A DNA stretch of 64,000 nucleotides from a virus (lineage: Duplodnaviria; Caudoviricetes), in the IMG/VR virus record IMGVR_UViG_2700989080_000001, positions 14,065 to 78,064 of that record; one strand, written 5' to 3'. Within the stretch, counting starts at the first letter, position 1. Each line of letters starts with the position of its first letter. The notes beneath the pieces were generated by a model. The model searched no databases. It was not told the DNA's origin and worked only from the letters and a program-made list of their open reading frames with translations. Made by a program: the position numbers and the translations under genes. This document shows positions 1 through 64,000 of the stretch, piece after piece.

Positions 1-2
1 AA

Positions 3-50
3 GAGCTTGAATGGCGACTTAACGTGGTCGTGGAAGGAGACCGAGTATGA
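3..50 (+). CDS. 3' end of a gene truncated by the window (…ELEWRLNVVVEGDRV*), possibly a head-tail adaptor
   Basis: Open frame whose TGA overlaps the next ATG; the function is a guess from context. Confidence 0.4.
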   Translation, partial: ELEWRLNVVVEGDRV

Positions 51-1663
51 GTGACAAGCAGACGTGGTGCATCGTAGCTCTTCCCGAAGAAGAAAGCACT
101 GTGTGGCGGGAATCCAGCGAAAAGGTTCCGCACATGACGCTTCTCTTCTTGGGTGAACAGGATGACCCCAAGAAGGCTGAGGAGATTGCCACTTTCCTTC
201 AGCATGCAGTAAACACCAGCCTGACCAAGTTCTCGATGAGCGTCAAGGAGCGGGGTGTTCTCGGAGAAGAGGATGCCGATGTTCTATTCTTCGACCAGAA
301 GTCTTTGCCGAAGCAGCTTGTGGAATTCCGCAACTTCCTTCTGAAGGATGCGACAATTCGGTCGTGCTATGATTCGGCTTTCCAGTACCCGTCATGGACG
401 CCCCATCTCACTATGGGATATCCGAAGACGCCGGCGAAGAAGACCGACGATCATTACCCGGTTCGAACCGTGTACTTCGATCGAATCGCTTTGTGGGTCA
501 TGGATTACGATGGACCAACTTTCGATCTCGATTGGGAGCACGGAGACTACTACTCCGACCCCGAAATGGCTTCAGGAGAAATGGCAATGAGCGGTATGCC
601 GGCCCCGAGCAACTTCCGTCATCTTGGCGTGGGCGGTAAGCACACTCCTTCTCGCGATCCGCTTCAGACAGCGCTGGTTCCTGCAGCAAAGCGGGCTGAG
701 CGTTCCGCAATCGATATTGCGAATAGCGGAAGCTACATTCAGCACTATGCTTCTGGTAAGCGGTTCGACGATCCGTCCGACCCGGTTTCGCAGCGCTATA
801 TTCGAGCGAACCAGCACGCATTCCTTGAGCATCTGAACAAGGTTGCTGGCGGCACGAAGTTCGAGCAGGAGAATCGACGGTATGACATCAGCACCACGCC
901 TGACGGCGATTGGGTCTTGTCGACCATTGATCTTCTGACACATTCGGGCCTCGTCGAGACTCGTATTCGTCCCGTCACTGACGACCGCGGTCGCATTTAC
1001 AAGTACGACCTGGTTTCCGATGGCCTCGGTCAGGATGACGTTCACGGCGCCATGATGCACTACGGCATCAAGGGAATGAAGTGGGGCGTTCGTCGTAAGA
1101 GCGGTTCCGATGGAACTGTTGGCGGAAGCTCTGGCGGAACTCCTTCCAAGAGGCAGCTCAAGAAGCAGTTTCGGGAGGAAGCCAAGGCCGAAGTCGCCAA
1201 GTCCAAGCAGGACTCGAAGATTGCAAAGCTCAAGACCGACGCCCTCACCAAGGAGCAGGATCGCCGAGAGAGTTTCACTCGACCGGTCACTCCAGACGCT
1301 AGGGTTGCGGCTTCGGGTCGAAAGCGGTCTGAGAAGCACGGTACCGACGCGCTCAGCAACAAGGAGCTCAAGGACCTCGTCGAGCGAATGAATCTCGAGC
1401 AGCAGTACGCAAATCTTCAGGCTAACGGTAAGTCGAAGACTGCTCGACAGGCTGGGCGAGAGTACGTTGGCGACATCATCAAGGATGTCGGGCGAGAGCT
1501 GGCGATGGATGCGCTCAAGTTCGCCGCAACAGAAGGTGTCAAGTACGCCTTCAATCAGGGTCGAACGTCTGCTAGTACTGCTCGAGATCGTCGTCGAGCT
1601 AGCGCTAACGCTCAGCGTCTTCCGCAGCTTCAGCTCGAAGGCCGACGTCAGCTAGGTAGATAG
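47..1663 (+). CDS. 2H phosphoesterase (LigT/Acb1-like) fused to an internal HYG-tagged basic domain
   Basis: Two HxT motifs (PHMTLLF, PHLTMGY); MHYGIKGMKWG at nt 1055-1087. Confidence 0.75.
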   Translation: MSDKQTWCIVALPEEESTVWRESSEKVPHMTLLFLGEQDDPKKAEEIATFLQHAVNTSLTKFSMSVKERGVLGEEDADVLFFDQKSLPKQLVEFRNFLLKDATIRSCYDSAFQYPSWTPHLTMGYPKTPAKKTDDHYPVRTVYFDRIALWVMDYDGPTFDLDWEHGDYYSDPEMASGEMAMSGMPAPSNFRHLGVGGKHTPSRDPLQTALVPAAKRAERSAIDIANSGSYIQHYASGKRFDDPSDPVSQRYIRANQHAFLEHLNKVAGGTKFEQENRRYDISTTPDGDWVLSTIDLLTHSGLVETRIRPVTDDRGRIYKYDLVSDGLGQDDVHGAMMHYGIKGMKWGVRRKSGSDGTVGGSSGGTPSKRQLKKQFREEAKAEVAKSKQDSKIAKLKTDALTKEQDRRESFTRPVTPDARVAASGRKRSEKHGTDALSNKELKDLVERMNLEQQYANLQANGKSKTARQAGREYVGDIIKDVGRELAMDALKFAATEGVKYAFNQGRTSASTARDRRRASANAQRLPQLQLEGRRQLGR

Positions 1664-1679
1664 GGAAAGGTAATTTGCG

Positions 1680-3425
1680 ATGGGGTTGTCGAACACCGCA
1701 GTTCCGATTTACTACGGAAAGTTCCGTGAAGCGGTGCTCAATGGAGAGATTCCGGTAAACCGAGAGATCTCTATGGAGATGAATCGCATCGACGACCTCA
1801 TCGCAAATGACAACATCTATTACGATGACCAGGCCGTCGAAGGATTCATTCGCTATTGCGAAAACGAGATGACCCTGACTGATGGTTCAGATCTTCATCT
1901 TTTGGATTCGTTCAAACTTTGGGCCGAACAGATCTTCGGTTGGTACTACTTCGTCGAACGAAGTGTCTACGAACCTTTCGAAGACAATCACGGTGGGCGG
2001 TATGTCAACAAGGTTGTGAAGAAGCGACTGATCACGAAGCAGTACCTGATCGTTGCCCGAGGCGCAGCCAAGTCACTCTACGAGTCTCTTCTCCAGAGTT
2101 ACTTCCTCAACGTCGACACGCAGACCACTCACCAGATCACTACCTCCCCGACCATGAAACAGTCCGAGGAAGTGATGGCTCCATTCCGAACTGCGATCAC
2201 TCGTGCAAGAGGACCGCTGTTCGAGTTCCTTACCGAGGGTTCTATGCAGAACACCACGGGTAATAGGTTCAATAGGCAAAAACTGGCGTCAACCAAGAAG
2301 GGTATCGAGAACTTCTTGACTGGCTCCATTCTAGAAGTTCGCCCGATGTCCATCAACAAGCTTCAGGGTCTTCGACCCAAGGTCTCCACGGTGGACGAGT
2401 GGCTGTCCGGCGACATCCGCGAGGACGTCATCGGTGCTATCGAGCAGGGTGCATCCAAGCTTGACGACTACTTGATTGTGGCTGTCAGTTCAGAGGGCAC
2501 TGTTCGAAACGGCTCGGGCGACACTATCAAAATGGAACTTGCAGACATCCTTAAGGGTGAGTATTCTGCACCCCACGTCTCCATCTGGCATTACAAGTTG
2601 GACAATCTCGAAGAGGTTGCTCGACCTGAGATGTGGTTGAAGGCAAACCCCAACCTCGGTAAGACCGTAACTTACGAAACTTACCAGTTGGATGTAGAAC
2701 GAGCTGAGAAAGCACCTGCATCTCGAAACGATATCTTGGCTAAGCGATTCGGAATCCCTATGGAGGGTTACACCTACTTCTTCACTTACGAAGAGACGAT
2801 TCCTCATCGTCGTCAAAGCTTCTGGCGCCAGCCTTGTGCTCTAGGCGCTGACCTTTCGCAGGGTGACGACTTCTGTGCGTTCACTTTCTTCTTCCCGCTT
2901 CGTAACGGGAAGTTCGGAGTCAAGACTCGCAGCTACATCACCGAACTTACGTTGATGAAGTTGCCTGGCGCTCTCCGACACAAGTACGACGAGTTCGTTG
3001 CTGAAGGCAGCTTGCACGTCATGCCCGGCACTATCTTGGAGATGATGGACGTCTATGACGACCTCGACAATCATATCCAAGACTGCGAGTACGATGTCCG
3101 AGCTTTGGGCTTCGACCCGTACAACGCAAAAGAGTTCGTTGCCCGCTGGGAAGCTGAGAACGGACCATTCGGCATCGAGAAGGTTATCCAGGGTTCCAAG
3201 ACCGAATCGGTTCCTCTGGGTGAGCTCAAGATTCTGAGTGAAGAGCGTTGTCTGATCTTCGACGAGAGCCTGATGTCTTTCACGATGGGTAACGCCATCA
3301 CTCTGGAAGACACGAATGGTAACCGAAAGCTTCTCAAGAAGCGACAGGAAGAGAAGATCGATAACGTCGCAGCCATGATGGATGCTTACATCGCCTACAA
3401 GGCGAACAAGGACGCATTCAACTAA
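1680..3425 (+). CDS. terL: Terminase large subunit
   Basis: Walker A-like VARGAAKS, Walker B TVDE, nuclease motifs GADLS..D and KIDNVAA. Confidence 0.93.
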   Translation: MGLSNTAVPIYYGKFREAVLNGEIPVNREISMEMNRIDDLIANDNIYYDDQAVEGFIRYCENEMTLTDGSDLHLLDSFKLWAEQIFGWYYFVERSVYEPFEDNHGGRYVNKVVKKRLITKQYLIVARGAAKSLYESLLQSYFLNVDTQTTHQITTSPTMKQSEEVMAPFRTAITRARGPLFEFLTEGSMQNTTGNRFNRQKLASTKKGIENFLTGSILEVRPMSINKLQGLRPKVSTVDEWLSGDIREDVIGAIEQGASKLDDYLIVAVSSEGTVRNGSGDTIKMELADILKGEYSAPHVSIWHYKLDNLEEVARPEMWLKANPNLGKTVTYETYQLDVERAEKAPASRNDILAKRFGIPMEGYTYFFTYEETIPHRRQSFWRQPCALGADLSQGDDFCAFTFFFPLRNGKFGVKTRSYITELTLMKLPGALRHKYDEFVAEGSLHVMPGTILEMMDVYDDLDNHIQDCEYDVRALGFDPYNAKEFVARWEAENGPFGIEKVIQGSKTESVPLGELKILSEERCLIFDESLMSFTMGNAITLEDTNGNRKLLKKRQEEKIDNVAAMMDAYIAYKANKDAFN

Positions 3426-3443
3426 TCGAGAAAGGTGTCTCCA

Positions 3444-3584
3444 ATGTCTGATTTGGGATACTCCGCAATCAAGAGAAGCCCTGAAAAGCATCTCTTTGCT
3501 TTCGCTCTTTCGAGCCTACCCAACCCCGACGACGTTGTAATTGACGGCGACAGCAGTGAAGGAGAGATCGATGGAAACGCTTGA
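3444..3584 (+). CDS. Small hypothetical protein (46 aa)
   Basis: RBS GAAAGG before ATG; fills the gap; below ORF-track cutoff. Confidence 0.45.
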   Translation: MSDLGYSAIKRSPEKHLFAFALSSLPNPDDVVIDGDSSEGEIDGNA

Positions 3585-3942
3585 TGCTGAGGACTTCCTT
3601 GCTCACTACGGTGTTAAGGGGATGAAGTGGGGCCAGACTCGCTCCAAGAGTGATCTGGTCAAGGCTCGCGCTGCTGGTCGTCGCGAGTTCGGTTCAAATC
3701 TCAAGGATCGCTACACCAAGACCGGCAAGTATGGTCAAACGAAGATCAAGAAGACCAAGGCTGTCGGAACTGTCGCCGATATTATGCTTACCGGCGGCAT
3801 GTACACCGGAGTTCAGATTGCACGATCTGGCGGCTTTACTCGAGGACAGTCTGCAGTCATCGGCATGATCACTGGTCCTGTCGGCGCCACGGTTGCAAGC
3901 GAGATTCGAGTTCGTACTGTCACCAGCCGGGATGCTCGCTAA
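3571..3942 (+). CDS. HYG-tag protein 1 (putative internal head protein)
   Basis: AAGGAG RBS; EDFLAHYGVKGMKWG; two hydrophobic segments. Confidence 0.8.
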   Translation: METLDAEDFLAHYGVKGMKWGQTRSKSDLVKARAAGRREFGSNLKDRYTKTGKYGQTKIKKTKAVGTVADIMLTGGMYTGVQIARSGGFTRGQSAVIGMITGPVGATVASEIRVRTVTSRDAR

Positions 3943-3963
3943 GCTTTCGAGGGAGTCATTCCA

Positions 3964-4800
3964 ATGAGTAACGAAGTGGACAACTTCCTTGCTCACTACG
4001 GTGTCAAGGGAATGAAGTGGGGTGTCACAAAAGATCAACATCGCGAGTACAAAGAAGTTGCTTCTCGTGACACCACTAACATGGTCAAGCGTGCTGGTTC
4101 GACAGTGCAGATGACTCGCTATTTCTCTCAGGGCGGCACTCTGAAGAAGCAGCAGAAGTACACGAAGGATTGGTACGACAAACTCGAAGGCGGCAAGGAA
4201 TTCATCGAAAAGGGTGCTTCTCTGAATCGCGTTGTTCGAGGTGTCGATGACAGAGCCCTCGCCGGGCGCTTGTATGTCTCAAGTCTGAAGAGTGACAACG
4301 AGATGTACAAGGCTGTCATTCCTGCCGTTCAAAAGAAGTTCGCTTTTGGTCAGAAGCAGTACCACTCGGTTTACCAGGTGGAGCTCGAAACCAAGAAGCG
4401 ATTGGCGATGCCGTCTCAGAAGGAGCGTGTCGACGCCTTCATCGAAACCATTCAAACGCCTACTGGCCGAGACTGGATGAAGAAGAACGGCTACAAGCGC
4501 GAGATCGATGAGCTTAACGCCAAGGAGATGGGGCTTAAGGCATACAAGAAGTTCAACAAGTATGCCGGAGACCAGGGCTCTAAGATGAACGACGCTTACT
4601 TCAACAAACTCAAGTCTCGCGGCTATGATGCTCTCATCGATGACAACGATGCGGGCATTTGGAGTAAGAAGCCGATGATCCTGCTGTCGCCGAGTAGTAC
4701 GGTCAAAGTCAAGAGTGTTCGTCAGCTTACCGCCGACGAGATCAATCAGGCTCAGCGAAACGTTCTCAAGGACCGTGACTTCAAAGAGAGGAGGTCGTGA
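3964..4800 (+). CDS. HYG-tag protein 2, possible ADP-ribosyltransferase-fold domain
   Basis: DNFLAHYGVKGMKWG; RLYVS...GYDALIDDND domain shared with 5785..6858. Confidence 0.75.
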   Translation: MSNEVDNFLAHYGVKGMKWGVTKDQHREYKEVASRDTTNMVKRAGSTVQMTRYFSQGGTLKKQQKYTKDWYDKLEGGKEFIEKGASLNRVVRGVDDRALAGRLYVSSLKSDNEMYKAVIPAVQKKFAFGQKQYHSVYQVELETKKRLAMPSQKERVDAFIETIQTPTGRDWMKKNGYKREIDELNAKEMGLKAYKKFNKYAGDQGSKMNDAYFNKLKSRGYDALIDDNDAGIWSKKPMILLSPSSTVKVKSVRQLTADEINQAQRNVLKDRDFKERRS

Positions 4801-5783
4801 TGAGCAATAGCGCAGATGACTTCCTCGCCCACTATGGTGTCAAGGGAATGAAGTGGGGCGTAAAGCGCTCACAGGCTCAACTAGATCGAGCTGCTGGCGG
4901 TCGTCAAAATGGGAGTGGCGGAGCATCTGATTCTGCACCCAAGCAGGGGATGAGTCGTAAGAAGAAGATCGCTATCGGTGCTGGAGTTGTTGGTGGTGTA
5001 GCCCTGGTTGCTCTAGGCGCCTATGCCGTCAACAAGCAGATCGATACGAACAAACTTCGAACTCTTGGCGAGATGCGAAAGCAGGCCGAAGCAAATTTGG
5101 CCGGCAAGAAGGCTGCTCAAGCGCAGATCCAAGCGTTTGGTAAGAAGTCGAAGTGGGAGCTTGCGTCGGAACTTCCGGCAAAACCCAAAAAGTCGCCCAT
5201 GACTCAGGCCGAGTACAAAGCTCAGGCGCAGGCCAAGGTTCAGGCTCGGACAAACGAACTGATCGCCAAGTCGGGATCGAAGCCGATGGGTAAGGCGGCG
5301 CGTAGAAAGGCTGCCGAACAGCAAGCTATTCAGGAACACTTCAACAAGTTCGCCAAGAAGTCGTTCTTGGATCTCGCCACCGAACTTCCTTCCGCCCCGA
5401 AGCAGCCTAAGCTGTCTCGAAAGGAAGCGAATCGTCGCACCAACGAGGCGGTTCGAAAGGCAACTGAAACCCAGCAGATCAACAACAGGTTGAATGCTGT
5501 TCGAGGAATCCTTGACAAGTCGGGGTCGACTCCGGCACGAAAGGCGAGTTCCTCGTACACCAATCGGGACCGAAAGAGCGACACCAAGCTCTATGGTAAC
5601 GAAGGTGCTGCGAGAATTCAGAAGCGGGTTGCCAAGGGGACGCTCCTTTCCGAAGCTCGACGCAAGGAAGCCACTCGACAGTACGGCGTTAAAGCTGCAC
5701 GAGTTGGGTTGAACATCAACTCGGCAGGGCGTCGTGAGTCGAAGGACTACGAGCGTCTTCGGAAGCAAGCCGGAAGGGGTTAG
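4797..5783 (+). CDS. HYG-tag protein 3, very basic, one hydrophobic helix
   Basis: DDFLAHYGVKGMKWG; GAGGAGG RBS; internal repeat KKS..ELA.ELP..PK. Confidence 0.8.
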   Translation: MMSNSADDFLAHYGVKGMKWGVKRSQAQLDRAAGGRQNGSGGASDSAPKQGMSRKKKIAIGAGVVGGVALVALGAYAVNKQIDTNKLRTLGEMRKQAEANLAGKKAAQAQIQAFGKKSKWELASELPAKPKKSPMTQAEYKAQAQAKVQARTNELIAKSGSKPMGKAARRKAAEQQAIQEHFNKFAKKSFLDLATELPSAPKQPKLSRKEANRRTNEAVRKATETQQINNRLNAVRGILDKSGSTPARKASSSYTNRDRKSDTKLYGNEGAARIQKRVAKGTLLSEARRKEATRQYGVKAARVGLNINSAGRRESKDYERLRKQAGRG

Positions 5784-5784
5784 G

Positions 5785-6858
5785 GTGACTGTCGTTGAAG
5801 TTGACAACTTCCTAGCCCACTACGGTGTCAAAGGAATGAAGTGGGGCGTTATTCGCGACAGAGATCGTGGATCTAGCTCTAGTTCTTCCGAGCCAAAGCC
5901 TGCTGGTCGTCGACAAGTTGCTCTAGAAGCAAAGTACGTTCAGAAGGGACATTCGCTGGAAGACGCTCAGCAGAAAGCTGCCAGGCGAGCGAAGGTTCAA
6001 AAAGTTCTCTTGGTTGCTGGAGCAGTAACTCTTGCCGGCACTGCCGCTTACGTCGGACACAAAGAGTATGGAAAGCGTTTCACCGAGATCAGTCTTAAAG
6101 CCGGTACCGAACTCAAGTACATCAATGCAACAGGCCCAAACACTGATCTCAATCGACGTCTTTACACGACATTCAACGAAGCTGATACTAAAAAGTATCG
6201 AGGTATGTTGGCTAAACAGCTTCAGAAGAATAAAAGTGGGACGACGATCTACGAAACCGTTCTGACCGCCAAACAGGACATCAAAGCTCCTTCGCATAAA
6301 CAGGCTGAGCAGGTTTTCAAAGACCTCGTTAAGTCTGGAGCTATGGACGTAAAGTTCTTTGGTAGGAACCAAACGTACAAGGAATTCAACGGAGATCTTG
6401 TGCGAGGTAATACTCCAGAAGCGAAAACCTTCTACGATGCTCTCAAGAAAAAGGGTTTCAACGCTGTCTTGGATTCAAACGATCAGTTTGTTTCTGGTTA
6501 TAACACGAAACATCCGTTGATCCTCTTTAACGCTGCTTCGAGCACTGTCAAGACTGGTGAGTCAGTGGTGAACCAGAAGACTATCGATGGTTTGTATAAT
6601 CGCCAAGTGGCTGGGGTCATGGCTAGACAGTTCGCCCCTACGGTAGCTATGGGTGCGGCAGCTGTTGGTGCTCATCGATACATCGAGTCCAAGAGCAAGT
6701 ATGCGACCGTTAACAAGTACATGGCCGAACATCCGAACACGAAGCGATCGCCTGCTGAGATCTACGCGAGTCTTCAGGTGCAACCGAACGGTCTATACGA
6801 GGTTCCTGACCTTACCGCTGTAAGCAAGCCTCCGAAGAAAGGCGGTTCCAAGAAGTGA
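5785..6858 (+). CDS. HYG-tag protein 4, paralog of 3964..4800
   Basis: DNFLAHYGVKGMKWG; RLYTT...GFNAVLDSND; GTG start chosen after upstream stop. Confidence 0.75.
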   Translation: MTVVEVDNFLAHYGVKGMKWGVIRDRDRGSSSSSSEPKPAGRRQVALEAKYVQKGHSLEDAQQKAARRAKVQKVLLVAGAVTLAGTAAYVGHKEYGKRFTEISLKAGTELKYINATGPNTDLNRRLYTTFNEADTKKYRGMLAKQLQKNKSGTTIYETVLTAKQDIKAPSHKQAEQVFKDLVKSGAMDVKFFGRNQTYKEFNGDLVRGNTPEAKTFYDALKKKGFNAVLDSNDQFVSGYNTKHPLILFNAASSTVKTGESVVNQKTIDGLYNRQVAGVMARQFAPTVAMGAAAVGAHRYIESKSKYATVNKYMAEHPNTKRSPAEIYASLQVQPNGLYEVPDLTAVSKPPKKGGSKK

Positions 6859-6977
6859 AGCTCCTACTCAAGATTCTTGATGTTCTGATCGGTAACCGCC
6901 TAGATCGTCCCGAAGTTCGAGATCTCTATCTGAGGGATCATCCGGAAGAGCGTCAAAATGGGAGTAGCAATGGATGA
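6855..6977 (+). CDS. Small hypothetical protein (40 aa)
   Basis: GTGA overlap with upstream stop; fills the gap. Confidence 0.35.
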   Translation: MKLLLKILDVLIGNRLDRPEVRDLYLRDHPEERQNGSSNG

Positions 6978-7347
6978 TTCTATTGACAACTTCCTAGCTC
7001 ACTATGGCGTCAAGGGCATGAAGTGGGGTCAACGCAAGAAGCACAAGGAGTCCAAGAAAGAATACAAGGCGAGAACCAAGAAGGAACTCGCCGAGTACAA
7101 TGAGAAAAAGGCCTTCTCTATTGCTTCTCGCGCCGCGGTTGGTAAAGAGAACGTGATCGTGAAGACAAAGTTCGGCGGCGACACACACGGCAGCATTGTA
7201 ACTGGAGAACAGTTCTATCAGCAGCTTGCTAGAGGTCGCGCTTTCGATATTCGAATCACTGAGATTTACGCTACTCGTAAAGCCGAAGGCGAACAGTTCA
7301 CTCGCGCAGCTCTCTATCCTGCATACCAGAAGTCCGAACGGAGGTGA
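6970..7347 (+). CDS. HYG-tag protein 5
   Basis: GGGAG RBS; DNFLAHYGVKGMKWG. Confidence 0.8.
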   Translation: MDDSIDNFLAHYGVKGMKWGQRKKHKESKKEYKARTKKELAEYNEKKAFSIASRAAVGKENVIVKTKFGGDTHGSIVTGEQFYQQLARGRAFDIRITEIYATRKAEGEQFTRAALYPAYQKSERR

Positions 7348-7893
7348 ATGATGGACGAAGATGTTGAGGATTTTCTAGCTCACTATGGTGTCAAAGGAAT
7401 GAAGTGGGGTCAACGTAAGAACAACCTCGCCGGAGTTTCAGTCAAGACGAACCGTGATGCTCGTAAGGATGCACAGGAGTTCGCAAGAGCAAAGATGTTC
7501 TACGGAACCGGTGCTGGTAATCGACGAAAGCTCATCAAGACTACTGTCGAATCCAAGTCAAAGGATCCGAGTTACAAGGCAGCTTTCGATCATCATCTCG
7601 CCAACCAGGACATGGGGAAGCACGCTTCGAAGGCTAAGACTGAGCGGCGTCGCAAGGATGTCAGCAGCAAGACGACCAAGACGGCTCGTGGCGTTCATCG
7701 TCAGCTGACCGGAGGTTTCGGTAGCGTTTCTATGGCTTCGGCTCTTATCGCCGGCGCCTACATCGGTGCTCGAAAGACCGGTATCGATCAGGTCATCATT
7801 AACTCTGCGAAACAGAAGATGAACGACTTGTCGAGCAAGCAAAACGATAAGAAGAACGTCAACGACTGGATGAAGAAGAACGGGTTCCTCTGA
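7348..7893 (+). CDS. HYG-tag protein 6
   Basis: GGAGG RBS; EDFLAHYGVKGMKWG. Confidence 0.8.
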   Translation: MMDEDVEDFLAHYGVKGMKWGQRKNNLAGVSVKTNRDARKDAQEFARAKMFYGTGAGNRRKLIKTTVESKSKDPSYKAAFDHHLANQDMGKHASKAKTERRRKDVSSKTTKTARGVHRQLTGGFGSVSMASALIAGAYIGARKTGIDQVIINSAKQKMNDLSSKQNDKKNVNDWMKKNGFL

Positions 7894-7934
7894 TCCCCAA
7901 CGTCGACACACCAAATGGAGAAAGGAGGTGACTT

Positions 7935-9275
7935 ATGGCTAGCGTCTCTAAAAAGCTGATGCATGCTTACAACGTTTTTACCGCAGTGGATCATCGTGAA
8001 ACCTCGTCAAGCGAGTTTTACGGAATGTCTACTTACGGTAGTCGTCCAGACCGTGTGAGAACACCGAACGTGATGGCTGCACGATCGATTATCTCATCGA
8101 TCTATACTCGACTCGGAATCGATATTGCTTCTGTTCAGCTTCGACATGTTAAGTTGGACGATCAGGGTCGATTCTTGGAAGACATCAACAGCGGATTGAA
8201 CAACTGTCTCACGGTCGAGGCCAATCTCGATCAGGGTTCTCGAGACTTTCGTCAGGACATCGCTATGACACTCTGCTCCAAGGGTTATTTGGCGATCGTT
8301 CCTATCGAGACTTCGCTCAATCCGAAGATCTCCGGCTCGTATGACATTCAAACCATGCGAGTTGGCGAAATCACGGCTTGGTATCCGAAGCACGTTCGTG
8401 TCAGTCTCTATAACGAGGCTGTTGGTCGGCGCGACGAGATCGTGGTCGAAAAGAAGCACGTTGCTGTCGTAACGAACCCTCTATATTCGATCATGAATGA
8501 GCCGAACTCGACTCTTCAACGTCTCGTCAGGAAACTGAGCCTCCTTGATTCGGTGGATGAAGCGTCTGCGTCGGGGAAACTTGACATGATCATTCAGCTT
8601 CCGTATGTCGTCAAGTCCGATGCTCGAAAGAAGCAGGCGGAACAGCGACGGTCCGACCTTGAGCAGCAGCTCACGGGAAGCAAGTACGGAATCGCTTACA
8701 CGGACGGTACCGAGAAGATCACGCAGCTCAACCGTCCTGTCGAGAACAATCTCATGGGTCAGATCACATATCTCACCGGAGAGCTGTACGCGCAGCTTGG
8801 TTTGACGGCTGAGGTTATGAACGGTACTGCCGATGAGAAGACGATGCTGAACTATTGGAATCGAACCATCGAACCAATGGTCGCCTCCATCACCGAAGAG
8901 ATGCATCGCACGTTCTTGACTAAGACCGCTCGAACTCAGAGGCAAGCGGTTCGATATTTCCGAGACCCTTTCCGTCTGGTTCCCATCGAGAACATCGCTG
9001 AGATCGCGGACAAGTTCACTCGAAATGAGATCCTTACCTCTAACGAGATTCGTCAGGTGGTCGGCTTCAGGCCGGCCGGCGATCCCAAGGCTGACCAGCT
9101 AGTCAATAGCAACATGCCTCAGGCAATCACGGGTGCTTCTGGTGAAACTCCTGCTCCGTCTCAGACTCCGTCGGCCGACCCCAACGAAGAGAAGACTTCG
9201 ACGTTGGTGAATAGCGGACTGGATGCTCTGAACTCCCAGCTTGACGGTATATTTGACGACCTGGGAGGAGAATGA
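7935..9275 (+). CDS. Portal protein
   Basis: 446 aa between terminase and capsid; HK97-like C-terminus LTSNEIRQVVG; AAAGGAGG RBS. Confidence 0.88.
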   Translation: MASVSKKLMHAYNVFTAVDHRETSSSEFYGMSTYGSRPDRVRTPNVMAARSIISSIYTRLGIDIASVQLRHVKLDDQGRFLEDINSGLNNCLTVEANLDQGSRDFRQDIAMTLCSKGYLAIVPIETSLNPKISGSYDIQTMRVGEITAWYPKHVRVSLYNEAVGRRDEIVVEKKHVAVVTNPLYSIMNEPNSTLQRLVRKLSLLDSVDEASASGKLDMIIQLPYVVKSDARKKQAEQRRSDLEQQLTGSKYGIAYTDGTEKITQLNRPVENNLMGQITYLTGELYAQLGLTAEVMNGTADEKTMLNYWNRTIEPMVASITEEMHRTFLTKTARTQRQAVRYFRDPFRLVPIENIAEIADKFTRNEILTSNEIRQVVGFRPAGDPKADQLVNSNMPQAITGASGETPAPSQTPSADPNEEKTSTLVNSGLDALNSQLDGIFDDLGGE

Positions 9276-9276
9276 G

Positions 9277-9927
9277 TTGGCGTCTCGATCCGAGCTCTTC
9301 CTTGAGGCGGTGTTTCAAGATCGTCGCACTCTGATCCACGAATACGACCCCGTCAAGGCCCGCGAGTATTATTTGCGTACTCGAGAGCTCAAGGGTCGTC
9401 AGCCAGCCCAGGCCGAAGAGCCTGAGTCGGTTCGTAACGCTCGGCAAGCAGCTGCTGCGGCTGAAGAAGCTAAGCAGAAAGTTGAAGCTGAGCGTAAGTC
9501 TCGTCGACAAGAACTGAAAGCTAAACTTGCTGATTTGGAGGCTCGACTCAAAAAGTTGAACGCCGCCATCAAACAAGCTAAGGCTGCAGCGATGCGTCGA
9601 GCAGGGGTCTCTGAAGAAACCCTGAACCGAATGATCACCCAAGAGGTGAAGAGTCCCGGTAGTTCCAAAGGCATGAAAGACGAAGCCAAGGACTCGAAGG
9701 ATTCGAAAGACTCGTCCGACTCTTCTGATGACAAACCGAAAACTGCCGCGCAAAAACGAAAAGATGCCAAGGCGGCAAAAGAGCGGTATGAAGAAGAGAA
9801 AGATAAGAATCCCGAAGCTAATGACGGCGATGCTGAGCTTCAAGAACTACAGGACAAAGTCGATTCGACTGCTGAGCGAATCGAGAAACTTCAAAAGAGA
9901 GTTCAAGCCATCGCCAGGATTGGCTGA
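9277..9927 (+). CDS. Coiled-coil head-module protein (LIH|EYDPVKAREYY N-terminus)
   Basis: GGAGGAG RBS before TTG; charged coiled coil. Confidence 0.65.
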   Translation: MASRSELFLEAVFQDRRTLIHEYDPVKAREYYLRTRELKGRQPAQAEEPESVRNARQAAAAAEEAKQKVEAERKSRRQELKAKLADLEARLKKLNAAIKQAKAAAMRRAGVSEETLNRMITQEVKSPGSSKGMKDEAKDSKDSKDSSDSSDDKPKTAAQKRKDAKAAKERYEEEKDKNPEANDGDAELQELQDKVDSTAERIEKLQKRVQAIARIG

Positions 9928-9935
9928 AAGGAAAC

Positions 9936-10055
9936 ATGATGGTTCACGTATTTCAGTTTGATCCTATCAAGCTCGACTTCGTTGCCACTGATGGAAGTCG
10001 ATTCGACAGCGAACAGGAAGCGAGCCGACATGTCTACAAACTCAACGGCTCTTAG
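9936..10055 (+). CDS. Small hypothetical protein (39 aa)
   Basis: AAAGGA RBS, ATG..TAG. Confidence 0.4.
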   Translation: MMVHVFQFDPIKLDFVATDGSRFDSEQEASRHVYKLNGS

Positions 10056-10078
10056 TAAACGATACGTAAGAAAGGGGG

Positions 10079-12226
10079 ATGACCCACATGCAACCTGATT
10101 TCAGCGGGTACGCGACCAAGGCGAATCTCAGGTGCTCCGATGGTCGGACCATCCTGCCTGATGCTTTCAAGCACATGGACGGCATGCAGGTTCCTCTCGT
10201 CTGGCAGCACGCCCACAACGAACCGACCAATGTGCTCGGTCATGCCCTCCTAGAGGCCCGTGACGGAAGCATGTACTGCTACGGGTTCTTCAACGACACC
10301 GATGCCGGCAAGCAGGCAAAGGGTCTAGTCGCTCACGGCGACATCAACGCACTTTCGATTTACGCCAATAAGTTGGAAGAGCACAACAAGGCGGTCAAGC
10401 ACGGTCAGATCCGCGAAGTAAGTCTCGTGTTGGCCGGAGCAAATCCCGGAGCTTTGATCGACAACGTCAACATTGCTCATGGCGATGGGTCGATCACCAC
10501 TCTGGATGGTGAAGCCCTTATTTACACCGACGAACTGCTCGAGCTCACACACTCAGAAGAGGACAACATGACTATCGCACATGCTGAAGACGAGGATCTC
10601 ACCGTTCAGGACGTCTTCGAGACGATGAATGAGCAGCAGCAGGAAGTTGTTCATTTCCTGGTCGGAGAGGCCCTCGCTGGAGCTTCCGCAAGTCACGCCG
10701 CCGGCGATGATGAGGAAGACGACGGCAAGGACAAGACCGTTCAGGACATCTTCGAGAGCATGACCGAAGAGCAGAAGAACGTCGTCTTCTTCATGGTCGG
10801 ACAGGCCCTCGAAGAAGCCGGTAAGGGCTCCGATAAGCCTGCGGACAACAAGTCCGATGACAAGTCCGACGACAAGACCGCCAAGCACGCAGATACCTCC
10901 TCGGAAGGAAACACCATCATGAGCCACAACGTCTTCGAGCGCGCTGCCCTTTCGGCCGATGACACCAGCAAGACCCTCAGCCACTCGGAGCTCGTTGAGG
11001 CCACGTCGAGCATCTTCTCGGCCGCTGCCCGCACCGGTTCCGTCAAGGAGGCCGCTGAGGAGTACGCCCTCAAGCACGGCATCGAGGACATCGACGTCCT
11101 GTTCCCGGATGCCAAGGCTGTCACCACCACGCCTGAGTTCATCAAGCGTCGCACCGAGTGGGTTTCCGAGGTCATGAGCGCCTCGCGCCACACCCCGTTC
11201 TCGCGGATCAAGAGCCTGACGGCCAACCTGACCTTCGACGACGCCCGTGCCAAGGGCTACGTCAAGGGCAACATGAAGAAGGAAGAGTTCTTCCGGGTCG
11301 CCAAGCGAGTCACCACCCCGCAGACCGTCTACAAGAAGCAGAAGCTGGATCGGGACGATGTCCTGGACATCACCGACTTCGATGTGGTCGCGTGGCTCAA
11401 GGGTGAGATGCGCCTCATGCTCGACGAGGAGATCGCTCGCGCGGTTCTGATCGGCGACGGTCGCTCGGCTGAGGACGAGGACAAGATCTCGGAGGAGCAC
11501 ATCCGTCCGATCGCCAACGACAGCGACCTCTTCGTCACCTACGTCAACGTCGACCTGAGCGGTGGCGCTGCCGACAAGATCGTCGACGCCCTGACCCTGC
11601 AGCGTCGTCACTACCGTGGATCGGGCAACCCGACCTTCTTCACCAGCGAGACCGTTCTCGCTCAGATGCTGCTGCACAAGGATTCGCTGGGTCGTCGCAT
11701 CTACGCGACCGTCGCGGATCTCGCTGCTGCTCTGCGTGTTTCGAAGATCACCACGGTCGAGATCATGGATCAGCCGTCGGTGGACGTCGTTGGCATCATG
11801 GTCAACATGCAGGACTACACCATCGGTGCGGACAAGGGCGGCGACGTCTCGCTGTTCGACGACTTCGACATCGACTACAACCAGCACAAGTACCTCATCG
11901 AGTCCCGTCTGTCGGGCGCCCTCACGCGTCCCAAGTCGGCTCTCGTGGTCAAGGCTGTTGCCAAGTCCTCCACGCTGGTCACCCCCGAGGCTCCGGAGTG
12001 GGATGACGAGGCCAAGACCGTGACGGTTCCGACCGTTACCGGTGTCGTCTACAAGAACAAGAAGACGAACGCCACCCTGACCACGGCTTCGCCCGTCACC
12101 CTGAACGCGGGTGAAGAGCTGCACGTGATCGCCCTGCCGGCCTCGACGAGCTACTACCTGGCCTCGACCGCTGAGGACGAGTTCCTCTTCGATTACGAGG
12201 ATGGCATGCTCGGCGGCGCATTCTGA
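10079..12226 (+). CDS. Prohead protease + scaffold + major capsid protein fusion with C-terminal Ig-like domain
   Basis: HK97-type protease motifs (PLVWQH, LSI, EVSLV..GANP), acidic scaffold, capsid region with strongly biased codons. Confidence 0.9.
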   Translation: MTHMQPDFSGYATKANLRCSDGRTILPDAFKHMDGMQVPLVWQHAHNEPTNVLGHALLEARDGSMYCYGFFNDTDAGKQAKGLVAHGDINALSIYANKLEEHNKAVKHGQIREVSLVLAGANPGALIDNVNIAHGDGSITTLDGEALIYTDELLELTHSEEDNMTIAHAEDEDLTVQDVFETMNEQQQEVVHFLVGEALAGASASHAAGDDEEDDGKDKTVQDIFESMTEEQKNVVFFMVGQALEEAGKGSDKPADNKSDDKSDDKTAKHADTSSEGNTIMSHNVFERAALSADDTSKTLSHSELVEATSSIFSAAARTGSVKEAAEEYALKHGIEDIDVLFPDAKAVTTTPEFIKRRTEWVSEVMSASRHTPFSRIKSLTANLTFDDARAKGYVKGNMKKEEFFRVAKRVTTPQTVYKKQKLDRDDVLDITDFDVVAWLKGEMRLMLDEEIARAVLIGDGRSAEDEDKISEEHIRPIANDSDLFVTYVNVDLSGGAADKIVDALTLQRRHYRGSGNPTFFTSETVLAQMLLHKDSLGRRIYATVADLAAALRVSKITTVEIMDQPSVDVVGIMVNMQDYTIGADKGGDVSLFDDFDIDYNQHKYLIESRLSGALTRPKSALVVKAVAKSSTLVTPEAPEWDDEAKTVTVPTVTGVVYKNKKTNATLTTASPVTLNAGEELHVIALPASTSYYLASTAEDEFLFDYEDGMLGGAF

Positions 12227-12237
12227 TCTGAGTCAGA

Positions 12238-12591
12238 ATGGCTAAATTCTGCGGTGTAGTTGGTTACGGCAACTCCGTGGAATCTCCTCCGGGATCGGGC
12301 GTCTGGATTAACCAAGTTGTAGAACGAAAGTACTACGGCGACGTTGTCCGGACTGCCCGATCCCTGAGGGAGGGAGAGAATCTCCACGACGATATTACTG
12401 TCAGCAACTCGATTTCCATCGTGGCTGATGCGTATGCGCGCAATAATTTCGTCAACATGCTATATGTTCAGTGGTCGGGGGCACGTTGGGTCGTCTCAAA
12501 TGTCGATGCGACGTCGCCCCCGAGGTTGGTCTTGCAGTTGGGAGGGATCTACAATGGCGAAACCCCGGAGCCAGCTCCAGGCAATCCTTAG
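12238..12591 (+). CDS. Head-tail joining (stopper-like) protein
   Basis: Size, position after capsid, beta-rich. Confidence 0.6.
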   Translation: MAKFCGVVGYGNSVESPPGSGVWINQVVERKYYGDVVRTARSLREGENLHDDITVSNSISIVADAYARNNFVNMLYVQWSGARWVVSNVDATSPPRLVLQLGGIYNGETPEPAPGNP

Positions 12592-12856
12592 TCAGATCGC
12601 CCCCAACGTATATTTCCAGCCGCCGAACAACTTGCAGATGAAGTACCCGTGCATCGTCTACAACCGTGAGGCTACGGATACTGAGTTCGCGGACAATAGT
12701 CCGTATCGACATACCAAGCGATATTCAGTCACCGTCATCGACAAGAATCCGGACAGTCCGATACCGGACAAGGTCGCTCAACTCCCTATGTGCGTACACA
12801 ACCGGTTCTTTGTCAATGATGGATTGAATCACGACGCTTTTTCATTGTACTTCTAA
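12554..12856 (+). CDS. Tail terminator-like protein
   Basis: VYFQPP..MKYPCIVY pattern; precedes major tail gene; GGAGG RBS. Confidence 0.65.
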   Translation: MAKPRSQLQAILSQIAPNVYFQPPNNLQMKYPCIVYNREATDTEFADNSPYRHTKRYSVTVIDKNPDSPIPDKVAQLPMCVHNRFFVNDGLNHDAFSLYF

Positions 12857-12871
12857 CAAGGAGCCATAAAC

Positions 12872-13759
12872 ATGGTTGCAATTCAGTGGGACAAGTCCGG
12901 CGAGCGGCTCTACGAGACCGGCGTCGATCACGGTGTCCTCTACATCCCCGATGCACAGGGCAAGTACGAGACCGGCTATGCCTGGAACGGTCTGACCTCG
13001 ATCTCCGAGGCCCCCTCGGGTGCTGAGTCCAATCCGCAGTACGCGGACAACATCAAGTACCTGGACCTCATTTCGGCGGAGGAGTTCGGCGCCACCATCG
13101 AGGCCTTCACCTACCCCGAGGCGTTTGCTCAGTGCGACGGTACCGCTCTCATCGGCGGCATCCAGATCGCTCAGCAGGTTCGTCGTAAGTTCGGTCTTTC
13201 CTACCGGACCCTCGTCGGCAACGACCTTGTCGGTACGGACTACGGCTACAAGCTTCATCTGATCTACGGTTGCCAGGCGGCTCCGTCGGAGAAGTCGCGG
13301 TCGACGGTCAACGATTCGCCCGAGGCTGCCACGTTCAGCTGGGAGATCACGACCAGCCCGGTCGAGGTTCCCGGAATCAACCCGGTGACCAACAAGCCCT
13401 TCCGCCCCACCGCTCACCTGGTGATCGATTCGACCAAGGTGACGTCTGCGAAGCTGCAGGCGCTCGAGGAGATCCTCTACGGTACCGCCGGCGTCGATCC
13501 TCGGATGCCTTACCCGGCAGAGGTTCTGTCGATGTTCGAAGGTGACGTCATCGAGGTCAACCCGACGGCACCGACCTACAGCTCCGCGACCAAGACGATC
13601 ACCATCCCGACGACCCCCGGTGTCGTGTACAAGATCGACGGCAACCCGGTCTCGGGCAGCGTCGTCATCACCGAGGACACCGTCGTCGTTGCCGAGCCGG
13701 CTCCGGGCTACAAGTTCCCGTCGGTCACGGATGACGACTGGCTGTTCGACTACGCGTAA
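12872..13759 (+). CDS. Major tail protein with C-terminal Ig-like domain
   Basis: AWNGL, YADNIKY, EAFTYP motifs; high-expression codon bias. Confidence 0.88.
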   Translation: MVAIQWDKSGERLYETGVDHGVLYIPDAQGKYETGYAWNGLTSISEAPSGAESNPQYADNIKYLDLISAEEFGATIEAFTYPEAFAQCDGTALIGGIQIAQQVRRKFGLSYRTLVGNDLVGTDYGYKLHLIYGCQAAPSEKSRSTVNDSPEAATFSWEITTSPVEVPGINPVTNKPFRPTAHLVIDSTKVTSAKLQALEEILYGTAGVDPRMPYPAEVLSMFEGDVIEVNPTAPTYSSATKTITIPTTPGVVYKIDGNPVSGSVVITEDTVVVAEPAPGYKFPSVTDDDWLFDYA

Positions 13760-13790
13760 GGTCTCTTCATTCGAGAGTGAAGGTTAAGGT

Positions 13791-14345
13791 ATGCTCCAGC
13801 TCGACGTCGTTATGAAAGAGGACTTCAATGACGACACTCAAGAGTTCATCATCACTACATGGCCGTTGCGGCTGGAGCACTCCTTAGTTTCATTGTCAAA
13901 ATGGGAGTCTAAGTACGAGAAACCATTCATCTCTACTGACAAGTCTGAGGAAGAGATTCTGGATTATGTGCTGATGATGGACTTGAGTGACGATACTCCC
14001 CCGGAGGTTTATCACAACATCAGCAATGAGCAGTTTCTCCAGATCAATGAACACATCAACGCCAAGAAGACGGCCACCTGGTTCAGTGACAACAAGAAGA
14101 ACAAGAAATCTCGTCAGATCGTCACCAGTGAGCTGATTTATTACTGGATGACATCGTATGAAATCCCTTGGGTTGCTGAGACTTGGCATCTGAATCGGTT
14201 GTTCACATTGATCGAAGTCTTCAATGCTGAAAGAAGTAGCGAACAGAAGACAAACAAACCAACTCGTTCCGAGGCAGAACGTCTTGCGGCTGAGCGAAGG
14301 GCTCTGAATGAGCAGCGAAGGAAAGAGTTGGGGACCAGTGGCTAA
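13791..14345 (+). CDS. Tail assembly chaperone-like protein
   Basis: Position after major tail; LSKWES and WHLNRL motifs. Confidence 0.55.
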   Translation: MLQLDVVMKEDFNDDTQEFIITTWPLRLEHSLVSLSKWESKYEKPFISTDKSEEEILDYVLMMDLSDDTPPEVYHNISNEQFLQINEHINAKKTATWFSDNKKNKKSRQIVTSELIYYWMTSYEIPWVAETWHLNRLFTLIEVFNAERSSEQKTNKPTRSEAERLAAERRALNEQRRKELGTSG

Positions 14346-14363
14346 CATTCGAGAGGAGGTCGG

Positions 14364-15167
14364 ATGACCAAGATCGACTGGAACAATGTCGGACAGCGAC
14401 GCTATGAAGTTGGTATTGACCGAGGCGTCCTTTACCTTCCGAGCGAAAACGTGGCTGTTCCGTGGAACGGATTGATTTCCGTCGACGAGGTTTCCGACAC
14501 CACCATTGAGCCACTCTATTTGAATGGCGTCAAGTATTTCGACTACGTCTCTCGGGGCGACTACAAAGGTACGTTGAAAGCTTACACGTATCCTGAAGAG
14601 TTCGAACTTTACGATGGCGTTCGTGAATCCCCAGGTAACGGCATTTTTGTCACCGGACAGATTCCGACAGGAACATTCCATCTGTCTTACCGAACGCTGG
14701 TCGGAAACGATGTCGAAGGAATCAACGGCGGTTACAAGATCCACATCTTGTACAACTTGACCGCCAAGCCCTCGAACAAGTCGTACACAACTCTGGCCAA
14801 CAACCCTAGCGGGTATGCGTTCAGTTGGGAATTGTCTTCGGTTCCCGTGGAAGCATTCAATCTTCGACCGACCTCACATATTATCTTCGATACGACCAAG
14901 ATGCATGAGAGTGCGATCTACGAGATCGAACGTGTTATTTACGGGACGGCGACTACTGAGCCTAGAATTCTGTCTCCTGACGAGTTTGAGCTCCTGACGA
15001 ACACCGCACCGGAGATCACCATCGTTGACAATGGCGATGGTACCTGGAGTGCTACGGGCTCCGACTACTACATCAAGGCTAACCGAGCCTTTGGTGAGTT
15101 CACCATTCTCAAGGCTAATGCCGAATACATTGACGAAGTTACCTACGATATTTCGTCGAACGAATAG
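14364..15167 (+). CDS. Second tail-tube protein (paralog of 12872..13759)
   Basis: YEVGIDRGVLY, PWNGL, AYTYPEEF, LSYRTLVGND, YKIHILY align with the major tail protein. Confidence 0.8.
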   Translation: MTKIDWNNVGQRRYEVGIDRGVLYLPSENVAVPWNGLISVDEVSDTTIEPLYLNGVKYFDYVSRGDYKGTLKAYTYPEEFELYDGVRESPGNGIFVTGQIPTGTFHLSYRTLVGNDVEGINGGYKIHILYNLTAKPSNKSYTTLANNPSGYAFSWELSSVPVEAFNLRPTSHIIFDTTKMHESAIYEIERVIYGTATTEPRILSPDEFELLTNTAPEITIVDNGDGTWSATGSDYYIKANRAFGEFTILKANAEYIDEVTYDISSNE

Positions 15168-15180
15168 TTAGGAGACAGTC

Positions 15181-15690
15181 ATGGCGCAAGTAACCGTCAG
15201 GTCGCTGACCGCAGAGCGAATGATCGAGATTGAGCAGTCGGCCATCGTCTCCGGCGTCGTTCAGGGCGATATTCTCATCCTCGTCACTAAGGCTGGCGCC
15301 AACATCACCGCTGGTAACGTTCGTGGCCCCAAGGGTGACAAGGGCGTCAAGGGCGACACTGGAGCTCCCGGTGGTGTTCAGATCGGTGGCAACATCGGCG
15401 GAACGCTTTCGGTCCCAAAGGTCACTGGTGTTCTGGATAACACGGTTAACGTCACCAGCACATTTGCGAAGGGTATGTACGATGACGGCCGCGGTGGCGG
15501 TCCCGTTGAGATCTCCATGTCGATGGCGGATATTCTCACCACGCTTCTCAACTTGAACGCTGAGTCCGTCGGCGCTGTGAAAGCATCGGGTAAGACTAAA
15601 GAACTTTGGACCGGCACTCAGGCTGAATGGAATGCTCTTCCAACGGCAACAAGGAATGCCCCAGGCTTCGTGGCGGTGATCGTGGGATGA
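15181..15690 (+). CDS. Minor tail protein with short collagen-like repeat
   Basis: GPKGDKGVKGDTGAPG; WTGTQAEW C-terminal motif. Confidence 0.7.
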   Translation: MAQVTVRSLTAERMIEIEQSAIVSGVVQGDILILVTKAGANITAGNVRGPKGDKGVKGDTGAPGGVQIGGNIGGTLSVPKVTGVLDNTVNVTSTFAKGMYDDGRGGGPVEISMSMADILTTLLNLNAESVGAVKASGKTKELWTGTQAEWNALPTATRNAPGFVAVIVG

Positions 15691-16754
15691 GCATAGTCAA
15701 TAGCGGTACGAATCCGTCGGCCGTTTACGTTGGTGGGAATGCTGACGTCTTGATTTTGGCTGGTAGCGGAAGCAACGTTCAGGAAGAATTTCCATTCGTT
15801 TACAACCTGTCGCTAAGCTACGACTTCGCCAATCCTCTTGAGGAGAAATGGTTCCCCATTTCCGGATTTGACGGTAGAACGAGCAATGCGTCCACGTTTA
15901 TGCCGGGTATTGTCATCGGTGGAACTTATCGATCTCAGGTAAACGCGGATCACACTCATCATATTCGATTGCTCAATCGTCAGATGAATGGGAATGTTTT
16001 CAACGTCGAGACTACGATTGCGAATCCGCTATTTTCTCTGGCGCTTCCATCATACCTGGTTCTTGCCAGCAACCCTTACGGAAACGTGGCTCTTGTTGCA
16101 GAGTTCGGTAACAACGGCGTTCGAGTCTTTCCGATCAGTGGCGCTAGTGTTCAGGCGACATATCGCCATGAAGTCTTCACTACGATTGCTGTCGGAGATA
16201 AGCTTCGCATTTCCTGGATCAAGGACTGGGTTACGGTCTATGTAAACGACGTGAAGATTGAAAGTTTCTACGAACCATATTACCGAGCGAACTTTCGCAA
16301 TAGGCCTGGGTTTATGTATCCGGGAATTGGGATCTATTCCGGACCCAATAGCGTTTGGTCTACCCCGATTGGGAAAGTAACTTTTTCTGGATCGGGATCA
16401 TCTTCTGGAACTGCTTTGGAAAACGTCGCTCAGGTTTACATGTCTCACATCGAGATTCCGGTAAACACCTGGGTCGAGGTTGGGCGCGTCAACACAAATC
16501 TCGCTGGCGGGTCAACTACGGTGCAATTGGTTGGTGCTCTTTGGAATACAAACATCTCGACAAGCACCAGGAACTTCAGAGTTTTGGTTAATGGCACGGT
16601 TATTGGTACTGTGACCGACCGTAACGGAGGAAGTCTGAATCTGACTAACGTATCCGTTCCTAGTAATTCGACCGTAACAGTCGAGGCTTACGCCAACTCC
16701 GCTACCAACACAAACCGCGTTATTGGTAATGGACTCGTTCGAGTAGGATTGTAA
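15687..16754 (+). CDS. Minor tail / putative receptor-binding protein
   Basis: Beta-rich, N/T/S-rich, lower GC, in tail module. Confidence 0.55.
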   Translation: MSIVNSGTNPSAVYVGGNADVLILAGSGSNVQEEFPFVYNLSLSYDFANPLEEKWFPISGFDGRTSNASTFMPGIVIGGTYRSQVNADHTHHIRLLNRQMNGNVFNVETTIANPLFSLALPSYLVLASNPYGNVALVAEFGNNGVRVFPISGASVQATYRHEVFTTIAVGDKLRISWIKDWVTVYVNDVKIESFYEPYYRANFRNRPGFMYPGIGIYSGPNSVWSTPIGKVTFSGSGSSSGTALENVAQVYMSHIEIPVNTWVEVGRVNTNLAGGSTTVQLVGALWNTNISTSTRNFRVLVNGTVIGTVTDRNGGSLNLTNVSVPSNSTVTVEAYANSATNTNRVIGNGLVRVGL

Positions 16755-16781
16755 CTTCAAAAGGATAGGGCGGGGATTCAC

Positions 16782-17573
16782 ATGCACATCATCTACGCAG
16801 ACGGTATCGGGAGTAGCGCTCCTGGGCTCACAACCAGTCAGTCTATTCTGCATAAGGTTGTCGAGCGTCTCATCGAGCATAACCCGATTCATACGGAGTC
16901 TCGAGTCAACTGGCCGGCCTCTATGGCCTCGGTTGGCGGATCTTTCTCTTGGCCGGAAGCGTCGAAGATTGGTGTGGCTGATGTCAACCGCATCATAGAC
17001 GAACACAGCAATCCCGGAAAGCAGTTCATTCTTCTCGCTTATTCTGGTGGAAACCGAGTAATCCACGAGTGGATGGAACAGAATCCCGAGAAGCTACACA
17101 AGATTGCTGCTGTCGGTCTCATGTCCGATCCTTGGCGACCTCGCACTCGTCAGCAACATGGACTCCCGCCGACTGTTGGTTGGGGTATCTGTGGCGAGAA
17201 GCTTGGACCCATCATCTCTCACACCTTCTGGGTGAGTGCCCCCGGTGATGCAATCTCCGATGCTCTCCCGGACGCCATCATTCGAACGGCGGCGGATGTC
17301 TCCGATGTCATGCCGGGACAGTTCCTCGGAGATCTCGGAAACCACATCAAGAAGAACGATCTTCAGTTGGCATGGAAGATCGGCGAGATCAAGAAGAATC
17401 CACTCGGGTGGTTCATGGGTCTTGGTCCTCGGCTCCACCAGGCACGAATCGACATCGAGGGTTACCTGGGTGGAAATCACACCACGGCGTACGTAACGCC
17501 TTGGAACGGTGGACTTTCGTTGGCGCATCGACTGGCCGACACCATCAATTGGCACATCACGCACCCCAACTGA
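16782..17573 (+). CDS. Cutinase/lysin B-like serine hydrolase
   Basis: Nucleophile elbow LAYSGG, LMSDP, GD and C-terminal His (NHTTAY). Confidence 0.7.
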   Translation: MHIIYADGIGSSAPGLTTSQSILHKVVERLIEHNPIHTESRVNWPASMASVGGSFSWPEASKIGVADVNRIIDEHSNPGKQFILLAYSGGNRVIHEWMEQNPEKLHKIAAVGLMSDPWRPRTRQQHGLPPTVGWGICGEKLGPIISHTFWVSAPGDAISDALPDAIIRTAADVSDVMPGQFLGDLGNHIKKNDLQLAWKIGEIKKNPLGWFMGLGPRLHQARIDIEGYLGGNHTTAYVTPWNGGLSLAHRLADTINWHITHPN

Positions 17574-17594
17574 TCTTCAAAGGAGGAAGTTACC

Positions 17595-17975
17595 ATGTCA
17601 ATCTCATTCCAAACCTCTGGTAGCTTCCAGAACACCGAGCGGCGTCTTAAGCTCATGTCCAAGCCGGAGATCGGCAGGATCTTGAACACTTATGGCGCCC
17701 TCGGTGTTGCCGCCTTGAAGGCTTACACACCGGTTGACTCGTCTGCGACCGCCAATGCGTGGTACCACAAAGTGACCAACAAAGGTGGCTCTTGGGAGCT
17801 GTCTTGGCACAATCAAAATGGGAGTGCTGACACTCCAATCGCCATCATGCTTCAGTACGGCCACGGCACCGGTACTGGCGGATACGTTGCGGGGCGTGAC
17901 TATATCAACCCCGCAATTCGACCCATCTTCGACGCGATTAAATCCGCTGTGTGGAAAGAGGTGACACGTAGATGA
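17595..17975 (+). CDS. HK97 gp10-like tail completion protein
   Basis: TPVDS..TA..W, LQYGHGT, YINPA motifs. Confidence 0.7.
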   Translation: MSISFQTSGSFQNTERRLKLMSKPEIGRILNTYGALGVAALKAYTPVDSSATANAWYHKVTNKGGSWELSWHNQNGSADTPIAIMLQYGHGTGTGGYVAGRDYINPAIRPIFDAIKSAVWKEVTRR

Positions 17976-20900
17976 GCCTCATCGAGGACCTCATTGTCGG
18001 AATGAAGTTCGACAATAAGCAGTTCGAAGCTGGCGCCAGAATCACTATGGCGACTTTGGCCCAGCTCAAGGGCAGCATGAACTTCACCGGTGCGAGCAAG
18101 GGCATCGACGATGTTCAAGCTTCGGTCAACCGCTTTTCGATGGACAGCGCCGGAGCGGGCGTTGACACCTTCAGCGCTAAGTTCGTTGCTTTGTCGACTG
18201 TCGCTATCACAGCGTTGTCGAACATTACTAACCGGGCTATTGATGCCGGAATCAACATCGCCAAGGCTCTTACTGTCACACCCATCAAGGATGGTTTTGA
18301 TGAGTACGAGCTGAAGATGGGTTCTATTCAGACCATCATGGCCAATACGGCGAAAGAGTATGGGGATGACAAGGCTGCTGGTCTGCGGAATGTTACCGCC
18401 AGCCTTGACGAGCTGAATACTTACGCCGACAAGACCATTTACAACTTCGGCGACATGACCAAGAACATCGGTCTGTTCACCAACGCTGGCATCGGCGTCA
18501 AAGACGCTACCACGATGATTAAAGGCTTCTCTAACGAAGCCGCCGCATCAGGCACCAGCGCTCAGGGTGCTGCTGGCGCTGCTTACCAGCTCTCCCAGGC
18601 TCTTTCTGCTGGTCAGATTACCCTCATGGACTGGCGCTCACTGACTAACGTCGGTATGGGTAACAAGAACATGCAGGAAGGCATTGTCGATATTGCTCAG
18701 GCTATGGGCGAGCTCGACAAGGCTGGTGTCACCTCGAAGTCCGTTCTCGAGGACTTCAACGGCTCACTTGAGAAGAAGTGGCTCAAGGCCGACGTTATGC
18801 AGAACTACCTGAAGATTCAGGCGGGCGAGCTTAACGCTGAGCAGATGAAGACCCTTGGTCTTACCGACGAACAGATCAGCAAATTCCAAAGGCAATCAGA
18901 AACGGCCTTTGAGGCTGCAACAAAGGTTCGAACCTGGACCCAGCTTGTCGGAACGATCAAGGAAGGCGTCGGGTCTTCCTGGTCAGAGACCGCCGACCTC
19001 ATCATTGGCGACTTCGATCAGGCCACCGAGCTCTTCACCGGCATCATGGACAAGATCGAACCCATTATCGGTGGCATGGGCGATGCTCGTAACAAGCTGC
19101 TCGAGGGTTGGGCTAAGGATGGCGGTCGAGACGCTTTCGTCGCCAGCATATTCAATGTTATCGACGCTCTTACGTCGGTCATTAAGCCGATCAAGGAAGC
19201 GTTCCAAAACATCTTCCCGCCGGCCACATCGGCGACTCTTATTTCCATGACCGTCGCGATCAAGAACTTCACAGAGAAGCTCAAGATCGGTGGCGAAACG
19301 GCTGACAAGCTGAAGCGAACCTTCTCTGGCGTATTCGCCATTTTGGGTATCGGTTGGGAGATCGTCAAGGGTGTCGCCAGCGTATTCGGTAAGCTCTTCG
19401 GTGCTGTCGGTTCTGGTAGCGGCGGCTTCTTGTCGCTCACAGCCAAGATCGGTGATTTCCTCACCAAGATTCATGCGGGCATCAAGAGTGGTGGACTCTT
19501 CACAAAGATATTCGAAGTTCTCGGTACGGTTCTCGCCGTTCCGATTAAGATCTTCGGAAACCTGACTGAGGCCGTCGCAAACTTCTTTGGCGCTCTAGGT
19601 AATCTCGGTGGAGCCATTGGTCAGGTCTACGGCATTCTCGCCAAGGGTGACTTCAAGGGTGGTCCTTTCTCCGAGGACTCGAAGATTGTCGATATTCTCT
19701 TCAGGATTCGAGAAGCATTCGAGGTTGTTGGTTCTGCAGTAAGTCAGTTCTGGAACATCCTTGCCAAGGGTGACTTCGTCAGTGGTGTGTTTGGCGAAGA
19801 CTCGGCGATCGTTGACGGACTCTTCAAGTTCCGCGACATGATCAAAGATTTCTTCTCCCCGGGCAACCTGACCAAGATGCTCGGTATTGGTGCTGGCGGC
19901 GGTCTTGCTGTTGCCATTGGCATGCTCCTGAAGAAGGGCATCAAGTTCGGCGTCGACGATTCCGAAGGTGGAATGTTCGACACGATCAAGGGTATGTTTG
20001 CGGGAATCAAGGGCACGTTCGAAAGTGTTTCGGGCGTTCTTGACAGCTTGACCGGTTCTCTTACGGCCATGCAGAACAACATCAAGGCGACAGTTCTCCT
20101 CAAGATTGCTGCTGCCGTTGGTCTGTTGGCACTTTCTGTCAAGCTGCTCTCGACGATTGATGCCGGTGATCTTGCCAAGTCGATGGCTGCTATTGCCACT
20201 GGTTTTGGTATGCTGCTCGGCGCCATGACGGTCATGTCGAAGATTTCCGGTGCCGGTGGCTTGGCTACATTCCCTGCCATCGCAGCGGGAATGATGCTCA
20301 TGTCCGGCGCAATCCTTATTCTCGCCGCAGCCGCCAAGGTTTTTGCGTCAATGGAGTGGGACGAGATTCTAAGAGGTCTCGTTGGCGTCGGTGTCACGAT
20401 GGGTCTGCTTGTCGGTGCGGCATACGGTCTCGGTAAAGCCGAGGGTCCGATGCTTCGTGCTGGTCTTGCTATGATTCCGTTGGCTATCGGCATTCGAATC
20501 TTGGCTACGGCAATCAAGGCTATGGGTGATATTCAGTGGCCTGAGCTCATCAGAGGTCTGACTGGACTCACCGTGTCGTTGGCTGCGATCACTCTGGCGT
20601 TGCGCTACATGCCGGAGAACATGCCTGCGATCGGTTTGGGTCTCACCCTTGTCGGCGCCGGCTTGTTGGTTATTGCTACGGCAGTCAAGCAGATGGGCAA
20701 TACCGACACCGATGTCCTGGTCAAGGGACTCATCGGTATATCTGCAGCGCTCGCGGCTATTACGTTGGCGCTAAGGTTCATGCCGAAGAACATGCCGTCC
20801 ATCGGCTTCGGTCTCATCATGGTTGCTGGTGCTCTCCAGCTTATTACTGGTGCGATCAAGACGATGGGCGGCATGGAGTGGGAAGAGCTGATTAGAGGGC

Positions 20901-23827
20901 TTGTTGGTCTTGGTGGTGCAATGGCCATCATGACTATCGCTCTATCGCTCATGAGCGGAACTCTCGCCGGTTCGGCAGCCCTCATGGTTGCTTCGCTGGC
21001 GTTGGCCATGCTTATTCCTCCGTTGATGTTGCTTTCGGCAATGTCTTGGCAGGACCTGCTCACAGGTCTTGGTGGACTGGCCGGCATATTCACGGTCATC
21101 GGTCTAGCTGGTTTGCTGTTGACTCCGGTTCTCCCAGCCATCCTCGGTTTGGGTGCAGCAATGGCTATGATCGGTGTGGGTATGGTTGCCGTCGGTGCCG
21201 GAGCATTGCTCTTCTCGATGGCGTTGACTGCGGTCGTCAATGTTCTTGCTCTTGGTAAGACGGCCCTAGTCAATCTGGCAGATACCTTCCCGCTATTGGC
21301 AACAAGATTCGGTGAGGCCATGACGGCTTTTATCGTTTCTCTCGGCGCCAATGCTGGTAAGATCGTCGGTGCATTCAAGGACCTCTTGGTCAAGATGCTC
21401 GACGCAGTCATCGAGATCGCCCCGAAGATCGGGCAAACGGTAAGTACGCTTCTCCAAACCTTCTTGCAGCTGATCATCGACAATGCGCCGATGATTGGTG
21501 CGGCGTTCTCGACTCTTATTCAGACGCTTCTCAACATCGTTACTGAGAATGCGCCTAAAATTTGGGATGCGGGCTTCAATCTGATCACGGGATTCCTTGG
21601 AACCATTCGCGATCGAGTCCCAGAGATTGTCACAATCGCAACCGATATTATTGTCAACTTCATCAACGCGATTTCAAACAATCTCCCCCGAATTGTTCAG
21701 GCTGGCTTCGATCTCGTCATCAACTTCCTGAATAGTCTCGCTAACTCGATTCGAGCAAACAGCGGGTTGGTTACCGACGCTGCATTGAATGTTGCTGACG
21801 CAATCATCGATGGTATGGTTCAGGGCATTTCTCGAGGCATCGGTCGTGTGGTTGACGCCGCAAAGAACATGGCATCGAACGCTCTTAACGCAGCCAAGAA
21901 TTTCCTCGGTATCAATTCACCGTCGAAGGAATTCCGCTATATTGGTGAGTGGGTTGGCGAAGGTTTCGTTCAGGGTATGGAGCGAAGCGAACCCCACGTC
22001 AAAATGGGAGCCATTTCCCTGGCCAAGACGGCTCTCAATGCTACGCAGCATGAGCTTCGTGGTATTTCGAGCATGTTCCAAGAAGCCATGAGCATTCTGT
22101 TCGATGGCGACTTCAAGGGTATTGGTCCTTGGCAGGAAGACGATCCGATCGTCAACACCCTCTTCAATATTCGTGAGGGTCTCGCTGGAATCGGTGGGGC
22201 TGCTCAGGAAGTCTGGAGCATTCTCGGAAGTGGCGATTTCCAGGGAGTCGGTCCTTGGGAGGAAGACGACCCGATCGTCGATACGCTGTTCAATATTCGT
22301 GCGGGTCTCTCCGGCATTGGTGCTGTAGCAACAAGCGTCTTTAGCATTCTCGGTAAGGGCAAGTTTGTCAGCACCGGCGGAATTCTGGAAGAAGATTCTC
22401 CGATTGTCGATACGCTGTTCAATATTCGTGAAGGCTTCGAAGCTATCCAAGGCTCTGCCAAGGAAGCTTGGAGTATCTTGACGGAGAACGACTTCAAGGG
22501 TATCGGTCCTTGGGATGAAGACTCCCCGATTGTTGATACGCTCTTCAACATTCGTAAGGGGTTCGAAGACTTCCAGGATGTTGGTCAGGACGCCATCCAG
22601 GGTCTGATCAACGGTCTTCAGGACGGCGCCAACAACGTCGCGAAGGCTGCACACGATATTGCGACGGGTGCTCTGGACTCGGCAAAGACGGCACTCGGCA
22701 TTCGTTCTCCCTCGCGGGAGTTCAAGAAGGTCGGTGACGACTCGGTCCAGGGTCTCGTCAATGGCGTCAACGACGGTCTGGACAAGGTCGAGAAGTCCGG
22801 CGAGAACATGGCGACGAAGCTCTTCGGCGGCTTCACCAAGAGTATTGGTACGGGCATGCCCGATGTCGTCGAATCAATCGTCAAGGTTCTCAAGAGTGGT
22901 GAGGGCGACCTCAACATTGGTGGTCCGAATGCTCCACTCACGTGGCAGCTGAAGGGCTTGAACCAGGCACTCAAGCAGACCGATCTGCAGCTGGCTATAT
23001 TCTTCGGCGCTGTCGATGCGGCAGACCCGAAGGCTCTCGAAGAGTATGTCGAGAAGGCCGCAAACAACCTCACGTTCCTTGCAGGTATCCTGGACGGTTT
23101 GGCTAGCTCTGCTAATCAGGCGTTCGCGAAGCTCAAGGAAGGCGAGACGCTCGACAAGGTTATCGGTAATGAGGACTTCCTCAGCGGGATTCTCAATGCC
23201 GTCTTGTCTCTCGTCCCTGGCGTTGAGGGTGCAGCTATTCGACTGGGCGTTACCCTTGTGAATGGTCTGTTTGGAGCTATATTCGGAGAGACCCTTCTCG
23301 GGATGCTTGGTAACTTTGTTCAGAAGGCAATCCAAACGGTTGCCGGCTGGTTCGGTATCAAGTTCCCCGTGAAGGAAGAGATCAAGGAAGGCGAGAAGGC
23401 GCTCGACGACTTCATCGTCAAGGTCGAAGGTGGCGTTGGCAGGTTCAATAAGCTGACCGAAGAGGGAGTGAAGGCTCTGACCAACACTCTCGTCGGTGTC
23501 AACGCCGCGGTCGACGAGATCAACACCCAGCCGAAGATCACGCCTGTCCTTGAACTGAAGCAATTCAACAGGGACAGCGCTAGTATGCTCGATGGCCTCA
23601 ACTCTGCGTCTATATCTTTGGATACATCTGCAGGGAAGGCTGACACGCTCTTCAACAAGCAGCGTGAGTTCGCTGAGAACCAATCTATCGTCGAGCCGGT
23701 TCAGCCGAACATCAACATCGAGTACAACCAGACGAACAATTCACCGAAGCCCATTAGTCATGTCGAGGTCTTCCGACAGACTAAGAGCCAACTATCACTG
23801 ACTAAGGAGGCGTTGAAGGTATCATGA
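17972..23827 (+). CDS. Tape measure protein
   Basis: 1951 aa, Ala/Gly-rich helical, tape-measure N-domain, two LGI.SPS.EF motifs. Confidence 0.93.
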   Translation: MSLIEDLIVGMKFDNKQFEAGARITMATLAQLKGSMNFTGASKGIDDVQASVNRFSMDSAGAGVDTFSAKFVALSTVAITALSNITNRAIDAGINIAKALTVTPIKDGFDEYELKMGSIQTIMANTAKEYGDDKAAGLRNVTASLDELNTYADKTIYNFGDMTKNIGLFTNAGIGVKDATTMIKGFSNEAAASGTSAQGAAGAAYQLSQALSAGQITLMDWRSLTNVGMGNKNMQEGIVDIAQAMGELDKAGVTSKSVLEDFNGSLEKKWLKADVMQNYLKIQAGELNAEQMKTLGLTDEQISKFQRQSETAFEAATKVRTWTQLVGTIKEGVGSSWSETADLIIGDFDQATELFTGIMDKIEPIIGGMGDARNKLLEGWAKDGGRDAFVASIFNVIDALTSVIKPIKEAFQNIFPPATSATLISMTVAIKNFTEKLKIGGETADKLKRTFSGVFAILGIGWEIVKGVASVFGKLFGAVGSGSGGFLSLTAKIGDFLTKIHAGIKSGGLFTKIFEVLGTVLAVPIKIFGNLTEAVANFFGALGNLGGAIGQVYGILAKGDFKGGPFSEDSKIVDILFRIREAFEVVGSAVSQFWNILAKGDFVSGVFGEDSAIVDGLFKFRDMIKDFFSPGNLTKMLGIGAGGGLAVAIGMLLKKGIKFGVDDSEGGMFDTIKGMFAGIKGTFESVSGVLDSLTGSLTAMQNNIKATVLLKIAAAVGLLALSVKLLSTIDAGDLAKSMAAIATGFGMLLGAMTVMSKISGAGGLATFPAIAAGMMLMSGAILILAAAAKVFASMEWDEILRGLVGVGVTMGLLVGAAYGLGKAEGPMLRAGLAMIPLAIGIRILATAIKAMGDIQWPELIRGLTGLTVSLAAITLALRYMPENMPAIGLGLTLVGAGLLVIATAVKQMGNTDTDVLVKGLIGISAALAAITLALRFMPKNMPSIGFGLIMVAGALQLITGAIKTMGGMEWEELIRGLVGLGGAMAIMTIALSLMSGTLAGSAALMVASLALAMLIPPLMLLSAMSWQDLLTGLGGLAGIFTVIGLAGLLLTPVLPAILGLGAAMAMIGVGMVAVGAGALLFSMALTAVVNVLALGKTALVNLADTFPLLATRFGEAMTAFIVSLGANAGKIVGAFKDLLVKMLDAVIEIAPKIGQTVSTLLQTFLQLIIDNAPMIGAAFSTLIQTLLNIVTENAPKIWDAGFNLITGFLGTIRDRVPEIVTIATDIIVNFINAISNNLPRIVQAGFDLVINFLNSLANSIRANSGLVTDAALNVADAIIDGMVQGISRGIGRVVDAAKNMASNALNAAKNFLGINSPSKEFRYIGEWVGEGFVQGMERSEPHVKMGAISLAKTALNATQHELRGISSMFQEAMSILFDGDFKGIGPWQEDDPIVNTLFNIREGLAGIGGAAQEVWSILGSGDFQGVGPWEEDDPIVDTLFNIRAGLSGIGAVATSVFSILGKGKFVSTGGILEEDSPIVDTLFNIREGFEAIQGSAKEAWSILTENDFKGIGPWDEDSPIVDTLFNIRKGFEDFQDVGQDAIQGLINGLQDGANNVAKAAHDIATGALDSAKTALGIRSPSREFKKVGDDSVQGLVNGVNDGLDKVEKSGENMATKLFGGFTKSIGTGMPDVVESIVKVLKSGEGDLNIGGPNAPLTWQLKGLNQALKQTDLQLAIFFGAVDAADPKALEEYVEKAANNLTFLAGILDGLASSANQAFAKLKEGETLDKVIGNEDFLSGILNAVLSLVPGVEGAAIRLGVTLVNGLFGAIFGETLLGMLGNFVQKAIQTVAGWFGIKFPVKEEIKEGEKALDDFIVKVEGGVGRFNKLTEEGVKALTNTLVGVNAAVDEINTQPKITPVLELKQFNRDSASMLDGLNSASISLDTSAGKADTLFNKQREFAENQSIVEPVQPNINIEYNQTNNSPKPISHVEVFRQTKSQLSLTKEALKVS

Positions 23828-24651
23828 AGTTTGACAAAGTTATATTGGCCGGCGCAACGCCTATCACTCTGTTCGATCACAAGAACCCACGTTCTACGCC
23901 ATACACAACGAGGACGATTGATGGTCTGGGTCCAACAGAGGTTAACGTCGCTCTTGCACAGAACCTCGAAGGTGGGGGTCTGTATATTGGGCGACGTCCT
24001 CAGCTCCGTGAGATCACTGTAAATGCTTCTCTGAACCCGGACTACACTATTGGACAAACGCCGGAGAAACTGAGAGAAGATATTTACCGGCTGGTTCCGG
24101 TGAACAGAGATCGATCGCTGGACTTCTGTCTATTGCTGAACGGCGAGGAACTTGCAATCACGCCTGTGTACGTCAAGCGTGTGGATGTCTCGCCGTTCAG
24201 CAAGGACACGTTGTTCCAGATCGTTCTTGCTTCGACGTCGGAGTACTTTGCCAAGAGGGTTCCGATCCTTAACGAGGCTCCGGACTTCAACCTTCTGAAC
24301 CCGAACTTTGTCAACGTTGGGTCTGCCCCCAGCGGTTTCCGAGTTCGGGTTCGGTTCACCGGGGCGGCAACGCAGTTTGGATTCTATCGATTCAATCTGC
24401 CTGACCGCATGCTCGTCACGTACAACTTCCAAGCGAACGATATTCTGGAGATCAACACAAACCAAGGCAGTCGTGGTGTGTGGTTGACGCGTGGTGGCGT
24501 CGTATCCAGTCTTATCGGATCGCTCAGTACGGATTCGACCTGGCTCACTATGGAGTCCGGCGACAATCCACTCGTGACGTACGTCGGTATCGGAACACCA
24601 CAGTTCACTTGGCAGCAATTCGAGTATCGCCCTAAGTATCTGGGAGTGTGA
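23824..24651 (+). CDS. Distal tail protein (Dit-like)
   Basis: Directly after tape measure; W..L..G.N C-terminal pattern. Confidence 0.7.
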   Translation: MKFDKVILAGATPITLFDHKNPRSTPYTTRTIDGLGPTEVNVALAQNLEGGGLYIGRRPQLREITVNASLNPDYTIGQTPEKLREDIYRLVPVNRDRSLDFCLLLNGEELAITPVYVKRVDVSPFSKDTLFQIVLASTSEYFAKRVPILNEAPDFNLLNPNFVNVGSAPSGFRVRVRFTGAATQFGFYRFNLPDRMLVTYNFQANDILEINTNQGSRGVWLTRGGVVSSLIGSLSTDSTWLTMESGDNPLVTYVGIGTPQFTWQQFEYRPKYLGV

Positions 24652-24654
24652 TTC

Positions 24655-26049
24655 ATGGATCTCGTAACTCTCAAAGATTGGGTGTATCCGACGATACCCA
24701 CCCATCCGTGGTACGTTCCGGACGATGCTGTCGGTCGCCACAGTGATCCGCTATATTCGACACCGTCTCCGAAGCAGCCCGGAGTCTACACGCCTCTGAA
24801 TCTCGTCGAGGGTTATACGTCGCTCATTTGGAAAGAGAGCTTCGCCGGCACCAACGGTACTTTCGAGCTCAAAACCTACGACATCCAAAAGACCCTCGAT
24901 GCGCTTCCGAAGTGGACTCTGGTCAGTCTTCTCGACACGGACGAAGTCTACATCGTCACGACTCGCCATATTGGTACGGACGAAGGCGGCGTGGACACGC
25001 TTACGGTCTCTGGCGTGAGCATCCTGAAGTTTCTTCTCGAAAACCGAATCACTTGGGCGTATGATCCGTCAGTTCCGACGGCTATTCGCGCGACCAACGT
25101 GAATCTGAACTTCAGGATTCCAGACCACATGGCGTTTATATTGTGGGCGGGGCTTGTGTTCCCTTTTCGCGAAGGTGGCGTCAATGGCGGAAAGCCCTTC
25201 GAGCTGCCGTACGACATAACGGTTCCTCACTCGGCAATCTCACAAAGTTTGTATGATCCCACAAAGGGCGATCTATATACGACTGAGTGGCCTCCGCCGA
25301 TCGAGTCTCGAATCACTTCGGTAAACGATCTCATGGCGTTGACACAGCGGTTCGGCGTCAGAACCATCCGCCCAAGAGGTGCGACGGCGCTGATCTACAA
25401 ACCTTCGTTGACGTCAAAGTTCGGTGAGTACGACCCTCCGGTGTTGCAAACGAACATCGACAAGATGTTGTTCGACGTATACGAGGGTCTCGACCGAACC
25501 AAAGCCGATGTGAATCGAATTGTGTTCCGCTACGACGCAGGCGATATTCTCAACTCCGAGTTCTTGGACTCAATCGAGACGTTCAAGAATGCGGTCAACT
25601 CGCATGCCGAAGTGGATCCGGCCAAAACCGCGTTCCAAGGCATGTTCCCGCCGCATATTTCCAAGGTCCATTACGCAACGGGATTGCCGGGAAGTACTCT
25701 GGAAGACACGGTGAAGCCGGGAACTCGTTTCTTGATGGGTGAGGTTGCTTCAACGGCCGACTTGAAGAACTACAACCTCAATGCGGCTACGTCAGCACGC
25801 ATGTCTGCCGATGCATACAAGTATCTGAAAGACAACAAGCGTATCGACATGCTGACTGCCGATATTTCGCCTGACACGCAGTACAAGTACAAAGTGCACT
25901 ACAACCTCGGCGACATTGTCTACGTGCAAGGGAAGTACGGCGGACTGCAGAAGATGGTTGTCTCCGAATACACCCGCACATCCGAGAACATCGGTGAGAG
26001 CGGATACCCAACCCTTGTACGATGGGAGGATCCAAGTGGCAGCACCTAA
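24655..26049 (+). CDS. Minor tail / baseplate hub protein
   Basis: YTSLIW.E....G.FEL N-terminus; YNLGDIV C-terminus. Confidence 0.7.
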   Translation: MDLVTLKDWVYPTIPTHPWYVPDDAVGRHSDPLYSTPSPKQPGVYTPLNLVEGYTSLIWKESFAGTNGTFELKTYDIQKTLDALPKWTLVSLLDTDEVYIVTTRHIGTDEGGVDTLTVSGVSILKFLLENRITWAYDPSVPTAIRATNVNLNFRIPDHMAFILWAGLVFPFREGGVNGGKPFELPYDITVPHSAISQSLYDPTKGDLYTTEWPPPIESRITSVNDLMALTQRFGVRTIRPRGATALIYKPSLTSKFGEYDPPVLQTNIDKMLFDVYEGLDRTKADVNRIVFRYDAGDILNSEFLDSIETFKNAVNSHAEVDPAKTAFQGMFPPHISKVHYATGLPGSTLEDTVKPGTRFLMGEVASTADLKNYNLNAATSARMSADAYKYLKDNKRIDMLTADISPDTQYKYKVHYNLGDIVYVQGKYGGLQKMVVSEYTRTSENIGESGYPTLVRWEDPSGST

Positions 26050-26077
26050 TTCTTGTCAGTGGGAAGGAGGTGAACTT

Positions 26078-26662
26078 GTGGAGGAAACAAAACCAAGGTG
26101 GAATGCCGTTAAGCCCTGGAATCGTCATGGCTTAATTCTTACCGTCGTTGGTATTGCGTACATCCTCATCGGAGTCACTTATATTCTTGCCGAACCAAGT
26201 GAAGCCCGACAGGAAGCACTGAGTTTCGCTCTCAGCATCATGCCGTATGATTGGTGGGGTGTTGGGTTCGTTGTGGTGGGTATCATCTCCACCATGTCGT
26301 CTCGTTGGCCGTCGCTGCCTAGAACGTTGGGTTATTCAACGTTGACTGGTTGGTCGTCGGCTTGGGCCGGGTTTCATATCGTAGGCGGCCTATCGCAGCA
26401 CGCTACACATCTATCCTATGCGGCAGGTGGTTTGGCATGGGGGTTGATGGGGTTTCTTTGGTGGGCGATTAGCGGCTTAATTTGTCCACCGAAGGAAAGG
26501 GGGGTATGTGGACGCCCTGCCCCATTTCGTGAGCCTCGCTGTCGCTTTGATTGCGGCATTGTCCGCGTTAGCGACACAGCAGGCGTCATCGAAAGCAAGT
26601 CGGAAAGAGAAACAGGAAGCTTCCCGAGCCAGCATGGAGACGGAAGCGTACGAAAGAGCTAG
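26078..26662 (+). CDS. Multi-pass membrane protein (holin candidate)
   Basis: AAGGAGG RBS before GTG; about four hydrophobic helices; end of late module. Confidence 0.55.
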   Translation: MEETKPRWNAVKPWNRHGLILTVVGIAYILIGVTYILAEPSEARQEALSFALSIMPYDWWGVGFVVVGIISTMSSRWPSLPRTLGYSTLTGWSSAWAGFHIVGGLSQHATHLSYAAGGLAWGLMGFLWWAISGLICPPKERGVCGRPAPFREPRCRFDCGIVRVSDTAGVIESKSERETGSFPSQHGDGSVRKS

Positions 26663-26849
26663 GGCTTTCGATATTGCGACGATCGATCGTCAGAACGAGC
26701 AGATCGCGGCTCTTCTGGAAAAGGTCGCCAAGCAGGACGCAGAGATGACTCAGCTTCAAGAGAAATTGAAGATGACGAACGAGCGTCTTGAGAGTATCGA
26801 AAGCCATACCTGTGGCCCGGATGCGGGTTTGGAGACAGCTAGTGGTTGA
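26508..26849 (+). CDS. Membrane-anchored coiled-coil protein (lysis accessory candidate)
   Basis: N-terminal hydrophobic helix then coiled coil. Confidence 0.55.
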   Translation: MDALPHFVSLAVALIAALSALATQQASSKASRKEKQEASRASMETEAYERARAFDIATIDRQNEQIAALLEKVAKQDAEMTQLQEKLKMTNERLESIESHTCGPDAGLETASG

Positions 26850-26858
26850 ACAGACTAT

Positions 26859-26901
26859 TCGCAAAAATTACACAGCCTATAATGAGACCCCTATGAAAGG
26901 A
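26859..26901 (+). promoter_or_regulatory. Phage promoter + leader + RBS, copy 1
   Basis: TCGCA-N14-TATAAT-GAGACCCCTATGAAAGGA. Confidence 0.85.
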
Positions 26902-26907
26902 ACTGTT

Positions 26908-27207
26908 ATGTTCAACTCCAAGCCCTCTGACTCCAAGGTTGGACTCGAGAACGCCATCAATTCTCTGCTCGAAGAGATGTCACATTTGAATGGTGATTCC
27001 GAAGAATACGCTAAGATGACGGAACAGCTGGACGTGCTCTACAAGCTCAAGGAAGTCGACCACAAGGTCGAAGCCGGAAAGCGAGTGAGCGCTGACACGC
27101 TGGCCATCATCGCAGGCAACGTTCTCGGAATCGCCATGATCGTGGGACACGAACGAGTGAGCATTCTGACGTCGAAGGCCCTACCCTTGCTGATGAAGCT
27201 GAAGTAA
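26908..27207 (+). CDS. Hypothetical protein with C-terminal hydrophobic segment
   Basis: ATG after GAAAGGA. Confidence 0.75.
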   Translation: MFNSKPSDSKVGLENAINSLLEEMSHLNGDSEEYAKMTEQLDVLYKLKEVDHKVEAGKRVSADTLAIIAGNVLGIAMIVGHERVSILTSKALPLLMKLK

Positions 27208-27231
27208 CAAACACCCCCACAGGTGCCCCCG

Positions 27232-27285
27232 ACTGAGGAGGCTTGTAAGGACGAGATCCATATCCTTGCAAGCCTTCTCAGTTTT
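27232..27285 (+). terminator. Intrinsic terminator
   Basis: ACTGAGGAGGCTTGTAAGGA/TCCTTGCAAGCCTTCTCAGT stem + TTT. Confidence 0.75.
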
Positions 27286-27352
27286 CGTCGCATCTAAAAC
27301 ACGGCTTCTCAATTTTTCCCGGGGAGGAATTTTGGGATTAAGTCTTCAAGAA

Positions 27353-27395
27353 TCGCATATTTTACACACCCTATAATGAGACCCCTATGAAAGGA
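27353..27395 (+). promoter_or_regulatory. Phage promoter copy 2
   Basis: TCGCA-N14-TATAAT-GAGACCCCTATGAAAGGA. Confidence 0.85.
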
Positions 27396-27404
27396 AAGAT
27401 CACT

Positions 27405-27677
27405 ATGGAAACCCGTGCCTACTACTATGGTGACGGAACTGACAACGTCGTACAGTTGACAGAAGCTCAGGCTAACGCCAGTAACAAGGCCATGTTCTAC
27501 CCCGTGGAAGAAGAGAAGGACTCGACAGGAGAAACACAAATCCTGGTCAAGACCAATCTGACCCGCGAGGAGATCGTCCATTACAACGAAGCCGCAGACA
27601 TTCTGAACGTGTACCTCGAAACTCACACCGTCACATACAACGACATGGAGCAACCAATGCTTCGCCCAGTCAAGTAA
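27405..27677 (+). CDS. Hypothetical acidic protein
   Basis: Promoter/RBS upstream, hairpin downstream. Confidence 0.75.
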   Translation: METRAYYYGDGTDNVVQLTEAQANASNKAMFYPVEEEKDSTGETQILVKTNLTREEIVHYNEAADILNVYLETHTVTYNDMEQPMLRPVK

Positions 27678-27735
27678 GTCTCCGCCGCACTGAGATGCCA
27701 CCCAGGCATTTCAGTTTTCCTACAGAGGAGTTAAC

Positions 27736-27951
27736 GTGGTTGACAAGATATTCGCTGCTACGAACGTTATGTCGTCCTTCGCCGACCCAGAGTACTTGTT
27801 CGGAGTTTCTGTTGGCGTCGCCGCACTTCACCTATATTACAGAACGAAGTACAAAGCGATGCTGACCGCTCATGATCTGGATCGACTTCGTAAGGGTCTC
27901 CCAGTCAAGATCGATACTTCCCGCGGACCCATCTATATTCGTGAGGTTTAG
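27736..27951 (+). CDS. Small membrane protein
   Basis: GAGGAG RBS; one hydrophobic helix. Confidence 0.65.
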   Translation: MVDKIFAATNVMSSFADPEYLFGVSVGVAALHLYYRTKYKAMLTAHDLDRLRKGLPVKIDTSRGPIYIREV

Positions 27952-27954
27952 ACG

Positions 27955-27998
27955 TCGCACAGAATACACGCCCTATAATGAAACCCTCGACGAAAGGA
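27955..27998 (+). promoter_or_regulatory. Phage promoter copy 3
   Basis: TCGCA-N14-TATAAT-GAAACCCTCGACGAAAGGA. Confidence 0.85.
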
Positions 27999-28004
27999 CC
28001 AATC

Positions 28005-28178
28005 ATGAACGACAAGATTGCTGCCGTCAAGAATCACGTCAAGAAGCACCGCGCGAAGTATGCGGTTGCAGGAACGCTAGTCGTCTGCACCGTCATCCAT
28101 ATTCGCATCGTGAGCAACTTGAACAGGTTCCTCGACGACCACGATCTGATGGACATGTACTACACCAACGGAGAGTAA
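28005..28178 (+). CDS. Small membrane protein
   Basis: Cassette gene; one hydrophobic helix. Confidence 0.7.
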   Translation: MNDKIAAVKNHVKKHRAKYAVAGTLVVCTVIHIRIVSNLNRFLDDHDLMDMYYTNGE

Positions 28179-28226
28179 CAACGAACTGGAATGCCAATCT
28201 ACACACGGCATTTCAGTTTTTGCCTT

Positions 28227-28269
28227 TCGCAAGAATTACACGCCTTATAATGAGACCCCTACGAAAGGA
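28227..28269 (+). promoter_or_regulatory. Phage promoter copy 4
   Basis: TCGCA-N14-TATAAT-GAGACCCCTACGAAAGGA. Confidence 0.85.
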
Positions 28270-28277
28270 CGCCCATC

Positions 28278-28556
28278 ATGAACAACAAGATCGCTATCGC
28301 TGCCCTTGCTGTTGGAGCACTTGCCGTCGCTGGGATCGCCACAATCAACTGCTTGCAGATTACTCGCGAAGAGGAAGCCAAGCGTGCCGAGTTCAAACGA
28401 AATGAAGAACTCAACGTCCACGCCGTCACCCTTGCCGCGATGCGAATCAGCGAACGTTTGGAAGCTGGCGATCACTTCGCGTCGGTGAATGACCTGACAG
28501 ACAACTTCAACGAAGAGATCAAGTTCCAGAAGATTGCTGTCCGATTCGATAGCTGA
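28278..28556 (+). CDS. Small protein with N-terminal membrane anchor
   Basis: Cassette gene. Confidence 0.7.
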   Translation: MNNKIAIAALAVGALAVAGIATINCLQITREEEAKRAEFKRNEELNVHAVTLAAMRISERLEAGDHFASVNDLTDNFNEEIKFQKIAVRFDS

Positions 28557-28603
28557 ATCGAAAGCCTAAACCCACATGCTACACGGGTTTTAGGTTTTAC
28601 CAA

Positions 28604-28628
28604 TCGCAGAAAAAACACGCACTATAAT
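28604..28628 (+). promoter_or_regulatory. Phage promoter copy 5 (drives tRNA-like RNA)
   Basis: TCGCA-N14-TATAAT then AGAAGG. Confidence 0.85.
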
Positions 28629-28630
28629 AG

Positions 28631-28718
28631 AAGGAGAGACTCGTAGCTCAGTTGGAATGAGCGTCGTCAGCAATGACGAAGGTCGCAGGTTCGAGTCCTG
28701 CCGAGCTCTTCTTTTTTT
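28631..28718 (+). ncRNA. tRNA-like RNA lacking an anticodon loop
   Basis: D arm GCTC/GAGC, T arm GCAGG-TTCGAGT-CCTGC, anticodon arm TCGTCA-GCAA-TGACGA, extended acceptor-like stem, T-run, no CCA. Confidence 0.75.
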
Positions 28719-28722
28719 GCCT

Positions 28723-28765
28723 TCGCAGAAAAAACACGCACTATAATGAGACCCCTACGAAAGGA
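28723..28765 (+). promoter_or_regulatory. Phage promoter copy 6
   Basis: TCGCA-N14-TATAAT-GAGACCCCTACGAAAGGA. Confidence 0.85.
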
Positions 28766-28773
28766 AAAAGAAC

Positions 28774-28986
28774 ATGACGAACCAGAATGGTAACGAACTC
28801 TTCCTTAGCGAGAGCCTTCGAGAGAAGCTGCGCAATCTCAAAGACACCTCCGTTCCGCCGCAGATGGTAATCAATCCCGTCTACGTCAACGAAGCTGTCA
28901 GTGAGATCAACAAAGCCATTTCCGAGCTCCCCGCCAAAGAGAAGCGTCGTCCCTTCGGATTCATCACCGATCGATTCCGTAAGTAA
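28774..28986 (+). CDS. Hypothetical protein
   Basis: Cassette gene. Confidence 0.7.
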   Translation: MTNQNGNELFLSESLREKLRNLKDTSVPPQMVINPVYVNEAVSEINKAISELPAKEKRRPFGFITDRFRK

Positions 28987-29033
28987 AATCCAAAACCACA
29001 AGTCCAAGCTACACGGGCTTTTGGTTTTATCGA

Positions 29034-29058
29034 TCGCAGAAAAAACACGCACTATAAT
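29034..29058 (+). promoter_or_regulatory. Phage promoter copy 7 (drives structured RNA)
   Basis: TCGCA-N14-TATAAT. Confidence 0.85.
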
Positions 29059-29189
29059 GAGAAGGAAACTTCTTCTATAAGAGAAAGGCGAGACGCGAAT
29101 GCGTAGGTACGACACCTACCCGCCTGGCGCAAAGAACAGTAATCACGAGTTTTCAGCGGACCGTGAGCCCATGTTCTCTTATAGTTTTT
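29059..29189 (+). ncRNA. Putative multi-branched structured RNA
   Basis: No RBS/ORF; 11-bp closing stem CTATAAGAGAA/TTCTCTTATAG followed by T5; internal helices. Confidence 0.6.
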
Positions 29190-29288
29190 GCCTATATTTA
29201 CCTGAATTCGTCAGAGTGACGTTTTAGCCCATACCCCGGGTAGGGTCAAAACGTGGTTCTGTCCACTTCATGTATTTTTACGTAGGAA

Positions 29289-29331
29289 TCGCATTAAAAA
29301 CACACCATATAATGAGACCCCTACGAAAGGA
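29289..29331 (+). promoter_or_regulatory. Phage promoter copy 8
   Basis: TCGCA-N14-TATAAT-GAGACCCCTACGAAAGGA. Confidence 0.85.
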
Positions 29332-29336
29332 TTACC

Positions 29337-29588
29337 ATGATCAACGAGCTTAACACCATCAAGCAGATCGTTGTCAACAACCCCAACGTTGTCAAAGCCA
29401 CCGTTGCTGCCGGACTGTTCGTCGGAGCCGCTGTTGTACTCAAGCGTAAGAAGGATAAAGAAGTCCTTCTCGCCGGAGGTGCGCAGTGGATGACCGTCGA
29501 ACAGTACGAGAAGCATGTGGCCGACAAGGAAGGTGTTGACCGCAACGACCTCCTTGAGGACGAGTACGTCGTCATCGACCCCAAGTAA
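29337..29588 (+). CDS. Small membrane protein
   Basis: Cassette gene; one hydrophobic helix. Confidence 0.7.
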   Translation: MINELNTIKQIVVNNPNVVKATVAAGLFVGAAVVLKRKKDKEVLLAGGAQWMTVEQYEKHVADKEGVDRNDLLEDEYVVIDPK

Positions 29589-29653
29589 GATCCAGAACTG
29601 AACTCCCTAACACGGAGTTTCAGTTTTATTCTTTCACGGACAAAGGTCTCCAA

Positions 29654-29696
29654 CCGCATAAATTACACACCCTATAATGAGACCCCTATGAAAGGA
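29654..29696 (+). promoter_or_regulatory. Phage promoter copy 9
   Basis: CCGCA-N14-TATAAT-GAGACCCCTATGAAAGGA. Confidence 0.85.
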
Positions 29697-29702
29697 ACTA
29701 TC

Positions 29703-29966
29703 ATGGAAATCAAGACTGAGATCAACGCAAAGATCGATTCCACCAAGAAGTTCGTAAACGACCACAAAGTCGCTTTCGCCTATGGCGCAGGCCTTGTTGT
29801 CGGAGTCACCGGAATGGCCATTGGCATTAAGCAAATGAACGCTCTGGTGTTGACCCACAACAACCTCAACCACTTGCAGAACGGCGGCGTGATCGCTTAC
29901 GAAACGAAGTTGGGAACGATCCTCGCGTGGGTCAAACCCGATTCTATCGACATCCCCATCACGTAA
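29703..29966 (+). CDS. Small membrane protein
   Basis: Cassette gene; one hydrophobic helix. Confidence 0.7.
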   Translation: MEIKTEINAKIDSTKKFVNDHKVAFAYGAGLVVGVTGMAIGIKQMNALVLTHNNLNHLQNGGVIAYETKLGTILAWVKPDSIDIPIT

Positions 29967-30032
29967 GTCCACAAGCTTGAAGCTCCCTAACACGGAGTTT
30001 CAGCTTTGCCATATTCTCGACAAGGAGTTCTA

Positions 30033-30269
30033 GTGTCCAAGGTCCAATTGCTAAGACTGATCGGATCGCTGTTCATCATCGAGACCGCAATCCTCTTCAA
30101 GATCGCTTCGGATCTTCACGATCGGAATCGGGACTTCGAAACTTCGGATGCGCTTTTGAATTACTGTCTCGACAAGGTGAACGAAGGCGAGGGATTCAAC
30201 GATTTCGATCTTGTTGCGTTGAACACGCTTCTCGAGACGAATGGTGCTATATTTCACAAAGGCCTCTAA
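30033..30269 (+). CDS. Small membrane protein
   Basis: AAGGAG RBS before GTG. Confidence 0.6.
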   Translation: MSKVQLLRLIGSLFIIETAILFKIASDLHDRNRDFETSDALLNYCLDKVNEGEGFNDFDLVALNTLLETNGAIFHKGL

Positions 30270-30280
30270 CGCCACATAAA

Positions 30281-30323
30281 TCGCAGAAAAAACACACCCT
30301 ATAATGAGACCCCTATGAGAGGA
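30281..30323 (+). promoter_or_regulatory. Phage promoter copy 10
   Basis: TCGCA-N14-TATAAT-GAGACCCCTATGAGAGGA. Confidence 0.85.
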
Positions 30324-30329
30324 TATGCC

Positions 30330-30422
30330 ATGACCGCTATCGTTGCCCCCGTGCTCATCACCGCCTTCCTGGTGGCGCTGTACATGATCGCACCGAAGCT
30401 TGCTGGTTACATCACCAAGTAG
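30330..30422 (+). CDS. 30-aa hydrophobic peptide MTAIVAPVLITAFLVALYMIAPKLAGYITK
   Basis: Own promoter, RBS and terminator. Confidence 0.7.
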   Translation: MTAIVAPVLITAFLVALYMIAPKLAGYITK

Positions 30423-30505
30423 ATCGAAAAGCTTGAAGCTCCCTAACACGGAGTTTCAGCTTTCTGTTTTTCCTCTCACCCACACCTATCCGAAAGGCCA
30501 TATCT

Positions 30506-30766
30506 ATGCGAACCCTCGTCTCGAACCTCATCATCTCTCTCATCGACCGCCTCATCAATCTTATTGAGAAGACGGAGCGAAAGATCGATGATGTGGACAA
30601 AAAGCTCGCGGACCCTGTTCAGTCACGAGAGATGATCATGAACTCGTTCCTGTTCAAGGTTACCGTGCGCATCTTCAATGTCATCGACAGGATCAGTCCT
30701 AAGACAGGCCGATATTTGGTTCGAGTCATGGAGAAGTTCGTCGCGAAGCGCAAAGCAGCCAAGTAG
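30506..30766 (+). CDS. Hypothetical protein
   Basis: GAAAGG RBS. Confidence 0.65.
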   Translation: MRTLVSNLIISLIDRLINLIEKTERKIDDVDKKLADPVQSREMIMNSFLFKVTVRIFNVIDRISPKTGRYLVRVMEKFVAKRKAAK

Positions 30767-30805
30767 CACACACCCCGCCACACCTATATTTGAAGGACTA
30801 TCACC

Positions 30806-30985
30806 ATGCAGAAGGCAGCACTCATTTTGTCCGCTCTCAGCCTCGCCACGTCCGTCACGACGCTTGCCGTTATTCTCGGTGGCGTCAAGAAGCTGAACGA
30901 CGACATCCAGGACATCCGCAAGAAGACCAACGACGCCATCGGCAAGATGAAGGCTGCTCTCGTCAGTCTCGACTTCCGAATCTAA
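30806..30985 (+). CDS. Small membrane-anchored protein (59 aa)
   Basis: GAAGGA RBS; phage-like codon use; preferred over track ORF 30790..31173. Confidence 0.65.
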   Translation: MQKAALILSALSLATSVTTLAVILGGVKKLNDDIQDIRKKTNDAIGKMKAALVSLDFRI

Positions 30986-31016
30986 TTCTCAAACCAACAA
31001 CAAAAGGAGTATCGAC

Positions 31017-31301
31017 ATGTCCGCATTCAACGAATTCCTCCGTAACAGCCCGGAGTGGATTTTCTACATCAGCTTCGCCGGCCCTCTGCTCGTCCTGTCC
31101 ATCCTGGTTCCGATATTCGATCGTCGTCGGAAGAAGGTCAAGGCGATTCGTCAGGCGCACAAGACCGGCCTGATCCAGAAGCGCTCCGAGCGTCACCCTA
31201 ACCTCGATCGCTCCGGCATCATGGTCACGAAGGTGTCGACTTGTAAGGACGTCCCGTCCGACTACTTCGATCGCGTCAGCGAATTCCGCGCAAGCCTCTA
31301 A
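31017..31301 (+). CDS. Small membrane protein
   Basis: AAAGGAG RBS; one hydrophobic helix. Confidence 0.65.
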   Translation: MSAFNEFLRNSPEWIFYISFAGPLLVLSILVPIFDRRRKKVKAIRQAHKTGLIQKRSERHPNLDRSGIMVTKVSTCKDVPSDYFDRVSEFRASL

Positions 31302-31319
31302 GAAAGGTTCTCCTCTGCA

Positions 31320-31544
31320 ATGCTTTCAACCATCATCGACGTTCTGTGGGGCGTACTCATCGTCCTCTTGCTGATCGTCGGTCTCATCGTCGTGGTAGGA
31401 CTCATCACTGGTTGGATGGCTGTCGTGTGGACCTACGTCACGCGATTTGTCAATGCCTACCGAACGGCTTCTCGTGAGCTGGAAGCTGCCGAGGAACGCG
31501 AAAGACTGAACGAAAGCGACGATCCTTACGGCAAGCTCGACTGA
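31320..31544 (+). CDS. Small membrane protein
   Basis: Long hydrophobic N-terminus. Confidence 0.65.
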   Translation: MLSTIIDVLWGVLIVLLLIVGLIVVVGLITGWMAVVWTYVTRFVNAYRTASRELEAAEERERLNESDDPYGKLD

Positions 31545-31582
31545 CCCGATCTATCATCCATATCTGAACAACCTGGAGCATC

Positions 31583-32389
31583 ATGAACTTCTCTGTCCTG
31601 GCGAAGAACCTCGAACGATTCGCGGTCGCCAATTCCCCCGCAATCCTGACCGGTATCGCTGTCACCGGCACCGTCGCAACTGCTGTTCTCGCCGGTAAGG
31701 CGTCATTCAAGGCCGCGAAGATCATCGCCGGCGAAGAAGAGAAGCTCAAGGACCGCATGGTCGAGGTCTCTGACGAAGAGGAGGGCGACTCAGATTCTGA
31801 GTCGACTCTCGACACCAAGCAGAAGACCCTTCTGGTCTGGAAGCTCTATATTCCGGCAGCCAGCACCTGCGTCACGACCGTCATGGCCATGATCGCTGCC
31901 AATCAGATCGGTACCCGACGCACCGCTGCGATGGCGGCTGCATATTCTCTCTCGGAGAAGGCGTTCGGCGAGTACCGTGAGAAGATCGTCGAGAAGATGG
32001 GTCCGAAGAAGGAAGAGGCGGCTCGTACCGAGATCGCTCAGGAGCGTGTCGCACGCACTCCGGTTCCCTCGAACCAGGTTGTCATCTCCGGCAACGACGT
32101 TCTCTGCTTCGATCAGCACAGTGGTCGTTATTTCCACAGCACTATGGAAGAGCTGAAGAAGTCTCAGAACGACACGAACTACCGGATCATCAACGACGGC
32201 TACCAGAGCCTGAACGACTTCTATGAGCGAATCGGTCTCGACATGGTCCCGACCGGCGAAGAGCTCGGCTGGAACACAGACACGAAGTTCGAGCTATATT
32301 TCTCGACCGTGCTGTCTCCCGACCAGCGACCCTGCATCGCCATCGAATTCGTCAAGGGTCCCATCACCAACTACTACAAGGTCCACTGA
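31583..32389 (+). CDS. Conserved phage protein (DUF6353-like), paralog of 37450..38343
   Basis: NSP.IL.G...GTV.T.VLA; AAAY....AF.EYR; GY..LND.Y..GW. Confidence 0.7.
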   Translation: MNFSVLAKNLERFAVANSPAILTGIAVTGTVATAVLAGKASFKAAKIIAGEEEKLKDRMVEVSDEEEGDSDSESTLDTKQKTLLVWKLYIPAASTCVTTVMAMIAANQIGTRRTAAMAAAYSLSEKAFGEYREKIVEKMGPKKEEAARTEIAQERVARTPVPSNQVVISGNDVLCFDQHSGRYFHSTMEELKKSQNDTNYRIINDGYQSLNDFYERIGLDMVPTGEELGWNTDTKFELYFSTVLSPDQRPCIAIEFVKGPITNYYKVH

Positions 32390-32425
32390 CCACCATCATA
32401 TTTACAAGTTAGGGGAGGATCTACC

Positions 32426-32680
32426 ATGCACCACAAAGAAGATCGTGAATTCACCTATGAGATGGGCGTGGATGAGCCTATCAACCCCGACCCGGATATT
32501 GCCGGTCGCATGGTGGAGAAGGCGGTCAGCAAGTGTCAGTACGGCTGCAAGCTCTACGAGCACCCGAGCGCACATGTCATCGTGCTCTCGCACAACTCGT
32601 CCTACGGTTGCAAACGCACCAAGGACGATATTCTGAGTGACTTCACCAAGAACCGTCACAAGGAGCCCTCCGATGCCTGA
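32426..32680 (+). CDS. Cys/His-containing hypothetical protein
   Basis: GGAGG RBS; CQYGC..HNSSYGC. Confidence 0.65.
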   Translation: MHHKEDREFTYEMGVDEPINPDPDIAGRMVEKAVSKCQYGCKLYEHPSAHVIVLSHNSSYGCKRTKDDILSDFTKNRHKEPSDA

Positions 32681-32873
32681 GCGCGAGTATTGGATGGTTC
32701 CGCTCAGTGAGATCGTTCCGAAGGACACCTGGAGTCGACTTCTCGTCACGGTCTCGGGGTTCTTCACTGATCTTCTGTTGGTCGACGGTAGCTACGAGAA
32801 GATCTATGTCATCACTGAAGAAGTACTTCCGACTCAGGACGATATTCTGACCAAGGCGTTGGTCGATGCCTGA
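32673..32873 (+). CDS. Hypothetical protein, tandem family member 1
   Basis: AAGGAG RBS; MPEREYWMVP. Confidence 0.6.
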   Translation: MPEREYWMVPLSEIVPKDTWSRLLVTVSGFFTDLLLVDGSYEKIYVITEEVLPTQDDILTKALVDA

Positions 32874-33105
32874 CCAGATGACCGTCACCCTCAAAGAGCT
32901 CTTCCCCGAATCTGTGTGGGAGGAGCTCTTTCGTAGGGCGGCTAAACACAAAGCCGCTTACGCCTCGCATATTGTCGTCACCTCGTCCGGAGAAGTCAAG
33001 GAGTTGATCACCACTCCGGATTGGACCTGGTACGGTTCTCCGATTTGGGTCAACGCGAATGCCAACCAACTTTCTATAGGTATCGAAGGAGTTTCTGATG
33101 TGTAA
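32866..33105 (+). CDS. Hypothetical protein, tandem family member 2
   Basis: Translationally coupled. Confidence 0.6.
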   Translation: MPDQMTVTLKELFPESVWEELFRRAAKHKAAYASHIVVTSSGEVKELITTPDWTWYGSPIWVNANANQLSIGIEGVSDV

Positions 33106-33484
33106 TTATCCCGGCCCGATGATGGTTTCCATCGGAGACAGCGTTCCCGAAGAGACCTGGAATCGGATCAAGCTCCAGTGCGCGCTCAACTTGTACGGAC
33201 GGATGATCCCCGTCGTTCAGGAAGGTGTGCGAGGCGTCGGTAACGCATTTTCCGCGATGGCGAAGGCTGTCCGGAGCGTCGACTTCGGGCCCGTTGCGAA
33301 GAAGCTGGAATCTTTGAAGATTCCGTACAACGTAGACGAATCTCTCCACATGCGGGGTTTCGACATCAACAGCGACATGATCGAGTACGACGGTATTCCG
33401 CCGATCGACATGGATGACTATATCTTCGACGAGGGCTACAGCTACAGCGACATCGATGGAATCCGAGGAGACACCCATGCCTGA
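33098..33484 (+). CDS. Hypothetical protein, tandem family member 3
   Basis: AAGGAG RBS. Confidence 0.6.
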   Translation: MCNYPGPMMVSIGDSVPEETWNRIKLQCALNLYGRMIPVVQEGVRGVGNAFSAMAKAVRSVDFGPVAKKLESLKIPYNVDESLHMRGFDINSDMIEYDGIPPIDMDDYIFDEGYSYSDIDGIRGDTHA

Positions 33485-33590
33485 GCGTGAGTACTGGATG
33501 ATCCCCATTGGTGATCGCATCTCCAAGGATGTTAAGGACGTCATCGGAATGCGGGCGCTGAAGAACTTCGTATATTCCGAGGGGTCGTGA
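33477..33590 (+). CDS. Short protein, tandem family member 4 (MPEREYWMIP)
   Basis: GAGGAG RBS; N-terminus nearly identical to 32673. Confidence 0.55.
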   Translation: MPEREYWMIPIGDRISKDVKDVIGMRALKNFVYSEGS

Positions 33591-34006
33591 TGTGTGATAC
33601 AGGAGAATGCCGGCCCTGCCGACTGGAAGATCGTCTGACCGATCGTGCGATGGGGACTACCCGAGAGTATATTGCCTTCGTGAAGCTTCCGACCGTCGAG
33701 CAGAACATGGCGAACAGAAAGATCCACGGTCTGTCCCTTATTTCCTCGACCAACTCAAAGGTCAAGCGACAGACGCCTCCTCCCGGAAGTCTCTCTTCCA
33801 AAGAGAACATCGCAGCTCGTAAGAAACGAGAGTCTGCCAACCGTAAAGCAAACCGAGAGCTTCGTGATGGTCGTCTATATTCTCTAGGGTGTCCAGAGCA
33901 CGGTACGCCTTCCGGCTACAAGCATTGGTACTGTCGGTGTATCCCTTGTACGAACGCGCACACCAAGGACCACAACGCTTCCTACCACAGGTCTAAGCTG
34001 GCGTGA
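33587..34006 (+). CDS. Zn-finger protein (HGTPSGY..W.CRCIPC)
   Basis: His/Cys motif shared with 34181..34435. Confidence 0.65.
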   Translation: MMCDTGECRPCRLEDRLTDRAMGTTREYIAFVKLPTVEQNMANRKIHGLSLISSTNSKVKRQTPPPGSLSSKENIAARKKRESANRKANRELRDGRLYSLGCPEHGTPSGYKHWYCRCIPCTNAHTKDHNASYHRSKLA

Positions 34007-34188
34007 AGCGAATCATATCCTGGTGGCGTGAGTCTCGAAAGTGGAGACACTGCCCACACCGACGTTTGCGTGGCGTCTACGGAGACTGGGTCTATCAGAT
34101 GCCGAACCAAAGGCGTCTTATTTGTCTAGATTGCGGAAACTCTCTGGACGGACCAGTTTCCCTTGCTGAGGAGCAAAACGATGACTGA
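34003..34188 (+). CDS. Small Zn-binding protein
   Basis: CPH...CLDC; GTGA overlap. Confidence 0.55.
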   Translation: MKRIISWWRESRKWRHCPHRRLRGVYGDWVYQMPNQRRLICLDCGNSLDGPVSLAEEQNDD

Positions 34189-34435
34189 TGCGGAACCCCC
34201 AATCGTCGGAACGGCAGTTACACTCGAAGACAAAGAGCGCTGGCGCAAAAACCACAAGAACAAGCTCGCGATTCGCAAGATGAATCGGAAGATGATCAAC
34301 GGTAGACTCACGTCGACTCTTCTTCAAGAGCATGGTACACCTTCCGGATACAACAACTGGTTCTGTCGATGCATCCCATGCACCCAGGCATACAACGGCC
34401 GCAAGCGTGACAACCGCAAAAAGCGCCGTCGATAG
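34181..34435 (+). CDS. Basic Zn-finger protein
   Basis: HGTPSGYNNWFCRCIPC; GAGGAG RBS. Confidence 0.65.
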   Translation: MTDAEPPIVGTAVTLEDKERWRKNHKNKLAIRKMNRKMINGRLTSTLLQEHGTPSGYNNWFCRCIPCTQAYNGRKRDNRKKRRR

Positions 34436-34469
34436 CCTCAAAGACTTATCTTCCCCAGAGACGTCTGCA

Positions 34470-34512
34470 TCGCAGAAAAAACACGACCTATAATGAGACC
34501 CCTATGAAAGGA
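34470..34512 (+). promoter_or_regulatory. Phage promoter copy 11
   Basis: TCGCA-N14-TATAAT-GAGACCCCTATGAAAGGA. Confidence 0.85.
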
Positions 34513-34518
34513 ACAACA

Positions 34519-34755
34519 ATGTCTGACCAGAACGAGAACATCGTCATCGAAGAAGACGCAACCCCCGTTCGTTTCCGTCGCCTCAAGAAGGTCCTGAGCA
34601 AGATCGAAGAAAACTCAGCCATCATCGCCATCGCAACTGCGACCGCGGTGAGTGCTGCTGGAATCATCGCGCTCAATCGACTCGACAAGAAGACGACGGA
34701 GACGATCGAGGTTGCCGAACCCAAGGTGATCGAGACCGCTCCCACGGAAGACTGA
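34519..34755 (+). CDS. Small membrane protein
   Basis: Cassette gene followed by terminator at ~34775-34821. Confidence 0.7.
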   Translation: MSDQNENIVIEEDATPVRFRRLKKVLSKIEENSAIIAIATATAVSAAGIIALNRLDKKTTETIEVAEPKVIETAPTED

Positions 34756-34853
34756 TATTCCCCCACAGAGATCGAAAAAGAGAAAGGCTTAGTAAAGAAA
34801 TTTACTAGGTCTTTCCTTTTTGCTTTCACGGACAAAGAGGATTGACGCCACAA

Positions 34854-35375
34854 ATGGATCATCAAACATTCAACGTATATTTGGAAGAGAAGTTCGATCA
34901 CATCCGATCGGTTCTCGGAACCAAGGCTGCCGAGTACGTTCCGAACGAAGGCGGCTCTCGTTTCCACAACTTCGATGTTGCGGCGGCATTCAACAACGAG
35001 TCTCCCGAAAAGGCTCTCTGGGGAATGCTGACCAAGCACCTCGTGAGCATCGCAGACATGGTGAAAGACGACCCGACCGACCACTCTATGGCTGTGTGGG
35101 ACGAGAAGATCGGCGACGCTCTCAACTATCTTCTGCTGCTCAACGGCATGGTGAAGGATCACCACGAAACGAAGAATCTGGTGCAGTTCCACTCCGGTCT
35201 CGTGAATGCCGTTCTTCCTCCCGGCACGAACGTGATCGACACCCACCTGAGGCTGGAGAAGGACGGAAGCGTCACGAAGCTGGCCGGACACCTGTCGGGT
35301 TTGGCGAGTGGTGGAATGGAACAGCCTCGTACGGACGGACCCGAGCGCGTCAAGTTCTGCCGCAACAACCACTGA
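34854..35375 (+). CDS. All-alpha NTP-pyrophosphatase-like (MazG/DUF1599-type) protein
   Basis: K..EY...HNF...KH...EKIGDALNY pattern. Confidence 0.55.
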   Translation: MDHQTFNVYLEEKFDHIRSVLGTKAAEYVPNEGGSRFHNFDVAAAFNNESPEKALWGMLTKHLVSIADMVKDDPTDHSMAVWDEKIGDALNYLLLLNGMVKDHHETKNLVQFHSGLVNAVLPPGTNVIDTHLRLEKDGSVTKLAGHLSGLASGGMEQPRTDGPERVKFCRNNH

Positions 35376-35428
35376 CTCGGTCATATTTCTGACCATCGTA
35401 AGCAACACCACACAAGGAGCACAAAGTA

Positions 35429-36061
35429 ATGCTGAAGCAGACCGTTGAGTACACCGACTTCGACGACAACCGTTGTGCAGAGACTCTGTACTTCAACCTC
35501 ACCAAGACCGAGCTCGCCGAGAACGCTCACCTCACGGACCGGCTGGAAAAGATGCAGAAGATGTTCGGTGGTGAGAAGCGTCAGCTCGAGACGTCGGAGA
35601 TCCAGCAGCTTCTCGATCTGGTCAAGACGATCATGCGCATTTCCTACGGTGTTCGCAGCGCCGACGGAAAGCGATTCATCAAGACGGAGGAGCAGTGGGT
35701 CGAATTCACCCAGACTGCAGTCTACGACGAGTTCCTCATTTCCATGTTCACGGATCCGGACAAGATGTTTGCATTCATGTACGGCATCATGCCGGCGGAC
35801 ATGCGTGAGCAGGCGAAGGTAGAGGCAGAGCGACTCATGTCGGAGCGGACGAACCAGTCCACCGATATTCCGACGCCTCCTCCTGCTGCATCCGCTACAC
35901 CTGTGGACATGCCGATCACGCAGGCCAACCCTTCGGTCCAGATCACGATGGATCCGAATCAGTCGGCAGGGCCTCAGCCTACCCAGGAGCAGATGGCCGC
36001 ATACATGCGTGACCAGCAGGCTCGCGGCTTGATGACGCAGCCGAACTACCTGCAGGGCTGA
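35429..36061 (+). CDS. Conserved hypothetical protein with Pro/Gln-rich tail
   Basis: AAGGAG RBS; strong codon bias. Confidence 0.75.
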   Translation: MLKQTVEYTDFDDNRCAETLYFNLTKTELAENAHLTDRLEKMQKMFGGEKRQLETSEIQQLLDLVKTIMRISYGVRSADGKRFIKTEEQWVEFTQTAVYDEFLISMFTDPDKMFAFMYGIMPADMREQAKVEAERLMSERTNQSTDIPTPPPAASATPVDMPITQANPSVQITMDPNQSAGPQPTQEQMAAYMRDQQARGLMTQPNYLQG

Positions 36062-36068
36062 TCTATAT

Positions 36069-36187
36069 TTGAGCGAGAGGGGTTTGGCAAGGGTCCTTTG
36101 TAGGGGTCTCGCCCTAGTCCGGATGCCAAACTTAAACGACAGCCGTAGCGCTGTGGGGAAGCAGCAAACATGCGCCCTCGATCTCAA
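36069..36187 (+). ncRNA. Putative structured RNA displaying the antisense of the promoter leader/RBS
   Basis: GTTTGGCA/TGCCAAAC stem enclosing GGTCCTTTGTAGGGGTCTC. Confidence 0.5.
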
Positions 36188-36206
36188 TCATATTCTCGTG
36201 CCTGAT

Positions 36207-36249
36207 TCGCACGAAAAACACACCCTATAATGAGACCCCTACGAAAGGA
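36207..36249 (+). promoter_or_regulatory. Phage promoter copy 12
   Basis: TCGCA-N14-TATAAT-GAGACCCCTACGAAAGGA. Confidence 0.85.
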
Positions 36250-36256
36250 CCTGGTA

Positions 36257-36502
36257 ATGACCAAGCTGGAAATGCTGAAGCTCGCCGTTTCTTCGATCGT
36301 TGGTGTCGGTACCTCCAAGATCGTTCGATCCATCATTGCCAACAATGTCGAAATCGATTCTCCGGTAGACCAAGTTACGGTCACCGCGGGATCGTTCGTC
36401 GTTGGCGCGATGGTTGCGGACGCATCGAAGGACTACACCGATGCCAAGATCGACGAGATTGTCGAGATCTTCAAGACCATCAAAGAAACCACCAAGAACT
36501 GA
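36257..36502 (+). CDS. Hypothetical protein
   Basis: Cassette gene; terminator at ~36513-36550. Confidence 0.7.
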   Translation: MTKLEMLKLAVSSIVGVGTSKIVRSIIANNVEIDSPVDQVTVTAGSFVVGAMVADASKDYTDAKIDEIVEIFKTIKETTKN

Positions 36503-36577
36503 CAGACAGCTCAAAACTGAAAAGCCCGTAACACTAGGCTTTTTAGTTTTCATCTTCGACATATGAGGACCTATATT

Positions 36578-37255
36578 ATGGAAGACTACCCCAGCAACAG
36601 CCAGAAGCCGAAGGCCGCAAAGAAGCCGGTCGCGGGACAAGAAGGTAAGGACGAGCAGAAGAAGGTCGTAAAGCAGATCACCGTTGGCGAAGTCACTCGT
36701 CGTAAGAAGCCGCTCGGCCGACGAGTCATGGAGACGTTCGGTGGCAGTGACGCGCAGAGCGTAGGTGCGTATATTGTGCAGGACGTTCTTCTTCCCGCAG
36801 CCAAGGACATGGTTGCTGACGCAGTCTCGCAAGGCATCGAGAAGATGCTCTTCGGAGAGGCTCGGGGTAGGCGTGGTCGATCGTCCGCACCAAGTCGTCC
36901 GGCTGGTTCGGGTTACACGAGCTACAACAGCTACAGCCCAAACAATCGTTATTCTGTGAACCCGGGACATCGACCGGAGCCTCGTCGAGAGATGAGCCAC
37001 CGTGGCCGAGCCCTGCACCACTTCGACGAGATCGTTCTCGATTCTCGAGCCGAGGCAATGGAGGTTCTTGAGAACCTGGACGCCATGACTCAGGAGTACG
37101 GTACTGCCAGCGTTTCCGATCTGTACAACATGGTCGGTATCACGCCAAGCTTTACGGACGAGAAGTGGGGCTGGGTCGACATGCGAGCGGCTACAGTGCG
37201 TCACATCAGCGGTGGATATTTGCTCGATCTTCCGCGTCCGGAGAACATCGGTTAA
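36578..37255 (+). CDS. Conserved hypothetical protein
   Basis: GAGGA RBS; YG..SV.DLY...G......D.KWGW motif. Confidence 0.75.
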   Translation: MEDYPSNSQKPKAAKKPVAGQEGKDEQKKVVKQITVGEVTRRKKPLGRRVMETFGGSDAQSVGAYIVQDVLLPAAKDMVADAVSQGIEKMLFGEARGRRGRSSAPSRPAGSGYTSYNSYSPNNRYSVNPGHRPEPRREMSHRGRALHHFDEIVLDSRAEAMEVLENLDAMTQEYGTASVSDLYNMVGITPSFTDEKWGWVDMRAATVRHISGGYLLDLPRPENIG

Positions 37256-37294
37256 ATCGATGTAAGTATGGCGCGCCAAAAGGGAGGTGGCGTG

Positions 37295-37438
37295 ATGTCT
37301 AGCGATATTCTCTTGAAAGCCAACGCACTCAAGGGAGCGTACCCAGGAAGTCCAACCTGGAAATCCAAAGTGGACAAGATGAGCGACAATCAAATCGTGG
37401 CCGTATATTTGCGGCTCAAGCGAGAGAACAAGGTTTAG
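37295..37438 (+). CDS. Small hypothetical protein (47 aa)
   Basis: GGGAGG RBS. Confidence 0.6.
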   Translation: MSSDILLKANALKGAYPGSPTWKSKVDKMSDNQIVAVYLRLKRENKV

Positions 37439-37449
37439 GAGACCAACAC

Positions 37450-38343
37450 ATGTCGATCAAGAACACTATCATGTCTGCCGGTGGCAAGAACATGGCCATG
37501 ACCATGCTCAAGCTCCAGAAGAACAGCCCGACCATTCTGTTCGGCGCCGGCGTTGTCGGTGTTGTCGGTACGGTCGTTCTGGCTTCGCGAGCAACTCTGA
37601 AGGTCAGCGATATCGTCGACGAAGCGTCCAAGAACCTGGAAACGATCAACGCGAACGCAGGCAGCGAGGAGTACTCGGCTGAGGATGCGGTCAAGGACAA
37701 GGGCGTCGTCTACGTCAAGACGGCCCTCGATGTCACGAAGCTCTACGGTCCCGCGTTCATCCTGGGTGTCGCCTCGATCGGTTGCCTTGCAGGCTCGCAC
37801 AACATCCTGACCCGTCGCAACGCGGCTCTGGGTGCTGCCTACGCCGGCGTCGAGAAGGCCTTCCGTGAGTACCGCGGTCGTGTCATCGACGAGATCGGCG
37901 AGGAGAAGGAAGCTCGGATCTACCAGCCCGTCGAGGAGGTCGACGCTGTCGATGCCGAGGGCAAGAAGACCAAGGTCTCCGTTCCGACTGCTGTCGGTGG
38001 CTCGCCCTACAAGCGAATCTTCGATGAGAGCAACAAGAACTGGAACAAGCAGACCGAGTTCAACCAGATGTTCATCCGCACTCAGCAGAACTACGCGAAC
38101 GACATGCTGCGTGCTCGTGGATACCTCTTCCTGAACGACGTTTACGAGATGCTCGGCATCGAGCGCTCCAAGGAAGGCCAGATCGTCGGCTGGGCTCTGC
38201 CCGAGAACGGCAGCATGGGCGATGGCTACGTCGACTTCGGCGTCTTCAGCAATGTCCACCAGGGCATGAAGTTCGTCATGGGCGACGAGCGCTCGATCTG
38301 GCTCGACTTCAACGTGGATGGCAACATCCTCGAATTCGTCTGA
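37450..38343 (+). CDS. Conserved phage protein (DUF6353-like)
   Basis: Aligns with 31583..32389; C-terminal LDFNVDG. Confidence 0.75.
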   Translation: MSIKNTIMSAGGKNMAMTMLKLQKNSPTILFGAGVVGVVGTVVLASRATLKVSDIVDEASKNLETINANAGSEEYSAEDAVKDKGVVYVKTALDVTKLYGPAFILGVASIGCLAGSHNILTRRNAALGAAYAGVEKAFREYRGRVIDEIGEEKEARIYQPVEEVDAVDAEGKKTKVSVPTAVGGSPYKRIFDESNKNWNKQTEFNQMFIRTQQNYANDMLRARGYLFLNDVYEMLGIERSKEGQIVGWALPENGSMGDGYVDFGVFSNVHQGMKFVMGDERSIWLDFNVDGNILEFV

Positions 38344-38354
38344 GGTGTGAGGCC

Positions 38355-39239
38355 ATGAATTCCAACACCGGAATCATCGTGGCTTCTTCGTTGGCGTCCT
38401 GTGCCGTTGGTGCAGGCGCCGCTTATTTTCTCACGAAGAAGCACGTCACGAATCAGTACGAAGTCTTGATGGAGGAAGAGGTCGAGAAGGCAAAGCTATA
38501 TTACAGCCAGCTCCACAAGACGGGGGACTTCTCCGATCCCGTGAAGTTGGCTGAGGAGCGTCTCGGTTCGGATGATATTTCCGACGAGGACGATTCCGAA
38601 GAGGAGTCAGATGGTACGGACGACTCGGAAGTAGTTGTGACAGAACGAGTAGAGATCACTCGTGAAGAGCGTGTCAACTACAACAACATTCAGCAGCAGT
38701 ACGTCGGGGACGACTCCGTACCGGAACGCCATATTCCGAAGCGCGATTTTCCCCGACCCGTCTCCCATCCCGAAGATGGCGAGAGCATGGAAAGCTTCGA
38801 ACGGCGCTTGATCAAGCAAGCCTCTGACGAAGTACGTGAGAAGGCAGAACTATCTGGAGAGGAGGACATCGTGCGACGCAACATATTCGACACCCACGGA
38901 CGCCTGCCAAGCGAAGAAGAATTGGACACCAGCATGCGAGGGAATGGCGAGCCTTATATCCTGACGCGTCAAGAGTTCGAGGACTGTGACCTCGACTACG
39001 ATCAGAACACTCTCACCTATTTCGAGGGTGACAACATCCTCGTCGATGAGCGTAACGACCCGATCAACAACGGTGTCGAGACCATCATCGGTGGTGAGCA
39101 CAACTTGAGGTTCGGACACTGGTCGGAAGATGCGAACGTGCTTTATATTCGCAACGACCGCCTGTCCATCGACTTCGAGATCGTTCGCTCCTCAGGCACC
39201 TATGCTGAGGAAGTCCTCGGATACACACCGGGGGAATGA
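38355..39239 (+). CDS. Acidic protein with N-terminal membrane anchor
   Basis: GAGG RBS; long ORF. Confidence 0.75.
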   Translation: MNSNTGIIVASSLASCAVGAGAAYFLTKKHVTNQYEVLMEEEVEKAKLYYSQLHKTGDFSDPVKLAEERLGSDDISDEDDSEEESDGTDDSEVVVTERVEITREERVNYNNIQQQYVGDDSVPERHIPKRDFPRPVSHPEDGESMESFERRLIKQASDEVREKAELSGEEDIVRRNIFDTHGRLPSEEELDTSMRGNGEPYILTRQEFEDCDLDYDQNTLTYFEGDNILVDERNDPINNGVETIIGGEHNLRFGHWSEDANVLYIRNDRLSIDFEIVRSSGTYAEEVLGYTPGE

Positions 39240-39787
39240 TGGACGAGCCACTTGATGAGCGATATTTCAAATGGCTCTACGGTCAGGTGGCATCCGTCAA
39301 GTTGAGGAACCCTGGGCGGACCTACTGGTCTTTGCTCAAGGTTCTTCACACCACAGAGTTCGTGTGGCTGGTTCCAAACGACGACAATCGTGTGGAAGAC
39401 GGACGCGACCTGAGAATGGAATTCGTCAACGAAACAGGCGCCGATATTCCCGACTCCGATTGGATGGCTTTCGGATGCTCCGTACTGGAGATGTTGATCG
39501 GGTTGTCTCGGCGCCTGGCGTTTGAGGCTGATGGTACCGCGGGTCCGAGCGATTGGTTCTGGCATTTGCTCGACAACCTCAACCTCGGCGGATTCAACGA
39601 CACATATTTCCGAACCGGAAGGCATGAGGAGTATGTAAAACACGTACTGGATACCGTCGTTTGGCGAAACTATAAAAGCGACGGGCACGGCGGTCTATTC
39701 CCACTGCGACGTCCACAAGAAGATCAACGTAAGGTAGAGCTCTGGTATCAACTCTCGTGCTACCTTTCGGAGGGACACGCGGCATGA
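39236..39787 (+). CDS. Conserved hypothetical protein
   Basis: ATGA overlap; CSVLEML, GGLFPL. Confidence 0.75.
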   Translation: MMDEPLDERYFKWLYGQVASVKLRNPGRTYWSLLKVLHTTEFVWLVPNDDNRVEDGRDLRMEFVNETGADIPDSDWMAFGCSVLEMLIGLSRRLAFEADGTAGPSDWFWHLLDNLNLGGFNDTYFRTGRHEEYVKHVLDTVVWRNYKSDGHGGLFPLRRPQEDQRKVELWYQLSCYLSEGHAA

Positions 39788-39817
39788 TGGCGAACTAGGC
39801 ATGAATTAAAAAGAGGG

Positions 39818-42800
39818 TTGGTGGACTTCTACACTATCGGGGTGCGAACAATTGAGAAAGGCCCCCGGAAAGGTATGACGGAGCTATTTCCTGACCTTCG
39901 GGTCGGGCGCTCCAAAGATCTGATGGTCCGCGGCCGCTCATTCTACGCCATCTGGGATGAGACGGCCGGTCTATGGTCTACGGACGAGTACGATGTTCAG
40001 AGACTGATGGACGCGGAGCTTGAGGCGGAGGCCGACAGGATTGAGAAGAAGGGTGACCCGCGCCCCTCGATCAAGACCATGTCGTCCTTCGGCTCAAACT
40101 CCTGGAGTCAATTCCGTAAGTATCTACAGAACATCAGCGACAACAGTCATCAACTCGACGAGAAGATGGCTTGGGCTGACACCGAAGTCAAGAAGACCGA
40201 CTATGTGAGCAAGCGTCTCCCATATTGTCTCGCACCCGGCGACTACAGCGCATGGGACGAGCTCGTAGGGACGCTCTATAATGTGGAAGAAAGAGCGAAG
40301 ATCGAATGGGCGATTGGTGCAATTGTATCCGGGGATGCGAAGCGAATTCAGAAATTCCTGGTTCTCTACGGGCCTGCTGGGACAGGCAAATCGACGGTCT
40401 TGAACGTCATCCAGCAAATGTTCGAAGGCTACACGACGACATTCGAAGCCAAGGCTTTGGGTATGTCGAGCGGAGCGTTTGCAACGGAGGTCTTCAAGAA
40501 CAACCCGCTCGTAGCGATTCAGCACGACGGCGACCTCTCACGTATCGAGGACAACACTCGACTGAACTCGATCATCTCACACGAAGAGATGACGATGAAC
40601 GAGAAGTACAAGCCCAGCTACACTGCGCGGGTTAATGCTTTTCTGTTCATGGGTACCAACAACCCAGTCAAGATCTCTGACGCCAAGTCGGGCATTATTC
40701 GACGACTGATCGATGTGCATCCGACGGGCATCAAGATTCCGCCCAATCGATACAACACTCTTATTCAGAAGGTTGATTTCGAACTGGGTGCGATCGCTCA
40801 CCACTGCCTGGAAGTCTACAGGTCGATGGGAAAGAACTACTACAACTCCTACCGACCGCTCGAGATGATGTTGCAGACCGATGTCTTCTTCAACTACATC
40901 GAGGCGCACTTCGATATTTTCAAGGAGCAAGACTCGGTCTCCTTGAAGCAGGCCTATGCGCTGTACAAGGAATTCTGTGACGACACCGGAATCGACAAGG
41001 TTCTTCCTCAGTACAAGTTCCGTGAGGAGCTTCGGAACTACTTTGACGAATTCAAGGAGCGCGGCGTGGTGAATGGGCAGACAGTGCGAAGCATATATTC
41101 TGGCTTCAACGCGAACAAGTTCAAGACGCCACTGGGTGAAGACAAGCAAGTCTTCAAGTTGGTCCTCGATGAGTCGGTGTCGCTTCTCGACGATATTCTC
41201 AAGGATCAGCCTGCCCAGATGGGTCGGATCGGTCCTGATGGCGGAGAGATCCCCGAGAAGTACTGGACTGACGACGAGCGTTTGATCAACGGCGAGATGA
41301 AGAAGCCCAAGCCGTCTCAGGTCTGCTCGACGACGCTGAAGGATCTGGACACCTCGAAGGTCCACTTCGTCAAGGTGCCAGCGAATCATATTGTCATCGA
41401 CTTCGACCTCAAGGACGACAAGGGTGAGAAGTCTCTGGAGCGAAGCTTGGAGGCTGCGTCCAACTGGCCGGCCACCTATGCCGAGCTCAGCAAGAGTGGT
41501 AACGGCGTCCATCTCCACTACGACTACACCGGAGAAGACGTCACTCAGCTCAGTCCCATATATTCCGAGGACATCGAAGTCAAGGTCTACACGGGCAACG
41601 GGTCTCTACGACGAAGAGTCATCAGATGTAACAACGTCCCTGTTGCCCCCATATCTAGCGGACTGCCGCTGAAGGAGAAGAAGGTGCACTCAGCCCAAAC
41701 GATTCAGAGCGAGCGCAGCCTGCGCGATCTCGTCGAACGGAATCTTCGTAAGGAGATCCACCCCGGCACCAAGCCGTCGATCGATTTCATCCACAAGATC
41801 CTCGCCGATGCACACAAGGACGGGATGACGTATGACCTCACGGACATGCGCCCTCGTATTCTCGCATTCGCCAACAACTCTTCGAACCAGGCTATGGCTT
41901 GCTTGAAGACTGTGCAGTCGATGAAGTGGAAGAGCGACGACTCCCCTGAGCGGGCTATCGGTCCTCAGGACGATATTCGTCAGCCGGCTACGACTCAGGC
42001 AGCTTCCCCCGCTGTCTCAGATCGTAAGGACGAGCGGATTGCCTTCTTCGACATCGAGGTCTACCCCAACCTCTTCCTGGTTTGCTGGAAGTTCGAGGGT
42101 GACGCCACGATGGTCAAGATGATCAACCCGAAGCCGGCAGACATCGAGCAGCTGTTCAAGCTCAAGCTTGTGGGCTACAACAACCGACGCTACGACAATC
42201 ATATTCTGTACGCGGCGTTCATGGGATTCACCACCGAGGCGATCTACCAGCAGTCTCAGAAGCTCATCAACAACGAGCGGAGTGCGCTGTTCGGTGAGGC
42301 GTACAACATCAGTTACGCCGATATTTACGACTTCAGCTCGAAGAAGCAGAGCCTGAAGAAGTTCATGATCGAGCTCGGCATCACCCACCAGGAGATGGAT
42401 ATTCCGTGGGATCAGCCGGTTCCGGACGAGCTGGTCGAGAAGGTCATCGAGTACTGCTGCAATGACGTCAACGCGACTGAGGCAGTGTTCGAGGCTCGTA
42501 AGCAGGACTTCGTCGCACGACAGGTCTTGGCTGAACTGAGTGGTCTTCCGGTCAACAACACGACCCAGGCGCACACAGCCAAGATCATTTTCGGGAACGA
42601 TCGTCAGGCTCAGAAGAAGTTCGTCTACACGGACCTGAGCGAGGAATTTCCGGGCTACAAGTTCGACATGGGTAAGTCCGAGTATCGGGGTGAAGACCCC
42701 AGCGAAGGTGGTTATGTCTATGCAGAGCCGGGGCTCTATCACAATGTGGCTGTTCTGGATGTTGCTTCGATGCATCCGAGCAGTATCATCGCGCTCAACC

Positions 42801-43705
42801 TCTTCGGAGACGAGTACACACCGAAGTTCAAGGACCTTCTCGACGCGCGCATCGCGATCAAGCACCGGGACTACGACCGGGCCAAGTCGATGCTCGATGG
42901 CAAGCTCGCTCCGTACCTCGGCAACGTTGACGACGCAGTTGCACTCTCATATGCACTGAAGATTGTCATCAACATCGTCTACGGTCTGACGAGCGCAAAG
43001 TTCGACAACCCGTTCCGCGATGTTCGGAACAAGGACAACATCGTCGCCAAGCGTGGCGCACTCTTCATGATCGACCTGAAGCACTTCGTTCAGGAGAAGG
43101 GTTTCGATGTTGCTCACATCAAGACCGACTCGATCAAGATTCCGGACGCAACTCCCGAGATCATCGAGCAGGTCACGGAATTCGGCAAGAAGTATGGATA
43201 CGACTTCGAACACGAGGCTACGTACGACAGCTTCTGCTTGGTGAACGATGCAGTCTATATTGCGCGTAAGGGCGATAAGTGGGATGCAGTCGGGGCACAG
43301 TTCCAACATCCGTACGTCTACAAGACGCTCTTCACTCAGGAAGAGATCACGTTCGACGACCTGTGCGAGACGAAGCAGGTCAGCCAGGGGTCCATCCACT
43401 TGGACCTCGATCACGGACGTGCGGCTGGTTTGACCAACATCGAGGATCTCCAGTTCATCGGTCGCATCGGACGGTTCGTCCCTGTGAACGCGGATGTTCA
43501 GGGTTCTGCCGTTCTCTACCGAGTCAAGGACGGCAAGCAGTACGCAGTCACTGGCACCAAGGGATATTTCTGGGTCGACGCTCGAATGGCCGAGGGTCTG
43601 ACCAAGGACGAGATCGACTACACCTACTTCGACACTCTTGTCGAGAAGGCTCGTGACACCATTGAGTTCTACGGTCCGTTCGTGGACCTGTTCCCGAAGA
43701 ACTGA
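39818..43705 (+). CDS. SF3 helicase + AEP-like primase + 3'-5' exonuclease + family B DNA polymerase fusion
   Basis: GPAGTGKS; VIDFD and SKSGNGVHLHY; FFDIE, YNNRRYD, YCCND; DVASMHPS, KIVINIVYG, KTDS. Confidence 0.85.
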   Translation: MVDFYTIGVRTIEKGPRKGMTELFPDLRVGRSKDLMVRGRSFYAIWDETAGLWSTDEYDVQRLMDAELEAEADRIEKKGDPRPSIKTMSSFGSNSWSQFRKYLQNISDNSHQLDEKMAWADTEVKKTDYVSKRLPYCLAPGDYSAWDELVGTLYNVEERAKIEWAIGAIVSGDAKRIQKFLVLYGPAGTGKSTVLNVIQQMFEGYTTTFEAKALGMSSGAFATEVFKNNPLVAIQHDGDLSRIEDNTRLNSIISHEEMTMNEKYKPSYTARVNAFLFMGTNNPVKISDAKSGIIRRLIDVHPTGIKIPPNRYNTLIQKVDFELGAIAHHCLEVYRSMGKNYYNSYRPLEMMLQTDVFFNYIEAHFDIFKEQDSVSLKQAYALYKEFCDDTGIDKVLPQYKFREELRNYFDEFKERGVVNGQTVRSIYSGFNANKFKTPLGEDKQVFKLVLDESVSLLDDILKDQPAQMGRIGPDGGEIPEKYWTDDERLINGEMKKPKPSQVCSTTLKDLDTSKVHFVKVPANHIVIDFDLKDDKGEKSLERSLEAASNWPATYAELSKSGNGVHLHYDYTGEDVTQLSPIYSEDIEVKVYTGNGSLRRRVIRCNNVPVAPISSGLPLKEKKVHSAQTIQSERSLRDLVERNLRKEIHPGTKPSIDFIHKILADAHKDGMTYDLTDMRPRILAFANNSSNQAMACLKTVQSMKWKSDDSPERAIGPQDDIRQPATTQAASPAVSDRKDERIAFFDIEVYPNLFLVCWKFEGDATMVKMINPKPADIEQLFKLKLVGYNNRRYDNHILYAAFMGFTTEAIYQQSQKLINNERSALFGEAYNISYADIYDFSSKKQSLKKFMIELGITHQEMDIPWDQPVPDELVEKVIEYCCNDVNATEAVFEARKQDFVARQVLAELSGLPVNNTTQAHTAKIIFGNDRQAQKKFVYTDLSEEFPGYKFDMGKSEYRGEDPSEGGYVYAEPGLYHNVAVLDVASMHPSSIIALNLFGDEYTPKFKDLLDARIAIKHRDYDRAKSMLDGKLAPYLGNVDDAVALSYALKIVINIVYGLTSAKFDNPFRDVRNKDNIVAKRGALFMIDLKHFVQEKGFDVAHIKTDSIKIPDATPEIIEQVTEFGKKYGYDFEHEATYDSFCLVNDAVYIARKGDKWDAVGAQFQHPYVYKTLFTQEEITFDDLCETKQVSQGSIHLDLDHGRAAGLTNIEDLQFIGRIGRFVPVNADVQGSAVLYRVKDGKQYAVTGTKGYFWVDARMAEGLTKDEIDYTYFDTLVEKARDTIEFYGPFVDLFPKN

Positions 43706-43712
43706 GGCACAG

Positions 43713-44093
43713 ATGACTGAGACACAGAACGAGGCAACGCCGAAGCCGATGACGACAGATGTGCTCATGGCATATTTGTACAACGTCGTCGATCAGCATC
43801 CGGTCGATGAACAGTTTGTCATGGTTGGGGATGACGACTTGATCGTCTCGATGAACCTCAAGAACCGAAAGGTGACTCTCCTGAGTGACAAGTTGCTCAT
43901 GGAGGGCGAGGTGGCCAAGGCACCTGTGACGACCACCATGCTCATGCGATATTTGGAGCTGGCTACCGGTGGGCTGTTTCATCAGGTCTTGAACGAACCG
44001 GTCATGATCGGTACGGACGAGCTCGTTCATGCGGATATTGTCGACAACCGAGTCGTGCTTCAGACGGCTCACGACTATCTCGCAGCGCAGTGA
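43713..44093 (+). CDS. Repeat-module protein (2 modules)
   Basis: Modules shared with 44286..45020. Confidence 0.7.
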   Translation: MTETQNEATPKPMTTDVLMAYLYNVVDQHPVDEQFVMVGDDDLIVSMNLKNRKVTLLSDKLLMEGEVAKAPVTTTMLMRYLELATGGLFHQVLNEPVMIGTDELVHADIVDNRVVLQTAHDYLAAQ

Positions 44094-44098
44094 GGCTC

Positions 44099-44248
44099 AT
44101 GAAGGTGGACGAACTCAAGTCATTTCTGGGGACGGCCATCGACACCAACGAGAACGACGACCTGTCAATCCGAGTTAACGGGAAAGCTGTCACCAGTGCA
44201 TACGACATGGGTGATGGTAAGACCGTTCTCGTGATGGACAGTGTCTAA
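44099..44248 (+). CDS. Single-module small protein
   Basis: GAGG RBS; MKVDELKSFL...IRVNG resembles the neighbouring modules. Confidence 0.5.
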   Translation: MKVDELKSFLGTAIDTNENDDLSIRVNGKAVTSAYDMGDGKTVLVMDSV

Positions 44249-44285
44249 ATTATTCTGTCAACACAGACAAATGTGAGGTATAGGT

Positions 44286-45020
44286 ATGACTGAGATGAAG
44301 AACGACACACCCGCCATGACGGCCGATGTTCTCCACGCATATTTGCGGGACATCGCGGATCGTCACGAGATCGAAGACAAGCCGATTCTGGTCAACGGAC
44401 GCAAGGTCGTCGAGGTTGGTCTCCACACCGAAACGGTTCGAGGCGACTTCGGACACTCCGATCGTAAGTACGTCGAGGTTATCACCAACGAGAAGCGGAA
44501 TCCTATCGATGCTTCGATGGTGGATGAGTTCCTCGAAACGTTCAACGACGAGATCGCCGATCTTCCGGTAATTGTCGACGGCTTTCCGCTCTACAAGACC
44601 GCTGTCGAAGACGGGTGTGTCGTTCTTCATCAACTGCCTCACCCTCCCAAGCCGATGACGGCCGAGATCCTCAAGGGATATTTGGACTCGATCATCAAAC
44701 AGGATCCTGCTGTCGAGACAGAGTTGGTTCTGATCGGCAGCCCTTCGCACATCAACGACGCTCGACCCATAAACGACTACGGACTTCGCAACGGAATCAT
44801 CTATCTGGGACACTCGGAGACGCCCACACGAGAGACCCTTCGAACCATAGATCTTCGGCAATATTTGTCGATGACGAGCGGTGGGCTCTTCCGCCCAGTC
44901 TATGAGCGCCCTGTGATGATCGGTGATCAGGAAGTCGTCAACGTCACCGTGGTCGACAACCGAGTCATACTCATGACCTTCAACGACATGCTCAAGTCCG
45001 AAGACTTCTTCCGACGGTAG
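44286..45020 (+). CDS. Repeat-module protein (about 4 modules)
   Basis: MTADVLHAYL / PMTAEILKGYL repeats. Confidence 0.7.
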   Translation: MTEMKNDTPAMTADVLHAYLRDIADRHEIEDKPILVNGRKVVEVGLHTETVRGDFGHSDRKYVEVITNEKRNPIDASMVDEFLETFNDEIADLPVIVDGFPLYKTAVEDGCVVLHQLPHPPKPMTAEILKGYLDSIIKQDPAVETELVLIGSPSHINDARPINDYGLRNGIIYLGHSETPTRETLRTIDLRQYLSMTSGGLFRPVYERPVMIGDQEVVNVTVVDNRVILMTFNDMLKSEDFFRR

Positions 45021-45145
45021 AAAGTGAACTACATGCCTATATTCTATGCGCCATTCGCGCACATGGCCCTTCCCTCAGCCGATCCGACTGCTAAGTACGA
45101 GCGGGTTCGTCAGCTGATGGCATATTTGATGAACTGGGGTAACGC

Positions 45146-45733
45146 ATGACCGACGGACGTCCGAGCTGGGACGAGTACGGCATGAAGTTGGCTGTACATG
45201 CGGCGGAACGAGCAGACTGCACGAGACGACAGGTCGGCGCCGTTCTCATGGCAGCCGATCGCTCGATCATATCCTCTGGTTACAACGGAGGCCCGTCAAA
45301 GGGTAAGTCCTGCCTCAAGGGCGAGTGTCCTCGTGGCCGGCTGACTCACGCAGAGCTTCCTGCCGACAGCGCTTACGACACGGGCGGCGGCACTTGTGTT
45401 GCGCTCCATGCTGAGTGGAACGTATTGCTACGGACGGCTTGGCATCAGTTCGAGGGTTCGACACTCTACATCACCGAAGAGCCGTGCCATATTTGCAAGG
45501 TCATGATCTCCGGCACTGCAATCCATCGAGTGGTGGCGCCTGGCTATGAGTGGGTTCGTGACTACAACGGTCGAACCAAGACCGAACGCAAGTGGGTGGT
45601 CAAGAAAGAGGATCTTGAGTACGAGCCCGATTCTTTGGGTCTCGTGAGCGATATTCAGCGCGCCCAACATCAGGCCCTCTTCAATGGAACCTTTCCCGAC
45701 AACGAAATCGATCGCTATCCCAACCGTCGCTGA
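45146..45733 (+). CDS. dCMP deaminase family protein
   Basis: RQVGAV, GYNG, HAE, PCHIC. Confidence 0.88.
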   Translation: MTDGRPSWDEYGMKLAVHAAERADCTRRQVGAVLMAADRSIISSGYNGGPSKGKSCLKGECPRGRLTHAELPADSAYDTGGGTCVALHAEWNVLLRTAWHQFEGSTLYITEEPCHICKVMISGTAIHRVVAPGYEWVRDYNGRTKTERKWVVKKEDLEYEPDSLGLVSDIQRAQHQALFNGTFPDNEIDRYPNRR

Positions 45734-45772
45734 CCACCAACTATATTCACAGAACAAAGGGTAACAAAGAAC

Positions 45773-46354
45773 ATGGCTATCGAAAACGGACAGCTTCTCG
45801 TCGAGAACGCTCAGATCATCTTCCGCAACTTCGCCGGCAAGGAAGGCATGTACAACGCAGAGGGTGATCGAAACTTCTGCCTCCTTCTCGAGCCGGAGCT
45901 CGCGGAAGCACTCATGCGGGATGGTTGGAACGTCAAGCATCTCAAGGCCCGGGAAGAGGGCGACGAGCCGCAGGCTTATATTCAGGTCTCGATCAAGTAC
46001 CGCGGTCGCAACGGCAATGCTGTTCGTCCGCCGTCGATCGTGATGATCACCTCCAAGGGCCGTAGCAATCTCGACGAAGACATGTGCGAGATGATCGACT
46101 GGGTGGACATCGCTAATGTCGACCTGATCGTTCGCCCGTTCGAGTGGTCGGTGAACGGGAAGTCCGGCATCAAGGCATATTTGAAGGCCATCTACGTCAC
46201 CATCCAGGAAGACGCGCTGGCTCTCAAGTACCAGGATCTCCCCGAGATCGGAGCCAATGGTGCGCTGGCGATCGAATCCGGCGAGCAGAACGACTACATC
46301 GAGGGTGAGGTTGTAGACATCCACGATGACGACACATTGGCAATCGAGGGGTGA
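45773..46354 (+). CDS. Putative ssDNA-binding protein
   Basis: OB-fold-like beta pattern, acidic C-terminal tail, replication context. Confidence 0.6.
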   Translation: MAIENGQLLVENAQIIFRNFAGKEGMYNAEGDRNFCLLLEPELAEALMRDGWNVKHLKAREEGDEPQAYIQVSIKYRGRNGNAVRPPSIVMITSKGRSNLDEDMCEMIDWVDIANVDLIVRPFEWSVNGKSGIKAYLKAIYVTIQEDALALKYQDLPEIGANGALAIESGEQNDYIEGEVVDIHDDDTLAIEG

Positions 46355-46674
46355 CCTTCGACAAGGTGATTGATCCGGCCATATTCTCAGGGCGTCGCAA
46401 CCCTGGGAATGTGGTGCCGGCCATCCCCGACGGGTTGGTTCTGGCGACGGAGCTTCCACGAGGATTCAAGCCGCCGCGACTTCGACTGGAGTTCGACAGC
46501 GGTAAGAGTCGCTATGGAATCGCGCTATATTTGAGCGATGAACAACAGCGAAACCTAGCGTATCTCAATCTGGACAGCATGGCTTTGCGTTATGCCGTTG
46601 GTCAGATGGCTAACTACGTAGGGACGCCCGAGCTCATCGACTTCCATCGCGACGTGTGTTTCTGGACACCCTGA
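46351..46674 (+). CDS. Hypothetical protein
   Basis: GTGA overlap. Confidence 0.55.
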   Translation: MTFDKVIDPAIFSGRRNPGNVVPAIPDGLVLATELPRGFKPPRLRLEFDSGKSRYGIALYLSDEQQRNLAYLNLDSMALRYAVGQMANYVGTPELIDFHRDVCFWTP

Positions 46675-46701
46675 TCTATCAAAAGACTGTGAGACTGCAT
46701 T

Positions 46702-46989
46702 ATGAGTGACAAGAATCAGCAGCGACCGAACAAGCTATATTTCGAGACTGTCAAGGAAGGGGTTTCTGAGGGTCAGTACTACTGGGTCCTCAAGTCGCCC
46801 AACGGCAAGATCATCGGTTCGTCCCACTACAACTACAAGACGTTGGATTCCGCGATCAACAACTGCATTGCGATTCTCAACATCGCCCTTGTGGCTTCGG
46901 ACCGCATCTCGATCGAGACCGATCAGGAAACTCGAGAGAAGATCGTCAAGCAGTGCCGAGACAAGTTCGACATCGAATGGGCTGCCTGA
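46702..46989 (+). CDS. YegP/DUF1508-like protein 1
   Basis: LYF...YWVLKSPNGKIIGSS..Y....AI.N. Confidence 0.65.
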   Translation: MSDKNQQRPNKLYFETVKEGVSEGQYYWVLKSPNGKIIGSSHYNYKTLDSAINNCIAILNIALVASDRISIETDQETREKIVKQCRDKFDIEWAA

Positions 46990-47016
46990 GCAGCTCACGA
47001 CTATTAAGGAAGACGC

Positions 47017-47310
47017 ATGCCTGCAGCAAAGACCACTCGTCTGAACAAGCTATATTTCGAACCCATCGCCATCCATTCAGAAGAGATCAAGAATCTGAAG
47101 CCTGGCGTCAACAAGATTCGATGGGAATGGAATCTCCGAGGAACCAACGGCCATGTCATCGGAGCCTCGCACATCAGCTTCGCCACCAAGCTCGCAGCCG
47201 TGAAGAACTGTCTCTCGGTCATGGGCACGGAAGCATTCTCTGAGGGACGTGTGAATGTCGTGAGTCCAGAGATGCACACAATGATCCTGGACGAGATCGC
47301 CAAGCTGTAA
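47017..47310 (+). CDS. YegP/DUF1508-like protein 2
   Basis: LYF...WNLRGTNGHVIGAS. Confidence 0.65.
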   Translation: MPAAKTTRLNKLYFEPIAIHSEEIKNLKPGVNKIRWEWNLRGTNGHVIGASHISFATKLAAVKNCLSVMGTEAFSEGRVNVVSPEMHTMILDEIAKL

Positions 47311-47405
47311 CACCGTCTCACTCCGTGTGGCCATCGGAGCATTTGGGCTATATTCTCAAGCGCTTCGGTGGCCACACTGCTGTCTCAACCAAACCTAACG
47401 AAGGA

Positions 47406-47621
47406 ATGACCGTGAGCGATGGAGCCATTGTGGTTCTCCTGATTGTTGTGTACTACCACTTGATGGCTCTGTCTCTCATCTATAGCGACCGACTGATCAA
47501 ACTGCTTCCTCGCAAGTTGGAAGAGTTCTTGACGAAGTGGTTCCTCAAACTCGCCGCTATATTCAACAAACTATTCACACGGATTGAAGGGGTTAAACTA
47601 AAGTGGAAGAGCAGACTATGA
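47406..47621 (+). CDS. Small membrane protein
   Basis: AAGGA RBS; hydrophobic helix. Confidence 0.5.
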   Translation: MTVSDGAIVVLLIVVYYHLMALSLIYSDRLIKLLPRKLEEFLTKWFLKLAAIFNKLFTRIEGVKLKWKSRL

Positions 47622-48391
47622 TCTCCGATCCTTGCCGACCCGAGCAGCCGAACGAGCTATATTTCGTTACGGACCGCTTCCCTCGCCAGCATCGCTACTA
47701 CTGGATCCTCCAGACGCACGAAGGTTCAGTTATCGGCACGTCCAACGAGACGTACGTCGACAAGGCTTCCGCAATGCGTAATGCGATCACACTCTTCGGC
47801 AAGGAGATCTTGGCCGGCTACCACCATATTGTGGATGACGGCGAGCGCGAGCAGCTTCAGGAAGAGATGTGGAAGGCAGAGAAGCACAACCATATTTCAC
47901 GTGAGGTGAAGTTGGATGGAACCTGCCCCTCTTGTCTGTACGTCATTGCGACGTCGAACGAAGACGAGAAGCGGAGCTACCTCATCGCCAACGCTCGCCC
48001 GAAGCGTCTGATCTTCAACCACGTACCCAAGCATTCCGGTGTCGAATATTTCTGGCGCCTCAACAACTACGACGGCGACTACTTGGATTCGTCTCGGATG
48101 CCCTTCACTTCGTTGAGTTCCGCGATCAACAACAGCATCTCGCGCTTCGGAGCTGACCTTCTGAACGAGCTCAAGATCATCATCGATGCAGAGCCCGATA
48201 TTTGCAAGGAAGTCCTCAACGGAGCTCGTTGCATGTTCCCGAACGCCGGACGGGAGCTTTCTGAGTTGACGTTGGAGCAGGCCCAGCAGGTCTACAACCA
48301 AGAGCGCGCTTTCAACAAGATTCTGACAGGTGAAGTCTCTGTTACAGCAAACACCGGCCCCGATCGCTCTTCTGTCACGTCGGAGGACTAA
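47618..48391 (+). CDS. YegP/DUF1508-like protein 3 (two domains)
   Basis: YWILQTHEGSVIGTS and FWRLNNYDGDYLDSS. Confidence 0.65.
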   Translation: MISDPCRPEQPNELYFVTDRFPRQHRYYWILQTHEGSVIGTSNETYVDKASAMRNAITLFGKEILAGYHHIVDDGEREQLQEEMWKAEKHNHISREVKLDGTCPSCLYVIATSNEDEKRSYLIANARPKRLIFNHVPKHSGVEYFWRLNNYDGDYLDSSRMPFTSLSSAINNSISRFGADLLNELKIIIDAEPDICKEVLNGARCMFPNAGRELSELTLEQAQQVYNQERAFNKILTGEVSVTANTGPDRSSVTSED

Positions 48392-48394
48392 TCA

Positions 48395-48655
48395 GTGACC
48401 AACACCCTATATTTCGACAGTATCAAGTTCCCCCGCCTGGAAGAGATGCACTTCTGGGTACTCAAGAATCCCGCCGGAACAGTCATCGCTTCCGAACACA
48501 ATAGCACTTCGACTCGTGAAGAGACGATCGTGAATTGCGTGGAAGTCTTCGGCAGTCAGCTTCTCAATCCGAAGTTCGTCAAGATCTTCGACCCTAGCGT
48601 TCGAGACGAGCTCATCAAGGAGTACCGTCGCATCTTCAACAAGGAGCAGTCGTGA
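48395..48655 (+). CDS. YegP/DUF1508-like protein 4
   Basis: LYF...FWVLKNPAGTVIAS. Confidence 0.65.
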   Translation: MTNTLYFDSIKFPRLEEMHFWVLKNPAGTVIASEHNSTSTREETIVNCVEVFGSQLLNPKFVKIFDPSVRDELIKEYRRIFNKEQS

Positions 48656-48951
48656 CTGACACGCTATATCTCAAAGAGGTCTTCGTCGGCGATACCCATC
48701 AGTTCGCATGGCTCTACGCAACCAATACGATGAATGCCGAATCGACACCGTTCCCGACCGAAGACGAGATGATCACCCATGTCGTCGGAGTCTTTCGCGA
48801 CGAACTCTTCGATGAGAACAAACTCGTTGTCGAAGCGACCGAGGAGCAGCGAGAGAAGCTTGCAGTCGAGTACCAGAAGCAGTTCGGAGTCGTCGATATT
48901 CCCGTCGATCCTCCAGTAGAGGATGAAGTCCCCACTGTCGAACCAACCTAA
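48652..48951 (+). CDS. Diverged YegP/DUF1508-like protein 5
   Basis: TLYL...FAW...STPF. Confidence 0.55.
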   Translation: MTDTLYLKEVFVGDTHQFAWLYATNTMNAESTPFPTEDEMITHVVGVFRDELFDENKLVVEATEEQREKLAVEYQKQFGVVDIPVDPPVEDEVPTVEPT

Positions 48952-48963
48952 GGAGATCGTTGC

Positions 48964-49248
48964 ATGATGGCTATCAGACCGCGTCACCCGGACAAGCTAT
49001 ATTTCGAGTCGATGTCGGTAGAAGACATCATGCACTATCGCTGGGTTCTCAAGTCGACCCACAACGAGGACGAGCTCCCGCTTGTCACTACACCGTTCGC
49101 CTACACCTCCAAAGAATCCGCCATCCACAATGGTGTTGTTCTTTTCGGATGCCTGATCGACAAGGGCATCATCGACGTAGCAGACGACCATATTCGAGAA
49201 GAACTACTTGAGGTCTGTCGTCTCAATCCCGAACTAACGAAAGGTTGA
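48964..49248 (+). CDS. YegP/DUF1508-like protein 6
   Basis: KLYF...YRWVLKS...AIHN. Confidence 0.65.
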   Translation: MMAIRPRHPDKLYFESMSVEDIMHYRWVLKSTHNEDELPLVTTPFAYTSKESAIHNGVVLFGCLIDKGIIDVADDHIREELLEVCRLNPELTKG

Positions 49249-49252
49249 CCCT

Positions 49253-49813
49253 ATGTGGTGGTCTGTGATCCTGGCCGTGATTGGTGTGGCCGGTCTATAT
49301 TTGACAACGCAGAAGAACGTGCTCGGATTCGCAATCGGCTTCAGTGTACAGATCCTCTGGATCATCTACGCTGTGGTAACTGGTCAGTACGGATTCATCC
49401 TCAGCGCTGTGGCATACGCGGTAGTCAATGTCATCGGTCTGCGTAAGTGGACCAAGGATTCCGAAATCGAGAAGGCTAAGGACGACGGTCCGAACTTCCT
49501 ATATTTCACGGGAATCAACCCAGAGTACCCTCCGCACTACTGGGAGCTCAAGACCTCATACGGGCTCGTTGTTCAGCGTAGCATGAGCTATCGGGACGAG
49601 ATGAGTGCGATTCGGAATGCAGTTCAGTACTTCGGCGAAACTCTGTTCAACCCCAACGTGATCGTCATCGACACGAGCCCGGATATTCTCGCCAAGGTGA
49701 GGCGTGAGTTGGCGAACAAGCTGGCGTCAGAGCGAAAGGCGTGCCCCTTCGAGGAACTACCGGGTCGTCGAATCCACCAATACCGACCGGCCAACTGGGT
49801 CACGGGAGACTAA
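49253..49813 (+). CDS. Three-TM domain fused to YegP-like domain
   Basis: Hydrophobic N-terminus; LYF...YWELKTSYG. Confidence 0.65.
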   Translation: MWWSVILAVIGVAGLYLTTQKNVLGFAIGFSVQILWIIYAVVTGQYGFILSAVAYAVVNVIGLRKWTKDSEIEKAKDDGPNFLYFTGINPEYPPHYWELKTSYGLVVQRSMSYRDEMSAIRNAVQYFGETLFNPNVIVIDTSPDILAKVRRELANKLASERKACPFEELPGRRIHQYRPANWVTGD

Positions 49814-49819
49814 CAAACA

Positions 49820-50293
49820 ATGATCCTCATCGACATTCTGTTACTGACGTTATGGTTGTACGGCTTATATTTAGCCAGCCAGAAGCTGAAGTTCGGGTAT
49901 GTGTTGACCGTCCTCGTGCCGATTGCGTGGAGCGTCTACGAGATCTCGGAGGATAGGTACGAGCTCGTCGGGATAGTCGTAGCGTTCGGTAGCGCATATT
50001 TCACTGGTCTGGCTATCTGGGTTTGCAGGAAGCGGAAGAAGGAGCCGAAGCTTCCGAACGAGCTATATTTCATCGGAACCACAAAGACGCCTGTCTATTG
50101 GGAACTTCGATCTCCTGAGGGAAAGCAACTTACCTCCTCCAAAGAGTTCTATCAACCAAAGATCGCTGTGTTGGATGCAAATCTGATGATCATGGAAGGC
50201 TACATCGTTGGCGAGGACTCACTCCTCATCAAGGGTGATCCCGACCTGCTACAGATGTTTTACGAACAGCGTATGCGTCTACAAGGCTACTGA
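49820..50293 (+). CDS. Three-TM domain fused to YegP-like domain
   Basis: PNELYF...YWELRSPEG. Confidence 0.65.
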   Translation: MILIDILLLTLWLYGLYLASQKLKFGYVLTVLVPIAWSVYEISEDRYELVGIVVAFGSAYFTGLAIWVCRKRKKEPKLPNELYFIGTTKTPVYWELRSPEGKQLTSSKEFYQPKIAVLDANLMIMEGYIVGEDSLLIKGDPDLLQMFYEQRMRLQGY

Positions 50294-50305
50294 CAAGGAA
50301 CCCCT

Positions 50306-50542
50306 ATGACCCACTGGGACTATATTCTGCTCGGGGTCTTGACCCTCGGCGTTGTTCTGATGAAGTTCAAGAAGACAAAAGCGTTGGGGACAGCGATCGG
50401 TCTCATCATGCCCGTCTTCATCTTCTTCTACTTCATCATCGAAGGTCGATTCGAAGTCGTCTTCTATGTGCTCATATTCCTGGGCGTCTACACTCTCATC
50501 CCCTATGCGGTGGTAAAGAATCAGAAAGAAGAATCTAAGTGA
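50306..50542 (+). CDS. Three-TM membrane protein
   Basis: AAGGA RBS; hydrophobic. Confidence 0.65.
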   Translation: MTHWDYILLGVLTLGVVLMKFKKTKALGTAIGLIMPVFIFFYFIIEGRFEVVFYVLIFLGVYTLIPYAVVKNQKEESK

Positions 50543-51252
50543 TCAACAACAGCAACATCACTCTTATCAGCGGTTTCGAATTCGACCTCATTCAGGAAGT
50601 CGGCTCCGACCAGATCATCTGTCAGGCAGCTCGAGTCTCGACCAAGGGCGCTGACGCTTTCGGCACCGATGAGTCGGCCGGCCTGATGAACTTCTTGATG
50701 GCGGGACGACACGGCTCTCCCTTCGAGCACGGGCTGATGAGCTTCCGGATCACCGCACCCATATTTGTGTGGCGTGAGTTCATGCGCCATCGAATCGGAT
50801 TCTCGTACAACGAGCAGTCCGGTCGATACATGGAGCTGTTGCCGGTCTTCTATATTCCGCCGACCGATCGTCCTCTGGTTCAGATCGGCAAGGCTGGACA
50901 CTACACGCTCATCGGTGGCACGCAGGCTCAGCACGAGTTCTGTGTCGAGTCTTCGACGACGGCATATTTGGCTGCTTGGAAGAGCTACAAGGAGCAGCTT
51001 GGTCGCGGCATCGCCAAGGAGGTGGCACGTGAGGTGCTGCCTGTGGCGACATATTCTTCGGCCTATGTGACTTGCAATCCCCGTTCGATGATGAGCTTCC
51101 TCTCTCTTCGCACCAAGGACGAGGACTCGATGTTCCCGTCATATCCTCAGTGGGAGATCGAGCAGGTTGCTCTCAAGATGGAAGCAGTATTCAAGGAACT
51201 TTACCCACTGGCCTACGAGGCGTTCAACGCCAACGGCCGAGTCTCTCCCTAA
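50539..51252 (+). CDS. thyX: Flavin-dependent thymidylate synthase
   Basis: HGSPFEH, RHRIGFSYNEQSGRY, EVAR.VLP, QWEI. Confidence 0.93.
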   Translation: MINNSNITLISGFEFDLIQEVGSDQIICQAARVSTKGADAFGTDESAGLMNFLMAGRHGSPFEHGLMSFRITAPIFVWREFMRHRIGFSYNEQSGRYMELLPVFYIPPTDRPLVQIGKAGHYTLIGGTQAQHEFCVESSTTAYLAAWKSYKEQLGRGIAKEVAREVLPVATYSSAYVTCNPRSMMSFLSLRTKDEDSMFPSYPQWEIEQVALKMEAVFKELYPLAYEAFNANGRVSP

Positions 51253-51263
51253 GGAGATGCACC

Positions 51264-51479
51264 ATGAAGCTGAAGGTGAACACGCTTGTCGCGACGGCCC
51301 CTACGCCGAAGATATTCTTCTGTCCTCGGTGTGACCGACCGTTTCCTCAAGGCACGAAGTCTCTGCAGACGCTCTCGAGTGATCTGCTGAAGCACGTACA
51401 CGAAGCACATCCGGATTACGACTCCGAGTGGTACGACACATATCCTGAAGAGGCACATCCTCTCCCAGAAGCAGTGTGA
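51264..51479 (+). CDS. C2H2-type Zn finger protein
   Basis: CPRC...LLKHVHEAH; AAGGAG RBS. Confidence 0.6.
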   Translation: MKLKVNTLVATAPTPKIFFCPRCDRPFPQGTKSLQTLSSDLLKHVHEAHPDYDSEWYDTYPEEAHPLPEAV

Positions 51480-51528
51480 TTGCTCAAAACCTCTGCCCTA
51501 CCGTATCAAACTGAAAGCGAACAATCTC

Positions 51529-52053
51529 ATGGCTTACACGACGCATGGTCATCATATTCCGAAGTCGACCACTAACGGACCTTTCGTGGGTTCCGTTCAC
51601 CGTTGCGGTGGTCCTACCATGTGCGACAAGTGCGCGCGAGAGGTGGTGCACTTCATCAGCAACGGCGGGAAGATCTCTGACGATTTCCCCACGCCTCGAA
51701 ACGACATCGAGGGCCTGAAGGTGGAGCGGTACCAGCGTAAGACGTTCGACGTCGACGCCGTACAGGTTACCGAACACAACCTCGACCTGGTTGCCGCCTG
51801 GTGTGGCGGTTCCATCGTCACGGAGCAGGTTGCCAACGAAGAGAACGCTCTTCTGCCGGCTCCGCCCAAGCGTTACGTTCTGGTTCCGGTTGCCAAGCCT
51901 CTCAGCAAGCGTCAGACCGAGGCCTACATCGGAGACTGGGTTCTCTGGGCCGATCGTGGATTCAAGGTCTACGGTCAGAAGCCCTTCCTCAGGAGCTTCA
52001 TCAAGCCCAAGGATATTCCGGTCGAGCTGCTCACCACGACGGAGACTGTCTGA
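51529..52053 (+). CDS. Hypothetical protein
   Basis: HGH..CGG..C..C N-terminus; DAVQ...W..G...GDW domain. Confidence 0.7.
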   Translation: MAYTTHGHHIPKSTTNGPFVGSVHRCGGPTMCDKCAREVVHFISNGGKISDDFPTPRNDIEGLKVERYQRKTFDVDAVQVTEHNLDLVAAWCGGSIVTEQVANEENALLPAPPKRYVLVPVAKPLSKRQTEAYIGDWVLWADRGFKVYGQKPFLRSFIKPKDIPVELLTTTETV

Positions 52054-52292
52054 TGCCTAAGCATGCGAAGAAGCCGGCTTCTGTCATCGACACGATCAAG
52101 CAGGCAAACGCCAACGAAGACAAGCCGTTCATCATCAGCCTCGGTGTCGGTAGTCCGCCAAGAGCCAAGTGCACTTGTGGGTGGGACGTTCCTCCGAATG
52201 AGGATCTGTATGTGCTCGGAGTGGCAGCATTCCAGCACAGGGACGATACCGGTCATCAGCTTCGTCAGCCGGAAGAGCCCGAGTTCTTCTGA
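52053..52292 (+). CDS. Small Zn-binding protein
   Basis: CTCGW...HRDDTGH. Confidence 0.55.
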   Translation: MPKHAKKPASVIDTIKQANANEDKPFIISLGVGSPPRAKCTCGWDVPPNEDLYVLGVAAFQHRDDTGHQLRQPEEPEFF

Positions 52293-52387
52293 CCATATTC
52301 CTAGGAGGGGTGGGTACTCATCTCGAGTGCTCGCCCCTCTTAGGCGCATCTAAAAATTCAGACTTAATACCCTATTTGGAGGAAGCC

Positions 52388-52531
52388 GTGTTCGAGGGGA
52401 TCAAACAAGACAAGAAGATGCACGGTCCCGATTGTCGGTGCCTGTTCTGTTTCAAGTTCGACAAGGACTCGGCAGCTCTCCATATTCGGTTCAAGAAGGA
52501 ACGATCCGCAGACACAACTATCAAACACTGA
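52388..52531 (+). CDS. Small Cys-rich protein
   Basis: GGAGG RBS; H..DC.C..C. Confidence 0.5.
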   Translation: MFEGIKQDKKMHGPDCRCLFCFKFDKDSAALHIRFKKERSADTTIKH

Positions 52532-52560
52532 ACCCAACCAACACCGAAGCAGGGGGATCC

Positions 52561-52692
52561 ATGATCGACGATGAGGAGCAGTATCAGAGTCAAAGTATCC
52601 ACCAGTTCATGCTCGAAGTAGTGACCACCTATATTCTCACCTTCCTCACAGGCGGGCTCTGGCTCGTGTGGATGCTGGTGAGAAAGAAGTAA
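52561..52692 (+). CDS. Membrane micropeptide (TGGLW family)
   Basis: GGGGGA RBS; paralogous to the next two. Confidence 0.6.
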   Translation: MIDDEEQYQSQSIHQFMLEVVTTYILTFLTGGLWLVWMLVRKK

Positions 52693-52742
52693 CGACGCTC
52701 CACCAACACTGCCACATCACACCATATTCTAAGGAGATCGCC

Positions 52743-52874
52743 ATGTCTGCTCGCACTACCACCAAGCGTAAGTACGGCCTCATCAACTTCGCCTTCGACG
52801 TCATCTTGACTCTCATCACATCGGGGTTCTGGCTCATCTGGGTCTTCGTCCGGGAGATGCGCAACCGTCGCTGA
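52743..52874 (+). CDS. Membrane micropeptide (TSGFW)
   Basis: AAGGAG RBS. Confidence 0.65.
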   Translation: MSARTTTKRKYGLINFAFDVILTLITSGFWLIWVFVREMRNRR

Positions 52875-52919
52875 TGTCCAACTTGTCTTGACACACACCT
52901 ATATTTGAGGAGACCTATC

Positions 52920-53024
52920 ATGGGTAAGTACGGTTTGCTAAGACTCTTCTGGGACCTTGTCCTGATCCGAATCACCGGAGGACTCTGGGGGACTTGGGTT
53001 GCTGTAAGGTCGGTTCGATTCTGA
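52920..53024 (+). CDS. Membrane micropeptide (TGGLW)
   Basis: GAGGAG RBS; MGKYGLLRLFWDLVLIRITGGLWGTW. Confidence 0.6.
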   Translation: MGKYGLLRLFWDLVLIRITGGLWGTWVAVRSVRF

Positions 53025-53311
53025 TGTCAAATGATTCTACCAAAAACCCGCCGGAGCCATATCCTCGTCGGTCACATGCGGCGCACATGCCGTACAAGGT
53101 TCTTGTCATTGACGACGATGAGAACCGACCGATTATCGAAGATGCTTTGGTGAATAGCGCTGGTCTGGCCGCGCTTCTCGTTTGGCTTTTGGATCTCAAC
53201 ATCAACGCCATCACGCTATTCCTGAACAATCTGGAACTCAAAGGTTGTAGCGAACACATCAGCCAACCTGGCGATGAGCGCCGGTTCACCATATCTGCAG
53301 TGAGGAGGTAG
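53024..53311 (+). CDS. Hypothetical protein
   Basis: TGATG coupling. Confidence 0.5.
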   Translation: MSNDSTKNPPEPYPRRSHAAHMPYKVLVIDDDENRPIIEDALVNSAGLAALLVWLLDLNINAITLFLNNLELKGCSEHISQPGDERRFTISAVRR

Positions 53312-53313
53312 AG

Positions 53314-53874
53314 ATGGCAACCAAGATCGAATGGTCCACAATCACACGAGAGTGGGAGCGATACTGGAGAGCGAATGCGAACGGTAACGTTCAGGAAGCC
53401 TTCAACAAGTTCTGGACCGAACGTGGCGGTAGAGATCGATATTTCTACCAGAGTCAATCCGGAATCGAGATGCCGCGGTCTCACTACCCGCCAGGCGACG
53501 ATGGCGTAGAGATGCTCCACAACGTCGACATTTCGATCAAGGGTCAACCGTCGTTGGAACCGATCAAACCGGCACCCACCCAACAAGTTCGTCAATTCCC
53601 TCTACCCCTAGCGGACGGAGAGATATTCTTCCAGTTCGGATCGAACGTGAAGATTCTCCATTGCGCAGAGGATCGCTACAACGAACCAAGTCTCGACATG
53701 TGGGTGCAGGATGACGACACCTCACCCAGACAGAGGAACTTCTTCCGAATCATCGAAACTGGTCAGGACGTACCCGAGGGCTACACGTATATTTCCACTG
53801 TCGTGATGAGCAACAGATTGTTCGTCTGGCACGTCTACCGAATGGTAGAGCAGAACGCAAGCAGCCATATTTAA
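53314..53874 (+). CDS. Hypothetical protein
   Basis: GAGGAGG RBS; C-terminal TG..VP....YI.T.....VWHVY. Confidence 0.7.
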   Translation: MATKIEWSTITREWERYWRANANGNVQEAFNKFWTERGGRDRYFYQSQSGIEMPRSHYPPGDDGVEMLHNVDISIKGQPSLEPIKPAPTQQVRQFPLPLADGEIFFQFGSNVKILHCAEDRYNEPSLDMWVQDDDTSPRQRNFFRIIETGQDVPEGYTYISTVVMSNRLFVWHVYRMVEQNASSHI

Positions 53875-53913
53875 GGCGACCGTCTCAAACACACACCTAT
53901 CAAGGAGATCTAG

Positions 53914-56142
53914 ATGGACAGCATGAACTTCGTAAGCGCCGAGCTGGGACGAACCCTGGACCACGTACGAGCAACGCTTCTTCACGAGCTGCACGGAGCT
54001 GCAGGAACCGACAAGCCGTGGGCAGACGAGCCGGCAACGGTTATTCTGGAGAAGTACATCAGCTTCCGTAACGCCGAAAAGGAAGTTCTCGACGACAAGA
54101 TCGAGAAGTTGACCGACGAGAAGGTCGGCACTCTCAAGTCGAGTAATCTGCTTCGAGACGATGTTAACGAAGCGTTGCTCGAGATGCTCGATATTCTCGG
54201 AGTGGACCTCAACGACGTCGAGAACTCTGTTCGCGGAAAGCTTTCTGCGGTTCTCGAGAAGCTTCGGCAGGAGAAGTCCACGGAGACCAAGGTGGATGCT
54301 ACGTTGGATCACCTCCTCGATATTCTGGGGATAAGTTCAGGCGTAGTTTCAGTCGATGCTGCCGTTTCGACAAAGAGTCGAGCGATCGTCAAGGCAATCG
54401 ACAAGATGAAGGAGAACGCTTCTCATCCCGGAGTTCCATTCGTCGATGTCCACCAGTACCTGAACAGCTTCCTCGATATTCTGAAGCTCGATGGCGCAAT
54501 CTCCAGCGACCTTCCCGGAAAGGCCGATGCGGTTCGAGCAGGAATCGCTGAGCTGAAGACAGAACTCTCGGAAGCGTCCAACAAAGACTTCAGGACGTTC
54601 TCCCACATCACGCATTCACAGCTGAACGACATCCTCGATGTTCTGGAAATCAAGGTCACGCCCAGTTCAGTCGAGGGCAAGGCCGAGGCAATCCGAGAAG
54701 CCATCGAAGCTCTCCAGAGCGACAAAGTTGTAGACGACAATGTGGATGCCGTAGATCGTGAGGTCGACGAAGAGCTCGCACACTACGCAAGCAACCTCTA
54801 TATTCATGCATTCGGTTCGGCAGGTGAAGACACGGACCTCACGCCAATCGAGAAGTTGTCGTCCATCTACAAGGCACTCGCTGAGCGTGTTCTCACCTTC
54901 TCCGAGCCGGCCACGCTGAACAGTGTCCGAAATGATCTGAACGTGATCATCAACTACGAGGGAGAGGTTATTCTTCTCAATGAGGATCTGGCTGTACTGG
55001 CGAATCGCGCGAAAGATCTGGTCATCCGGGAAAGCAATGAGGAGAAGTCGGAAGGCGAAGTGACTCCTGTGCCGAGCAACACGGACGATATTCGCGAGGT
55101 CATGGATCTGACCAACGGTATGTTGAACAACTTCCTCGCACTCGCCGGCGTCGAATTCGATTCTACCCTGGCGATCGAAGACAAGGGTGTGATGCTGATG
55201 AACGCCATCAAGGCCATGCGAGCGAACGAGGCTGCGATGCGGGAAGAGCTGTTCGAGCTCAATCGGATTACGGCCTTGGACGACCTGCACGAGTACTTCG
55301 ACGACCTCATCCAGGCGCTTCAGATCGAGGGCGATATTTACCCGTCGATCGAAAAGAAGAAGGAAGCGATCACCAAGCGCATCTTCGATCAGCTCAGTGC
55401 GTTGAACGCTCATAAGAGCTACGTGGACGATCTTATCGTCTTGATCTACGGTCAGGAGAACGATATTTCGGAGCAGTTCACGACCGGGGAGAAGCTGCAC
55501 GTCCTGAAGAGTGCGTTCCGGGACGGTTCGAAGAAGGCGATCAGCGCTGACGACATCCGCAAGGTCAGCAACTCTCTGGTAGCCATCCTCAAGCGTGCGG
55601 GTGGCGATATTTCGGACAGTCGCGGGAATCTGGTCGAGGTCGCCGAGTACACCGAGCGGTTCGTCCACAACGCGCTAGACGTGCGAGACTCAGGCGTCTT
55701 GGAAGACTCGGGAGATCGTAAGAACGTTTTCCCGATCGAGGTAATGCGGACGATCCACAACAACCTTGAGGAGATCATTCGAATCCACGGTGAGGACACG
55801 CATCCGGACGAGACGACTGCGCATATTGCTGAGCGTGCTCTAACTCTCGTTAAGGACTTCGCCGACTCGGACATGGTCGATATTCGTCGCTACGTGACGA
55901 GAATCATCGAGAAGTGTGGCGGTGAGGTGGATCCTGAGGAGTCGACCCCCAACCTCGTGCAGAGTGCCGATATTCTCGTTCACAGGTCAAAGCGCATCAG
56001 CAACAACGACTGGGATTCTATTCGCAACAGCGTGTCGGGAATCATTCGAACTGTCGGCAAGAAAGCCAATCCCGACGAGCCTCTGGTCGACTTGGCTGAT
56101 CGTGCTCAGCGATACGTGTTCGAGAAGCTGATCAACGAGTAA
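53914..56142 (+). CDS. Acidic helical-repeat protein (742 aa)
   Basis: AAGGAG RBS; repeated L..LLDILG...K...I units. Confidence 0.8.
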   Translation: MDSMNFVSAELGRTLDHVRATLLHELHGAAGTDKPWADEPATVILEKYISFRNAEKEVLDDKIEKLTDEKVGTLKSSNLLRDDVNEALLEMLDILGVDLNDVENSVRGKLSAVLEKLRQEKSTETKVDATLDHLLDILGISSGVVSVDAAVSTKSRAIVKAIDKMKENASHPGVPFVDVHQYLNSFLDILKLDGAISSDLPGKADAVRAGIAELKTELSEASNKDFRTFSHITHSQLNDILDVLEIKVTPSSVEGKAEAIREAIEALQSDKVVDDNVDAVDREVDEELAHYASNLYIHAFGSAGEDTDLTPIEKLSSIYKALAERVLTFSEPATLNSVRNDLNVIINYEGEVILLNEDLAVLANRAKDLVIRESNEEKSEGEVTPVPSNTDDIREVMDLTNGMLNNFLALAGVEFDSTLAIEDKGVMLMNAIKAMRANEAAMREELFELNRITALDDLHEYFDDLIQALQIEGDIYPSIEKKKEAITKRIFDQLSALNAHKSYVDDLIVLIYGQENDISEQFTTGEKLHVLKSAFRDGSKKAISADDIRKVSNSLVAILKRAGGDISDSRGNLVEVAEYTERFVHNALDVRDSGVLEDSGDRKNVFPIEVMRTIHNNLEEIIRIHGEDTHPDETTAHIAERALTLVKDFADSDMVDIRRYVTRIIEKCGGEVDPEESTPNLVQSADILVHRSKRISNNDWDSIRNSVSGIIRTVGKKANPDEPLVDLADRAQRYVFEKLINE

Positions 56143-56183
56143 GACCAACCATATCTGCTAGACCAACCTATACGGAGGAATCT

Positions 56184-56957
56184 ATGAGCACGGACATCAT
56201 CAACGCCGAGCTGGGACGAGTTCTGAACGAGATTCGGACCACGCTGTTGGGTGAATTCACGAAGATGGCAGCACCCGAGGGAACGTTCGACGAGAGGTCG
56301 ACTCATTCGATGCTGGTGGAGTACATCGATATTTGTCGGAAGTATCGTGACGAGGCGAAACCGAAGCAGTACTTCACGAACGATGAGGTCAAGGTCAGAG
56401 TCTCCGACATGCACGAGTTCATGGACTCATATTTGAGGAGTCTTGGTGTTGACTACCCTACCACGGGAATCTTCATGAAGGCCGAAAGGGTTAAGGAGGT
56501 TCTCGAAGAGCACGTCAGTCAGGCAGAAAATCGTGCTCGTGAGGAAGCCATCTGTCTGGACTCTACGCTCAGGACGCTCGGTGTCGACGATATTCCGGAG
56601 AGTGTTCCGGACAAGTGGCAAAAGGTCAGCCACGTCACCAGACAGATCATGGCCGATGTCAACGGAGATCTTCCGAAGACGAAGCCATATCTGAACGACC
56701 TCGAACACTTCTTGGGAATCCACAAGATCTCGGTCACCACCGAAGGTCGCAAGGACGACATCGTTCAAGCAACAAGAGAACTCGTGATGGCCACCATGTC
56801 TCCCACCAACTCTCAGCGAGTCGTCGAGCTAAAGGATATTTTGAATCGAGTCCTTGTGGTCGTTGGTGGAGTTCCCGATCCCAACGAGACGGTAAGAGAT
56901 CTCGGAAAGCGGACGCTCGACATGGTCAAGAAGACGTTGGGGGTCGACGCTACGTAA
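56184..56957 (+). CDS. Shorter paralog of 53914..56142
   Basis: AELGR.L...R.TLL.E N-terminus shared. Confidence 0.75.
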   Translation: MSTDIINAELGRVLNEIRTTLLGEFTKMAAPEGTFDERSTHSMLVEYIDICRKYRDEAKPKQYFTNDEVKVRVSDMHEFMDSYLRSLGVDYPTTGIFMKAERVKEVLEEHVSQAENRAREEAICLDSTLRTLGVDDIPESVPDKWQKVSHVTRQIMADVNGDLPKTKPYLNDLEHFLGIHKISVTTEGRKDDIVQATRELVMATMSPTNSQRVVELKDILNRVLVVVGGVPDPNETVRDLGKRTLDMVKKTLGVDAT

Positions 56958-57074
56958 AACAGCCATATTTACGGGTCCGTAGAGGGTTCTAGATTGCCTT
57001 CTACGGGCCTGTAATGTGGAGAGTGCACAATCCTGTGAAGTAGGGGTCTCAGCCCTTCACAGAGGCACTCAGCG

Positions 57075-57099
57075 TCGCACGGAAAACACGCCATATGAT
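57075..57099 (+). promoter_or_regulatory. Phage promoter copy 13 (TATGAT variant)
   Basis: TCGCA-N14-TATGAT with ACAC core. Confidence 0.7.
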
Positions 57100-57166
57100 G
57101 AGAACCCACTAGCGAAACCAGACTCAGGCCCTCAACTGAGATCCAGGTCGTTGGTGGGTTTTCATC
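57097..57166 (+). ncRNA. Putative hairpin sRNA
   Basis: 19-bp stem GATGAGAACCCACTAGCGA/TCGTTGGTGGGTTTTCATC with apical CTCAG/CTGAG hairpin. Confidence 0.5.
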
Positions 57167-57195
57167 TTACTGGCCCTATATTTTTACGAGAGGGT

Positions 57196-57354
57196 ATGGA
57201 ACTGCAAATGTTGTGCAGAGACATCAAGAAGCTGAGGCGCAAACGCAACCGCACGCTCATCGAGATATTCCTGCTCTACTACTTCGGCACCATCGCCGGA
57301 TTCCTGGTAGTGGCATTCGTTCTCCGCATGAGTGGAATGTACGCAGGCCAATAG
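57196..57354 (+). CDS. Small membrane protein
   Basis: GAGAGGG RBS; basic stretch then hydrophobic helix. Confidence 0.5.
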   Translation: MELQMLCRDIKKLRRKRNRTLIEIFLLYYFGTIAGFLVVAFVLRMSGMYAGQ

Positions 57355-57368
57355 GGGGTTGATACAAG

Positions 57369-58994
57369 ATGCTCTTCGGATCACATGACTTCCAACTCAC
57401 AGACGATCAGAGCTGTGGCGATCGCATCCAACATCTCCGTATACGGATCCTGGTCCACTCATATTTGTACTACGAGATGGATCAGAACATCCTGACAGAT
57501 CGGGAGTTCGATGCTCTCGCCTACGAGCTGGTCGATCTGCAGAAGCGATATCCTGAGGTCTCGGAAGCCGTGTGGTACGAGCGTGACGCTTTCAGAGACT
57601 TCGACGGCTCCACGGGATTCCATCTCCCGTACAAGCAGAACGAGGTAGTCCACCAGATCGCCCAGATCCTCATCGATACGGTCGGTACCGAGACGCCGGC
57701 AGAGGGTGATGACGAATTCTACTACCTACAGCAACTCACACAACCCATAGAGAAGAAGGAAGGAGGTAAGCCAATGGGAGCAGTACAGCTATATCCTCAT
57801 CAGCAGGAAGCTGTCGAGAAGATGTCGAACGGCAAGGTTCTGGTCGGAGGTGTAGGGACGGGCAAGACGATCACATCGCTCGTATATTTCTACACCAAGG
57901 TCATGGGTGGCACACTGGGTGATCCGGGATCCGTCAAGACACCTAAGGACATCTACGTCTTCACCACGGCTCGTAAGCGTGACGAGCTGGACTGGCAGAA
58001 GGATGCAGCCAAGCTGATGATCGGTCGAGAGCGTGAGGCCTCGGTCGGTGGCATCCAACTCACGGTCGACTCCTACAACAACATCAAACGCTACGCCAAC
58101 GTCAAGGGCGCGTTCATCATCCTCGACGAACAGCGCATGGTCGGATCGGGTGCCTGGACTCGGGCGTTCATCAGTATGGCCAAGCACAACGAGTGGATCA
58201 TGCTCAGTGCCACGCCGGGCGACAAGTGGGAGGACTATATTCCACTGTTCATCGCCAACGGGTTCGTCAAGAACCGTACCGAGTTCAAGCGCAACCACAT
58301 CGTCTACGCCTCCTACTCCAAGTTCCCCAAAGTGGAGCGATATTTGGAGGTCGGCAAGCTCGTCCGATGGCGCAACCAGATTCTGGTGAAGATGCCGTAC
58401 GCCAGACACACCACACGCAATCTCCATGACGTGACAGTTCCGCACGACAAGGAGAAGATGGATCTGGTCATGAAGAAGCGGTGGAACCCGTACGAGAACC
58501 GCCCGCTTCAGGACGTCGCCGAGATGTTCGCCTGCATGAGGAGGGTGGCATATTCTCACCAGTCGCGTCGAGAGGCTGTGATCCAGCTACTCAAGCACAA
58601 CCACCCCCGACTTATCGTGTTCTACAACTTCAACTACGAGTTGGAGATTCTACGGACGATCGCCAAGGACGTGCCGGGTTTGCAGGTTGCCGAGTGGAAC
58701 GGTCATAAGCACGAACCTGTGCCGACTGGGGAGCACTGGCTATATCTTGTGCAGTACGTGGCTGGAGCTGAGGCGTGGAACTGCGTTGCTACGGACGCGA
58801 TCTGCTTCTACTCCCAGACATACTCGTACAAGAACTTCGAACAAGCGCAGGGCCGGATCGACAGGCTCAACACCCCCTTCAGTCAGCTCCACTACTATAT
58901 TCTGAAGAGCACGAGCCCAATTGATCTTGCCGTTTCTCGGTCACTTTCGCAAAAGAGGTCTTTCAACGAGTCCGAAATGTCCGACTTTTGGTGA
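57369..58994 (+). CDS. SF2 (SNF2-like) helicase with N-terminal LigA subdomain-Ia-like module; internal start at 57774
   Basis: LYPHQ, GVGTGKT, ILDE, SAT, QAQGRIDR; YLYYEMD...TDREFD.L..EL. Confidence 0.8.
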   Translation: MLFGSHDFQLTDDQSCGDRIQHLRIRILVHSYLYYEMDQNILTDREFDALAYELVDLQKRYPEVSEAVWYERDAFRDFDGSTGFHLPYKQNEVVHQIAQILIDTVGTETPAEGDDEFYYLQQLTQPIEKKEGGKPMGAVQLYPHQQEAVEKMSNGKVLVGGVGTGKTITSLVYFYTKVMGGTLGDPGSVKTPKDIYVFTTARKRDELDWQKDAAKLMIGREREASVGGIQLTVDSYNNIKRYANVKGAFIILDEQRMVGSGAWTRAFISMAKHNEWIMLSATPGDKWEDYIPLFIANGFVKNRTEFKRNHIVYASYSKFPKVERYLEVGKLVRWRNQILVKMPYARHTTRNLHDVTVPHDKEKMDLVMKKRWNPYENRPLQDVAEMFACMRRVAYSHQSRREAVIQLLKHNHPRLIVFYNFNYELEILRTIAKDVPGLQVAEWNGHKHEPVPTGEHWLYLVQYVAGAEAWNCVATDAICFYSQTYSYKNFEQAQGRIDRLNTPFSQLHYYILKSTSPIDLAVSRSLSQKRSFNESEMSDFW

Positions 58995-59005
58995 AAATCT
59001 GAAAA

Positions 59006-59220
59006 CTTAATACCCTATAAAAAGGCCAAAATATAGGGTATTAAGATTCGGGATTTTGGGGTGTTTTGGGGTGTTTTTGAGGTAGGTTTCAGGATTTGGC
59101 AGTGAACCTTGGTTGACGACCTGGGGAAACGACGAAATTCTGCCAAAAACTAACCCTAAACCTTTCCCTAGAAAGAACAACTTAATACCCTATAATAGTG
59201 GGTATATAGGGTATTAAGTT
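59006..59220. repeat. Two palindromes built from the same 14-bp arm in an AT-rich gap (candidate origin)
   Basis: CTTAATACCCTATA/TATAGGGTATTAAG at 59006-59045 and 59181-59218. Confidence 0.75.
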
Positions 59221-59288
59221 AGATCTACAAAAGTTTTTTTCCGGACAAATCTTGGCAAAAGTGACAACCACACAGGAACGAGACAAAC

Positions 59289-59780
59289 ATGTCTGAAATC
59301 TGGATGCCTATCCCTGAATTCAACAAGTATCTGATCAGTCCAGAGGGTGATATTAAGAACAAGCTGAGGGACAGCCTCGTTAAGACCTCCCAGAACGCAC
59401 AGGGAGTCGTTATGGTGAAGCTTATGGGTCCTGATGGCCGACACACCCGTTCAGTCGCTCTGCTTGTCGCTCAGGCCTATCTACCGCCACCTCGCAATCC
59501 GTCCTACAACTCGATCATATTCTTGGATGGTGATCGTACCAACTGCTCTGCGCTGAACCTGGCGTGGCGCCCTCGTTGGTATGCAGTTCGCTATCACAAG
59601 ATGTTCGATCGTGAGCCCATGAACATATCTGTGATGATCGAGGACACAGGCGAGGTGTTCGGCACTCTTCGTGAGGCCTGCATGAAGTATGGGCTCGAGG
59701 AACAGTACACGTACATCGACATGCTCAACGGAGATCCCTGCTTTCACTACGGATACCGGTTTCGTCACCTTAGTGAGTAA
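59289..59780 (+). CDS. NUMOD4 + degenerate HNH protein
   Basis: EIW.PIP.F..Y.IS..G; LVA.A.L; FLDGDRTN....NL.W. Confidence 0.75.
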   Translation: MSEIWMPIPEFNKYLISPEGDIKNKLRDSLVKTSQNAQGVVMVKLMGPDGRHTRSVALLVAQAYLPPPRNPSYNSIIFLDGDRTNCSALNLAWRPRWYAVRYHKMFDREPMNISVMIEDTGEVFGTLREACMKYGLEEQYTYIDMLNGDPCFHYGYRFRHLSE

Positions 59781-59793
59781 AGTGGGTATTTTA

Positions 59794-59818
59794 CCGCACA
59801 CAAAACATGGTATATAAT
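59794..59818 (+). promoter_or_regulatory. Phage promoter copy 14
   Basis: CCGCA-N14-TATAAT then AGAAGG, as in copy 5. Confidence 0.75.
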
Positions 59819-59881
59819 AGAAGGGATAGAATACCTCTGCCACGAATTCGTGGTTTTAACTTTTGATCAGGAGGCTCTGCT

Positions 59882-60211
59882 ATGCCTAGAGAAAGCGTCT
59901 ACCAGGCGAATCTCATCAAAAAGCTTCGCAAGCTGTACCCGGGCGCTATCGTTCTGAAGAATGATTCTGGCTACATGCAGGGCATTCCTGATCTCACCAT
60001 CCTGTATCGAGACAAGTGGGCTGCGCTGGAAGTCAAGGCTAAAGAACCTAACGGTTCCGATATTTTTCAGCCTAATCAAGAGTGGTTCATCGAGAAGATG
60101 AATGACATGTCGTTCGCAGCCTGCATCTATCCCGAAAACGAGAAGGAAGTACTTCGTGGACTTCAACAAGCACTGGCACCTCGAGGGCAAGCACGCGTTT
60201 CTGTCCGCTAG
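59882..60211 (+). CDS. VRR-NUC / resolvase-like PD-(D/E)xK nuclease
   Basis: E...Q, GIPDL, LEVK, Q. Confidence 0.8.
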   Translation: MPRESVYQANLIKKLRKLYPGAIVLKNDSGYMQGIPDLTILYRDKWAALEVKAKEPNGSDIFQPNQEWFIEKMNDMSFAACIYPENEKEVLRGLQQALAPRGQARVSVR

Positions 60212-60710
60212 CACATACCACTGGATCCGGTATGACGAGGAGAAGCTGGCCAACACCTTCCTCAACATGAAGGCCAAGCAGCGTGGTACCGAGCTCCACC
60301 AGCTCGCTTACGACTGCATTCGGTTGGGTGTCAACCTTCCGAAGACCAAGCAGACGTTGAATCGGTATGTCAACGATGCGATCGGTTTCCGCATGGTCCC
60401 CGAACAGTTGTTGGTATATTCTGACAACGCTTTCGGAACTGCCGATGCGATCTCTTTCCGGAAGAACAAACTTCGCGTTCACGATCTGAAGACCGGTGAG
60501 CATCCGGCCAATGGTGAACAGCTTGAGGTTTACAACGCGTTCTTCTGTTTGGAGTACATGCTCAAACCCTTCGAGATCGAGATCGAGAATCGGATCTATC
60601 AGAATGATGATTGCATTGTGTTCGAGCCCGACCCCGCAAAGATCACACACATCATGGACCGGATCGTCACCTTCGACAAGATCATCGACAAGATCAAGTC
60701 TGAAGTCTAA
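60156..60710 (+). CDS. PD-(D/E)xK (Cas4/RecB-like) exonuclease
   Basis: LSAS, GTELH, GTADAI, DLKTG, QL.VY. Confidence 0.75.
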   Translation: MDFNKHWHLEGKHAFLSASTYHWIRYDEEKLANTFLNMKAKQRGTELHQLAYDCIRLGVNLPKTKQTLNRYVNDAIGFRMVPEQLLVYSDNAFGTADAISFRKNKLRVHDLKTGEHPANGEQLEVYNAFFCLEYMLKPFEIEIENRIYQNDDCIVFEPDPAKITHIMDRIVTFDKIIDKIKSEV

Positions 60711-60740
60711 CCCAACCATATTTGAACGGAGGAATGCAGA

Positions 60741-63461
60741 GTGCTGATCAACGAAGATGACTACTTGGCACACTACGGTATTCTGCGTCGTTCGGGCAGG
60801 TATCCTTGGGGATCTGGTGGAACTCCCGAACAGAACCATCGCTCGTTCATGGGCATGGTAGGAGCTTTGAAGGCTGAAGGAATGTCTGATGCCGACATCG
60901 CTAAGGGTTTCGGTATCTCCACTCGAGACTATCTCGCTCTCAAGTCGATCGCTGTCAACGAGATCAAGGCAGCCAACCGCTCTCGTGCGGAACTTCTTCG
61001 TGCTACCGGCATGTCTCACAAAGCAATCGCTGAGGAGATGGGCCTTGCTGGTGAGTCTTCGGTTCGGGCTTTGTTGGCTCCCGGTGCTGCCATGCGAGCT
61101 AATCAGAATCAAGCCGTTGCCGATCTTCTCAAGGATCAGATCAAAGATGGCGGGTATCTCGACATTGGGGCCGGCAACGAGCTCTATGTTGGCATGTCTC
61201 GCACTCAGTTCGACACCGTGGTAGCAGGTCTTCGTAACGAAGGCTATGTGGTTCATCCGGTTCAGGTCGATCAGGTTGGAACCAACACCAAGACTCTGAT
61301 CAAGGTTCTGGCTCCTGAAGGAACCGAGTACAAGGACATCGTCACTAATCCGGAAGCGATCAAGTCTATCGCAGTCAAGCTGAAGGATGGCGAGATCGAA
61401 CACGTCCGTCCTCCTGAGATGCTGGATTCTAAGCGAGTCAAGGTCGTCTACGATGAGGATGGAGGTTCTCAGGCTGATGGTACGATGTACATTCGTCCGG
61501 GAGTCAGTGATCTCGATCTTGGTGGTGCACAGTATGCTCAGGTACGAATTGCTGTCGATGGCACGCACTACCTCAAGGGAATGGCTGTCTACAAGAATGA
61601 CCTTCCTCCTGGTGTAGATGTTGTCTTCAACACCAACAAGACCAACACCGGCAACAAGCTCGATGCTTTGAAGAAGATGAACCGTCTTCCCGAGCTCGAT
61701 GCAGATGGCAAGCCTGTCAAGGATGCTAAGGGTGATGTCGTCTTCTCTGACAAGATCGACATGTCGAATCCTTTCGGTGCAACCATCAAGCCTGGTGGTC
61801 AGCGTGGGGTTCTGAATGTTGTGAATGAGGAAGGCGACTGGAGTAAGTGGTCTAAGAACCTTCCTTCGCAGATGCTTTCCAAGCAGCAGCCTACGATTGC
61901 CAAGGAACAGCTGGACCGACTCTTCAACGACAAGAACTCCGAGCTCAATGAGATCATGGCTCTGACCAACCCTGCGGTCAAGAAGAAGTTGCTTCAGTCC
62001 TATGCCGATGGTGTGGATGCTGATGCTGTACATCTTCAGGCAGCACACATGCCTCGACAGGCTACACAGGTAATCCTTCCGATTCCTGTGGACAAGATGC
62101 GAGACACAGAGATCTATGCGCCCAACTTCCGTGATGGAGAACGGGTTGCTCTGGTTCGCTTCCCTCATGGTGGAACCTTCGAGATCCCTGAGCTCACAGT
62201 CAACAACCGCAATCCTGAAGCTAGGAAACTTCTAGGGACCAATGCTAAGGATGCCGTCGGCATCAATGCCCGTGTTGCTGAGCGTCTGTCTGGTGCGGAC
62301 TTCGATGGCGATACTGTCCTTGTGATTCCCAATGATCGTGGGAAGATCAAGAGCTCGCCTGCTCTCGAGGGTCTTAAGGACTTCAATCCTCAGAAGAGGT
62401 ACCCTGCTTACGAGGGTATGAAGCCTATGACTGCTAAGCAGAAGCAGCAGGAGATGGGTAGTGTCTCCAACCTCATCGCCGACATGACGATCAAGGGAGC
62501 CACCAACTCTGAGCTCGCCGCTGCTGTCCGTCACTCTATGGTTGTGATTGATGCTGAGAAACATAAGCTCAATTACAAACAGTCTGCGATTGACAACAAC
62601 ATCGTGGGTCTCAAGAAGAAGTACCAGGCTCGACCTGATGGTTCTCCTGGTGGTGCTGCAACGCTGATCTCTCGGAGTACTTCTGAGGTTCGTGTCAACG
62701 AGCGCAAGATCGGGTACAAGATCAACCCCGATACTGGTGAGAAGATCTTCACCGAGACAGGTAAGGGCTACACCAAGACTAAGGTCAACCCTAAGACTGG
62801 TGTGGTTACGGAGAAGTTCATCCCCCGTACTCAGAAGTCTACGAAGGGTGCTGAAGCTAAGGATGCCCATGAGCTTTCTTCGGGTACTCGAATGGAACAG
62901 ATCTATGCTGATCATTCGAATCGTCTGAAGGCTTTGGGTAACTCTGCTCGGAAGACTTTGATGGCTACGAAGTCGACGCCCTATTCCGACTCTGCTCGTA
63001 AGGTGTACGCCTCTGAAGTAAAGGCACTGGATGCGAAGCTTAACATCGCACTCAAGAATGCACCCCGAGAAAGACAAGCCCAGCTCATAGCCAATGCCAC
63101 CATCAAACAGAAGCGTGATGCTAATCCAGGGATGGAGCATGACGAACTGAAGAAGGTGAAAGCTAAAGCATTGGTTACTGCTCGTGCTCGAACAGGCGCA
63201 AGCAAAGAGCTGATCAACATCACTGACAGTGAGTGGGAGGCCATCCAAGCTGGTGCAGTGAGCACATCCAAGCTCACTAAGATCCTTGACAACACCAACC
63301 TTGATCGAGTCAAGGAGCTGGCCACACCTCGCAAGAACACAGTGATGACTGACCTCAAACAGCAGCGTGCTCGTCAGCTTCTCGCAAGCGGGCGCACTCA
63401 GTCTGAGGTTGCCGACATCCTTGGCGTTCCCCTATCCACCCTCTCGTCTAGCTTGCAGTAA
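60741..63461 (+). CDS. Putative single-chain double-psi-beta-barrel RNA polymerase with HYG tag and HTH domains
   Basis: YLAHYG; QVR....YLKGM; LVRFP; LSGADFDGD; HSMVVIDAEK; two N-terminal and one C-terminal HTH. Confidence 0.75.
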   Translation: MLINEDDYLAHYGILRRSGRYPWGSGGTPEQNHRSFMGMVGALKAEGMSDADIAKGFGISTRDYLALKSIAVNEIKAANRSRAELLRATGMSHKAIAEEMGLAGESSVRALLAPGAAMRANQNQAVADLLKDQIKDGGYLDIGAGNELYVGMSRTQFDTVVAGLRNEGYVVHPVQVDQVGTNTKTLIKVLAPEGTEYKDIVTNPEAIKSIAVKLKDGEIEHVRPPEMLDSKRVKVVYDEDGGSQADGTMYIRPGVSDLDLGGAQYAQVRIAVDGTHYLKGMAVYKNDLPPGVDVVFNTNKTNTGNKLDALKKMNRLPELDADGKPVKDAKGDVVFSDKIDMSNPFGATIKPGGQRGVLNVVNEEGDWSKWSKNLPSQMLSKQQPTIAKEQLDRLFNDKNSELNEIMALTNPAVKKKLLQSYADGVDADAVHLQAAHMPRQATQVILPIPVDKMRDTEIYAPNFRDGERVALVRFPHGGTFEIPELTVNNRNPEARKLLGTNAKDAVGINARVAERLSGADFDGDTVLVIPNDRGKIKSSPALEGLKDFNPQKRYPAYEGMKPMTAKQKQQEMGSVSNLIADMTIKGATNSELAAAVRHSMVVIDAEKHKLNYKQSAIDNNIVGLKKKYQARPDGSPGGAATLISRSTSEVRVNERKIGYKINPDTGEKIFTETGKGYTKTKVNPKTGVVTEKFIPRTQKSTKGAEAKDAHELSSGTRMEQIYADHSNRLKALGNSARKTLMATKSTPYSDSARKVYASEVKALDAKLNIALKNAPRERQAQLIANATIKQKRDANPGMEHDELKKVKAKALVTARARTGASKELINITDSEWEAIQAGAVSTSKLTKILDNTNLDRVKELATPRKNTVMTDLKQQRARQLLASGRTQSEVADILGVPLSTLSSSLQ

Positions 63462-63470
63462 GGAGTAGAC

Positions 63471-63713
63471 ATGGATGACTACATGCTCTCGACATCTGAC
63501 AATCCATTCAATCCTTACACACAGTGGGAACAGTGGTATGCCTTTGATGCAGCGGCCGGGTACCACACCCCTGCCTACCTGGCACGGATCGTTGTGACTT
63601 CTCACGAGCTGAGCGAGGCTGACCAATTGCTTGCTATTAAAGAAGGAATTGATGAGATCCTCGCAATGAACTTGACTGGTAATTACATCAAGGTCATGAA
63701 CCCCGCAGCCTGA
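63471..63713 (+). CDS. Small acidic hypothetical protein
   Basis: AAGGAG RBS; DNPFNP...W. Confidence 0.7.
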   Translation: MDDYMLSTSDNPFNPYTQWEQWYAFDAAAGYHTPAYLARIVVTSHELSEADQLLAIKEGIDEILAMNLTGNYIKVMNPAA

Positions 63714-63727
63714 GAAACCCATACCCC

Positions 63728-63781
63728 ATGCCGAGCCCCATCAGTCCTTGACAAGTTTCAGGGATTGGTGGGGTTCGGTGT
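63728..63781 (+). terminator. Long hairpin after last gene
   Basis: ATGCCGAGCCCCATCAGTCCTTGA/TCAGGGATTGGTGGGGTTCGGTGT; no clear U-tract. Confidence 0.55.
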
Positions 63782-63991
63782 GCTGCATCTAGAACACAGG
63801 TTCTTAAAATTTGCCCATATTCCCCACATACGGGTTCGCAATATTTACATTGCCACCCACTGTGTGTAGAAAAATTCGGATCTGCTACACGGCTTCTCAA
63901 AATTTGCGGAGTTTTGTTAGGTTTCCGACATTTGTGATTAATGTTCGAAGGTAGGGGGGAGGGGTCTCGCAACTGCCACCCCCCTCTGCAT

Positions 63992-64000
63992 CGCCGCCCT
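63992..64000 (+). other. Probable cohesive genome end (CGCCGCCCT)
   Basis: Window ends in non-coding DNA on a 9-mer resembling the 3' overhangs I recall for Rhodococcus Pepy6/Poco6-like phages (unverified recall). Confidence 0.55.

Follow-up and report, generated by a model that had tools for sequence, protein, structure and literature searches.

The stretch of viral DNA analysed here (64,000 nucleotides, positions 14,065 to 78,064 of record IMGVR_UViG_2700989080_000001; the window) raises the question of why every gene between the terminase gene (TerL) and the portal gene opens with the same short peptide, on proteins that are otherwise unrelated. A six-frame regular-expression scan of the window found FLAHYGVKGMKWG in frame in six ORFs of this interval, with His codons at 3604, 3994, 4830, 5818, 7000 and 7381, exactly where an earlier note on this DNA had placed them. 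In each case the motif follows an acidic leader of 10-11 residues, and, with start codons that have an upstream ribosome-binding site, the N-terminal copies all place their His at residue 11 or 12. A seventh copy, MMHYGIKGMKWG at 1058, is internal to the 2H ORF 47-1663 (His is residue 338 of 538); this copy, also claimed earlier, was recovered both by the scan and by the Pfam profile PF23847 (35.2 bits). A variant, YLAHYGILRRSGRYPWG, is located at 60771, at the start of the RNA polymerase (RNAP) ORF 60741-63461. An extra LAHYG at 24540 lacks the remaining motif and looks like a chance occurrence. The six N-terminal copies share 13 identical residues, while all 15 pairs differ at 3-7 of the 39 nucleotides; every difference is synonymous and replacements are zero, which agrees with the earlier proposal that the constraint acts on the protein. 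The data support the conclusion that the tag is a modular unit on unrelated proteins, selected at the protein level.

The tagged block is bordered on the left by TerL (1680..3425; PF20441, E 4e-31; PF03354) and on the right by the portal gene (7935..9275; PF04860, 58.6 bits), whose product is a candidate receptor for the tag; these and all other genes described here are on the plus strand. Directly upstream of TerL lies the 2H phosphoesterase gene (47..1663), the product of which is arranged in the order 2H, middle region, internal tag (residues 330-352, nt 1034-1102) and basic tail. Its 2H domain (residues 26-151) scored 29.2 bits with PF13563 (cut-off 27) and keeps H29-M-T and H120-L-T; the same architecture was found in four related loci, and the whole protein is narrowly basic (82 K+R versus 76 D+E). 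The first gene within the block encodes a small basic protein (3571..3942; PF23847, 50.8 bits), for which ATG 3571, behind AAGGAG, is the likely start, the longest ORF beginning at TTG 3541. It is followed by genes for a protein with an ADP-ribosyltransferase (ART)-superfamily-like fold (3964..4800; PF23847, 56.1 bits; phrog_7502); a basic protein with a single hydrophobic segment at residues 58-76 that is a homologue of ReqiPepy6 gp019 (4800..5783; PF23847, 52.4 bits; phrog_35934, E 2e-219); an ART-like paralogue of 3964-4800 (5785..6858; PF23847, 51.5 bits; phrog_7502, E 4e-108), with a likely GTG start at 5785, immediately after the upstream stop; a second small basic protein (6970..7347; PF23847, 53.5 bits); and, last before the portal, a basic helical protein (7351..7893; PF23847, 56 bits; phrog_6291), whose 689 homologues are all unnamed. 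Mostly unrelated basic bodies had been described for these six proteins. The charge was as described, K+R exceeding D+E in each of the six, but two of the bodies, 3964-4800 and 5734-6858, are paralogues (phrog_7502 matches, E 1e-108 to 1e-111).

The motif is already curated. Its consensus, [acidic leader]-L-x-H-[YHF]-G-[VI]-x-G-[MQ]-[KRH]-W-G-x-[RK], with H, G, G, W and G invariant, is that of Pfam DUF7211 (PF23847), which is listed there without a function. The seven full copies scored 35.2-56.1 bits against a gathering cut-off of 27; the whole 78,064-base record gave eight matches, seven of them above the cut-off, and 14 control genomes gave none above it. A search of the accessible literature returned no paper on DUF7211: the name was absent, and the motif letters appeared in no relevant context. 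The domain is nevertheless very common, with 53,549 representative proteins matched and up to five copies per protein.

To place the tag in related phages, 81 sources (80 portal-anchored viral loci and the window) were used; 64 of them contained 173 tag matches, all on the portal strand, and the 142 non-redundant carriers fell into 65 body families. Both a TerL end and a portal start were available in 70 sources, 51 of which had a gap of more than 300 nt between the two. At least one tagged ORF was present in 47 of these 51, with tagged ORFs filling a median of 92% of the gap, and a tagged ORF lay directly upstream of TerL in 36 of the 70. Arthrobacter phage Qui has the tag on gp15 and on each of gp18-gp25, where it sits at residues 1-26 in the curated gene models. 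Streptomyces phage Bilo (gp6) and Lactococcus phage 1706 (ORF7) have a single tagged protein each. Database annotation labels 1706 ORF7, which has two tags, a "structural protein" and the tagged ReqiPepy6 gp019 a "virion structural protein", the latter on the grounds of its similarity to 1706; the two labels are evidence, at the level of annotation, that tagged proteins are part of the virion. Among loci from bacterial genomes and MAGs, 66 of 66 carried tags, with a homologue of TerL, portal or the protease-capsid fusion no more than 8 kb away in 58 of them (30 of the 33 loci of at least 12 kb). At the other eight loci, three of them among the 33 long ones, no head gene was found within 8 kb, so some tagged genes sit elsewhere in their phage. 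The hosts span Actinomycetota, Bacillota and Saccharibacteria-labelled MAGs. We conclude that the tag is tied to one head module, consisting of HK97-type TerL, portal and S78 protease-capsid fusion, and that it belongs to one HK97-type siphophage lineage, which includes 1706-like and ReqiPepy6-like phages and actinophage clusters AU, AM, BI, DJ and CC.

The eight loci without a nearby head gene are what would be expected if the tag were a short linear motif acting in the infected cell, where it would bind a phage replication or transcription factor or a conserved host hub (for instance the ribosome, RNA polymerase or a site at the membrane) and recruit late-expressed modifying enzymes together with the phage RNAP. 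The presence of a related N-terminal motif on the RNAP, which is non-structural and encoded far from the head block (46 of 49 homologues have the motif), and of a hydrophobic segment in 24 of the 142 carriers, points the same way. However, the tag follows one head module over several host phyla, and a host hub would need conservation in every one of these phyla. In addition, tagged genes fill the TerL-portal gap in the same orientation as late genes, and tag variants change together per genome, which is easier to reconcile with a partner encoded by the phage than with one from the host. An action in the infected cell, whether through a phage factor or any of these hubs, is therefore quite unlikely.

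The tag itself is predicted to lack structure. In the AF2 model of 3964-4800, tag residues 1-20 are unstructured (pLDDT about 53), and the same is seen in the model of 7351..7893 (about 50), where a helical core spans residues 30-120 (about 90). Overall, pLDDT is about 50-54 for the tag and about 90-95 for the bodies, the tag extending unstructured from the body in each of the two models. The 17 residues after the tag are 74% polar or disorder-promoting and have a net charge of +2.8. At 11 variable positions, the identity of tags from the same genome was 0.616 compared to 0.463 +/- 0.011 in 2000 shuffles (maximum 0.504), with relatedness uncontrolled. The greater likeness of same-genome tags fits one shared receptor per phage; it could instead reflect gene conversion or recent duplication. 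Near-identical tags within a genome, together with bodies that are basic in 95% of the 142 carriers, would also suit a scheme in which tags bind each other or DNA and the basic proteins gather into a condensate or inner body and enter the head as a unit, one contact with the shell being enough; multi-tag proteins could act as its cross-links. Such a scheme is at odds with the phages that have just one tagged protein (Bilo and 1706) and with the absence of tag structure in both models, and we consider it very improbable.

Most bodies have no assigned function and a recognisable enzymatic domain is present in only 11 of the 142 carriers (2H, five; Gln_amidase toxin domain, three; GNAT, two; P-loop, one), so calling them effectors is an extrapolation. 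The top 54 multi-tag proteins include four with GNAT, two with Gln_amidase and one with 2H domains. The phrog_7502 bodies were studied at the level of predicted structure. The AF2 model of 3964-4800 (mean pLDDT 90.5) matched MbcT (Z 7.7 and 7.3; rmsd 4.0 over 145 residues for the former) and the catalytic domain of diphtheria toxin (Z 6.4-6.8); there were 32 chains at Z of at least 5, all ART-type among the matches listed. In a Foldseek-independent search of 48,161 chains, 10 out of 10 at Z of at least 5 were either NAD-utilising toxins of ART/RES type or a pre-ejectosome protein from a cyanophage, and searches of BFVD and the ESM Atlas with a phrog_7502 body led to ART-PolyVal and AcrIF11. 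With regard to a catalytic triad of R-S-E or H-Y-E type, R89 (NRVVRG), Y104-V-S-S and D226-D-N-D are conserved in these bodies; no Glu is invariant, and the ART models of Pfam and NCBIfam gave no match. Judged by these models, the phrog_7502 bodies (3964-4800 and 5785-6858) have an ART-superfamily fold, a statement limited to the fold level since the Z values are middling (under 8). ARTs and 2H enzymes are described as proposed or known head-packaged proteins of other phages in the accessible text of PMC9503650 and PMC5512222. The data support the view that the tag is carried by enzyme types that are elsewhere packaged in the head and injected, i.e., ART-like, 2H, GNAT and deamidase.

The explanation we favour, and hold to be probable, is that the tag is a portable unstructured peptide by which cargo is docked in the procapsid and later co-ejected. 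While the procapsid assembles, the tag would attach its carrier to a head component that all these phages share (the portal, or else the inward-facing protease, linker or inner surface of the protease-capsid fusion), and the tagged proteins would become enclosed in the head. Being basic, they would stay with the DNA and exit with it at infection, and their enzymatic members may act at the earliest stage in the host. In the window, these would be the 2H phosphoesterase and the two ART-like proteins; in relatives, GNAT acetyltransferases and papain-fold deamidases.

The protease-capsid fusion (10079..12226), a candidate receptor, is also the candidate processing enzyme for the tag. It joins an S78 prohead protease of HK97 type (PF04586, 27.9 bits against a cut-off of 21, residues 8-128, on the isolated N-terminal 200 residues; TIGR01543, 30.1 bits for 10079-10678, under its cut-off of 59) through a variable linker, which contains a duplication (family D15), to the major capsid protein (PF05065, residues 414-625). 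The two are fused in every member of the lineage. The tag might thus be chiefly a recognition or processing site of this protease, at which polyproteins and precursors are cut, with targeting a by-product of enzyme-substrate binding. Proteins with two to five tags at module borders (tag-body-tag-body) are common, and the targeting peptide of T4 is removed by the prohead protease. However, the fusion must itself be cut by its protease, and the tag profile, which in the window matched only the seven tagged ORFs, found no tag-like motif in it, its own processing region included. Besides, at least 13 near-invariant residues are far beyond the needs of known prohead protease sites, and the cut at LAH/YG proposed earlier is placed by no result; tags at internal positions, such as residue 338 of the 2H protein and the two to five copies of polyproteins, also fail to support removal by the prohead protease. 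We therefore regard a primary role in processing as unlikely; some proteolytic trimming may accompany loading.

Whether RNAP would travel with the other cargo depends on how its N-terminus is read. The gene (60741..63461) encodes a YonO/crAss-type single-subunit enzyme (phrog_4291, 1332 bits) with a weak Pfam RdRP match (17.3 bits); RdRP/YonO-like catalytic motifs are described for its homologues in the accessible part of bioRxiv 10.1101/842583. The conserved N-terminal variant, EDDYLAHYGILRRSGRYPWG (nt 60753-60812), scored 14.1 bits with PF23847, below the cut-off of 27 and over model positions 5-13 only, while hhalign of 145 tags against 35 RNAP N-termini gave a probability of 95% and an E of 3.5e-8 over just 12 columns, xDxLxHYGxxxx. 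Thus, of the tag placed at the RNAP start by the earlier note, a related first half is present but the full motif is not. The broader proposal of a modular cargo address is supported in part: the tag is modular, confined to the head block and found on enzymes of head-packaged kinds, and one tagged relative, 1706 ORF7, is annotated as structural. RNAP shares the first half of the tag but not the second, so that the case for packing it into the head stands as a lead and not as a finding. Separately, 13 repeated promoter-like sites precede small genes at 26.8-36.2 kb.

It is doubtful that DUF7211 is a general "load me into the head" peptide whose diverged half-tag also packs the YonO-type RNAP, which would then fire the promoter-like sites. 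If true, a very large siphophage lineage of Gram-positive bacteria would carry in its heads an exchangeable set of effectors for the first minutes of infection (ART-like and 2H enzymes, acetyltransferases and deamidases), and the tag would be a simple means of putting foreign proteins into phage heads. An RNAP in the head, in the manner of virion-packaged polymerases of N4/crAss type, would fire the 13 sites, and these phages would be the first siphoviruses to carry an RNA polymerase in the virion.

Several known systems resemble the one proposed here. The capsid targeting sequence of T4, a myovirus, is a short N-terminal peptide shared, like the window's tag, by unrelated and mostly basic proteins, in T4 the head-internal IPI-III and Alt; it is amphipathic, about 10 residues long and weakly conserved, is removed by gp21 and targets a separate scaffolding core. 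The T4 set includes an ADP-ribosyltransferase co-injected with DNA. In contrast, the window's tag is near-invariant, longer and also used at internal positions of proteins, and the siphophages that carry it do not all have a separate scaffold (an orf228 homologue, the scaffold, was present in only 19 of the 81 sources). The tail of the HK97 prohead protease and the cargo-loading peptides of encapsulins are short terminal peptides that dock a passenger on the inside of an HK97-fold shell, and the head genes here are of HK97 type; those peptides are, however, C-terminal and of other sequences, and shell docking of the window's tag is putative. Phage P1, a myovirus of Gram-negative hosts, has several unrelated Dar antirestriction proteins that depend on an N-terminal region to enter the head and that, once injected, protect the DNA; to our knowledge, they share no common conserved motif, whereas the window's tag is one. 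MuF toxins and polyvalent proteins, as the accessible text of PMC5512222 and PMC9503650 presents them, likewise join ART, 2H, GNAT and deamidase-type effectors to a head-associated trafficking module, are encoded beside terminase and portal, and occur in multi-domain "polyvalent" forms. In those systems, the trafficking module is a MuF or portal domain with a fold of its own, and neither Pfam domain was found on the 142 carriers or the top 54 multi-tag proteins; here the corresponding part would be a peptide of about 20 residues that lacks structure. On balance, we think it probable that the tag system is a new variant of the T4 capsid targeting sequence, MuF and polyvalent-protein systems.

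The head region of the window opens at its left end with a 2H phosphoesterase protein (47-1663), the first in gene order, followed by TerL (1680-3425), six ORFs on the plus strand (3571-3942, 3964-4800, 4800-5783, 5785-6858, 6970-7347 and 7351-7893), the portal (7935-9275), a post-portal coiled-coil ORF (9241-9927), and a 715-residue S78 prohead protease fused to an HK97-type capsid protein (10079-12226). The full record is 78,064 bases long, the window being its right-hand 64 kb, and the nearest named relative, Rhodococcus phage ReqiPepy6, shares 88.7% nucleotide identity covering 39% of the first 12 kb. A six-frame scan of the window reproduced every position at which the earlier note had placed a shared tag. 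When start codons behind a ribosome-binding site are used, the six ORFs begin M-x4-5-D-[DN]-FLAHYGVKGMKWG, with the tag histidine at residue 11 or 12; the 2H protein, whose 2H domain retains both H-x-T motifs, carries an internal copy, MMHYGIKGMKWG, at residues 335-346 of 538. The 13 core residues do not vary among the six N-terminal copies, which differ pairwise at 3-7 of 39 nucleotides, synonymously without exception. We therefore conclude, in agreement with what had been proposed from the sequence, that the constraint is on the peptide and not on the DNA; a repeat maintained at the DNA or RNA level is rejected as the cause of the motif.

All seven window copies matched the 25-position Pfam profile PF23847 (DUF7211; cut-off 27 bits) at 35-56 bits. 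The motif itself is already catalogued as DUF7211, with no assigned function. A full-text literature search for this name returned no paper, a search by motif letters nothing in a relevant context, and a search on the structural proteins or ORF7 of phage 1706 unrelated virology only, while a sequence search showed the tag to be absent from PDB sequences. In their accessible portions, papers on Arthrobacter (PMC5513430), Gordonia (PMC4563357), Giantsbane and BI-cluster phages mention neither the tag nor virion proteomics.

Of 50,697 phage records, 224 contained matches to a 30-residue tag query, at 888 places in all; they include phages of Arthrobacter (95), Gordonia (55) and Streptomyces (54), with Curtobacterium, Microbacterium, Rhodococcus, Lactococcus and Bifidobacterium as further hosts. 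Most of these records hold 3-9 copies. ReqiPepy6 has eight above the PF23847 cut-off. In Arthrobacter phage Qui the tagged genes number nine, gp15 ahead of TerL and gp18-gp25 in the TerL-portal interval, and in the curated models of all nine the tag spans residues 1-26. The sole carrier in Streptomyces phage Bilo is a tag-GNAT-tag protein immediately ahead of TerL; that in Lactococcus phage 1706 is ORF7, which has two tag copies and is annotated in the database as 'structural'. Among 1.84 billion representative proteins, a profile built from 145 distinct tag windows matched 53,549 at E <= 0.001 (9,575 at <= 1e-10), the top matches having 3-5 tags per protein and lengths of up to 1,569 residues.

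The 81 sources compared (80 portal-anchored viral loci and the window) contained 173 tag matches, distributed over 64 of them and lying on the portal strand in every case. TerL and portal were adjacent in 19 of the 70 sources that contain both the TerL end and the portal start. The gap exceeded 300 nt in the other 51; in 47 of these, one or more ORFs in the gap were tagged, and such ORFs occupied a median of 92% of the gap. A tagged ORF also lay immediately upstream of TerL in 36/70. Bacterial genomes and MAGs, mostly from Clostridia, with Actinomyces, Atopobium, Collinsella and Saccharibacteria-labelled bins, had tags in 66/66 loci sampled, and a homologue of the window's TerL, portal or protease-capsid fusion was found within 8 kb in 58 of these (30/33 when only loci of at least 12 kb are counted). 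Since eight loci had no such homologue within 8 kb (in two it was tens of kb away on the same contig), some tagged genes sit away from head genes. The most economical mechanism, and one that we regard as somewhat probable, is that the tag acts as a docking peptide, through which cargo enters the procapsid. That it works instead as a motif within the infected cell, an alternative to be set beside both the eight distant loci and the prevailing head linkage, appears quite unlikely.

Around the portal itself, two related viral contigs (L079:6183-8426 and L081:6034-8322) have a portal ORF of ~750 residues, ~300 above the usual length; the C-terminal extension had no Pfam match, and the portal may here carry its cargo as a direct fusion. 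In a third viral locus (L070:11306-11596), a 97-residue ORF right after the portal starts with the tag, W-G being replaced (…HYGVKGMRRR…), which suggests a copy that has decayed or undergone a frameshift. The coiled-coil ORF 9241-9927 was rejected as a universal receptor, having a homologue in 19/81 sources and being absent from phages 1706 and Bilo.

With the tag masked, the bodies of 142 non-redundant carriers were grouped by BLAST with composition correction and fell into 65 families. Net charge was positive in 95% of the 142 bodies and negative in 79% of 133 leaders, and the 17 residues following W-G had a net charge of +2.8 and were 74% polar or disorder-promoting. Assembly through tag-tag or tag-DNA contacts, which the basic bodies would favour, is in our judgement very unlikely. 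Docking into the procapsid remains our preferred reading, and the few recognisable bodies bear on it. A second Pfam domain was found in only 11/142 carriers (2H, five; Gln_amidase, a papain-fold toxin domain, three; GNAT, two; P-loop, one), and the 54 best multi-tag proteins yielded four GNAT, two Gln_amidase and one 2H; no MuF domain was detected by Pfam in the 196 carriers of both sets. Comparative work, as far as its accessible text goes, assigns ARTs, 2H enzymes and toxin-type domains to the injected contents of phage heads (PMC5512222, PMC9503650). The recognisable bodies are of these kinds, which supports head loading. The hypothesis that carriers are membrane proteins was weakened, with a strongly hydrophobic 19-residue window in only 24/142. 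Single linkage had joined the 2H tail and the body of ORF 7351-7893 in one family ('family 0'), but pairwise comparison did not uphold this (21% identity, E 3e-4, tag included), and we treated the two as unrelated. In an AF2 model of 7351-7893 (89 sequences) the tag is unstructured (pLDDT about 50) and precedes a confidently predicted helical core, for which a fold search gave no PDB match at E <= 0.001.

The commonest body without a Pfam match is phrog_7502, present twice in the window (3964-4800 and 5785-6858). Its model, computed from 91 sequences, had a mean pLDDT of 90.5 and a pTM of 0.84; tag residues 1-20 scored about 53 and lacked secondary structure, and the body scored about 95. Foldseek placed a pre-ejectosome chain of cyanophage A4 at the top, followed by MbcT, SAIP, ParT and diphtheria toxin. 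VIA-align gave Z 7.7 for MbcT (rmsd 4.0, 145 residues) and Z 6.4-6.8 for the diphtheria-toxin catalytic domain, with 32 chains at Z >= 5, all ART-type among those listed. A Foldseek-independent search of 48,161 chains returned ten at Z >= 5, every one an NAD-utilising ART/RES-type toxin or the pre-ejectosome protein. BFVD matches include ART-PolyVal proteins and, as a lead only, the nearest named ESM Atlas clusters carry ART-PolyVal or AcrIF11 ADP-ribosyltransferase (scores 0.86-0.88). Because the Z values are middling and no ART sequence model in Pfam or the NCBIfam profiles matches these bodies, our claim is limited to a predicted ART fold and does not extend to activity.

The earlier note had also assigned the tag to a putative RNA polymerase. 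ORF 60741-63461, which matches phrog_4291, is the YonO/crAss-type polymerase of this lineage, according to the accessible part of bioRxiv 10.1101/842583. Its N-terminus reads EDDYLAHYGILRRSGRYPWGSG, and a motif of the type L-x-H-Y-G-[TIV]-x-R-x-S-G-R-Y-P-W-G-S-G is present in 46/49 polymerase homologues (38-92% identity). By hhalign, only the first half of the tag aligned with the polymerase N-termini (12 columns, probability 95%, E 3.5e-8), and PF23847 scored 14.1 bits there (cut-off 27). The polymerase motif, either a conserved relative of half the tag or a mimic of it, lies outside the DUF7211 family. A 32-nt intergenic motif also occurs 13 times in the window, always on one strand (26859-36238, 57075-57106 and 59795-59824); it consists of a TCGCA box, ACAC, then TATAAT-GAGACC, and downstream of every copy come a GAAAGGA ribosome site and then a small gene. 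The motif resembles a promoter in which the spacing from upstream box to TATAAT differs from usual sigma-70, and the RNA polymerase encoded by the phage could use the copies as its promoters. For cluster AU Arthrobacter phages, the accessible part of the source describes a similar 32-bp repeat. A 27-nt motif (AACAAGCTATATTTCGA…) occurs five times at 46729-49017, at intervals of 315-750 nt and close to where successive genes start. The tape measure protein (17972-23827, 1951 residues) has tandem ~42-residue repeats (126-nt period) in two blocks, 19632-19845 and 22079-22602.

The data show that the tag is a strongly selected peptide, unstructured alone in models, which has a fixed N-terminal distance, also works internally and in tandem, and is joined to many unrelated bodies by a linker that is flexible and basic; the eight loci described aside, it is never far from one set of TerL, portal and protease-capsid genes. 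Within genomes, tag identity at the 11 variable positions was 0.616, compared to a mean of 0.463 +/- 0.011 (maximum 0.504) in 2000 shuffles among 43 loci, which ignore relatedness. Some genomes have uniform variants (only G-M-H-W-G, only G-Q-K-W-G, or only H-W-G). Such concerted change fits a shared phage-encoded partner; it could also come from gene conversion or recent duplication.

If the tag docks its carrier and the cargo is thereby loaded into the procapsid, the candidate receptor would be either the portal or the inward portion of the protease-capsid fusion. No close solved relative of the fusion was found in PDB. The variable linker between S78 protease and capsid domain contains a 98-nt duplication (10586-10683 and 10721-10818, 72% identity) that encodes a repeated helix-like unit, the sole part of the linker conserved across 28 homologues; the unit may serve the fusion as a scaffold or docking element of its own. 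Cleavage between LAH and YG, as suggested earlier, found no support: a tag profile search revealed no tag-like motif in the fusion protein, the protease's own necessary substrate. Internal and tandem copies exist, and the N-terminal position is therefore dispensable. That the tag is purely a processing site is unlikely.

Proteins packaged in the head and co-injected decide the first minutes of infection, through counter-defence and host takeover. To our knowledge, only in a few model phages, all with Gram-negative hosts, is it clear how such proteins are sorted into the head. If the tag is a true sorting signal, tens of thousands of hypothetical proteins would be annotated at once as virion cargo, a large pool of candidate anti-defence enzymes would emerge in actinobacterial, lactococcal and gut clostridial phages, and a 20-residue handle would be available to load chosen proteins into phage particles. 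What would be new here, if upheld, is the function of DUF7211, together with the recognition of a major cargo family as ART-like. The functional counterparts are the T4 capsid targeting sequence, MuF-toxin fusions and polyvalent proteins, of which the tag would be the siphophage, Gram-positive version. In contrast to the weak amphipathic leader or the folded MuF or portal domain used elsewhere, it is a near-invariant, unstructured peptide of ~20 residues.

Follow-up and report, generated by a model that had tools for sequence, protein, structure and literature searches.

The 64,000-nucleotide stretch analysed here (the window; positions 14,065 to 78,064 of IMG/VR record IMGVR_UViG_2700989080_000001) comes from a ReqiPepy6-like Rhodococcus phage. 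One of its genes encodes a protease, a scaffold and a capsid protein as a single chain, which raises the question of how, and at which residues, the parts are separated. The initial annotation had proposed that the protease cuts after histidine, at repeated sites in the scaffold where His is followed by a small residue.

A protease, a scaffold and a capsid in one chain

The open reading frame (ORF) at 10079..12226 is a fusion of an S78 protease, a scaffold and an HK97-fold capsid protein (Table 1). In a profile search it matched phrog_3270 (E 2.3e-269), and over its full length it is 88% identical to the ReqiPepy6 'head maturation protease' and 68-70% identical to the Gordonia 'major capsid and protease fusion protein'. 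At least 7999 homologues were found at E <= 1e-10, originating from actinobacterial and Firmicutes phages, and with the 715-aa fusion as query 238 of 267 matching phage records reached at least 80% query coverage. Queried by sequence with the full 715-aa protein, the solved structures gave no matches at E <= 0.01. Two antisense ORFs (10553..12124 and 10741..11253), with no family match over cut-off, were interpreted as shadow ORFs, the gene being GC-rich.

Residues 8-128 score 29.2 bits (E 1.2e-6) with PF04586 (Peptidase_S78), whose cut-off is 21, and the same annotation is precomputed for many homologues of the fusion. H44 and S93, which correspond to the catalytic pair of HK97 gp4, are invariant in an alignment of 140 sequences, and H44 is kept in 150 of 151 representatives chosen at a pairwise identity of at most 50%. 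The protease part of the predicted model has a pLDDT of 93-98 and its last strand (126-133) ends at H134. Three conserved [LIVM]xH[AG] motifs, at H55, H86 and H108, lie inside the folded protease, where they may have a structural or catalytic role. Because of these copies, the motif by itself is no proof of cleavage.

The capsid part matches PF05065 (34.7 bits, cut-off 24.2). The matches listed in two structure searches with the model were capsid matches covering residues 331-629, and a C-terminal beta domain follows at about 630-715. Aligned with VIA-align, the model gave Z 17.9 with the GTA capsid 6tb9_A5 (rmsd 3.9, 271 aligned residues) and Z 15.8-16.5 with the HK97 capsid, the highest value being that for 1ohg_A.

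Table 1. Features of the window discussed in the text, in order of position; a slash marks a candidate bond.
Feature	Position in window	Strand	Size, match or basis
Protein with 2H/LigT-like phosphoesterase domain (26-151), internal DUF7211 tag and basic tail	47..1663	+	538 aa
Six consecutive DUF7211 ORFs: 3541-3942, 3964-4800, 4797-5783, 5734-6858, 6958-7347, 7348-7893	3541..7893	+	
Portal protein, N-terminal MASVSKKLMH10/A	7935..9275	+	PF04860
Charged coiled-coil protein encoded between the portal and capsid genes	9277..9927	+	216 aa; phrog_12541
Protease / scaffold / major capsid fusion gene	10079..12226	+	715 aa, 78.2 kDa
Protease domain, residues 1-134, ending NIAH134/G	10079..10480	+	14.6 kDa; Pfam PF04586
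Candidate site NIAH134/G	10478-10480 (His codon)	+	Seen in ORF 10079..12226
Acidic scaffold linker, residues 135-280, candidate cuts after H158, H168, H206, H270	10481..10918	+	
Candidate site ELTH158/S	from 10550 (His codon)	+	Seen in ORF 10079..12226
Candidate site TIAH168/A	from 10580 (His codon)	+	Seen in ORF 10079..12226
Duplicated helix-hairpin unit (helices 176-199, 221-249)	10586..10818	+	Direct repeats and predicted model
Candidate site SASH206/A	from 10694 (His codon)	+	Seen in ORF 10079..12226
Candidate site TAKH270/A	from 10886 (His codon)	+	Seen in ORF 10079..12226
Capsid propeptide M281-H333: MSHNVFE motif, TLSH302/S, two helices, junction ALKH333/G	10919..11077	+	
Candidate site TLSH302/S	from 10982 (His codon)	+	Seen in ORF 10079..12226
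Candidate site ALKH333/G	from 11075 (His codon)	+	Seen in ORF 10079..12226
Predicted mature major capsid protein, G334-F715	11078..12223	+	382 aa, 42.2 kDa; PF05065, HK97 fold
Protein with variant leader MLINEDDYLAH11/YGILRRSG	60741..63461	+	906 aa; regex

Candidate histidine sites in the linker

The linker, defined as residues 131-343 of the fusion, contains nine His, seven of which are followed by G, S or A; none of the six His of the capsid part is. The seven sites listed in the initial annotation were all found in the + strand ORF (Table 1). Against 20,000 composition-keeping shuffles of this linker, H[GSA] occurs seven times where 2.44 are expected (P=0.002) and [LIVM]xH[ASG] five times where 0.46 are expected (P=5e-5). 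Both patterns are absent from the capsid part. Two of the seven sites, SASH206/A and TAKH270/A, have Ala at P3, not L, I, V or M. In the predicted model the candidate sites fall mostly in low-confidence stretches between helices: they lie at the end of the last protease strand, in stretches with pLDDT <50 (145-164, 202-216 and 253-285) or at helix ends.

A closer look at the remaining two linker His, VVH192/F and MSH283/N, led to both being set aside. H192 sits within a confidently predicted helix, and most representatives have Tyr in its place. H283, a loose fit to the pattern, is probably no site, because 45 of the 151 representatives carry R or K there and unfused genes start two residues upstream of it.

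The duplicated helix described earlier as being preceded by His sites is real. It corresponds to two direct repeats of 98 nt (10586-10683 and 10721-10818), offset by 135 nt and sharing 72% identity, each with a His site upstream. Across the 151 representatives, a His occurs no more than 25 residues upstream of 94 out of 108 such repeat starts, and 78 of these 94 are of the hydrophobic-x-His-small type.

Conservation of the histidine sites

Conservation is the main evidence, drawn from sequence comparison, for reading these His as putative cut sites. Of the 151 representatives, 150 retain H134, 147 retain H333 (and 145 G334), 133 retain H302 and 126 retain H158. The other three, all in stretches of variable length, are kept less often (H168 in 65, H270 in 60 and H206 in 15). 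The mean conservation of non-His linker positions is 0.27, and the His columns rank with the most conserved of the region. In close homologues H134, H302 and H333 are each retained in 121 of 121, and H270 is replaced by Q in 28 of the 121. The residue at P1' varies, being S in 69, G in 43 and A in 21 of the representatives at site 134.

Pooling of all 1095 linker His from the representatives, which are mutually related so that pooled counts are not independent events, yields the motif [LIVM]-x-H/[ASG]-[DE]. P3 is L, I, V or M in 85% (Leu enriched 8.1x), P1' is A, S or G in 64% against a background of 22%, and P2' is D or E in 52% (D in 37%, a 2.9x enrichment). For the 543 pooled capsid His, P1' is G, S or A in 15%. 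The motif [LIVM]xH[ASG] was counted 624 times in the 151 linkers, compared with 45.6 +/- 6.0 in shuffles, and 17 times in the 151 capsid parts, compared with 26.4 expected. The pattern extends to orf10 of Lactococcus phage 1706, which is 34% identical: all seven of its linker His have L, I, V or M at P3 and five are followed by A or G, including VLKH/AITNIDVLFPN. The unusual specificity proposed earlier, with His at P1, thus gains support from the conserved linker His and the pattern of the surrounding subsites, the assignment to P1 being made by analogy.

The capsid propeptide and the predicted mature N-terminus

In long contigs, homologues that encode the capsid without the protease begin at a Met equivalent to M281, and they retain LSH/S and LAH/G within a propeptide of about 50 residues. 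The ATG of M281 is preceded at 9-12 nt by the Shine-Dalgarno-like GGAAGG in five of six phages compared; in the sixth, phage 1706, AAAGGAG stands before a TTG.

The first residues of the processed capsids of HK97 (2fs3_A, 104..383), T5 (8zvi_G, from 167) and GTA (6tb9, from 89) align to model residues 333-335; residue 104 of HK97 gp5, its mature start, is also placed at model residues 320-333. A start of the mature capsid protein at G334 is plausible because the mature starts of solved capsids align to 333-335. Each of the four representatives without His at position 333 has a hydrophobic-x-His no more than eight residues away. The structural alignment and the retention of H333 therefore both favour the earlier suggestion that the mature protein starts at GIEDID.

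Leaders on neighbouring proteins

Hydrophobic-x-His also recurs near the N-termini of other proteins of the window. A regex scan revealed that each of the six ORFs in 3541..7893 opens with a leader followed by ..[DE][DN]FLAH/YGVKGMKWG, with 11-28 residues before the His when counted from the first ATG, GTG or TTG. All six match PF23847 (DUF7211), whose cut-off is 27 bits, with scores of 50.8-56.1. A scan of the full 78,064-base genome gave seven matches over that cut-off, at 40.7-59.7 bits. In the 47..1663 protein (PF13563, 29.2 bits) the tag is internal, reading AMMH338/YGIKGMKWG, with PF23847 scoring 35.2 bits at residues 330-352. Three His sites of this protein, IQH233/Y, LTH299/S and MMH338/Y, fall outside its 2H domain. 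H29 and H120, in the H-x-T motifs that are catalytic in 2H proteins, lie within the domain and were rejected as cut sites.

The leader of the 9277..9927 protein reads ..RRTLIH21/EYDPVKAREYY. A hydrophobic-x-His precedes EYDP or YS in this type of protein in all five phages compared, and in Circum the sequence is DFLEH/Y, resembling the DUF7211 leader. The leader His of the portal is present in four of six phages (the window, ReqiPepy6, OlympicHelado and 1706); Mossy and Circum have Q or N at this position. The 60741..63461 protein has a DUF7211 match of 14.1 bits, below the cut-off of 27, together with C-terminal HTH matches and a weak match to PF05183 (RdRP; E 0.0021, below cut-off); from its sequence it is a possible virion RNA polymerase.

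Taking the six DUF7211 ORFs, the 9277 protein, the portal and the 60741 ORF together, hydrophobic-x-His lies at residues 10-29 and repeats the P3/P1 pattern of the 1095 pooled linker sites. The tags have Tyr or Glu at P1', residues that seldom follow the His of linker sites. In a DUF7211 homologue search, the tag His was at residues 9-18 in nine homologues among 25 candidates. Moreover, four of 270 fusion homologues carry a DUF7211 module inserted within the linker, and these modules start with the tag just as others start with His sites. The sites noted earlier outside the fusion (FLAH/Y, TLIH/E of the 9277 protein and the three in the 2H protein) were all recovered, and the idea that the HYG tag is partly a cleavage site is strengthened by its L-A-H opening and by the linker-inserted tags.

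A probable self-processing head polyprotein

From these data we infer a self-processing head polyprotein whose protease cuts after hydrophobic-x-His, a reading to which we assign a probability of about 0.7. The chain would consist of a serine protease of the S78 (HK97) type, an acidic helix-hairpin scaffold that is later discarded, a short propeptide and an HK97-fold capsid protein. A prohead shell would assemble first, after which the protease would cut after the His of [LIVM]-x-His/[Ala, Ser or Gly]-[Asp or Glu], with predicted cuts after H134, H158, H168, H206, H270, H302 and H333. The first of these would free the 14.6-kDa protease, scaffold and propeptide would be chopped into pieces of 1-7 kDa able to leave the shell, and the product would be a mature capsid protein of 42.2 kDa whose first residue is G334 (GIEDIDVLFPDAK...). 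Placement of the bond directly after His is by analogy with T4 gp21, whose cut motif is L/I-x-E. By the same analogy the proteins whose short N-terminal leaders end in hydrophobic-x-His (those tagged with DUF7211, the 9277 protein and the portal) are probably head-internal and trimmed by the fusion's own protease.

A different placement of the bond has to be weighed. Hydrophobic-x-His might be a recognition element for a cut made elsewhere, with His at P1', at P2 or as a docking residue near the cut. The position of the scissile bond cannot be read from conservation by itself, the two residues after His are also constrained (often A, S or G, then Asp), and Gly334 at the junction is almost as conserved as His333. 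We nevertheless regard this as unlikely: His is the sole near-invariant residue among varying flanks, the mature starts of solved capsids align to 333-335, and in variants the His stands one to five residues before the G-I-x-x-I N-arm and never after it. Moreover, related assemblin-like head proteases recognise a hydrophobic or small residue, any residue and a specificity residue, and cut right after it (A-X-E, and T4; PMC5694885).

A non-proteolytic role, in which the His serve the scaffold through metal or pH contacts, DUF7211 is a binding peptide and protease-free capsid protein is made mainly from M281, strikes us as quite improbable. Metal binding is conceivable from the H-x-D and H-small-D spacing, motif copies occur within the folded protease as well, and M281 has both its Shine-Dalgarno-like sequence and its equivalence to the start of unfused homologues in its favour. 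However, an M281 product would still contain H302 and H333, two of the best-conserved sites, in front of the N-arm of the HK97 fold. All relatives retain the S78 protease intact, its H44 and S93 invariant, and this implies substrates. A preference for hydrophobic residues at P3 is commonly seen where a substrate strand docks in the groove of a protease, and the sites lie at module borders in segments of low predicted order. The mature capsid part lacks the motif, with a count of 17 where 26 are expected. The pattern also has to be set against chance, as Ala (11.7%), Ser (8.9%) and Gly (6.1%) are abundant in the linker, along with Asp and Glu; the composition-keeping shuffles, in this linker and across the 151, and the conservation of the His columns already contradict such an effect, and we give it negligible weight.

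A wider form of the self-processing reading, which we put forward tentatively and at somewhat under even odds, is that this large fusion family uses one portable code, hydrophobic-x-His/small, for release of the protease, dissolution of the scaffold and the loading and trimming of cargo. Head cargo with DUF7211 or related leaders may then include the 2H phosphoesterase and the possible virion RNA polymerase, and entire cargo modules could be accommodated in the scaffold, flanked by a His site on either side, as in the four homologues above.

Relation to known systems

The fusion is a member of the actinobacteriophage 'major capsid and protease fusion protein' family (phrog_3270), with which it shares the order protease, linker, capsid and from which it shows no structural difference. 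Members include those of Gordonia cluster DJ, Arthrobacter clusters AM and AU, Streptomyces phages, ReqiPepy6 gp025 and Lactococcus 1706 orf10. The passage on clusters AM and AU in Klyczek 2017 calls the fusion 'an unusual feature' and mentions it with no cut sites (PMC5513430). The fusion itself is thus already known, but the His code looks unpublished: in the full-text literature, with few subscription journals covered, we found no report of a phage head protease with His at P1 or of L-x-H capsid sites, no relevant paper on DUF7211 or a tag of the YGVKGMKWG type, and no usable data on phage 1706 or on actinobacteriophage capsids by cryo-EM. Apart from Klyczek 2017, the papers retrieved on the capsid-protease fusion and on Arthrobacter phages were genome announcements. 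Tailed-phage and herpesvirus head proteases share one fold and differ in the residue at which they cut; to our knowledge, proteases preferring His at P1 are rare.

A parallel in logic is T4 gp21, which uses a single short motif throughout, on the scaffold gp22, the propeptides of gp23 and gp24 and the leaders of IPI-III and Alt, as proposed here. PMC5694885 describes x-x-Glu as the motif at which the proteases of T4 and of giant phages process scaffold, propeptides and capsid-targeting leaders, with several sites per propeptide, and T4 gp21, phiKZ gp175 and SPN3US gp245 release themselves by autocleavage on their C-terminal side, which would likewise happen here at H134. Those enzymes, of families S77 and S80, cut after Glu (A/S/G-x-E), whereas here the residue of the predicted cleavage would be His, the family is S78, and protease, scaffold and capsid form a single polypeptide.

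HK97 gp4 and gp5 share the protease family (PF04586) and the capsid fold with the fusion. The gp5 delta domain, an N-terminal assembly domain fused to the capsid and removed, would be the counterpart of the scaffold and propeptide, but it lacks repeated hairpin units flanked by His sites, and the HK97 protease is encoded by a separate gene. The N-terminus of mature gp5 is made by a cut after Lys. A His-specific S78 head protease would, if true, be a new specificity, and the motif would predict the mature capsid N-terminus, fragment sizes and likely head-internal proteins for hundreds of sequenced actinobacteriophages whose capsid genes are currently annotated only as 'fusion'.

DUF7211 (PF23847) is a Pfam family of unassigned function, read here as a leader with a putative His cut site followed by YGVKGMKWG. 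If that leader directs loading and trimming, the family would gain a function and foreign proteins could be brought into phage capsids by a simple handle; siphophage heads would then have a natural, predictable protein-packing system. An indirect hint that such proteins are in the head comes from the ReqiPepy6 record, where gp019 is labelled 'virion structural protein' through similarity to 1706 gp07.

The fusion gene and its family

The virus record to which the window belongs (78,064 bases) encodes a 715-aa protease-scaffold-capsid fusion protein (coordinates are collected in the table). Residues 1-134 matched the Pfam profile for HK97-type prohead serine proteases, Peptidase_S78 (29.2 bits against a cut-off of 21), and residues 414-625 matched Phage_capsid (PF05065), the capsid part having the HK97 fold. 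The whole protein matched phrog_3270 (E = 2.3e-269). Its identity is 88% to the protein listed as 'head maturation protease' in Rhodococcus phage ReqiPepy6 and 68-70% to Gordonia phage proteins named 'major capsid and protease fusion protein', and query coverage was at least 80% in 238 of 267 matching phage records. The family is very large, with at least 7999 homologues at E <= 1e-10 in one collection and 1693 matches at E <= 0.001 in a library of 50%-identity representatives. The query is an ordinary member of this known, named family; a passage in Klyczek et al. 2017 (PMC5513430) remarks on protease-capsid fusion as unusual. The copy of the fusion protein in the collection (P0002), 712 aa long, begins with MQPDF.. 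at the second Met, which lies three residues past the ATG used here and is also where the alignments of most homologues start.

Features of the window discussed in the text (a slash marks the proposed cut after His)
Feature	Position	Strand	Basis or remark
2H-phosphoesterase protein with internal DUF7211 tag at residue 338	47..1663	+	Pfam match
Six consecutive DUF7211 ORFs between terminase and portal	3541-7893		Pfam match
Portal N-terminus	7935-7964	+	MASVSKKLMH/A
216-aa protein with His leader	9277..9927		TLIH/EYDPVKAREYY
Protease-scaffold-capsid fusion gene, 715 aa	10079..12226	+	ORF list
Fusion gene, first and second Met	10079-10090		Most homologues align from the second Met
Candidate internal start, M281	10895-10921		GGAAGG, in-frame ATG at 10919
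Capsid C-terminal domain	11966-12223	+	Resembles tail domain
Major tail protein	12872..13759	+	C-terminus resembles that of capsid protein
Tail C-terminal domain	13556-13756	+	Resembles capsid domain
906-aa protein with His-leader variant	60741..63461	+	Sequence motif, MLINEDDYLAH/YG

Histidine sites in the scaffold linker

The fusion protein contains 23 His, nine of them in the linker (residues 131-343). Seven of the nine have G, S or A as the next residue (H134/G, H158/S, H168/A, H206/A, H270/A, H302/S and H333/G), exactly as named in the initial annotation; the other two are H192, before F, and H283, before N. None of the six His in the capsid part is followed by these residues. In composition-keeping shuffles of the query linker, 2.44 H[GSA] were expected against 7 observed (P = 0.002), and 0.46 [LIVM]xH[ASG] against 5 (P = 5e-5). 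The duplicated helix was also borne out, being visible in the DNA as two 98-nt copies with 72% identity, and the motifs named in the tags, the 216-aa protein and the 2H protein were found there. The original sequence observation thus stands.

The pattern was then pooled over 151 representatives with pairwise identity of at most 50%; these share ancestry, and the pooled counts are non-independent events. Among all 1095 linker His, P3 (with His as P1) was L, I, V or M in 85%, Leu being 8.1-fold enriched, P1' was A, S or G in 64% (background 22%), and P2' was Asp in 37% (2.9-fold) and Glu in 15%. In contrast, G, S or A followed only 15% of 543 capsid-part His (background 19%). Likewise, the linkers contain 624 copies of [LIVM]xH[ASG], where shuffles gave 45.6 +/- 6.0, but the capsid parts contain 17 against 26.4. 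This difference within the same proteins is clear despite their kinship. In orf10 of Lactococcus phage 1706 (34% identical to the query), all seven linker His have L, I, V or M at P3 and five are followed by A or G, the last site being VLKH/AITNIDVLFPN.

The conservation of the His sites is the strongest evidence of all. H134, H302 and H333 were each retained in 121/121 close homologues, H158 in 115, H206 in 113 and H270 in 81 (Q in 28). Among the diverse representatives, H134 was found in 150/151, H333 in 147, H302 in 133 and H158 in 126. The sole representative lacking H134 is a fragment without the protease, and in all four that lack H333 a hydrophobic-x-His stands no more than a few residues away, ahead of the conserved G-I-x-x-I-x-x-L-F-P N-arm. 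Within positions 126-345 these His columns are among the best conserved, the commonest residue at non-His linker positions averaging only 27%. Moreover, different residues can follow the His (S in 69, G in 43 and A in 21 at site 134), and therefore selection acts on the His itself. Counts for H168 (65/151), H206 (15/151) and H270 (60/151) come from stretches of variable length in which columns are unreliable.

Site positions and the mature capsid N-terminus

In an AlphaFold model of the fusion protein (mean pLDDT 84.6), all candidate sites fall on borders between modelled elements. The confidently modelled protease ends in a strand (126-133) that terminates at H134; two helix hairpins (176-199 and 221-249) lie among low-confidence stretches (145-164, 202-216 and 253-296), and propeptide helices (302-319 and 322-333) precede the capsid fold. 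A regular expression for the scaffold helix unit gave 108 start positions in the representatives, 54 proteins giving no match. Within 25 residues upstream of 94 of these starts lies a His, 78 times as hydrophobic-x-His-small. The remaining 14 have no such His; all eight that were listed (in homologues P0141, P0143, P0164, P0171, P0175, P0185, P0197 and P0202) have a Met lying 8-17 residues upstream of it, which may represent further internal starts in those phages.

When capsids matured by proteolysis were structurally aligned with the model, their first modelled residues fell at its positions 333-335: HK97 Head I 104..383 aligned with 333..628, T5 167..457 with 334..628, GTA 89..385 with 335..628 and HFTV1 101..396 with 334..626. 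The alignments, which are known by their first and last residues and of which one HK97 entry begins at 320, therefore make the proposed mature start at GIEDID (G334) plausible without fixing the exact residue. The predicted products would be a protease of 14.6 kDa, six linker or propeptide pieces of 1.1-7.0 kDa and a mature capsid protein of 42.2 kDa.

Proposed cleavage after histidine

The best reading is that the polyprotein processes itself on the T4 pattern, with cuts after His. T4 gp21 uses one short motif for chopping the scaffold into short pieces, capsid propeptide removal and trimming of the capsid-targeting leaders of internal proteins, and giant-phage proteases do likewise at A/S/G-x-Glu, where a propeptide carries several sites and the protease cleaves itself (PMC5694885). 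By this analogy the invariant residue two positions past the hydrophobic one would be P1, from which we infer that the bond after His is cut. The processing and leader scheme would be alike in the two systems, whereas here the protease is of the S78 type and His would replace Glu.

Against this stand three conserved motif copies within the folded protease (H55, H86 and H108), the weakness of SASH/A and TAKH/A, and the Tyr or Glu at P1' in the tags. Comparative evidence supports the P1-His interpretation, and the linker sites are probably cut sites with His at P1 (roughly 70%). Full-text literature searches, with most subscription journals outside their reach, returned no report of a cleavage code at His; this code seems to be the new part, the fusion itself being already known.

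Histidine leaders in other proteins

DUF7211 (PF23847) exceeded its cut-off at seven places in the genome. All tags begin ..[D/E]-[D/N]-F-L-A-H-Y-G-V-K-G-M-K-W-G, so that P3-P1 is L-A-H, and the His lies at residue 9-18 in nine homologues of one DUF7211 protein. Internal tags also occur in two larger proteins of Gordonia phage Mossy. The most telling observation is a complete DUF7211 module inside the linker of 4/270 fusion-protein homologues compared (P0122, P0227, P0243 and P0247); it starts ..LAH/YGVKGMKWG where other members carry an ordinary His site, and more His sites follow. The hydrophobic-x-His common to tags and linker sites fits a shared processing signal, and together with the inserted module it favours the earlier suggestion that the tag is partly a cleavage site.

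The 216-aa protein has a different peptide behind a like leader; its His was retained in 5/5 phages compared, Arthrobacter phage Circum having DFLEH/Y. The portal His is present in 4/6 phages (replaced by Q or N in the remaining two), and the first 10 residues may form a leader that the protease of the fusion protein removes. The 2H protein consists of a 2H/LigT-like phosphoesterase (residues 26-151), the tag (His338) and a very basic 200-residue tail; its Mossy homologue, in which the tag lies at residue 358, carries the annotation 'RNA ligase'. The 906-aa protein gave helix-turn-helix matches at its C-terminus and a weak, below-cut-off RdRP match (PF05183, E = 0.0021), and may be a virion-carried RNA polymerase.

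Unfused relatives and a possible internal start

The shorter homologues include many capsid-only proteins. Many of the 32 inspected, from contigs longer than ~5 kb, start with M-K-H-N-V-F, equivalent to M281 here, and retain ..LSH/S.. and ..LAH/G-I.. within a propeptide of ~50 residues. It follows that the best-conserved pair of sites is part of the capsid unit and persists where the protease is a separate gene. In 5/6 phages compared, a Shine-Dalgarno-like GGAAGG lies 9-12 nt 5' of the ATG of M281; phage 1706 has AAAGGAG and then a TTG start. A second product, M281-F715 (47.9 kDa), without protease and scaffold, is therefore possible. With it, the difficulty of having one protease for every capsid subunit would be smaller, and cuts at H302 and H333 would still be needed.

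The last ~75 residues of the capsid protein are 37% identical to the C-terminus of the major tail protein (E = 3e-5), and both end in (F/W)LFDY. One small beta domain appears to decorate head and tail tube alike. Many capsid-protein homologues stop short of it, at about residue 625-630.

What the first reader, a model, noticed from the sequence alone, without database searches (positions are those of the whole stretch)
28631..28718. Anticodon-less tRNA mimic with its own promoter
Seen: canonical T8-A9, D arm (GCTC-AGTTGGAAT-GAGC), variable loop AGGTC and T arm (GCAGG-TTCGAGT-CCTGC). The anticodon arm is instead a perfect 6-bp stem capped by a GCAA (GNRA) tetraloop. The acceptor helix extends to about 12 bp with one bulged A (AAGGAGAG-A-CTCG / CGAGCTCTTCTT) and runs into a T tract with no CCA. 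The clean tetraloop argues against random decay. Inference: a non-decoding elbow mimic, for example a decoy for tRNA-targeting defence nucleases or a Y-RNA-like scaffold.
Basis: partly seen in the sequence, partly recalled or inferred. Interest (0 to 1): 0.8.

Follow-up and report, generated by a model that had tools for sequence, protein, structure and literature searches.

The report
Sealed tRNA look-alike RNA in phages
This phage carries a small gene whose RNA folds like a transfer RNA but has its codon-reading loop and probably both ends sealed shut; related phages of very different bacteria keep the same design, so it is most likely a working tRNA mimic whose job has not been tested.

Summary
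Window 28631-28718 folds exactly as described: tRNA D arm, T arm and variable loop, a 6-bp stem capped by GCAA instead of an anticodon loop, a 12-bp acceptor-type helix with one bulged A, then a T tract. An exact copy of a repeated phage promoter lies in front.

It is not a private deletion. The window is a 78-kb relative of Rhodococcus phage ReqiPepy6, whose record annotates the same element as "tRNA-OTHER".

I found 13 versions in phages that share a YonO-like single-subunit RNA polymerase (window 60741-63458). They include Gordonia phage Zeph and Lactococcus phages P078 and P1046, where the element is unannotated. All stems covary: 95% of cells are paired against 64% in shuffles, and 15 of 19 pairs show compensatory changes. 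None of the 13 has a 7-base anticodon loop. Seven have GNRA caps, one has UUCG, and the rest have other short loops.

So this is a conserved, non-decoding, tRNA-shaped small RNA. The mechanism is inferred only. The favoured reading is an uncleavable tRNA decoy for a tRNA-binding host factor. Expression, RNA ends and partner are untested.

Earlier notes of this scan describe similar objects on other DNA. I found no description of the family in the papers searched.

The parts
28565..28599 (+). Terminator-like hairpin plus T run that closes the upstream gene (ORF 28278-28556)
   Evidence: Read from the sequence. The stem arms and T run are largely kept in ReqiPepy6 although the upstream genes are unrelated (alignment A1). 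Not flagged by the consensus scan.
28604..28628 (+). Promoter copy TCGCAGAAAAAACACGCAC-TATAAT in front of the RNA gene
   Evidence: Exact 24-mer found 5 times in the window, 0 in shuffles. The same architecture (TCGC, ACA 5 nt before a TATAAT-like box, purine start) lies in front of all 13 family members. No sigma-70-type match here in the consensus scan.
28631..28643 (+). 5' strand of the closing (acceptor-type) helix: outer AAGGAGAG, bulged A28639, inner CTCG
   Evidence: Fold. G28636A with C28708T is a compensatory pair in ReqiPepy6 and in the metagenome contigs. Inner pairs covary in the family. The specificity of the outer 8 nt is modest.
28644..28663 (+). U8-A9, D arm (GCTC-AGTTGGAAT-GAGC) and G26
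   Evidence: D stem 100% paired in 13 sequences; GG of the D loop present in 12 of 13.
28664..28679 (+). Sealed 'anticodon' arm: 6-bp stem TCGTCA/TGACGA capped by GCAA
   Evidence: All 6 pairs show changes on both sides across the family, 93% of cells paired. Caps are GNRA in 7 of 13, UUCG in 1, other 3-6-base loops in 5; none is a 7-base anticodon loop.
28680..28701 (+). Variable loop AGGTC and T arm GCAGG-TTCGAGT-CCTGC
   Evidence: GGTTCGA..CC is present in 13 of 13; T stem 100% paired, with 3 of 5 pairs compensatory.
28702..28718 (+). 3' strand of the closing helix (CGAG-CTCTTCTT) running into the T tract; no CCA; probable terminator
   Evidence: The terminator-like scan flags the tail CTTCTTTTTT. 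The same helix-then-T-tract ending is seen in all relatives examined.
28723..28747 (+). Next promoter copy, starting the following unit (ORF 28774-28986)
   Evidence: The unit 28724-29034 is missing in ReqiPepy6 and in the contigs of runs X3 and X4, which join 28707 to 29034.
60741..63458 (+). 906-aa YonO-like single-subunit RNA polymerase, the likely reader of the promoter (association, not proof)
   Evidence: Matches phrog_4291, which PHROGs names 'RNA-dependent RNA polymerase', at E = 0. Carries the ADFDGD motif and weak HTH matches at both ends. Full-length homologues occur in contigs that carry the RNA: 47-51% identity in G402, G403 and G404, 38-55% in the other IMG/VR loci that include the G409, G412, G415 and G418 contigs. 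It is described as the signature gene of this phage supercluster in bioRxiv 10.1101/842583 (passages read).

Best explanation
The element is a gene for a conserved, non-decoding, tRNA-shaped small RNA. It forms a transcription unit of its own: a phage-specific promoter, about 85 nt of RNA, and a T-tract terminator. The RNA keeps the parts that make a tRNA L-shaped and recognisable: U8/A9, the D loop GG, the T loop and the acceptor/T stack. Its two working ends are closed. The anticodon arm is a short stem with a stable cap (GCAA here). The 5' and 3' ends pair in a long helix with no free CCA end. It therefore cannot read codons and is unlikely to be charged with an amino acid. Inferred mechanism: it occupies a protein that recognises tRNA by body and elbow, most likely a host tRNA-targeting defence nuclease or toxin, or a tRNA-processing enzyme. 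It would offer no anticodon loop or 3' tail to cut or modify, so it would act as an uncleavable decoy or sponge. Shown: the structure, its conservation and covariation, the lack of an anticodon loop, the unit architecture, and the link with the YonO-like polymerase clade. Inferred: transcription, the exact ends, binding, and the decoy role. My odds: about 0.9 that it is a functional non-decoding RNA, and about 0.4 for the decoy mechanism (the figure given as confidence).
For: The structure is real. The core 28637-28707 is identical in ReqiPepy6 while the genes on both sides are unrelated, and the one acceptor difference is compensatory. Contigs of three public runs from two studies carry the same allele. 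It is the only Rfam-tRNA match in this genome and in ReqiPepy6.

There are 13 family members from at least 9 phage lineages, with polymerase identity falling to 36-39%. In them, 95.3% of cells are paired against 64.4 +/- 2.1% in shuffles (0 of 500 as high) and 33-48% when the partners are slid. Compensatory changes occur in 15 of 19 pairs, and in 6 of 6 pairs of the sealed arm (the alignment was fitted to the model, so it leans towards it).

Caps: GNRA in 7 of 13, UUCG in 1, and no 7-base loop in any of the 13. Gordonia phage Zeph keeps GCAA on a completely different 4-bp stem.

Leader and trailer of the same RNA pair better than those of different members: -11.1 against -5.95 +/- 3.2 kcal/mol, n = 130.

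A wider census looked at well-formed tRNA-like genes with a 17-nt arm. N-GNRA-N loops were 11 of 46 distinct arms in viral contigs and 0 of 46 in a bacterial sample (Fisher p = 5e-4).

tRNA-targeting defences, and phage tRNAs that evade them, are well documented (listing; passages of PMC10264068 and PMC13056530).
Against: There are no expression data: no RNA run holds the stretch. The start site and 3' end are unmapped. The outer 8 nt of the helix pair only modestly better with their own trailer than with others (-5.85 against -4.06 +/- 2.96 kcal/mol; 5 of 12 members not specific). A sigma-70 start rule would leave most of them out of the RNA.

Only 7 of 16 polymerase-bearing records that are at least 90% complete have a detectable copy. 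Three of seven named supercluster isolates tested lack one: Secretariat, Uzumaki and TieDye. So the element is dispensable or replaceable.

A family kept in phages of Actinobacteria and of Lactococcus argues against one host-specific nuclease as the target. It fits a universal tRNA-binding protein or a conserved phage protein equally well. No partner, defence system or binding was tested. The caps are not uniformly GNRA.
Confidence: 0.4

Rival explanations
1. It is a cofactor or scaffold for a phage protein conserved in the supercluster. Examples would be a regulator, primer or assembly partner of the YonO-like polymerase or of the replication proteins, with the tRNA shape used as a handle.
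For: The RNA has been found only together with this polymerase clade within the family defined here, across host phyla. It sits directly behind the clade's own promoter type in 13 of 13 members. In SPbeta the one mapped YonO start site lies in front of an unannotated non-coding RNA (PMC5467207, passage read).
Against: About half of the polymerase-bearing genomes lack a detectable copy. My model finds nothing in SPbeta. No binding was tested. The parts conserved are those that cellular tRNA-binding proteins read.
Confidence: 0.15
2. It is mainly a transcription or processing module. In this reading it is a structured terminator or insulator between promoter-gene cassettes, or a tRNA-like punctuation mark cut by RNase P/RNase Z, and the RNA product has no role of its own.
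For: The closing helix runs straight into a T tract in every member. The region is built of promoter-gene-terminator cassettes that are gained and lost: the unit 28724-29034 is absent in relatives.
Against: The unit has its own promoter right after another terminator, so there is nothing upstream to terminate or punctuate. Ordinary terminators in the same region are simple hairpins. Selection keeps the D loop GG, the T loop and a capped arm, which a terminator does not need.
Confidence: 0.15
3. After trimming by RNase P and a 3' nuclease and addition of CCA, it is charged by a synthetase that ignores the anticodon. It then donates an amino acid outside translation.
For: It keeps a full tRNA top half. 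CCA is often not encoded in Actinobacteria (recalled). Non-ribosomal uses of tRNA-like RNAs exist, for example the B. cereus tRNA-Other mentioned in PMC5389517 (passage read). An unrelated phage family with a CGCAAG cap does encode CCA.
Against: The acceptor region has a bulge and is extended by leader-trailer pairing. Its sequence, the discriminator base and the bulge size all differ between members, so no identity set is conserved. There is no G3:U70. No synthetase or transferase gene was found among 61 ORFs.
Confidence: 0.08
4. It is a Y-RNA-like scaffold that tethers a Ro/Rsr protein and an exonuclease.
For: The paired ends with a bulge and the tRNA-like module recall Y RNAs (recalled). 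A weak sub-threshold YrlA match lies beside another phage's tRNA-like gene (L065, 37 bits against a gathering score of 69).
Against: There is no YrlA match in the window. No TROVE protein was found among 61 ORFs. In YrlA the ends lie in the arm that corresponds to the anticodon stem, the opposite of this RNA (recalled).
Confidence: 0.04
5. It is a dead tRNA gene (relic) kept only because the two Rhodococcus phages diverged recently.
For: Between the window and ReqiPepy6 alone, the neighbouring promoters are also almost unchanged, so identity of the core is weak evidence by itself.
Against: Covariation across 13 members from distant phages, with the sealed arm rebuilt on different sequences. 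The unit keeps its own promoter and terminator in every lineage.
Confidence: 0.03
6. It is a working decoder: a tRNA with a 6-base loop, or tRNA-Ala(AGC) as ARAGORN calls it.
For: ARAGORN call. Rfam score above threshold.
Against: The Ala reading needs C33, a 3-bp D stem and no base 26, and G3:U70 is missing (identity rule recalled). Relatives have tri-, tetra- and UUCG loops that cannot present an anticodon.
Confidence: 0.01

Closest known systems
Phage-encoded tRNAs (Rfam RF00005), including those that evade or neutralise tRNA-targeting defences (T5 tRNAs against PARIS and retron effectors)
   Same: A phage-borne gene with a tRNA cloverleaf that scores above the Rfam threshold. It sits in the same arms-race setting in which phages alter anticodon loops to escape nucleases (PMC10264068 and PMC13056530 passages; PMC11464382 and PMC11555353 seen in the listing only).
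   Different: Those tRNAs still decode and replace depleted host tRNAs. This RNA has no anticodon loop, no encoded CCA and paired ends, so it cannot replace a tRNA. If it acts in defence it must do so by binding.
YrlA / bacterial Y RNAs (Rfam RF02553)
   Same: A non-coding RNA with a tRNA-like D/T elbow module and a long stem formed by its ends (recalled from Chen et al. 2014, not read here).
   Different: No model match, no Ro gene, and the opposite topology: here the ends close the acceptor side and the anticodon side is capped.
mascRNA-type tRNA-like small RNAs of eukaryotes (recalled, not read here)
   Same: Cloverleaf-like, lacks a conserved anticodon loop, non-decoding.
   Different: mascRNA is cut out of a long transcript by RNase P/Z and receives CCA. 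This one is a unit of its own with promoter and terminator, in phages.
tRNA-Other of Bacillus cereus and irregular allo-tRNA-like genes
   Same: Bacterial tRNA-like genes thought not to serve normal translation (PMC5389517 and PMC7609411 passages).
   Different: Those keep an anticodon loop and a chargeable end. They are not phage units and have no sealed arm.
tRNA-like structures at the 3' ends of plant RNA virus genomes
   Same: Viral mimicry of the tRNA shape to engage host tRNA-binding enzymes (PMC4810235 passages).
   Different: Those are part of the genome RNA, built with pseudoknots, end in CCA and are aminoacylated.
Similar objects noted earlier in this scan (e1-6002280, e1-5405581, e1-4424238)
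   Same: Promoter-driven tRNA look-alikes with a GNRA cap instead of an anticodon loop, in a sheep-gut phage family, a phiKZ-type phage and CPR bacteria (AI notes, not checked by me).
   Different: Other genomes and lineages. I did not test whether any belongs to the polymerase-linked family described here.

Membership tests
Decoding tRNA (Rfam RF00005) | Cloverleaf with D and T arms and the tertiary-contact bases; score at or above the gathering threshold | tested here: met
   37.4 bits against a threshold of 29. U8, A14, G15/C48, G18G19, T54-A58, C56 and G53-C61 read.
Decoding tRNA (Rfam RF00005) | 5-bp anticodon stem with a 7-base loop carrying U33 and a 3-base anticodon | tested here: not met
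   6 loop bases in the Rfam alignment. The MFE fold is 6 bp plus GCAA. 0 of 13 relatives have a 7-base loop.
Decoding tRNA (Rfam RF00005) | Regular 7-bp acceptor stem with a free discriminator and CCA end | tested here: not met
   Bulged A28639; two non-standard pairs in the Rfam register. Leader and trailer are complementary up to the T tract and no CCA is encoded. Whether CCA is added later is untested.
YrlA / Y RNA (RF02553) | Match to the covariance model | tested here: not met
   No match at E <= 10 in 28400-28950 nor at gathering score in the whole window.
YrlA / Y RNA (RF02553) | Ro/Rsr (TROVE) gene in the same genome or locus | tested here: not met
   Pfam scan of 49 + 12 ORFs covering the whole 78-kb genome at the ORF sizes used found no TROVE. 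The host genome was not examined.
Anti-defence phage tRNA (replacement type) | Can decode the codons of the depleted host tRNA | tested here: not met
   No anticodon loop.
Anti-defence phage tRNA / tRNA decoy | Relieves a tRNA-targeting defence system | not testable with these tools
   Needs infection assays.
tmRNA | tRNA-like domain plus tag reading frame | tested here: not met
   ARAGORN finds no tmRNA. The Rfam gathering scan finds only tRNA.
Sealed tRNA-like RNA of YonO-like-polymerase phages (family defined here) | TATAAT-like box with ACA 5 nt upstream, purine-rich start, D/T elbow, capped short arm in place of the anticodon arm, closing helix followed by a T tract | tested here: met
   Window. 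13 of 13 have the box and the purine start, 12 of 13 have ACA, 10 of 13 have TCGC. Structure counts. Model R1 scores the window at 103 bits, but the window helped to build the model.
Intrinsic terminator | Stable stem directly followed by a U tract that ends transcription | tested here: inconclusive
   The consensus scan flags the tail CTTCTTTTTT after a local hairpin. The long-range closing helix precedes the T tract. No 3'-end data.

The most novel reading that the evidence does not exclude
This would be a phage-made, nuclease-proof tRNA dummy, sealed at the anticodon and at the 3' end. It would be transcribed by the phage's own YonO-like polymerase and kept for a very long time in phages of Actinobacteria and Firmicutes. 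It would disarm tRNA-directed immunity, or another universal tRNA-binding factor, by binding alone. Together with the other GNRA-capped tRNA look-alikes enriched in viral contigs, it would define a general class of RNA anti-defence decoys.
Probability: 0.25. Interest if true: 0.9.

Novelty: new variant of a known kind. Interest (0 to 1): 0.7.

Why it matters
Phage tRNAs and bacterial tRNA-cutting defences are an active field, but the known counter-measures are working replacement tRNAs or repair enzymes. A conserved RNA that keeps only the recognisable body of a tRNA and closes both vulnerable ends would be a different principle: an RNA decoy.

It is present, unannotated, in culturable and harmless systems: Lactococcus lactis phages P078 and P1046, and Gordonia phage Zeph. 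The idea can therefore be tested directly.

The same analysis gives a candidate promoter for the YonO-like single-subunit RNA polymerases of this phage supercluster. The passages of the YonO paper I read call that polymerase's promoter undetermined (PMC5467207).

For annotation, such genes are currently called tRNA-OTHER, tRNA-Ala or nothing at all.

Tried and rejected
Expression: no RNA holder is listed for window 28200-29200. The four DNA runs laid are contigs only.

Papers: Summer et al. 2011 (the ReqiPepy6/ReqiPoco6 paper) is not held. I could not see what it says about the tRNA-OTHER, so an earlier remark on it may exist there.

tRNA-Cys origin (U73 plus GCA with U33 lost): not supported. 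The nearest tRNAs in 41 genomes of the order of genome G001 (a Corynebacterium MAG by its record title) are Arg, Trp and Phe at 75-81% identity. The nearest phage tRNAs are Streptomyces phage tRNA-Phe at 81.7%. Relatives carry other caps. The parent isotype is indeterminate.

Sigma-70 promoter: the consensus scan finds none at 28604-28628.

Minor tail protein homologues in five contigs with GNRA-capped tRNA-like genes: none. The link between those contigs turned out to be the polymerase instead.

SPbeta (home of YonO): no match to model R1 at E <= 1, which shows little.

A Corynebacterium chromosomal look-alike after leuCD was not found in 400 other genomes of its order with a strict pattern. 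I do not claim it as a relative.

A mistyped pattern found nothing and was corrected.

MAFFT alone could not align the irregular acceptor region, so model R1 pairs only 4 of its base pairs.

Full report
What is there

U8-A9 is followed by a D arm GCTC-AGTTGGAAT-GAGC and G26. Then comes a perfect 6-bp stem TCGTCA/TGACGA closed by GCAA, the variable loop AGGTC and a T arm GCAGG-TTCGAGT-CCTGC. The 5' stretch AAGGAGAG-A-CTCG pairs with CGAG-CTCTTCTT, with one G.T pair and a bulged A28639, and runs into a T tract without CCA.

The minimum-free-energy fold is this structure (-35.4 kcal/mol, z = -3.24). Rfam's tRNA model matches 28637-28709 at 37.4 bits (threshold 29) and shows 6 instead of 7 loop bases. 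ARAGORN's 'tRNA-Ala (agc)' needs a shifted stem, C33 and a 3-bp D stem, and the alanine identity pair G3:U70 (recalled rule) is absent. I treat that call as an artefact. All bases that build the tRNA elbow are present. Nothing else in Rfam matches, and YrlA does not match even at E <= 10.

Setting

The window is bases 14065-78064 of a 78,064-bp virus record. It is related to Rhodococcus phage ReqiPepy6: 84% DNA identity over the parts that align, and 90.5% for a tail protein. The genome length equals the one I recall for ReqiPoco6, but no tool named the record.

The element is a unit of its own:
- The upstream ORF ends at 28556 and is followed by a hairpin plus T run.
- Next comes an exact copy of a 24-mer, CGCAGAAAAAACACGCACTATAAT (28605-28628).
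- Then comes the RNA gene, a T tract, and the same 24-mer again (28724-28747).

The 24-mer occurs 5 times in the window against 0 in shuffles. A looser form occurs 10 times, all on the + strand at 26866-36231, and the copies I read are each followed by a short leader and an ORF.

Not a private deletion

ReqiPepy6 holds the same element, annotated 'tRNA-OTHER'. In the alignment the genes on both sides are unrelated, yet the cassette terminator-promoter-RNA-T tract-promoter is kept. The core 28637-28707 has no change. The one difference inside the acceptor helix (G28636A with C28708T) is compensatory in the bulged register.

Contigs of three public runs from two studies carry the ReqiPepy6-type allele with no insertion or deletion in the loop. 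In runs X3 and X4 the contigs also join 28707 to 29034, so the window's unit 28724-29034 (promoter, 70-aa ORF, terminator) is an extra cassette.

The element is the only Rfam-tRNA match in either Rhodococcus phage.

A family

I first scanned IMG/VR for tRNA-like genes with a 17-nt instead of an 18-nt anticodon arm. The pattern was GAGC-N17-AGGTC-N3-GGTTCGANTCC. It gave 90 matches with 73 distinct arms. Of those, 14 had GNRA at loop positions 2-5, against 2 and 7 in the two other registers.

I then kept only matches with a D stem and at least 4 arm pairs. N-GNRA-N loops were 11 of 46 distinct arms in viral contigs and 0 of 46 in a bacterial sample (Fisher p = 5e-4).

Three of these viral lineages showed the same unit design as the window: a TATAAT-like box directly upstream, a purine-rich leader complementary to a pyrimidine-rich trailer, then a T tract.

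The link between them is a gene. Window 60741-63458 encodes a 906-aa protein of phrog_4291, which PHROGs names 'RNA-dependent RNA polymerase' (E = 0). It carries the ADFDGD metal-binding motif and weak helix-turn-helix matches at both ends. Full-length homologues lie in those contigs at 47-51% identity and in ReqiPepy6 at 92%.

A preprint describes this protein as a YonO-like polymerase. It calls it the signature of a supercluster of Streptomyces, Arthrobacter, Gordonia and Rhodococcus (ReqiPepy6/ReqiPoco6) phages together with Lactococcus and Faecalibacterium phages, and reports no predicted tRNA genes in cluster BI (bioRxiv 10.1101/842583, passages read). I found the protein in 50 IMG/VR loci and in 248 phage records.

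Searching polymerase-bearing records

I searched these records in three ways: with Rfam tRNA, with a T-loop-plus-T-tract pattern, and with a covariance model of my own (R1, built from five sequences).
- Of the 16 polymerase-bearing records that are at least 90% complete, 7 have a full-length sealed tRNA-like unit (G000, G402, G403, G404, G409, G412 with two copies, G418). Nine have none detected. Four of those nine carry only ordinary tRNAs (G416: Met and Lys; G427, G429, G430: Gln).
- Of seven named isolates of the supercluster, four have it: ReqiPepy6, Gordonia phage Zeph (33435-33521, in the gap between genes 40 and 41), Lactococcus phage P078 (24013-24097, between P078_0025 and 0026) and P1046 (30498-30583). 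Three do not: Gordonia phage Secretariat, Arthrobacter phage Uzumaki and Streptomyces phage TieDye.

Structure counts

In the 13-sequence alignment made with R1:
- 95.3% of cells form standard pairs, against 64.4 +/- 2.1% in shuffles (0 of 500 as high) and 33-48% when the partners are slid.
- 15 of 19 pairs have changes on both sides.
- The sealed arm has 6 of 6 pairs compensatory, with 93% of cells paired. The D and T stems are 100% paired.

The alignment was fitted to the model, which favours the structure, but the slid controls use the same alignment.

The caps (for the letters) are:
- GCAA in the window, ReqiPepy6 and Zeph (in Zeph on a different 4-bp stem, CCGC/GCGG)
- GAAA in G404 and G409, and U-GAAA-U in G402
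- GGAA in L076
- UUCG in G412b
- UAAU in G415 and UUAU in P078
- the triloops AUU (G412a) and UUA (G418)
- AUAAUA in P1046

None of the 13 has a 7-base loop. GGTTCGA..CC is invariant, and the D-loop GG is present in 12 of 13. What is selected is therefore a closed, capped arm plus an intact elbow, not an anticodon.

Promoter and ends

All 13 units have a TATAAT-like box. ACA lies 5 nt upstream in 12, TCGC lies 19 nt upstream in 10, and a purine comes first after the box in all 13. This is kept between phages with 53% and with 30-40% G+C.

The sigma-70 consensus scan does not flag the site. In G404 a TTGAC abuts the box, which is not a sigma-70 spacing. Together with the shared polymerase, this suggests that the motif is the polymerase's own promoter. 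That is an inference. The YonO paper states that the YonO promoter was undetermined, and that its mapped start lies upstream of an unannotated non-coding RNA (PMC5467207, passages). My model finds nothing in SPbeta.

A sigma-70 rule would put +1 at about 28634-28636, which is tRNA position -2 to +1 and would leave most of the outer helix untranscribed. A start right after the box would include it.
- Whole leaders pair with their own trailers much better than with those of other members: -11.1 against -5.95 +/- 3.2 kcal/mol, with 9 of 12 ranking near the top.
- For the first 8 nt alone the difference is small (-5.85 against -4.06 +/- 2.96), and 5 of 12 are not specific.
- In G412a, G418 and G402 there is no usable acceptor helix unless the first bases after the box are transcribed.

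I conclude that the ends are probably paired, but this needs mapping.

What it does

It cannot decode. A charged role is unlikely: the helix has a bulge of varying size, no conserved discriminator or identity pairs, no CCA, and a paired 3' strand.

The genome encodes no RNA ligase, polynucleotide kinase, CCA enzyme, synthetase, Ro protein or integrase among the 61 ORFs scanned. The only RNA-end domain is a weak 2H phosphoesterase match at window 47-1660.

The parts kept are those by which proteins recognise tRNA as a shape. The most economical mechanism is therefore binding: a tRNA dummy that offers no loop or tail to cut. The natural candidates are tRNA-targeting defence nucleases or toxins, which are widespread, or universal tRNA-processing enzymes. 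A conserved phage protein such as the polymerase is the main rival.

The presence in phages of two bacterial phyla, and the patchy distribution, both fit an accessory counter-measure. They do not prove one.

Comparison and novelty

It is a tRNA relative by Rfam score but fails two defining features of a decoding tRNA. It is not a YrlA, a tmRNA or a replacement-type anti-defence tRNA.

I found no description of phage tRNA-like genes with capped anticodon arms in eight full-text searches or in the passages I read. The listing for the P078 genome announcement (PMC4110766) shows zero uses of 'tRNA'. The 2011 paper on these Rhodococcus phages could not be read.

The ReqiPepy6 record shows that annotators saw an odd tRNA. 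Earlier notes of this scan report similar GNRA-capped look-alikes in a sheep-gut phage family, a phiKZ-type phage and CPR bacteria (unchecked AI notes). The kind of object has therefore been seen by the scan before, on other DNA.

New here are the family with covariation, its tie to the YonO-like-polymerase supercluster and promoter, and its presence in named, culturable phages.

Noticed in passing
window 26866-36231 (10 sites; exact copies at 28605, 28724, 29035): A repeated promoter, TCGC-N7-ACA-N5-TATAAT followed by purines, is shared with phages of low G+C hosts (G404, P078, P1046) and with Gordonia phage Zeph. It is a candidate promoter for the YonO-like polymerase and is not flagged as sigma-70 type.
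   Followed up: partly
window 60741-63458: A 906-aa YonO-like single-subunit RNA polymerase (ADFDGD motif, weak HTH matches at both ends). Most phage records annotate it as a 'helix-turn-helix DNA binding protein' or as hypothetical.
   Followed up: partly
window 47-7890: Seven consecutive ORFs each carry the 25-aa DUF7211 motif. The first (47-1660) also has a weak N-terminal 2H phosphoesterase/LigT-like domain (29 bits), a fold used in RNA-end healing and in cyclic-nucleotide anti-defence enzymes (the latter recalled).
   Followed up: no
window 28724-29034: A whole promoter-ORF(70 aa)-terminator cassette that ReqiPepy6 and the contigs of runs X3 and X4 lack. The ORF has no tblastn match in 50,697 phage records. 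Cassettes seem to be swapped at the promoter repeats.
   Followed up: partly
L226 9486-9578 (Corynebacterium sp. MAG, just after leuC-leuD): A chromosomal tRNA-like gene with a perfect 14-bp closing helix, a 6-bp arm capped by AGCAA and a T5 tract. A strict pattern did not find it in 400 other genomes of the order.
   Followed up: partly
L100-L105 (six IMG/VR contigs, two of them over 230 kb): Another phage tRNA-like family with the arm YTCAC-CGCAAG-GTGAA and an encoded CCA. It always lies about 230 nt upstream of tRNA-Asp(GTC), and its acceptor and T stems covary between two subgroups.
   Followed up: partly
L119, L122, L131, L140, L157, L165, L168, L187, L203, L207 (Mesorhizobium and related genomes): A conserved bacterial tRNA-like gene family with the arm CCGGA-TTTGGG-TCCGG (6-base loop), followed by CACCACGGATAGC.
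   Followed up: no
L351 (G402 26383-26501), L350 (G418 59909-59980), L051 1-110: Further small promoter-to-T-tract units in related phages. They have paired ends and, in two cases, a T arm but no full cloverleaf, so these phages may encode several such small RNAs.
   Followed up: no
L374 115-11351 (first 14 kb of the genome, outside the window): Six ORFs begin with the Mtd_N domain and carry varied C-terminal parts (beta-helix, depolymerase, GDSL lipase, lectin). This looks like a battery of receptor-binding or depolymerase proteins.
   Followed up: no
window 31583-32386 and 37450-38340: Two paralogous DUF6353 proteins (E about 1e-88 and 1e-82) flank the small-gene region.
   Followed up: no
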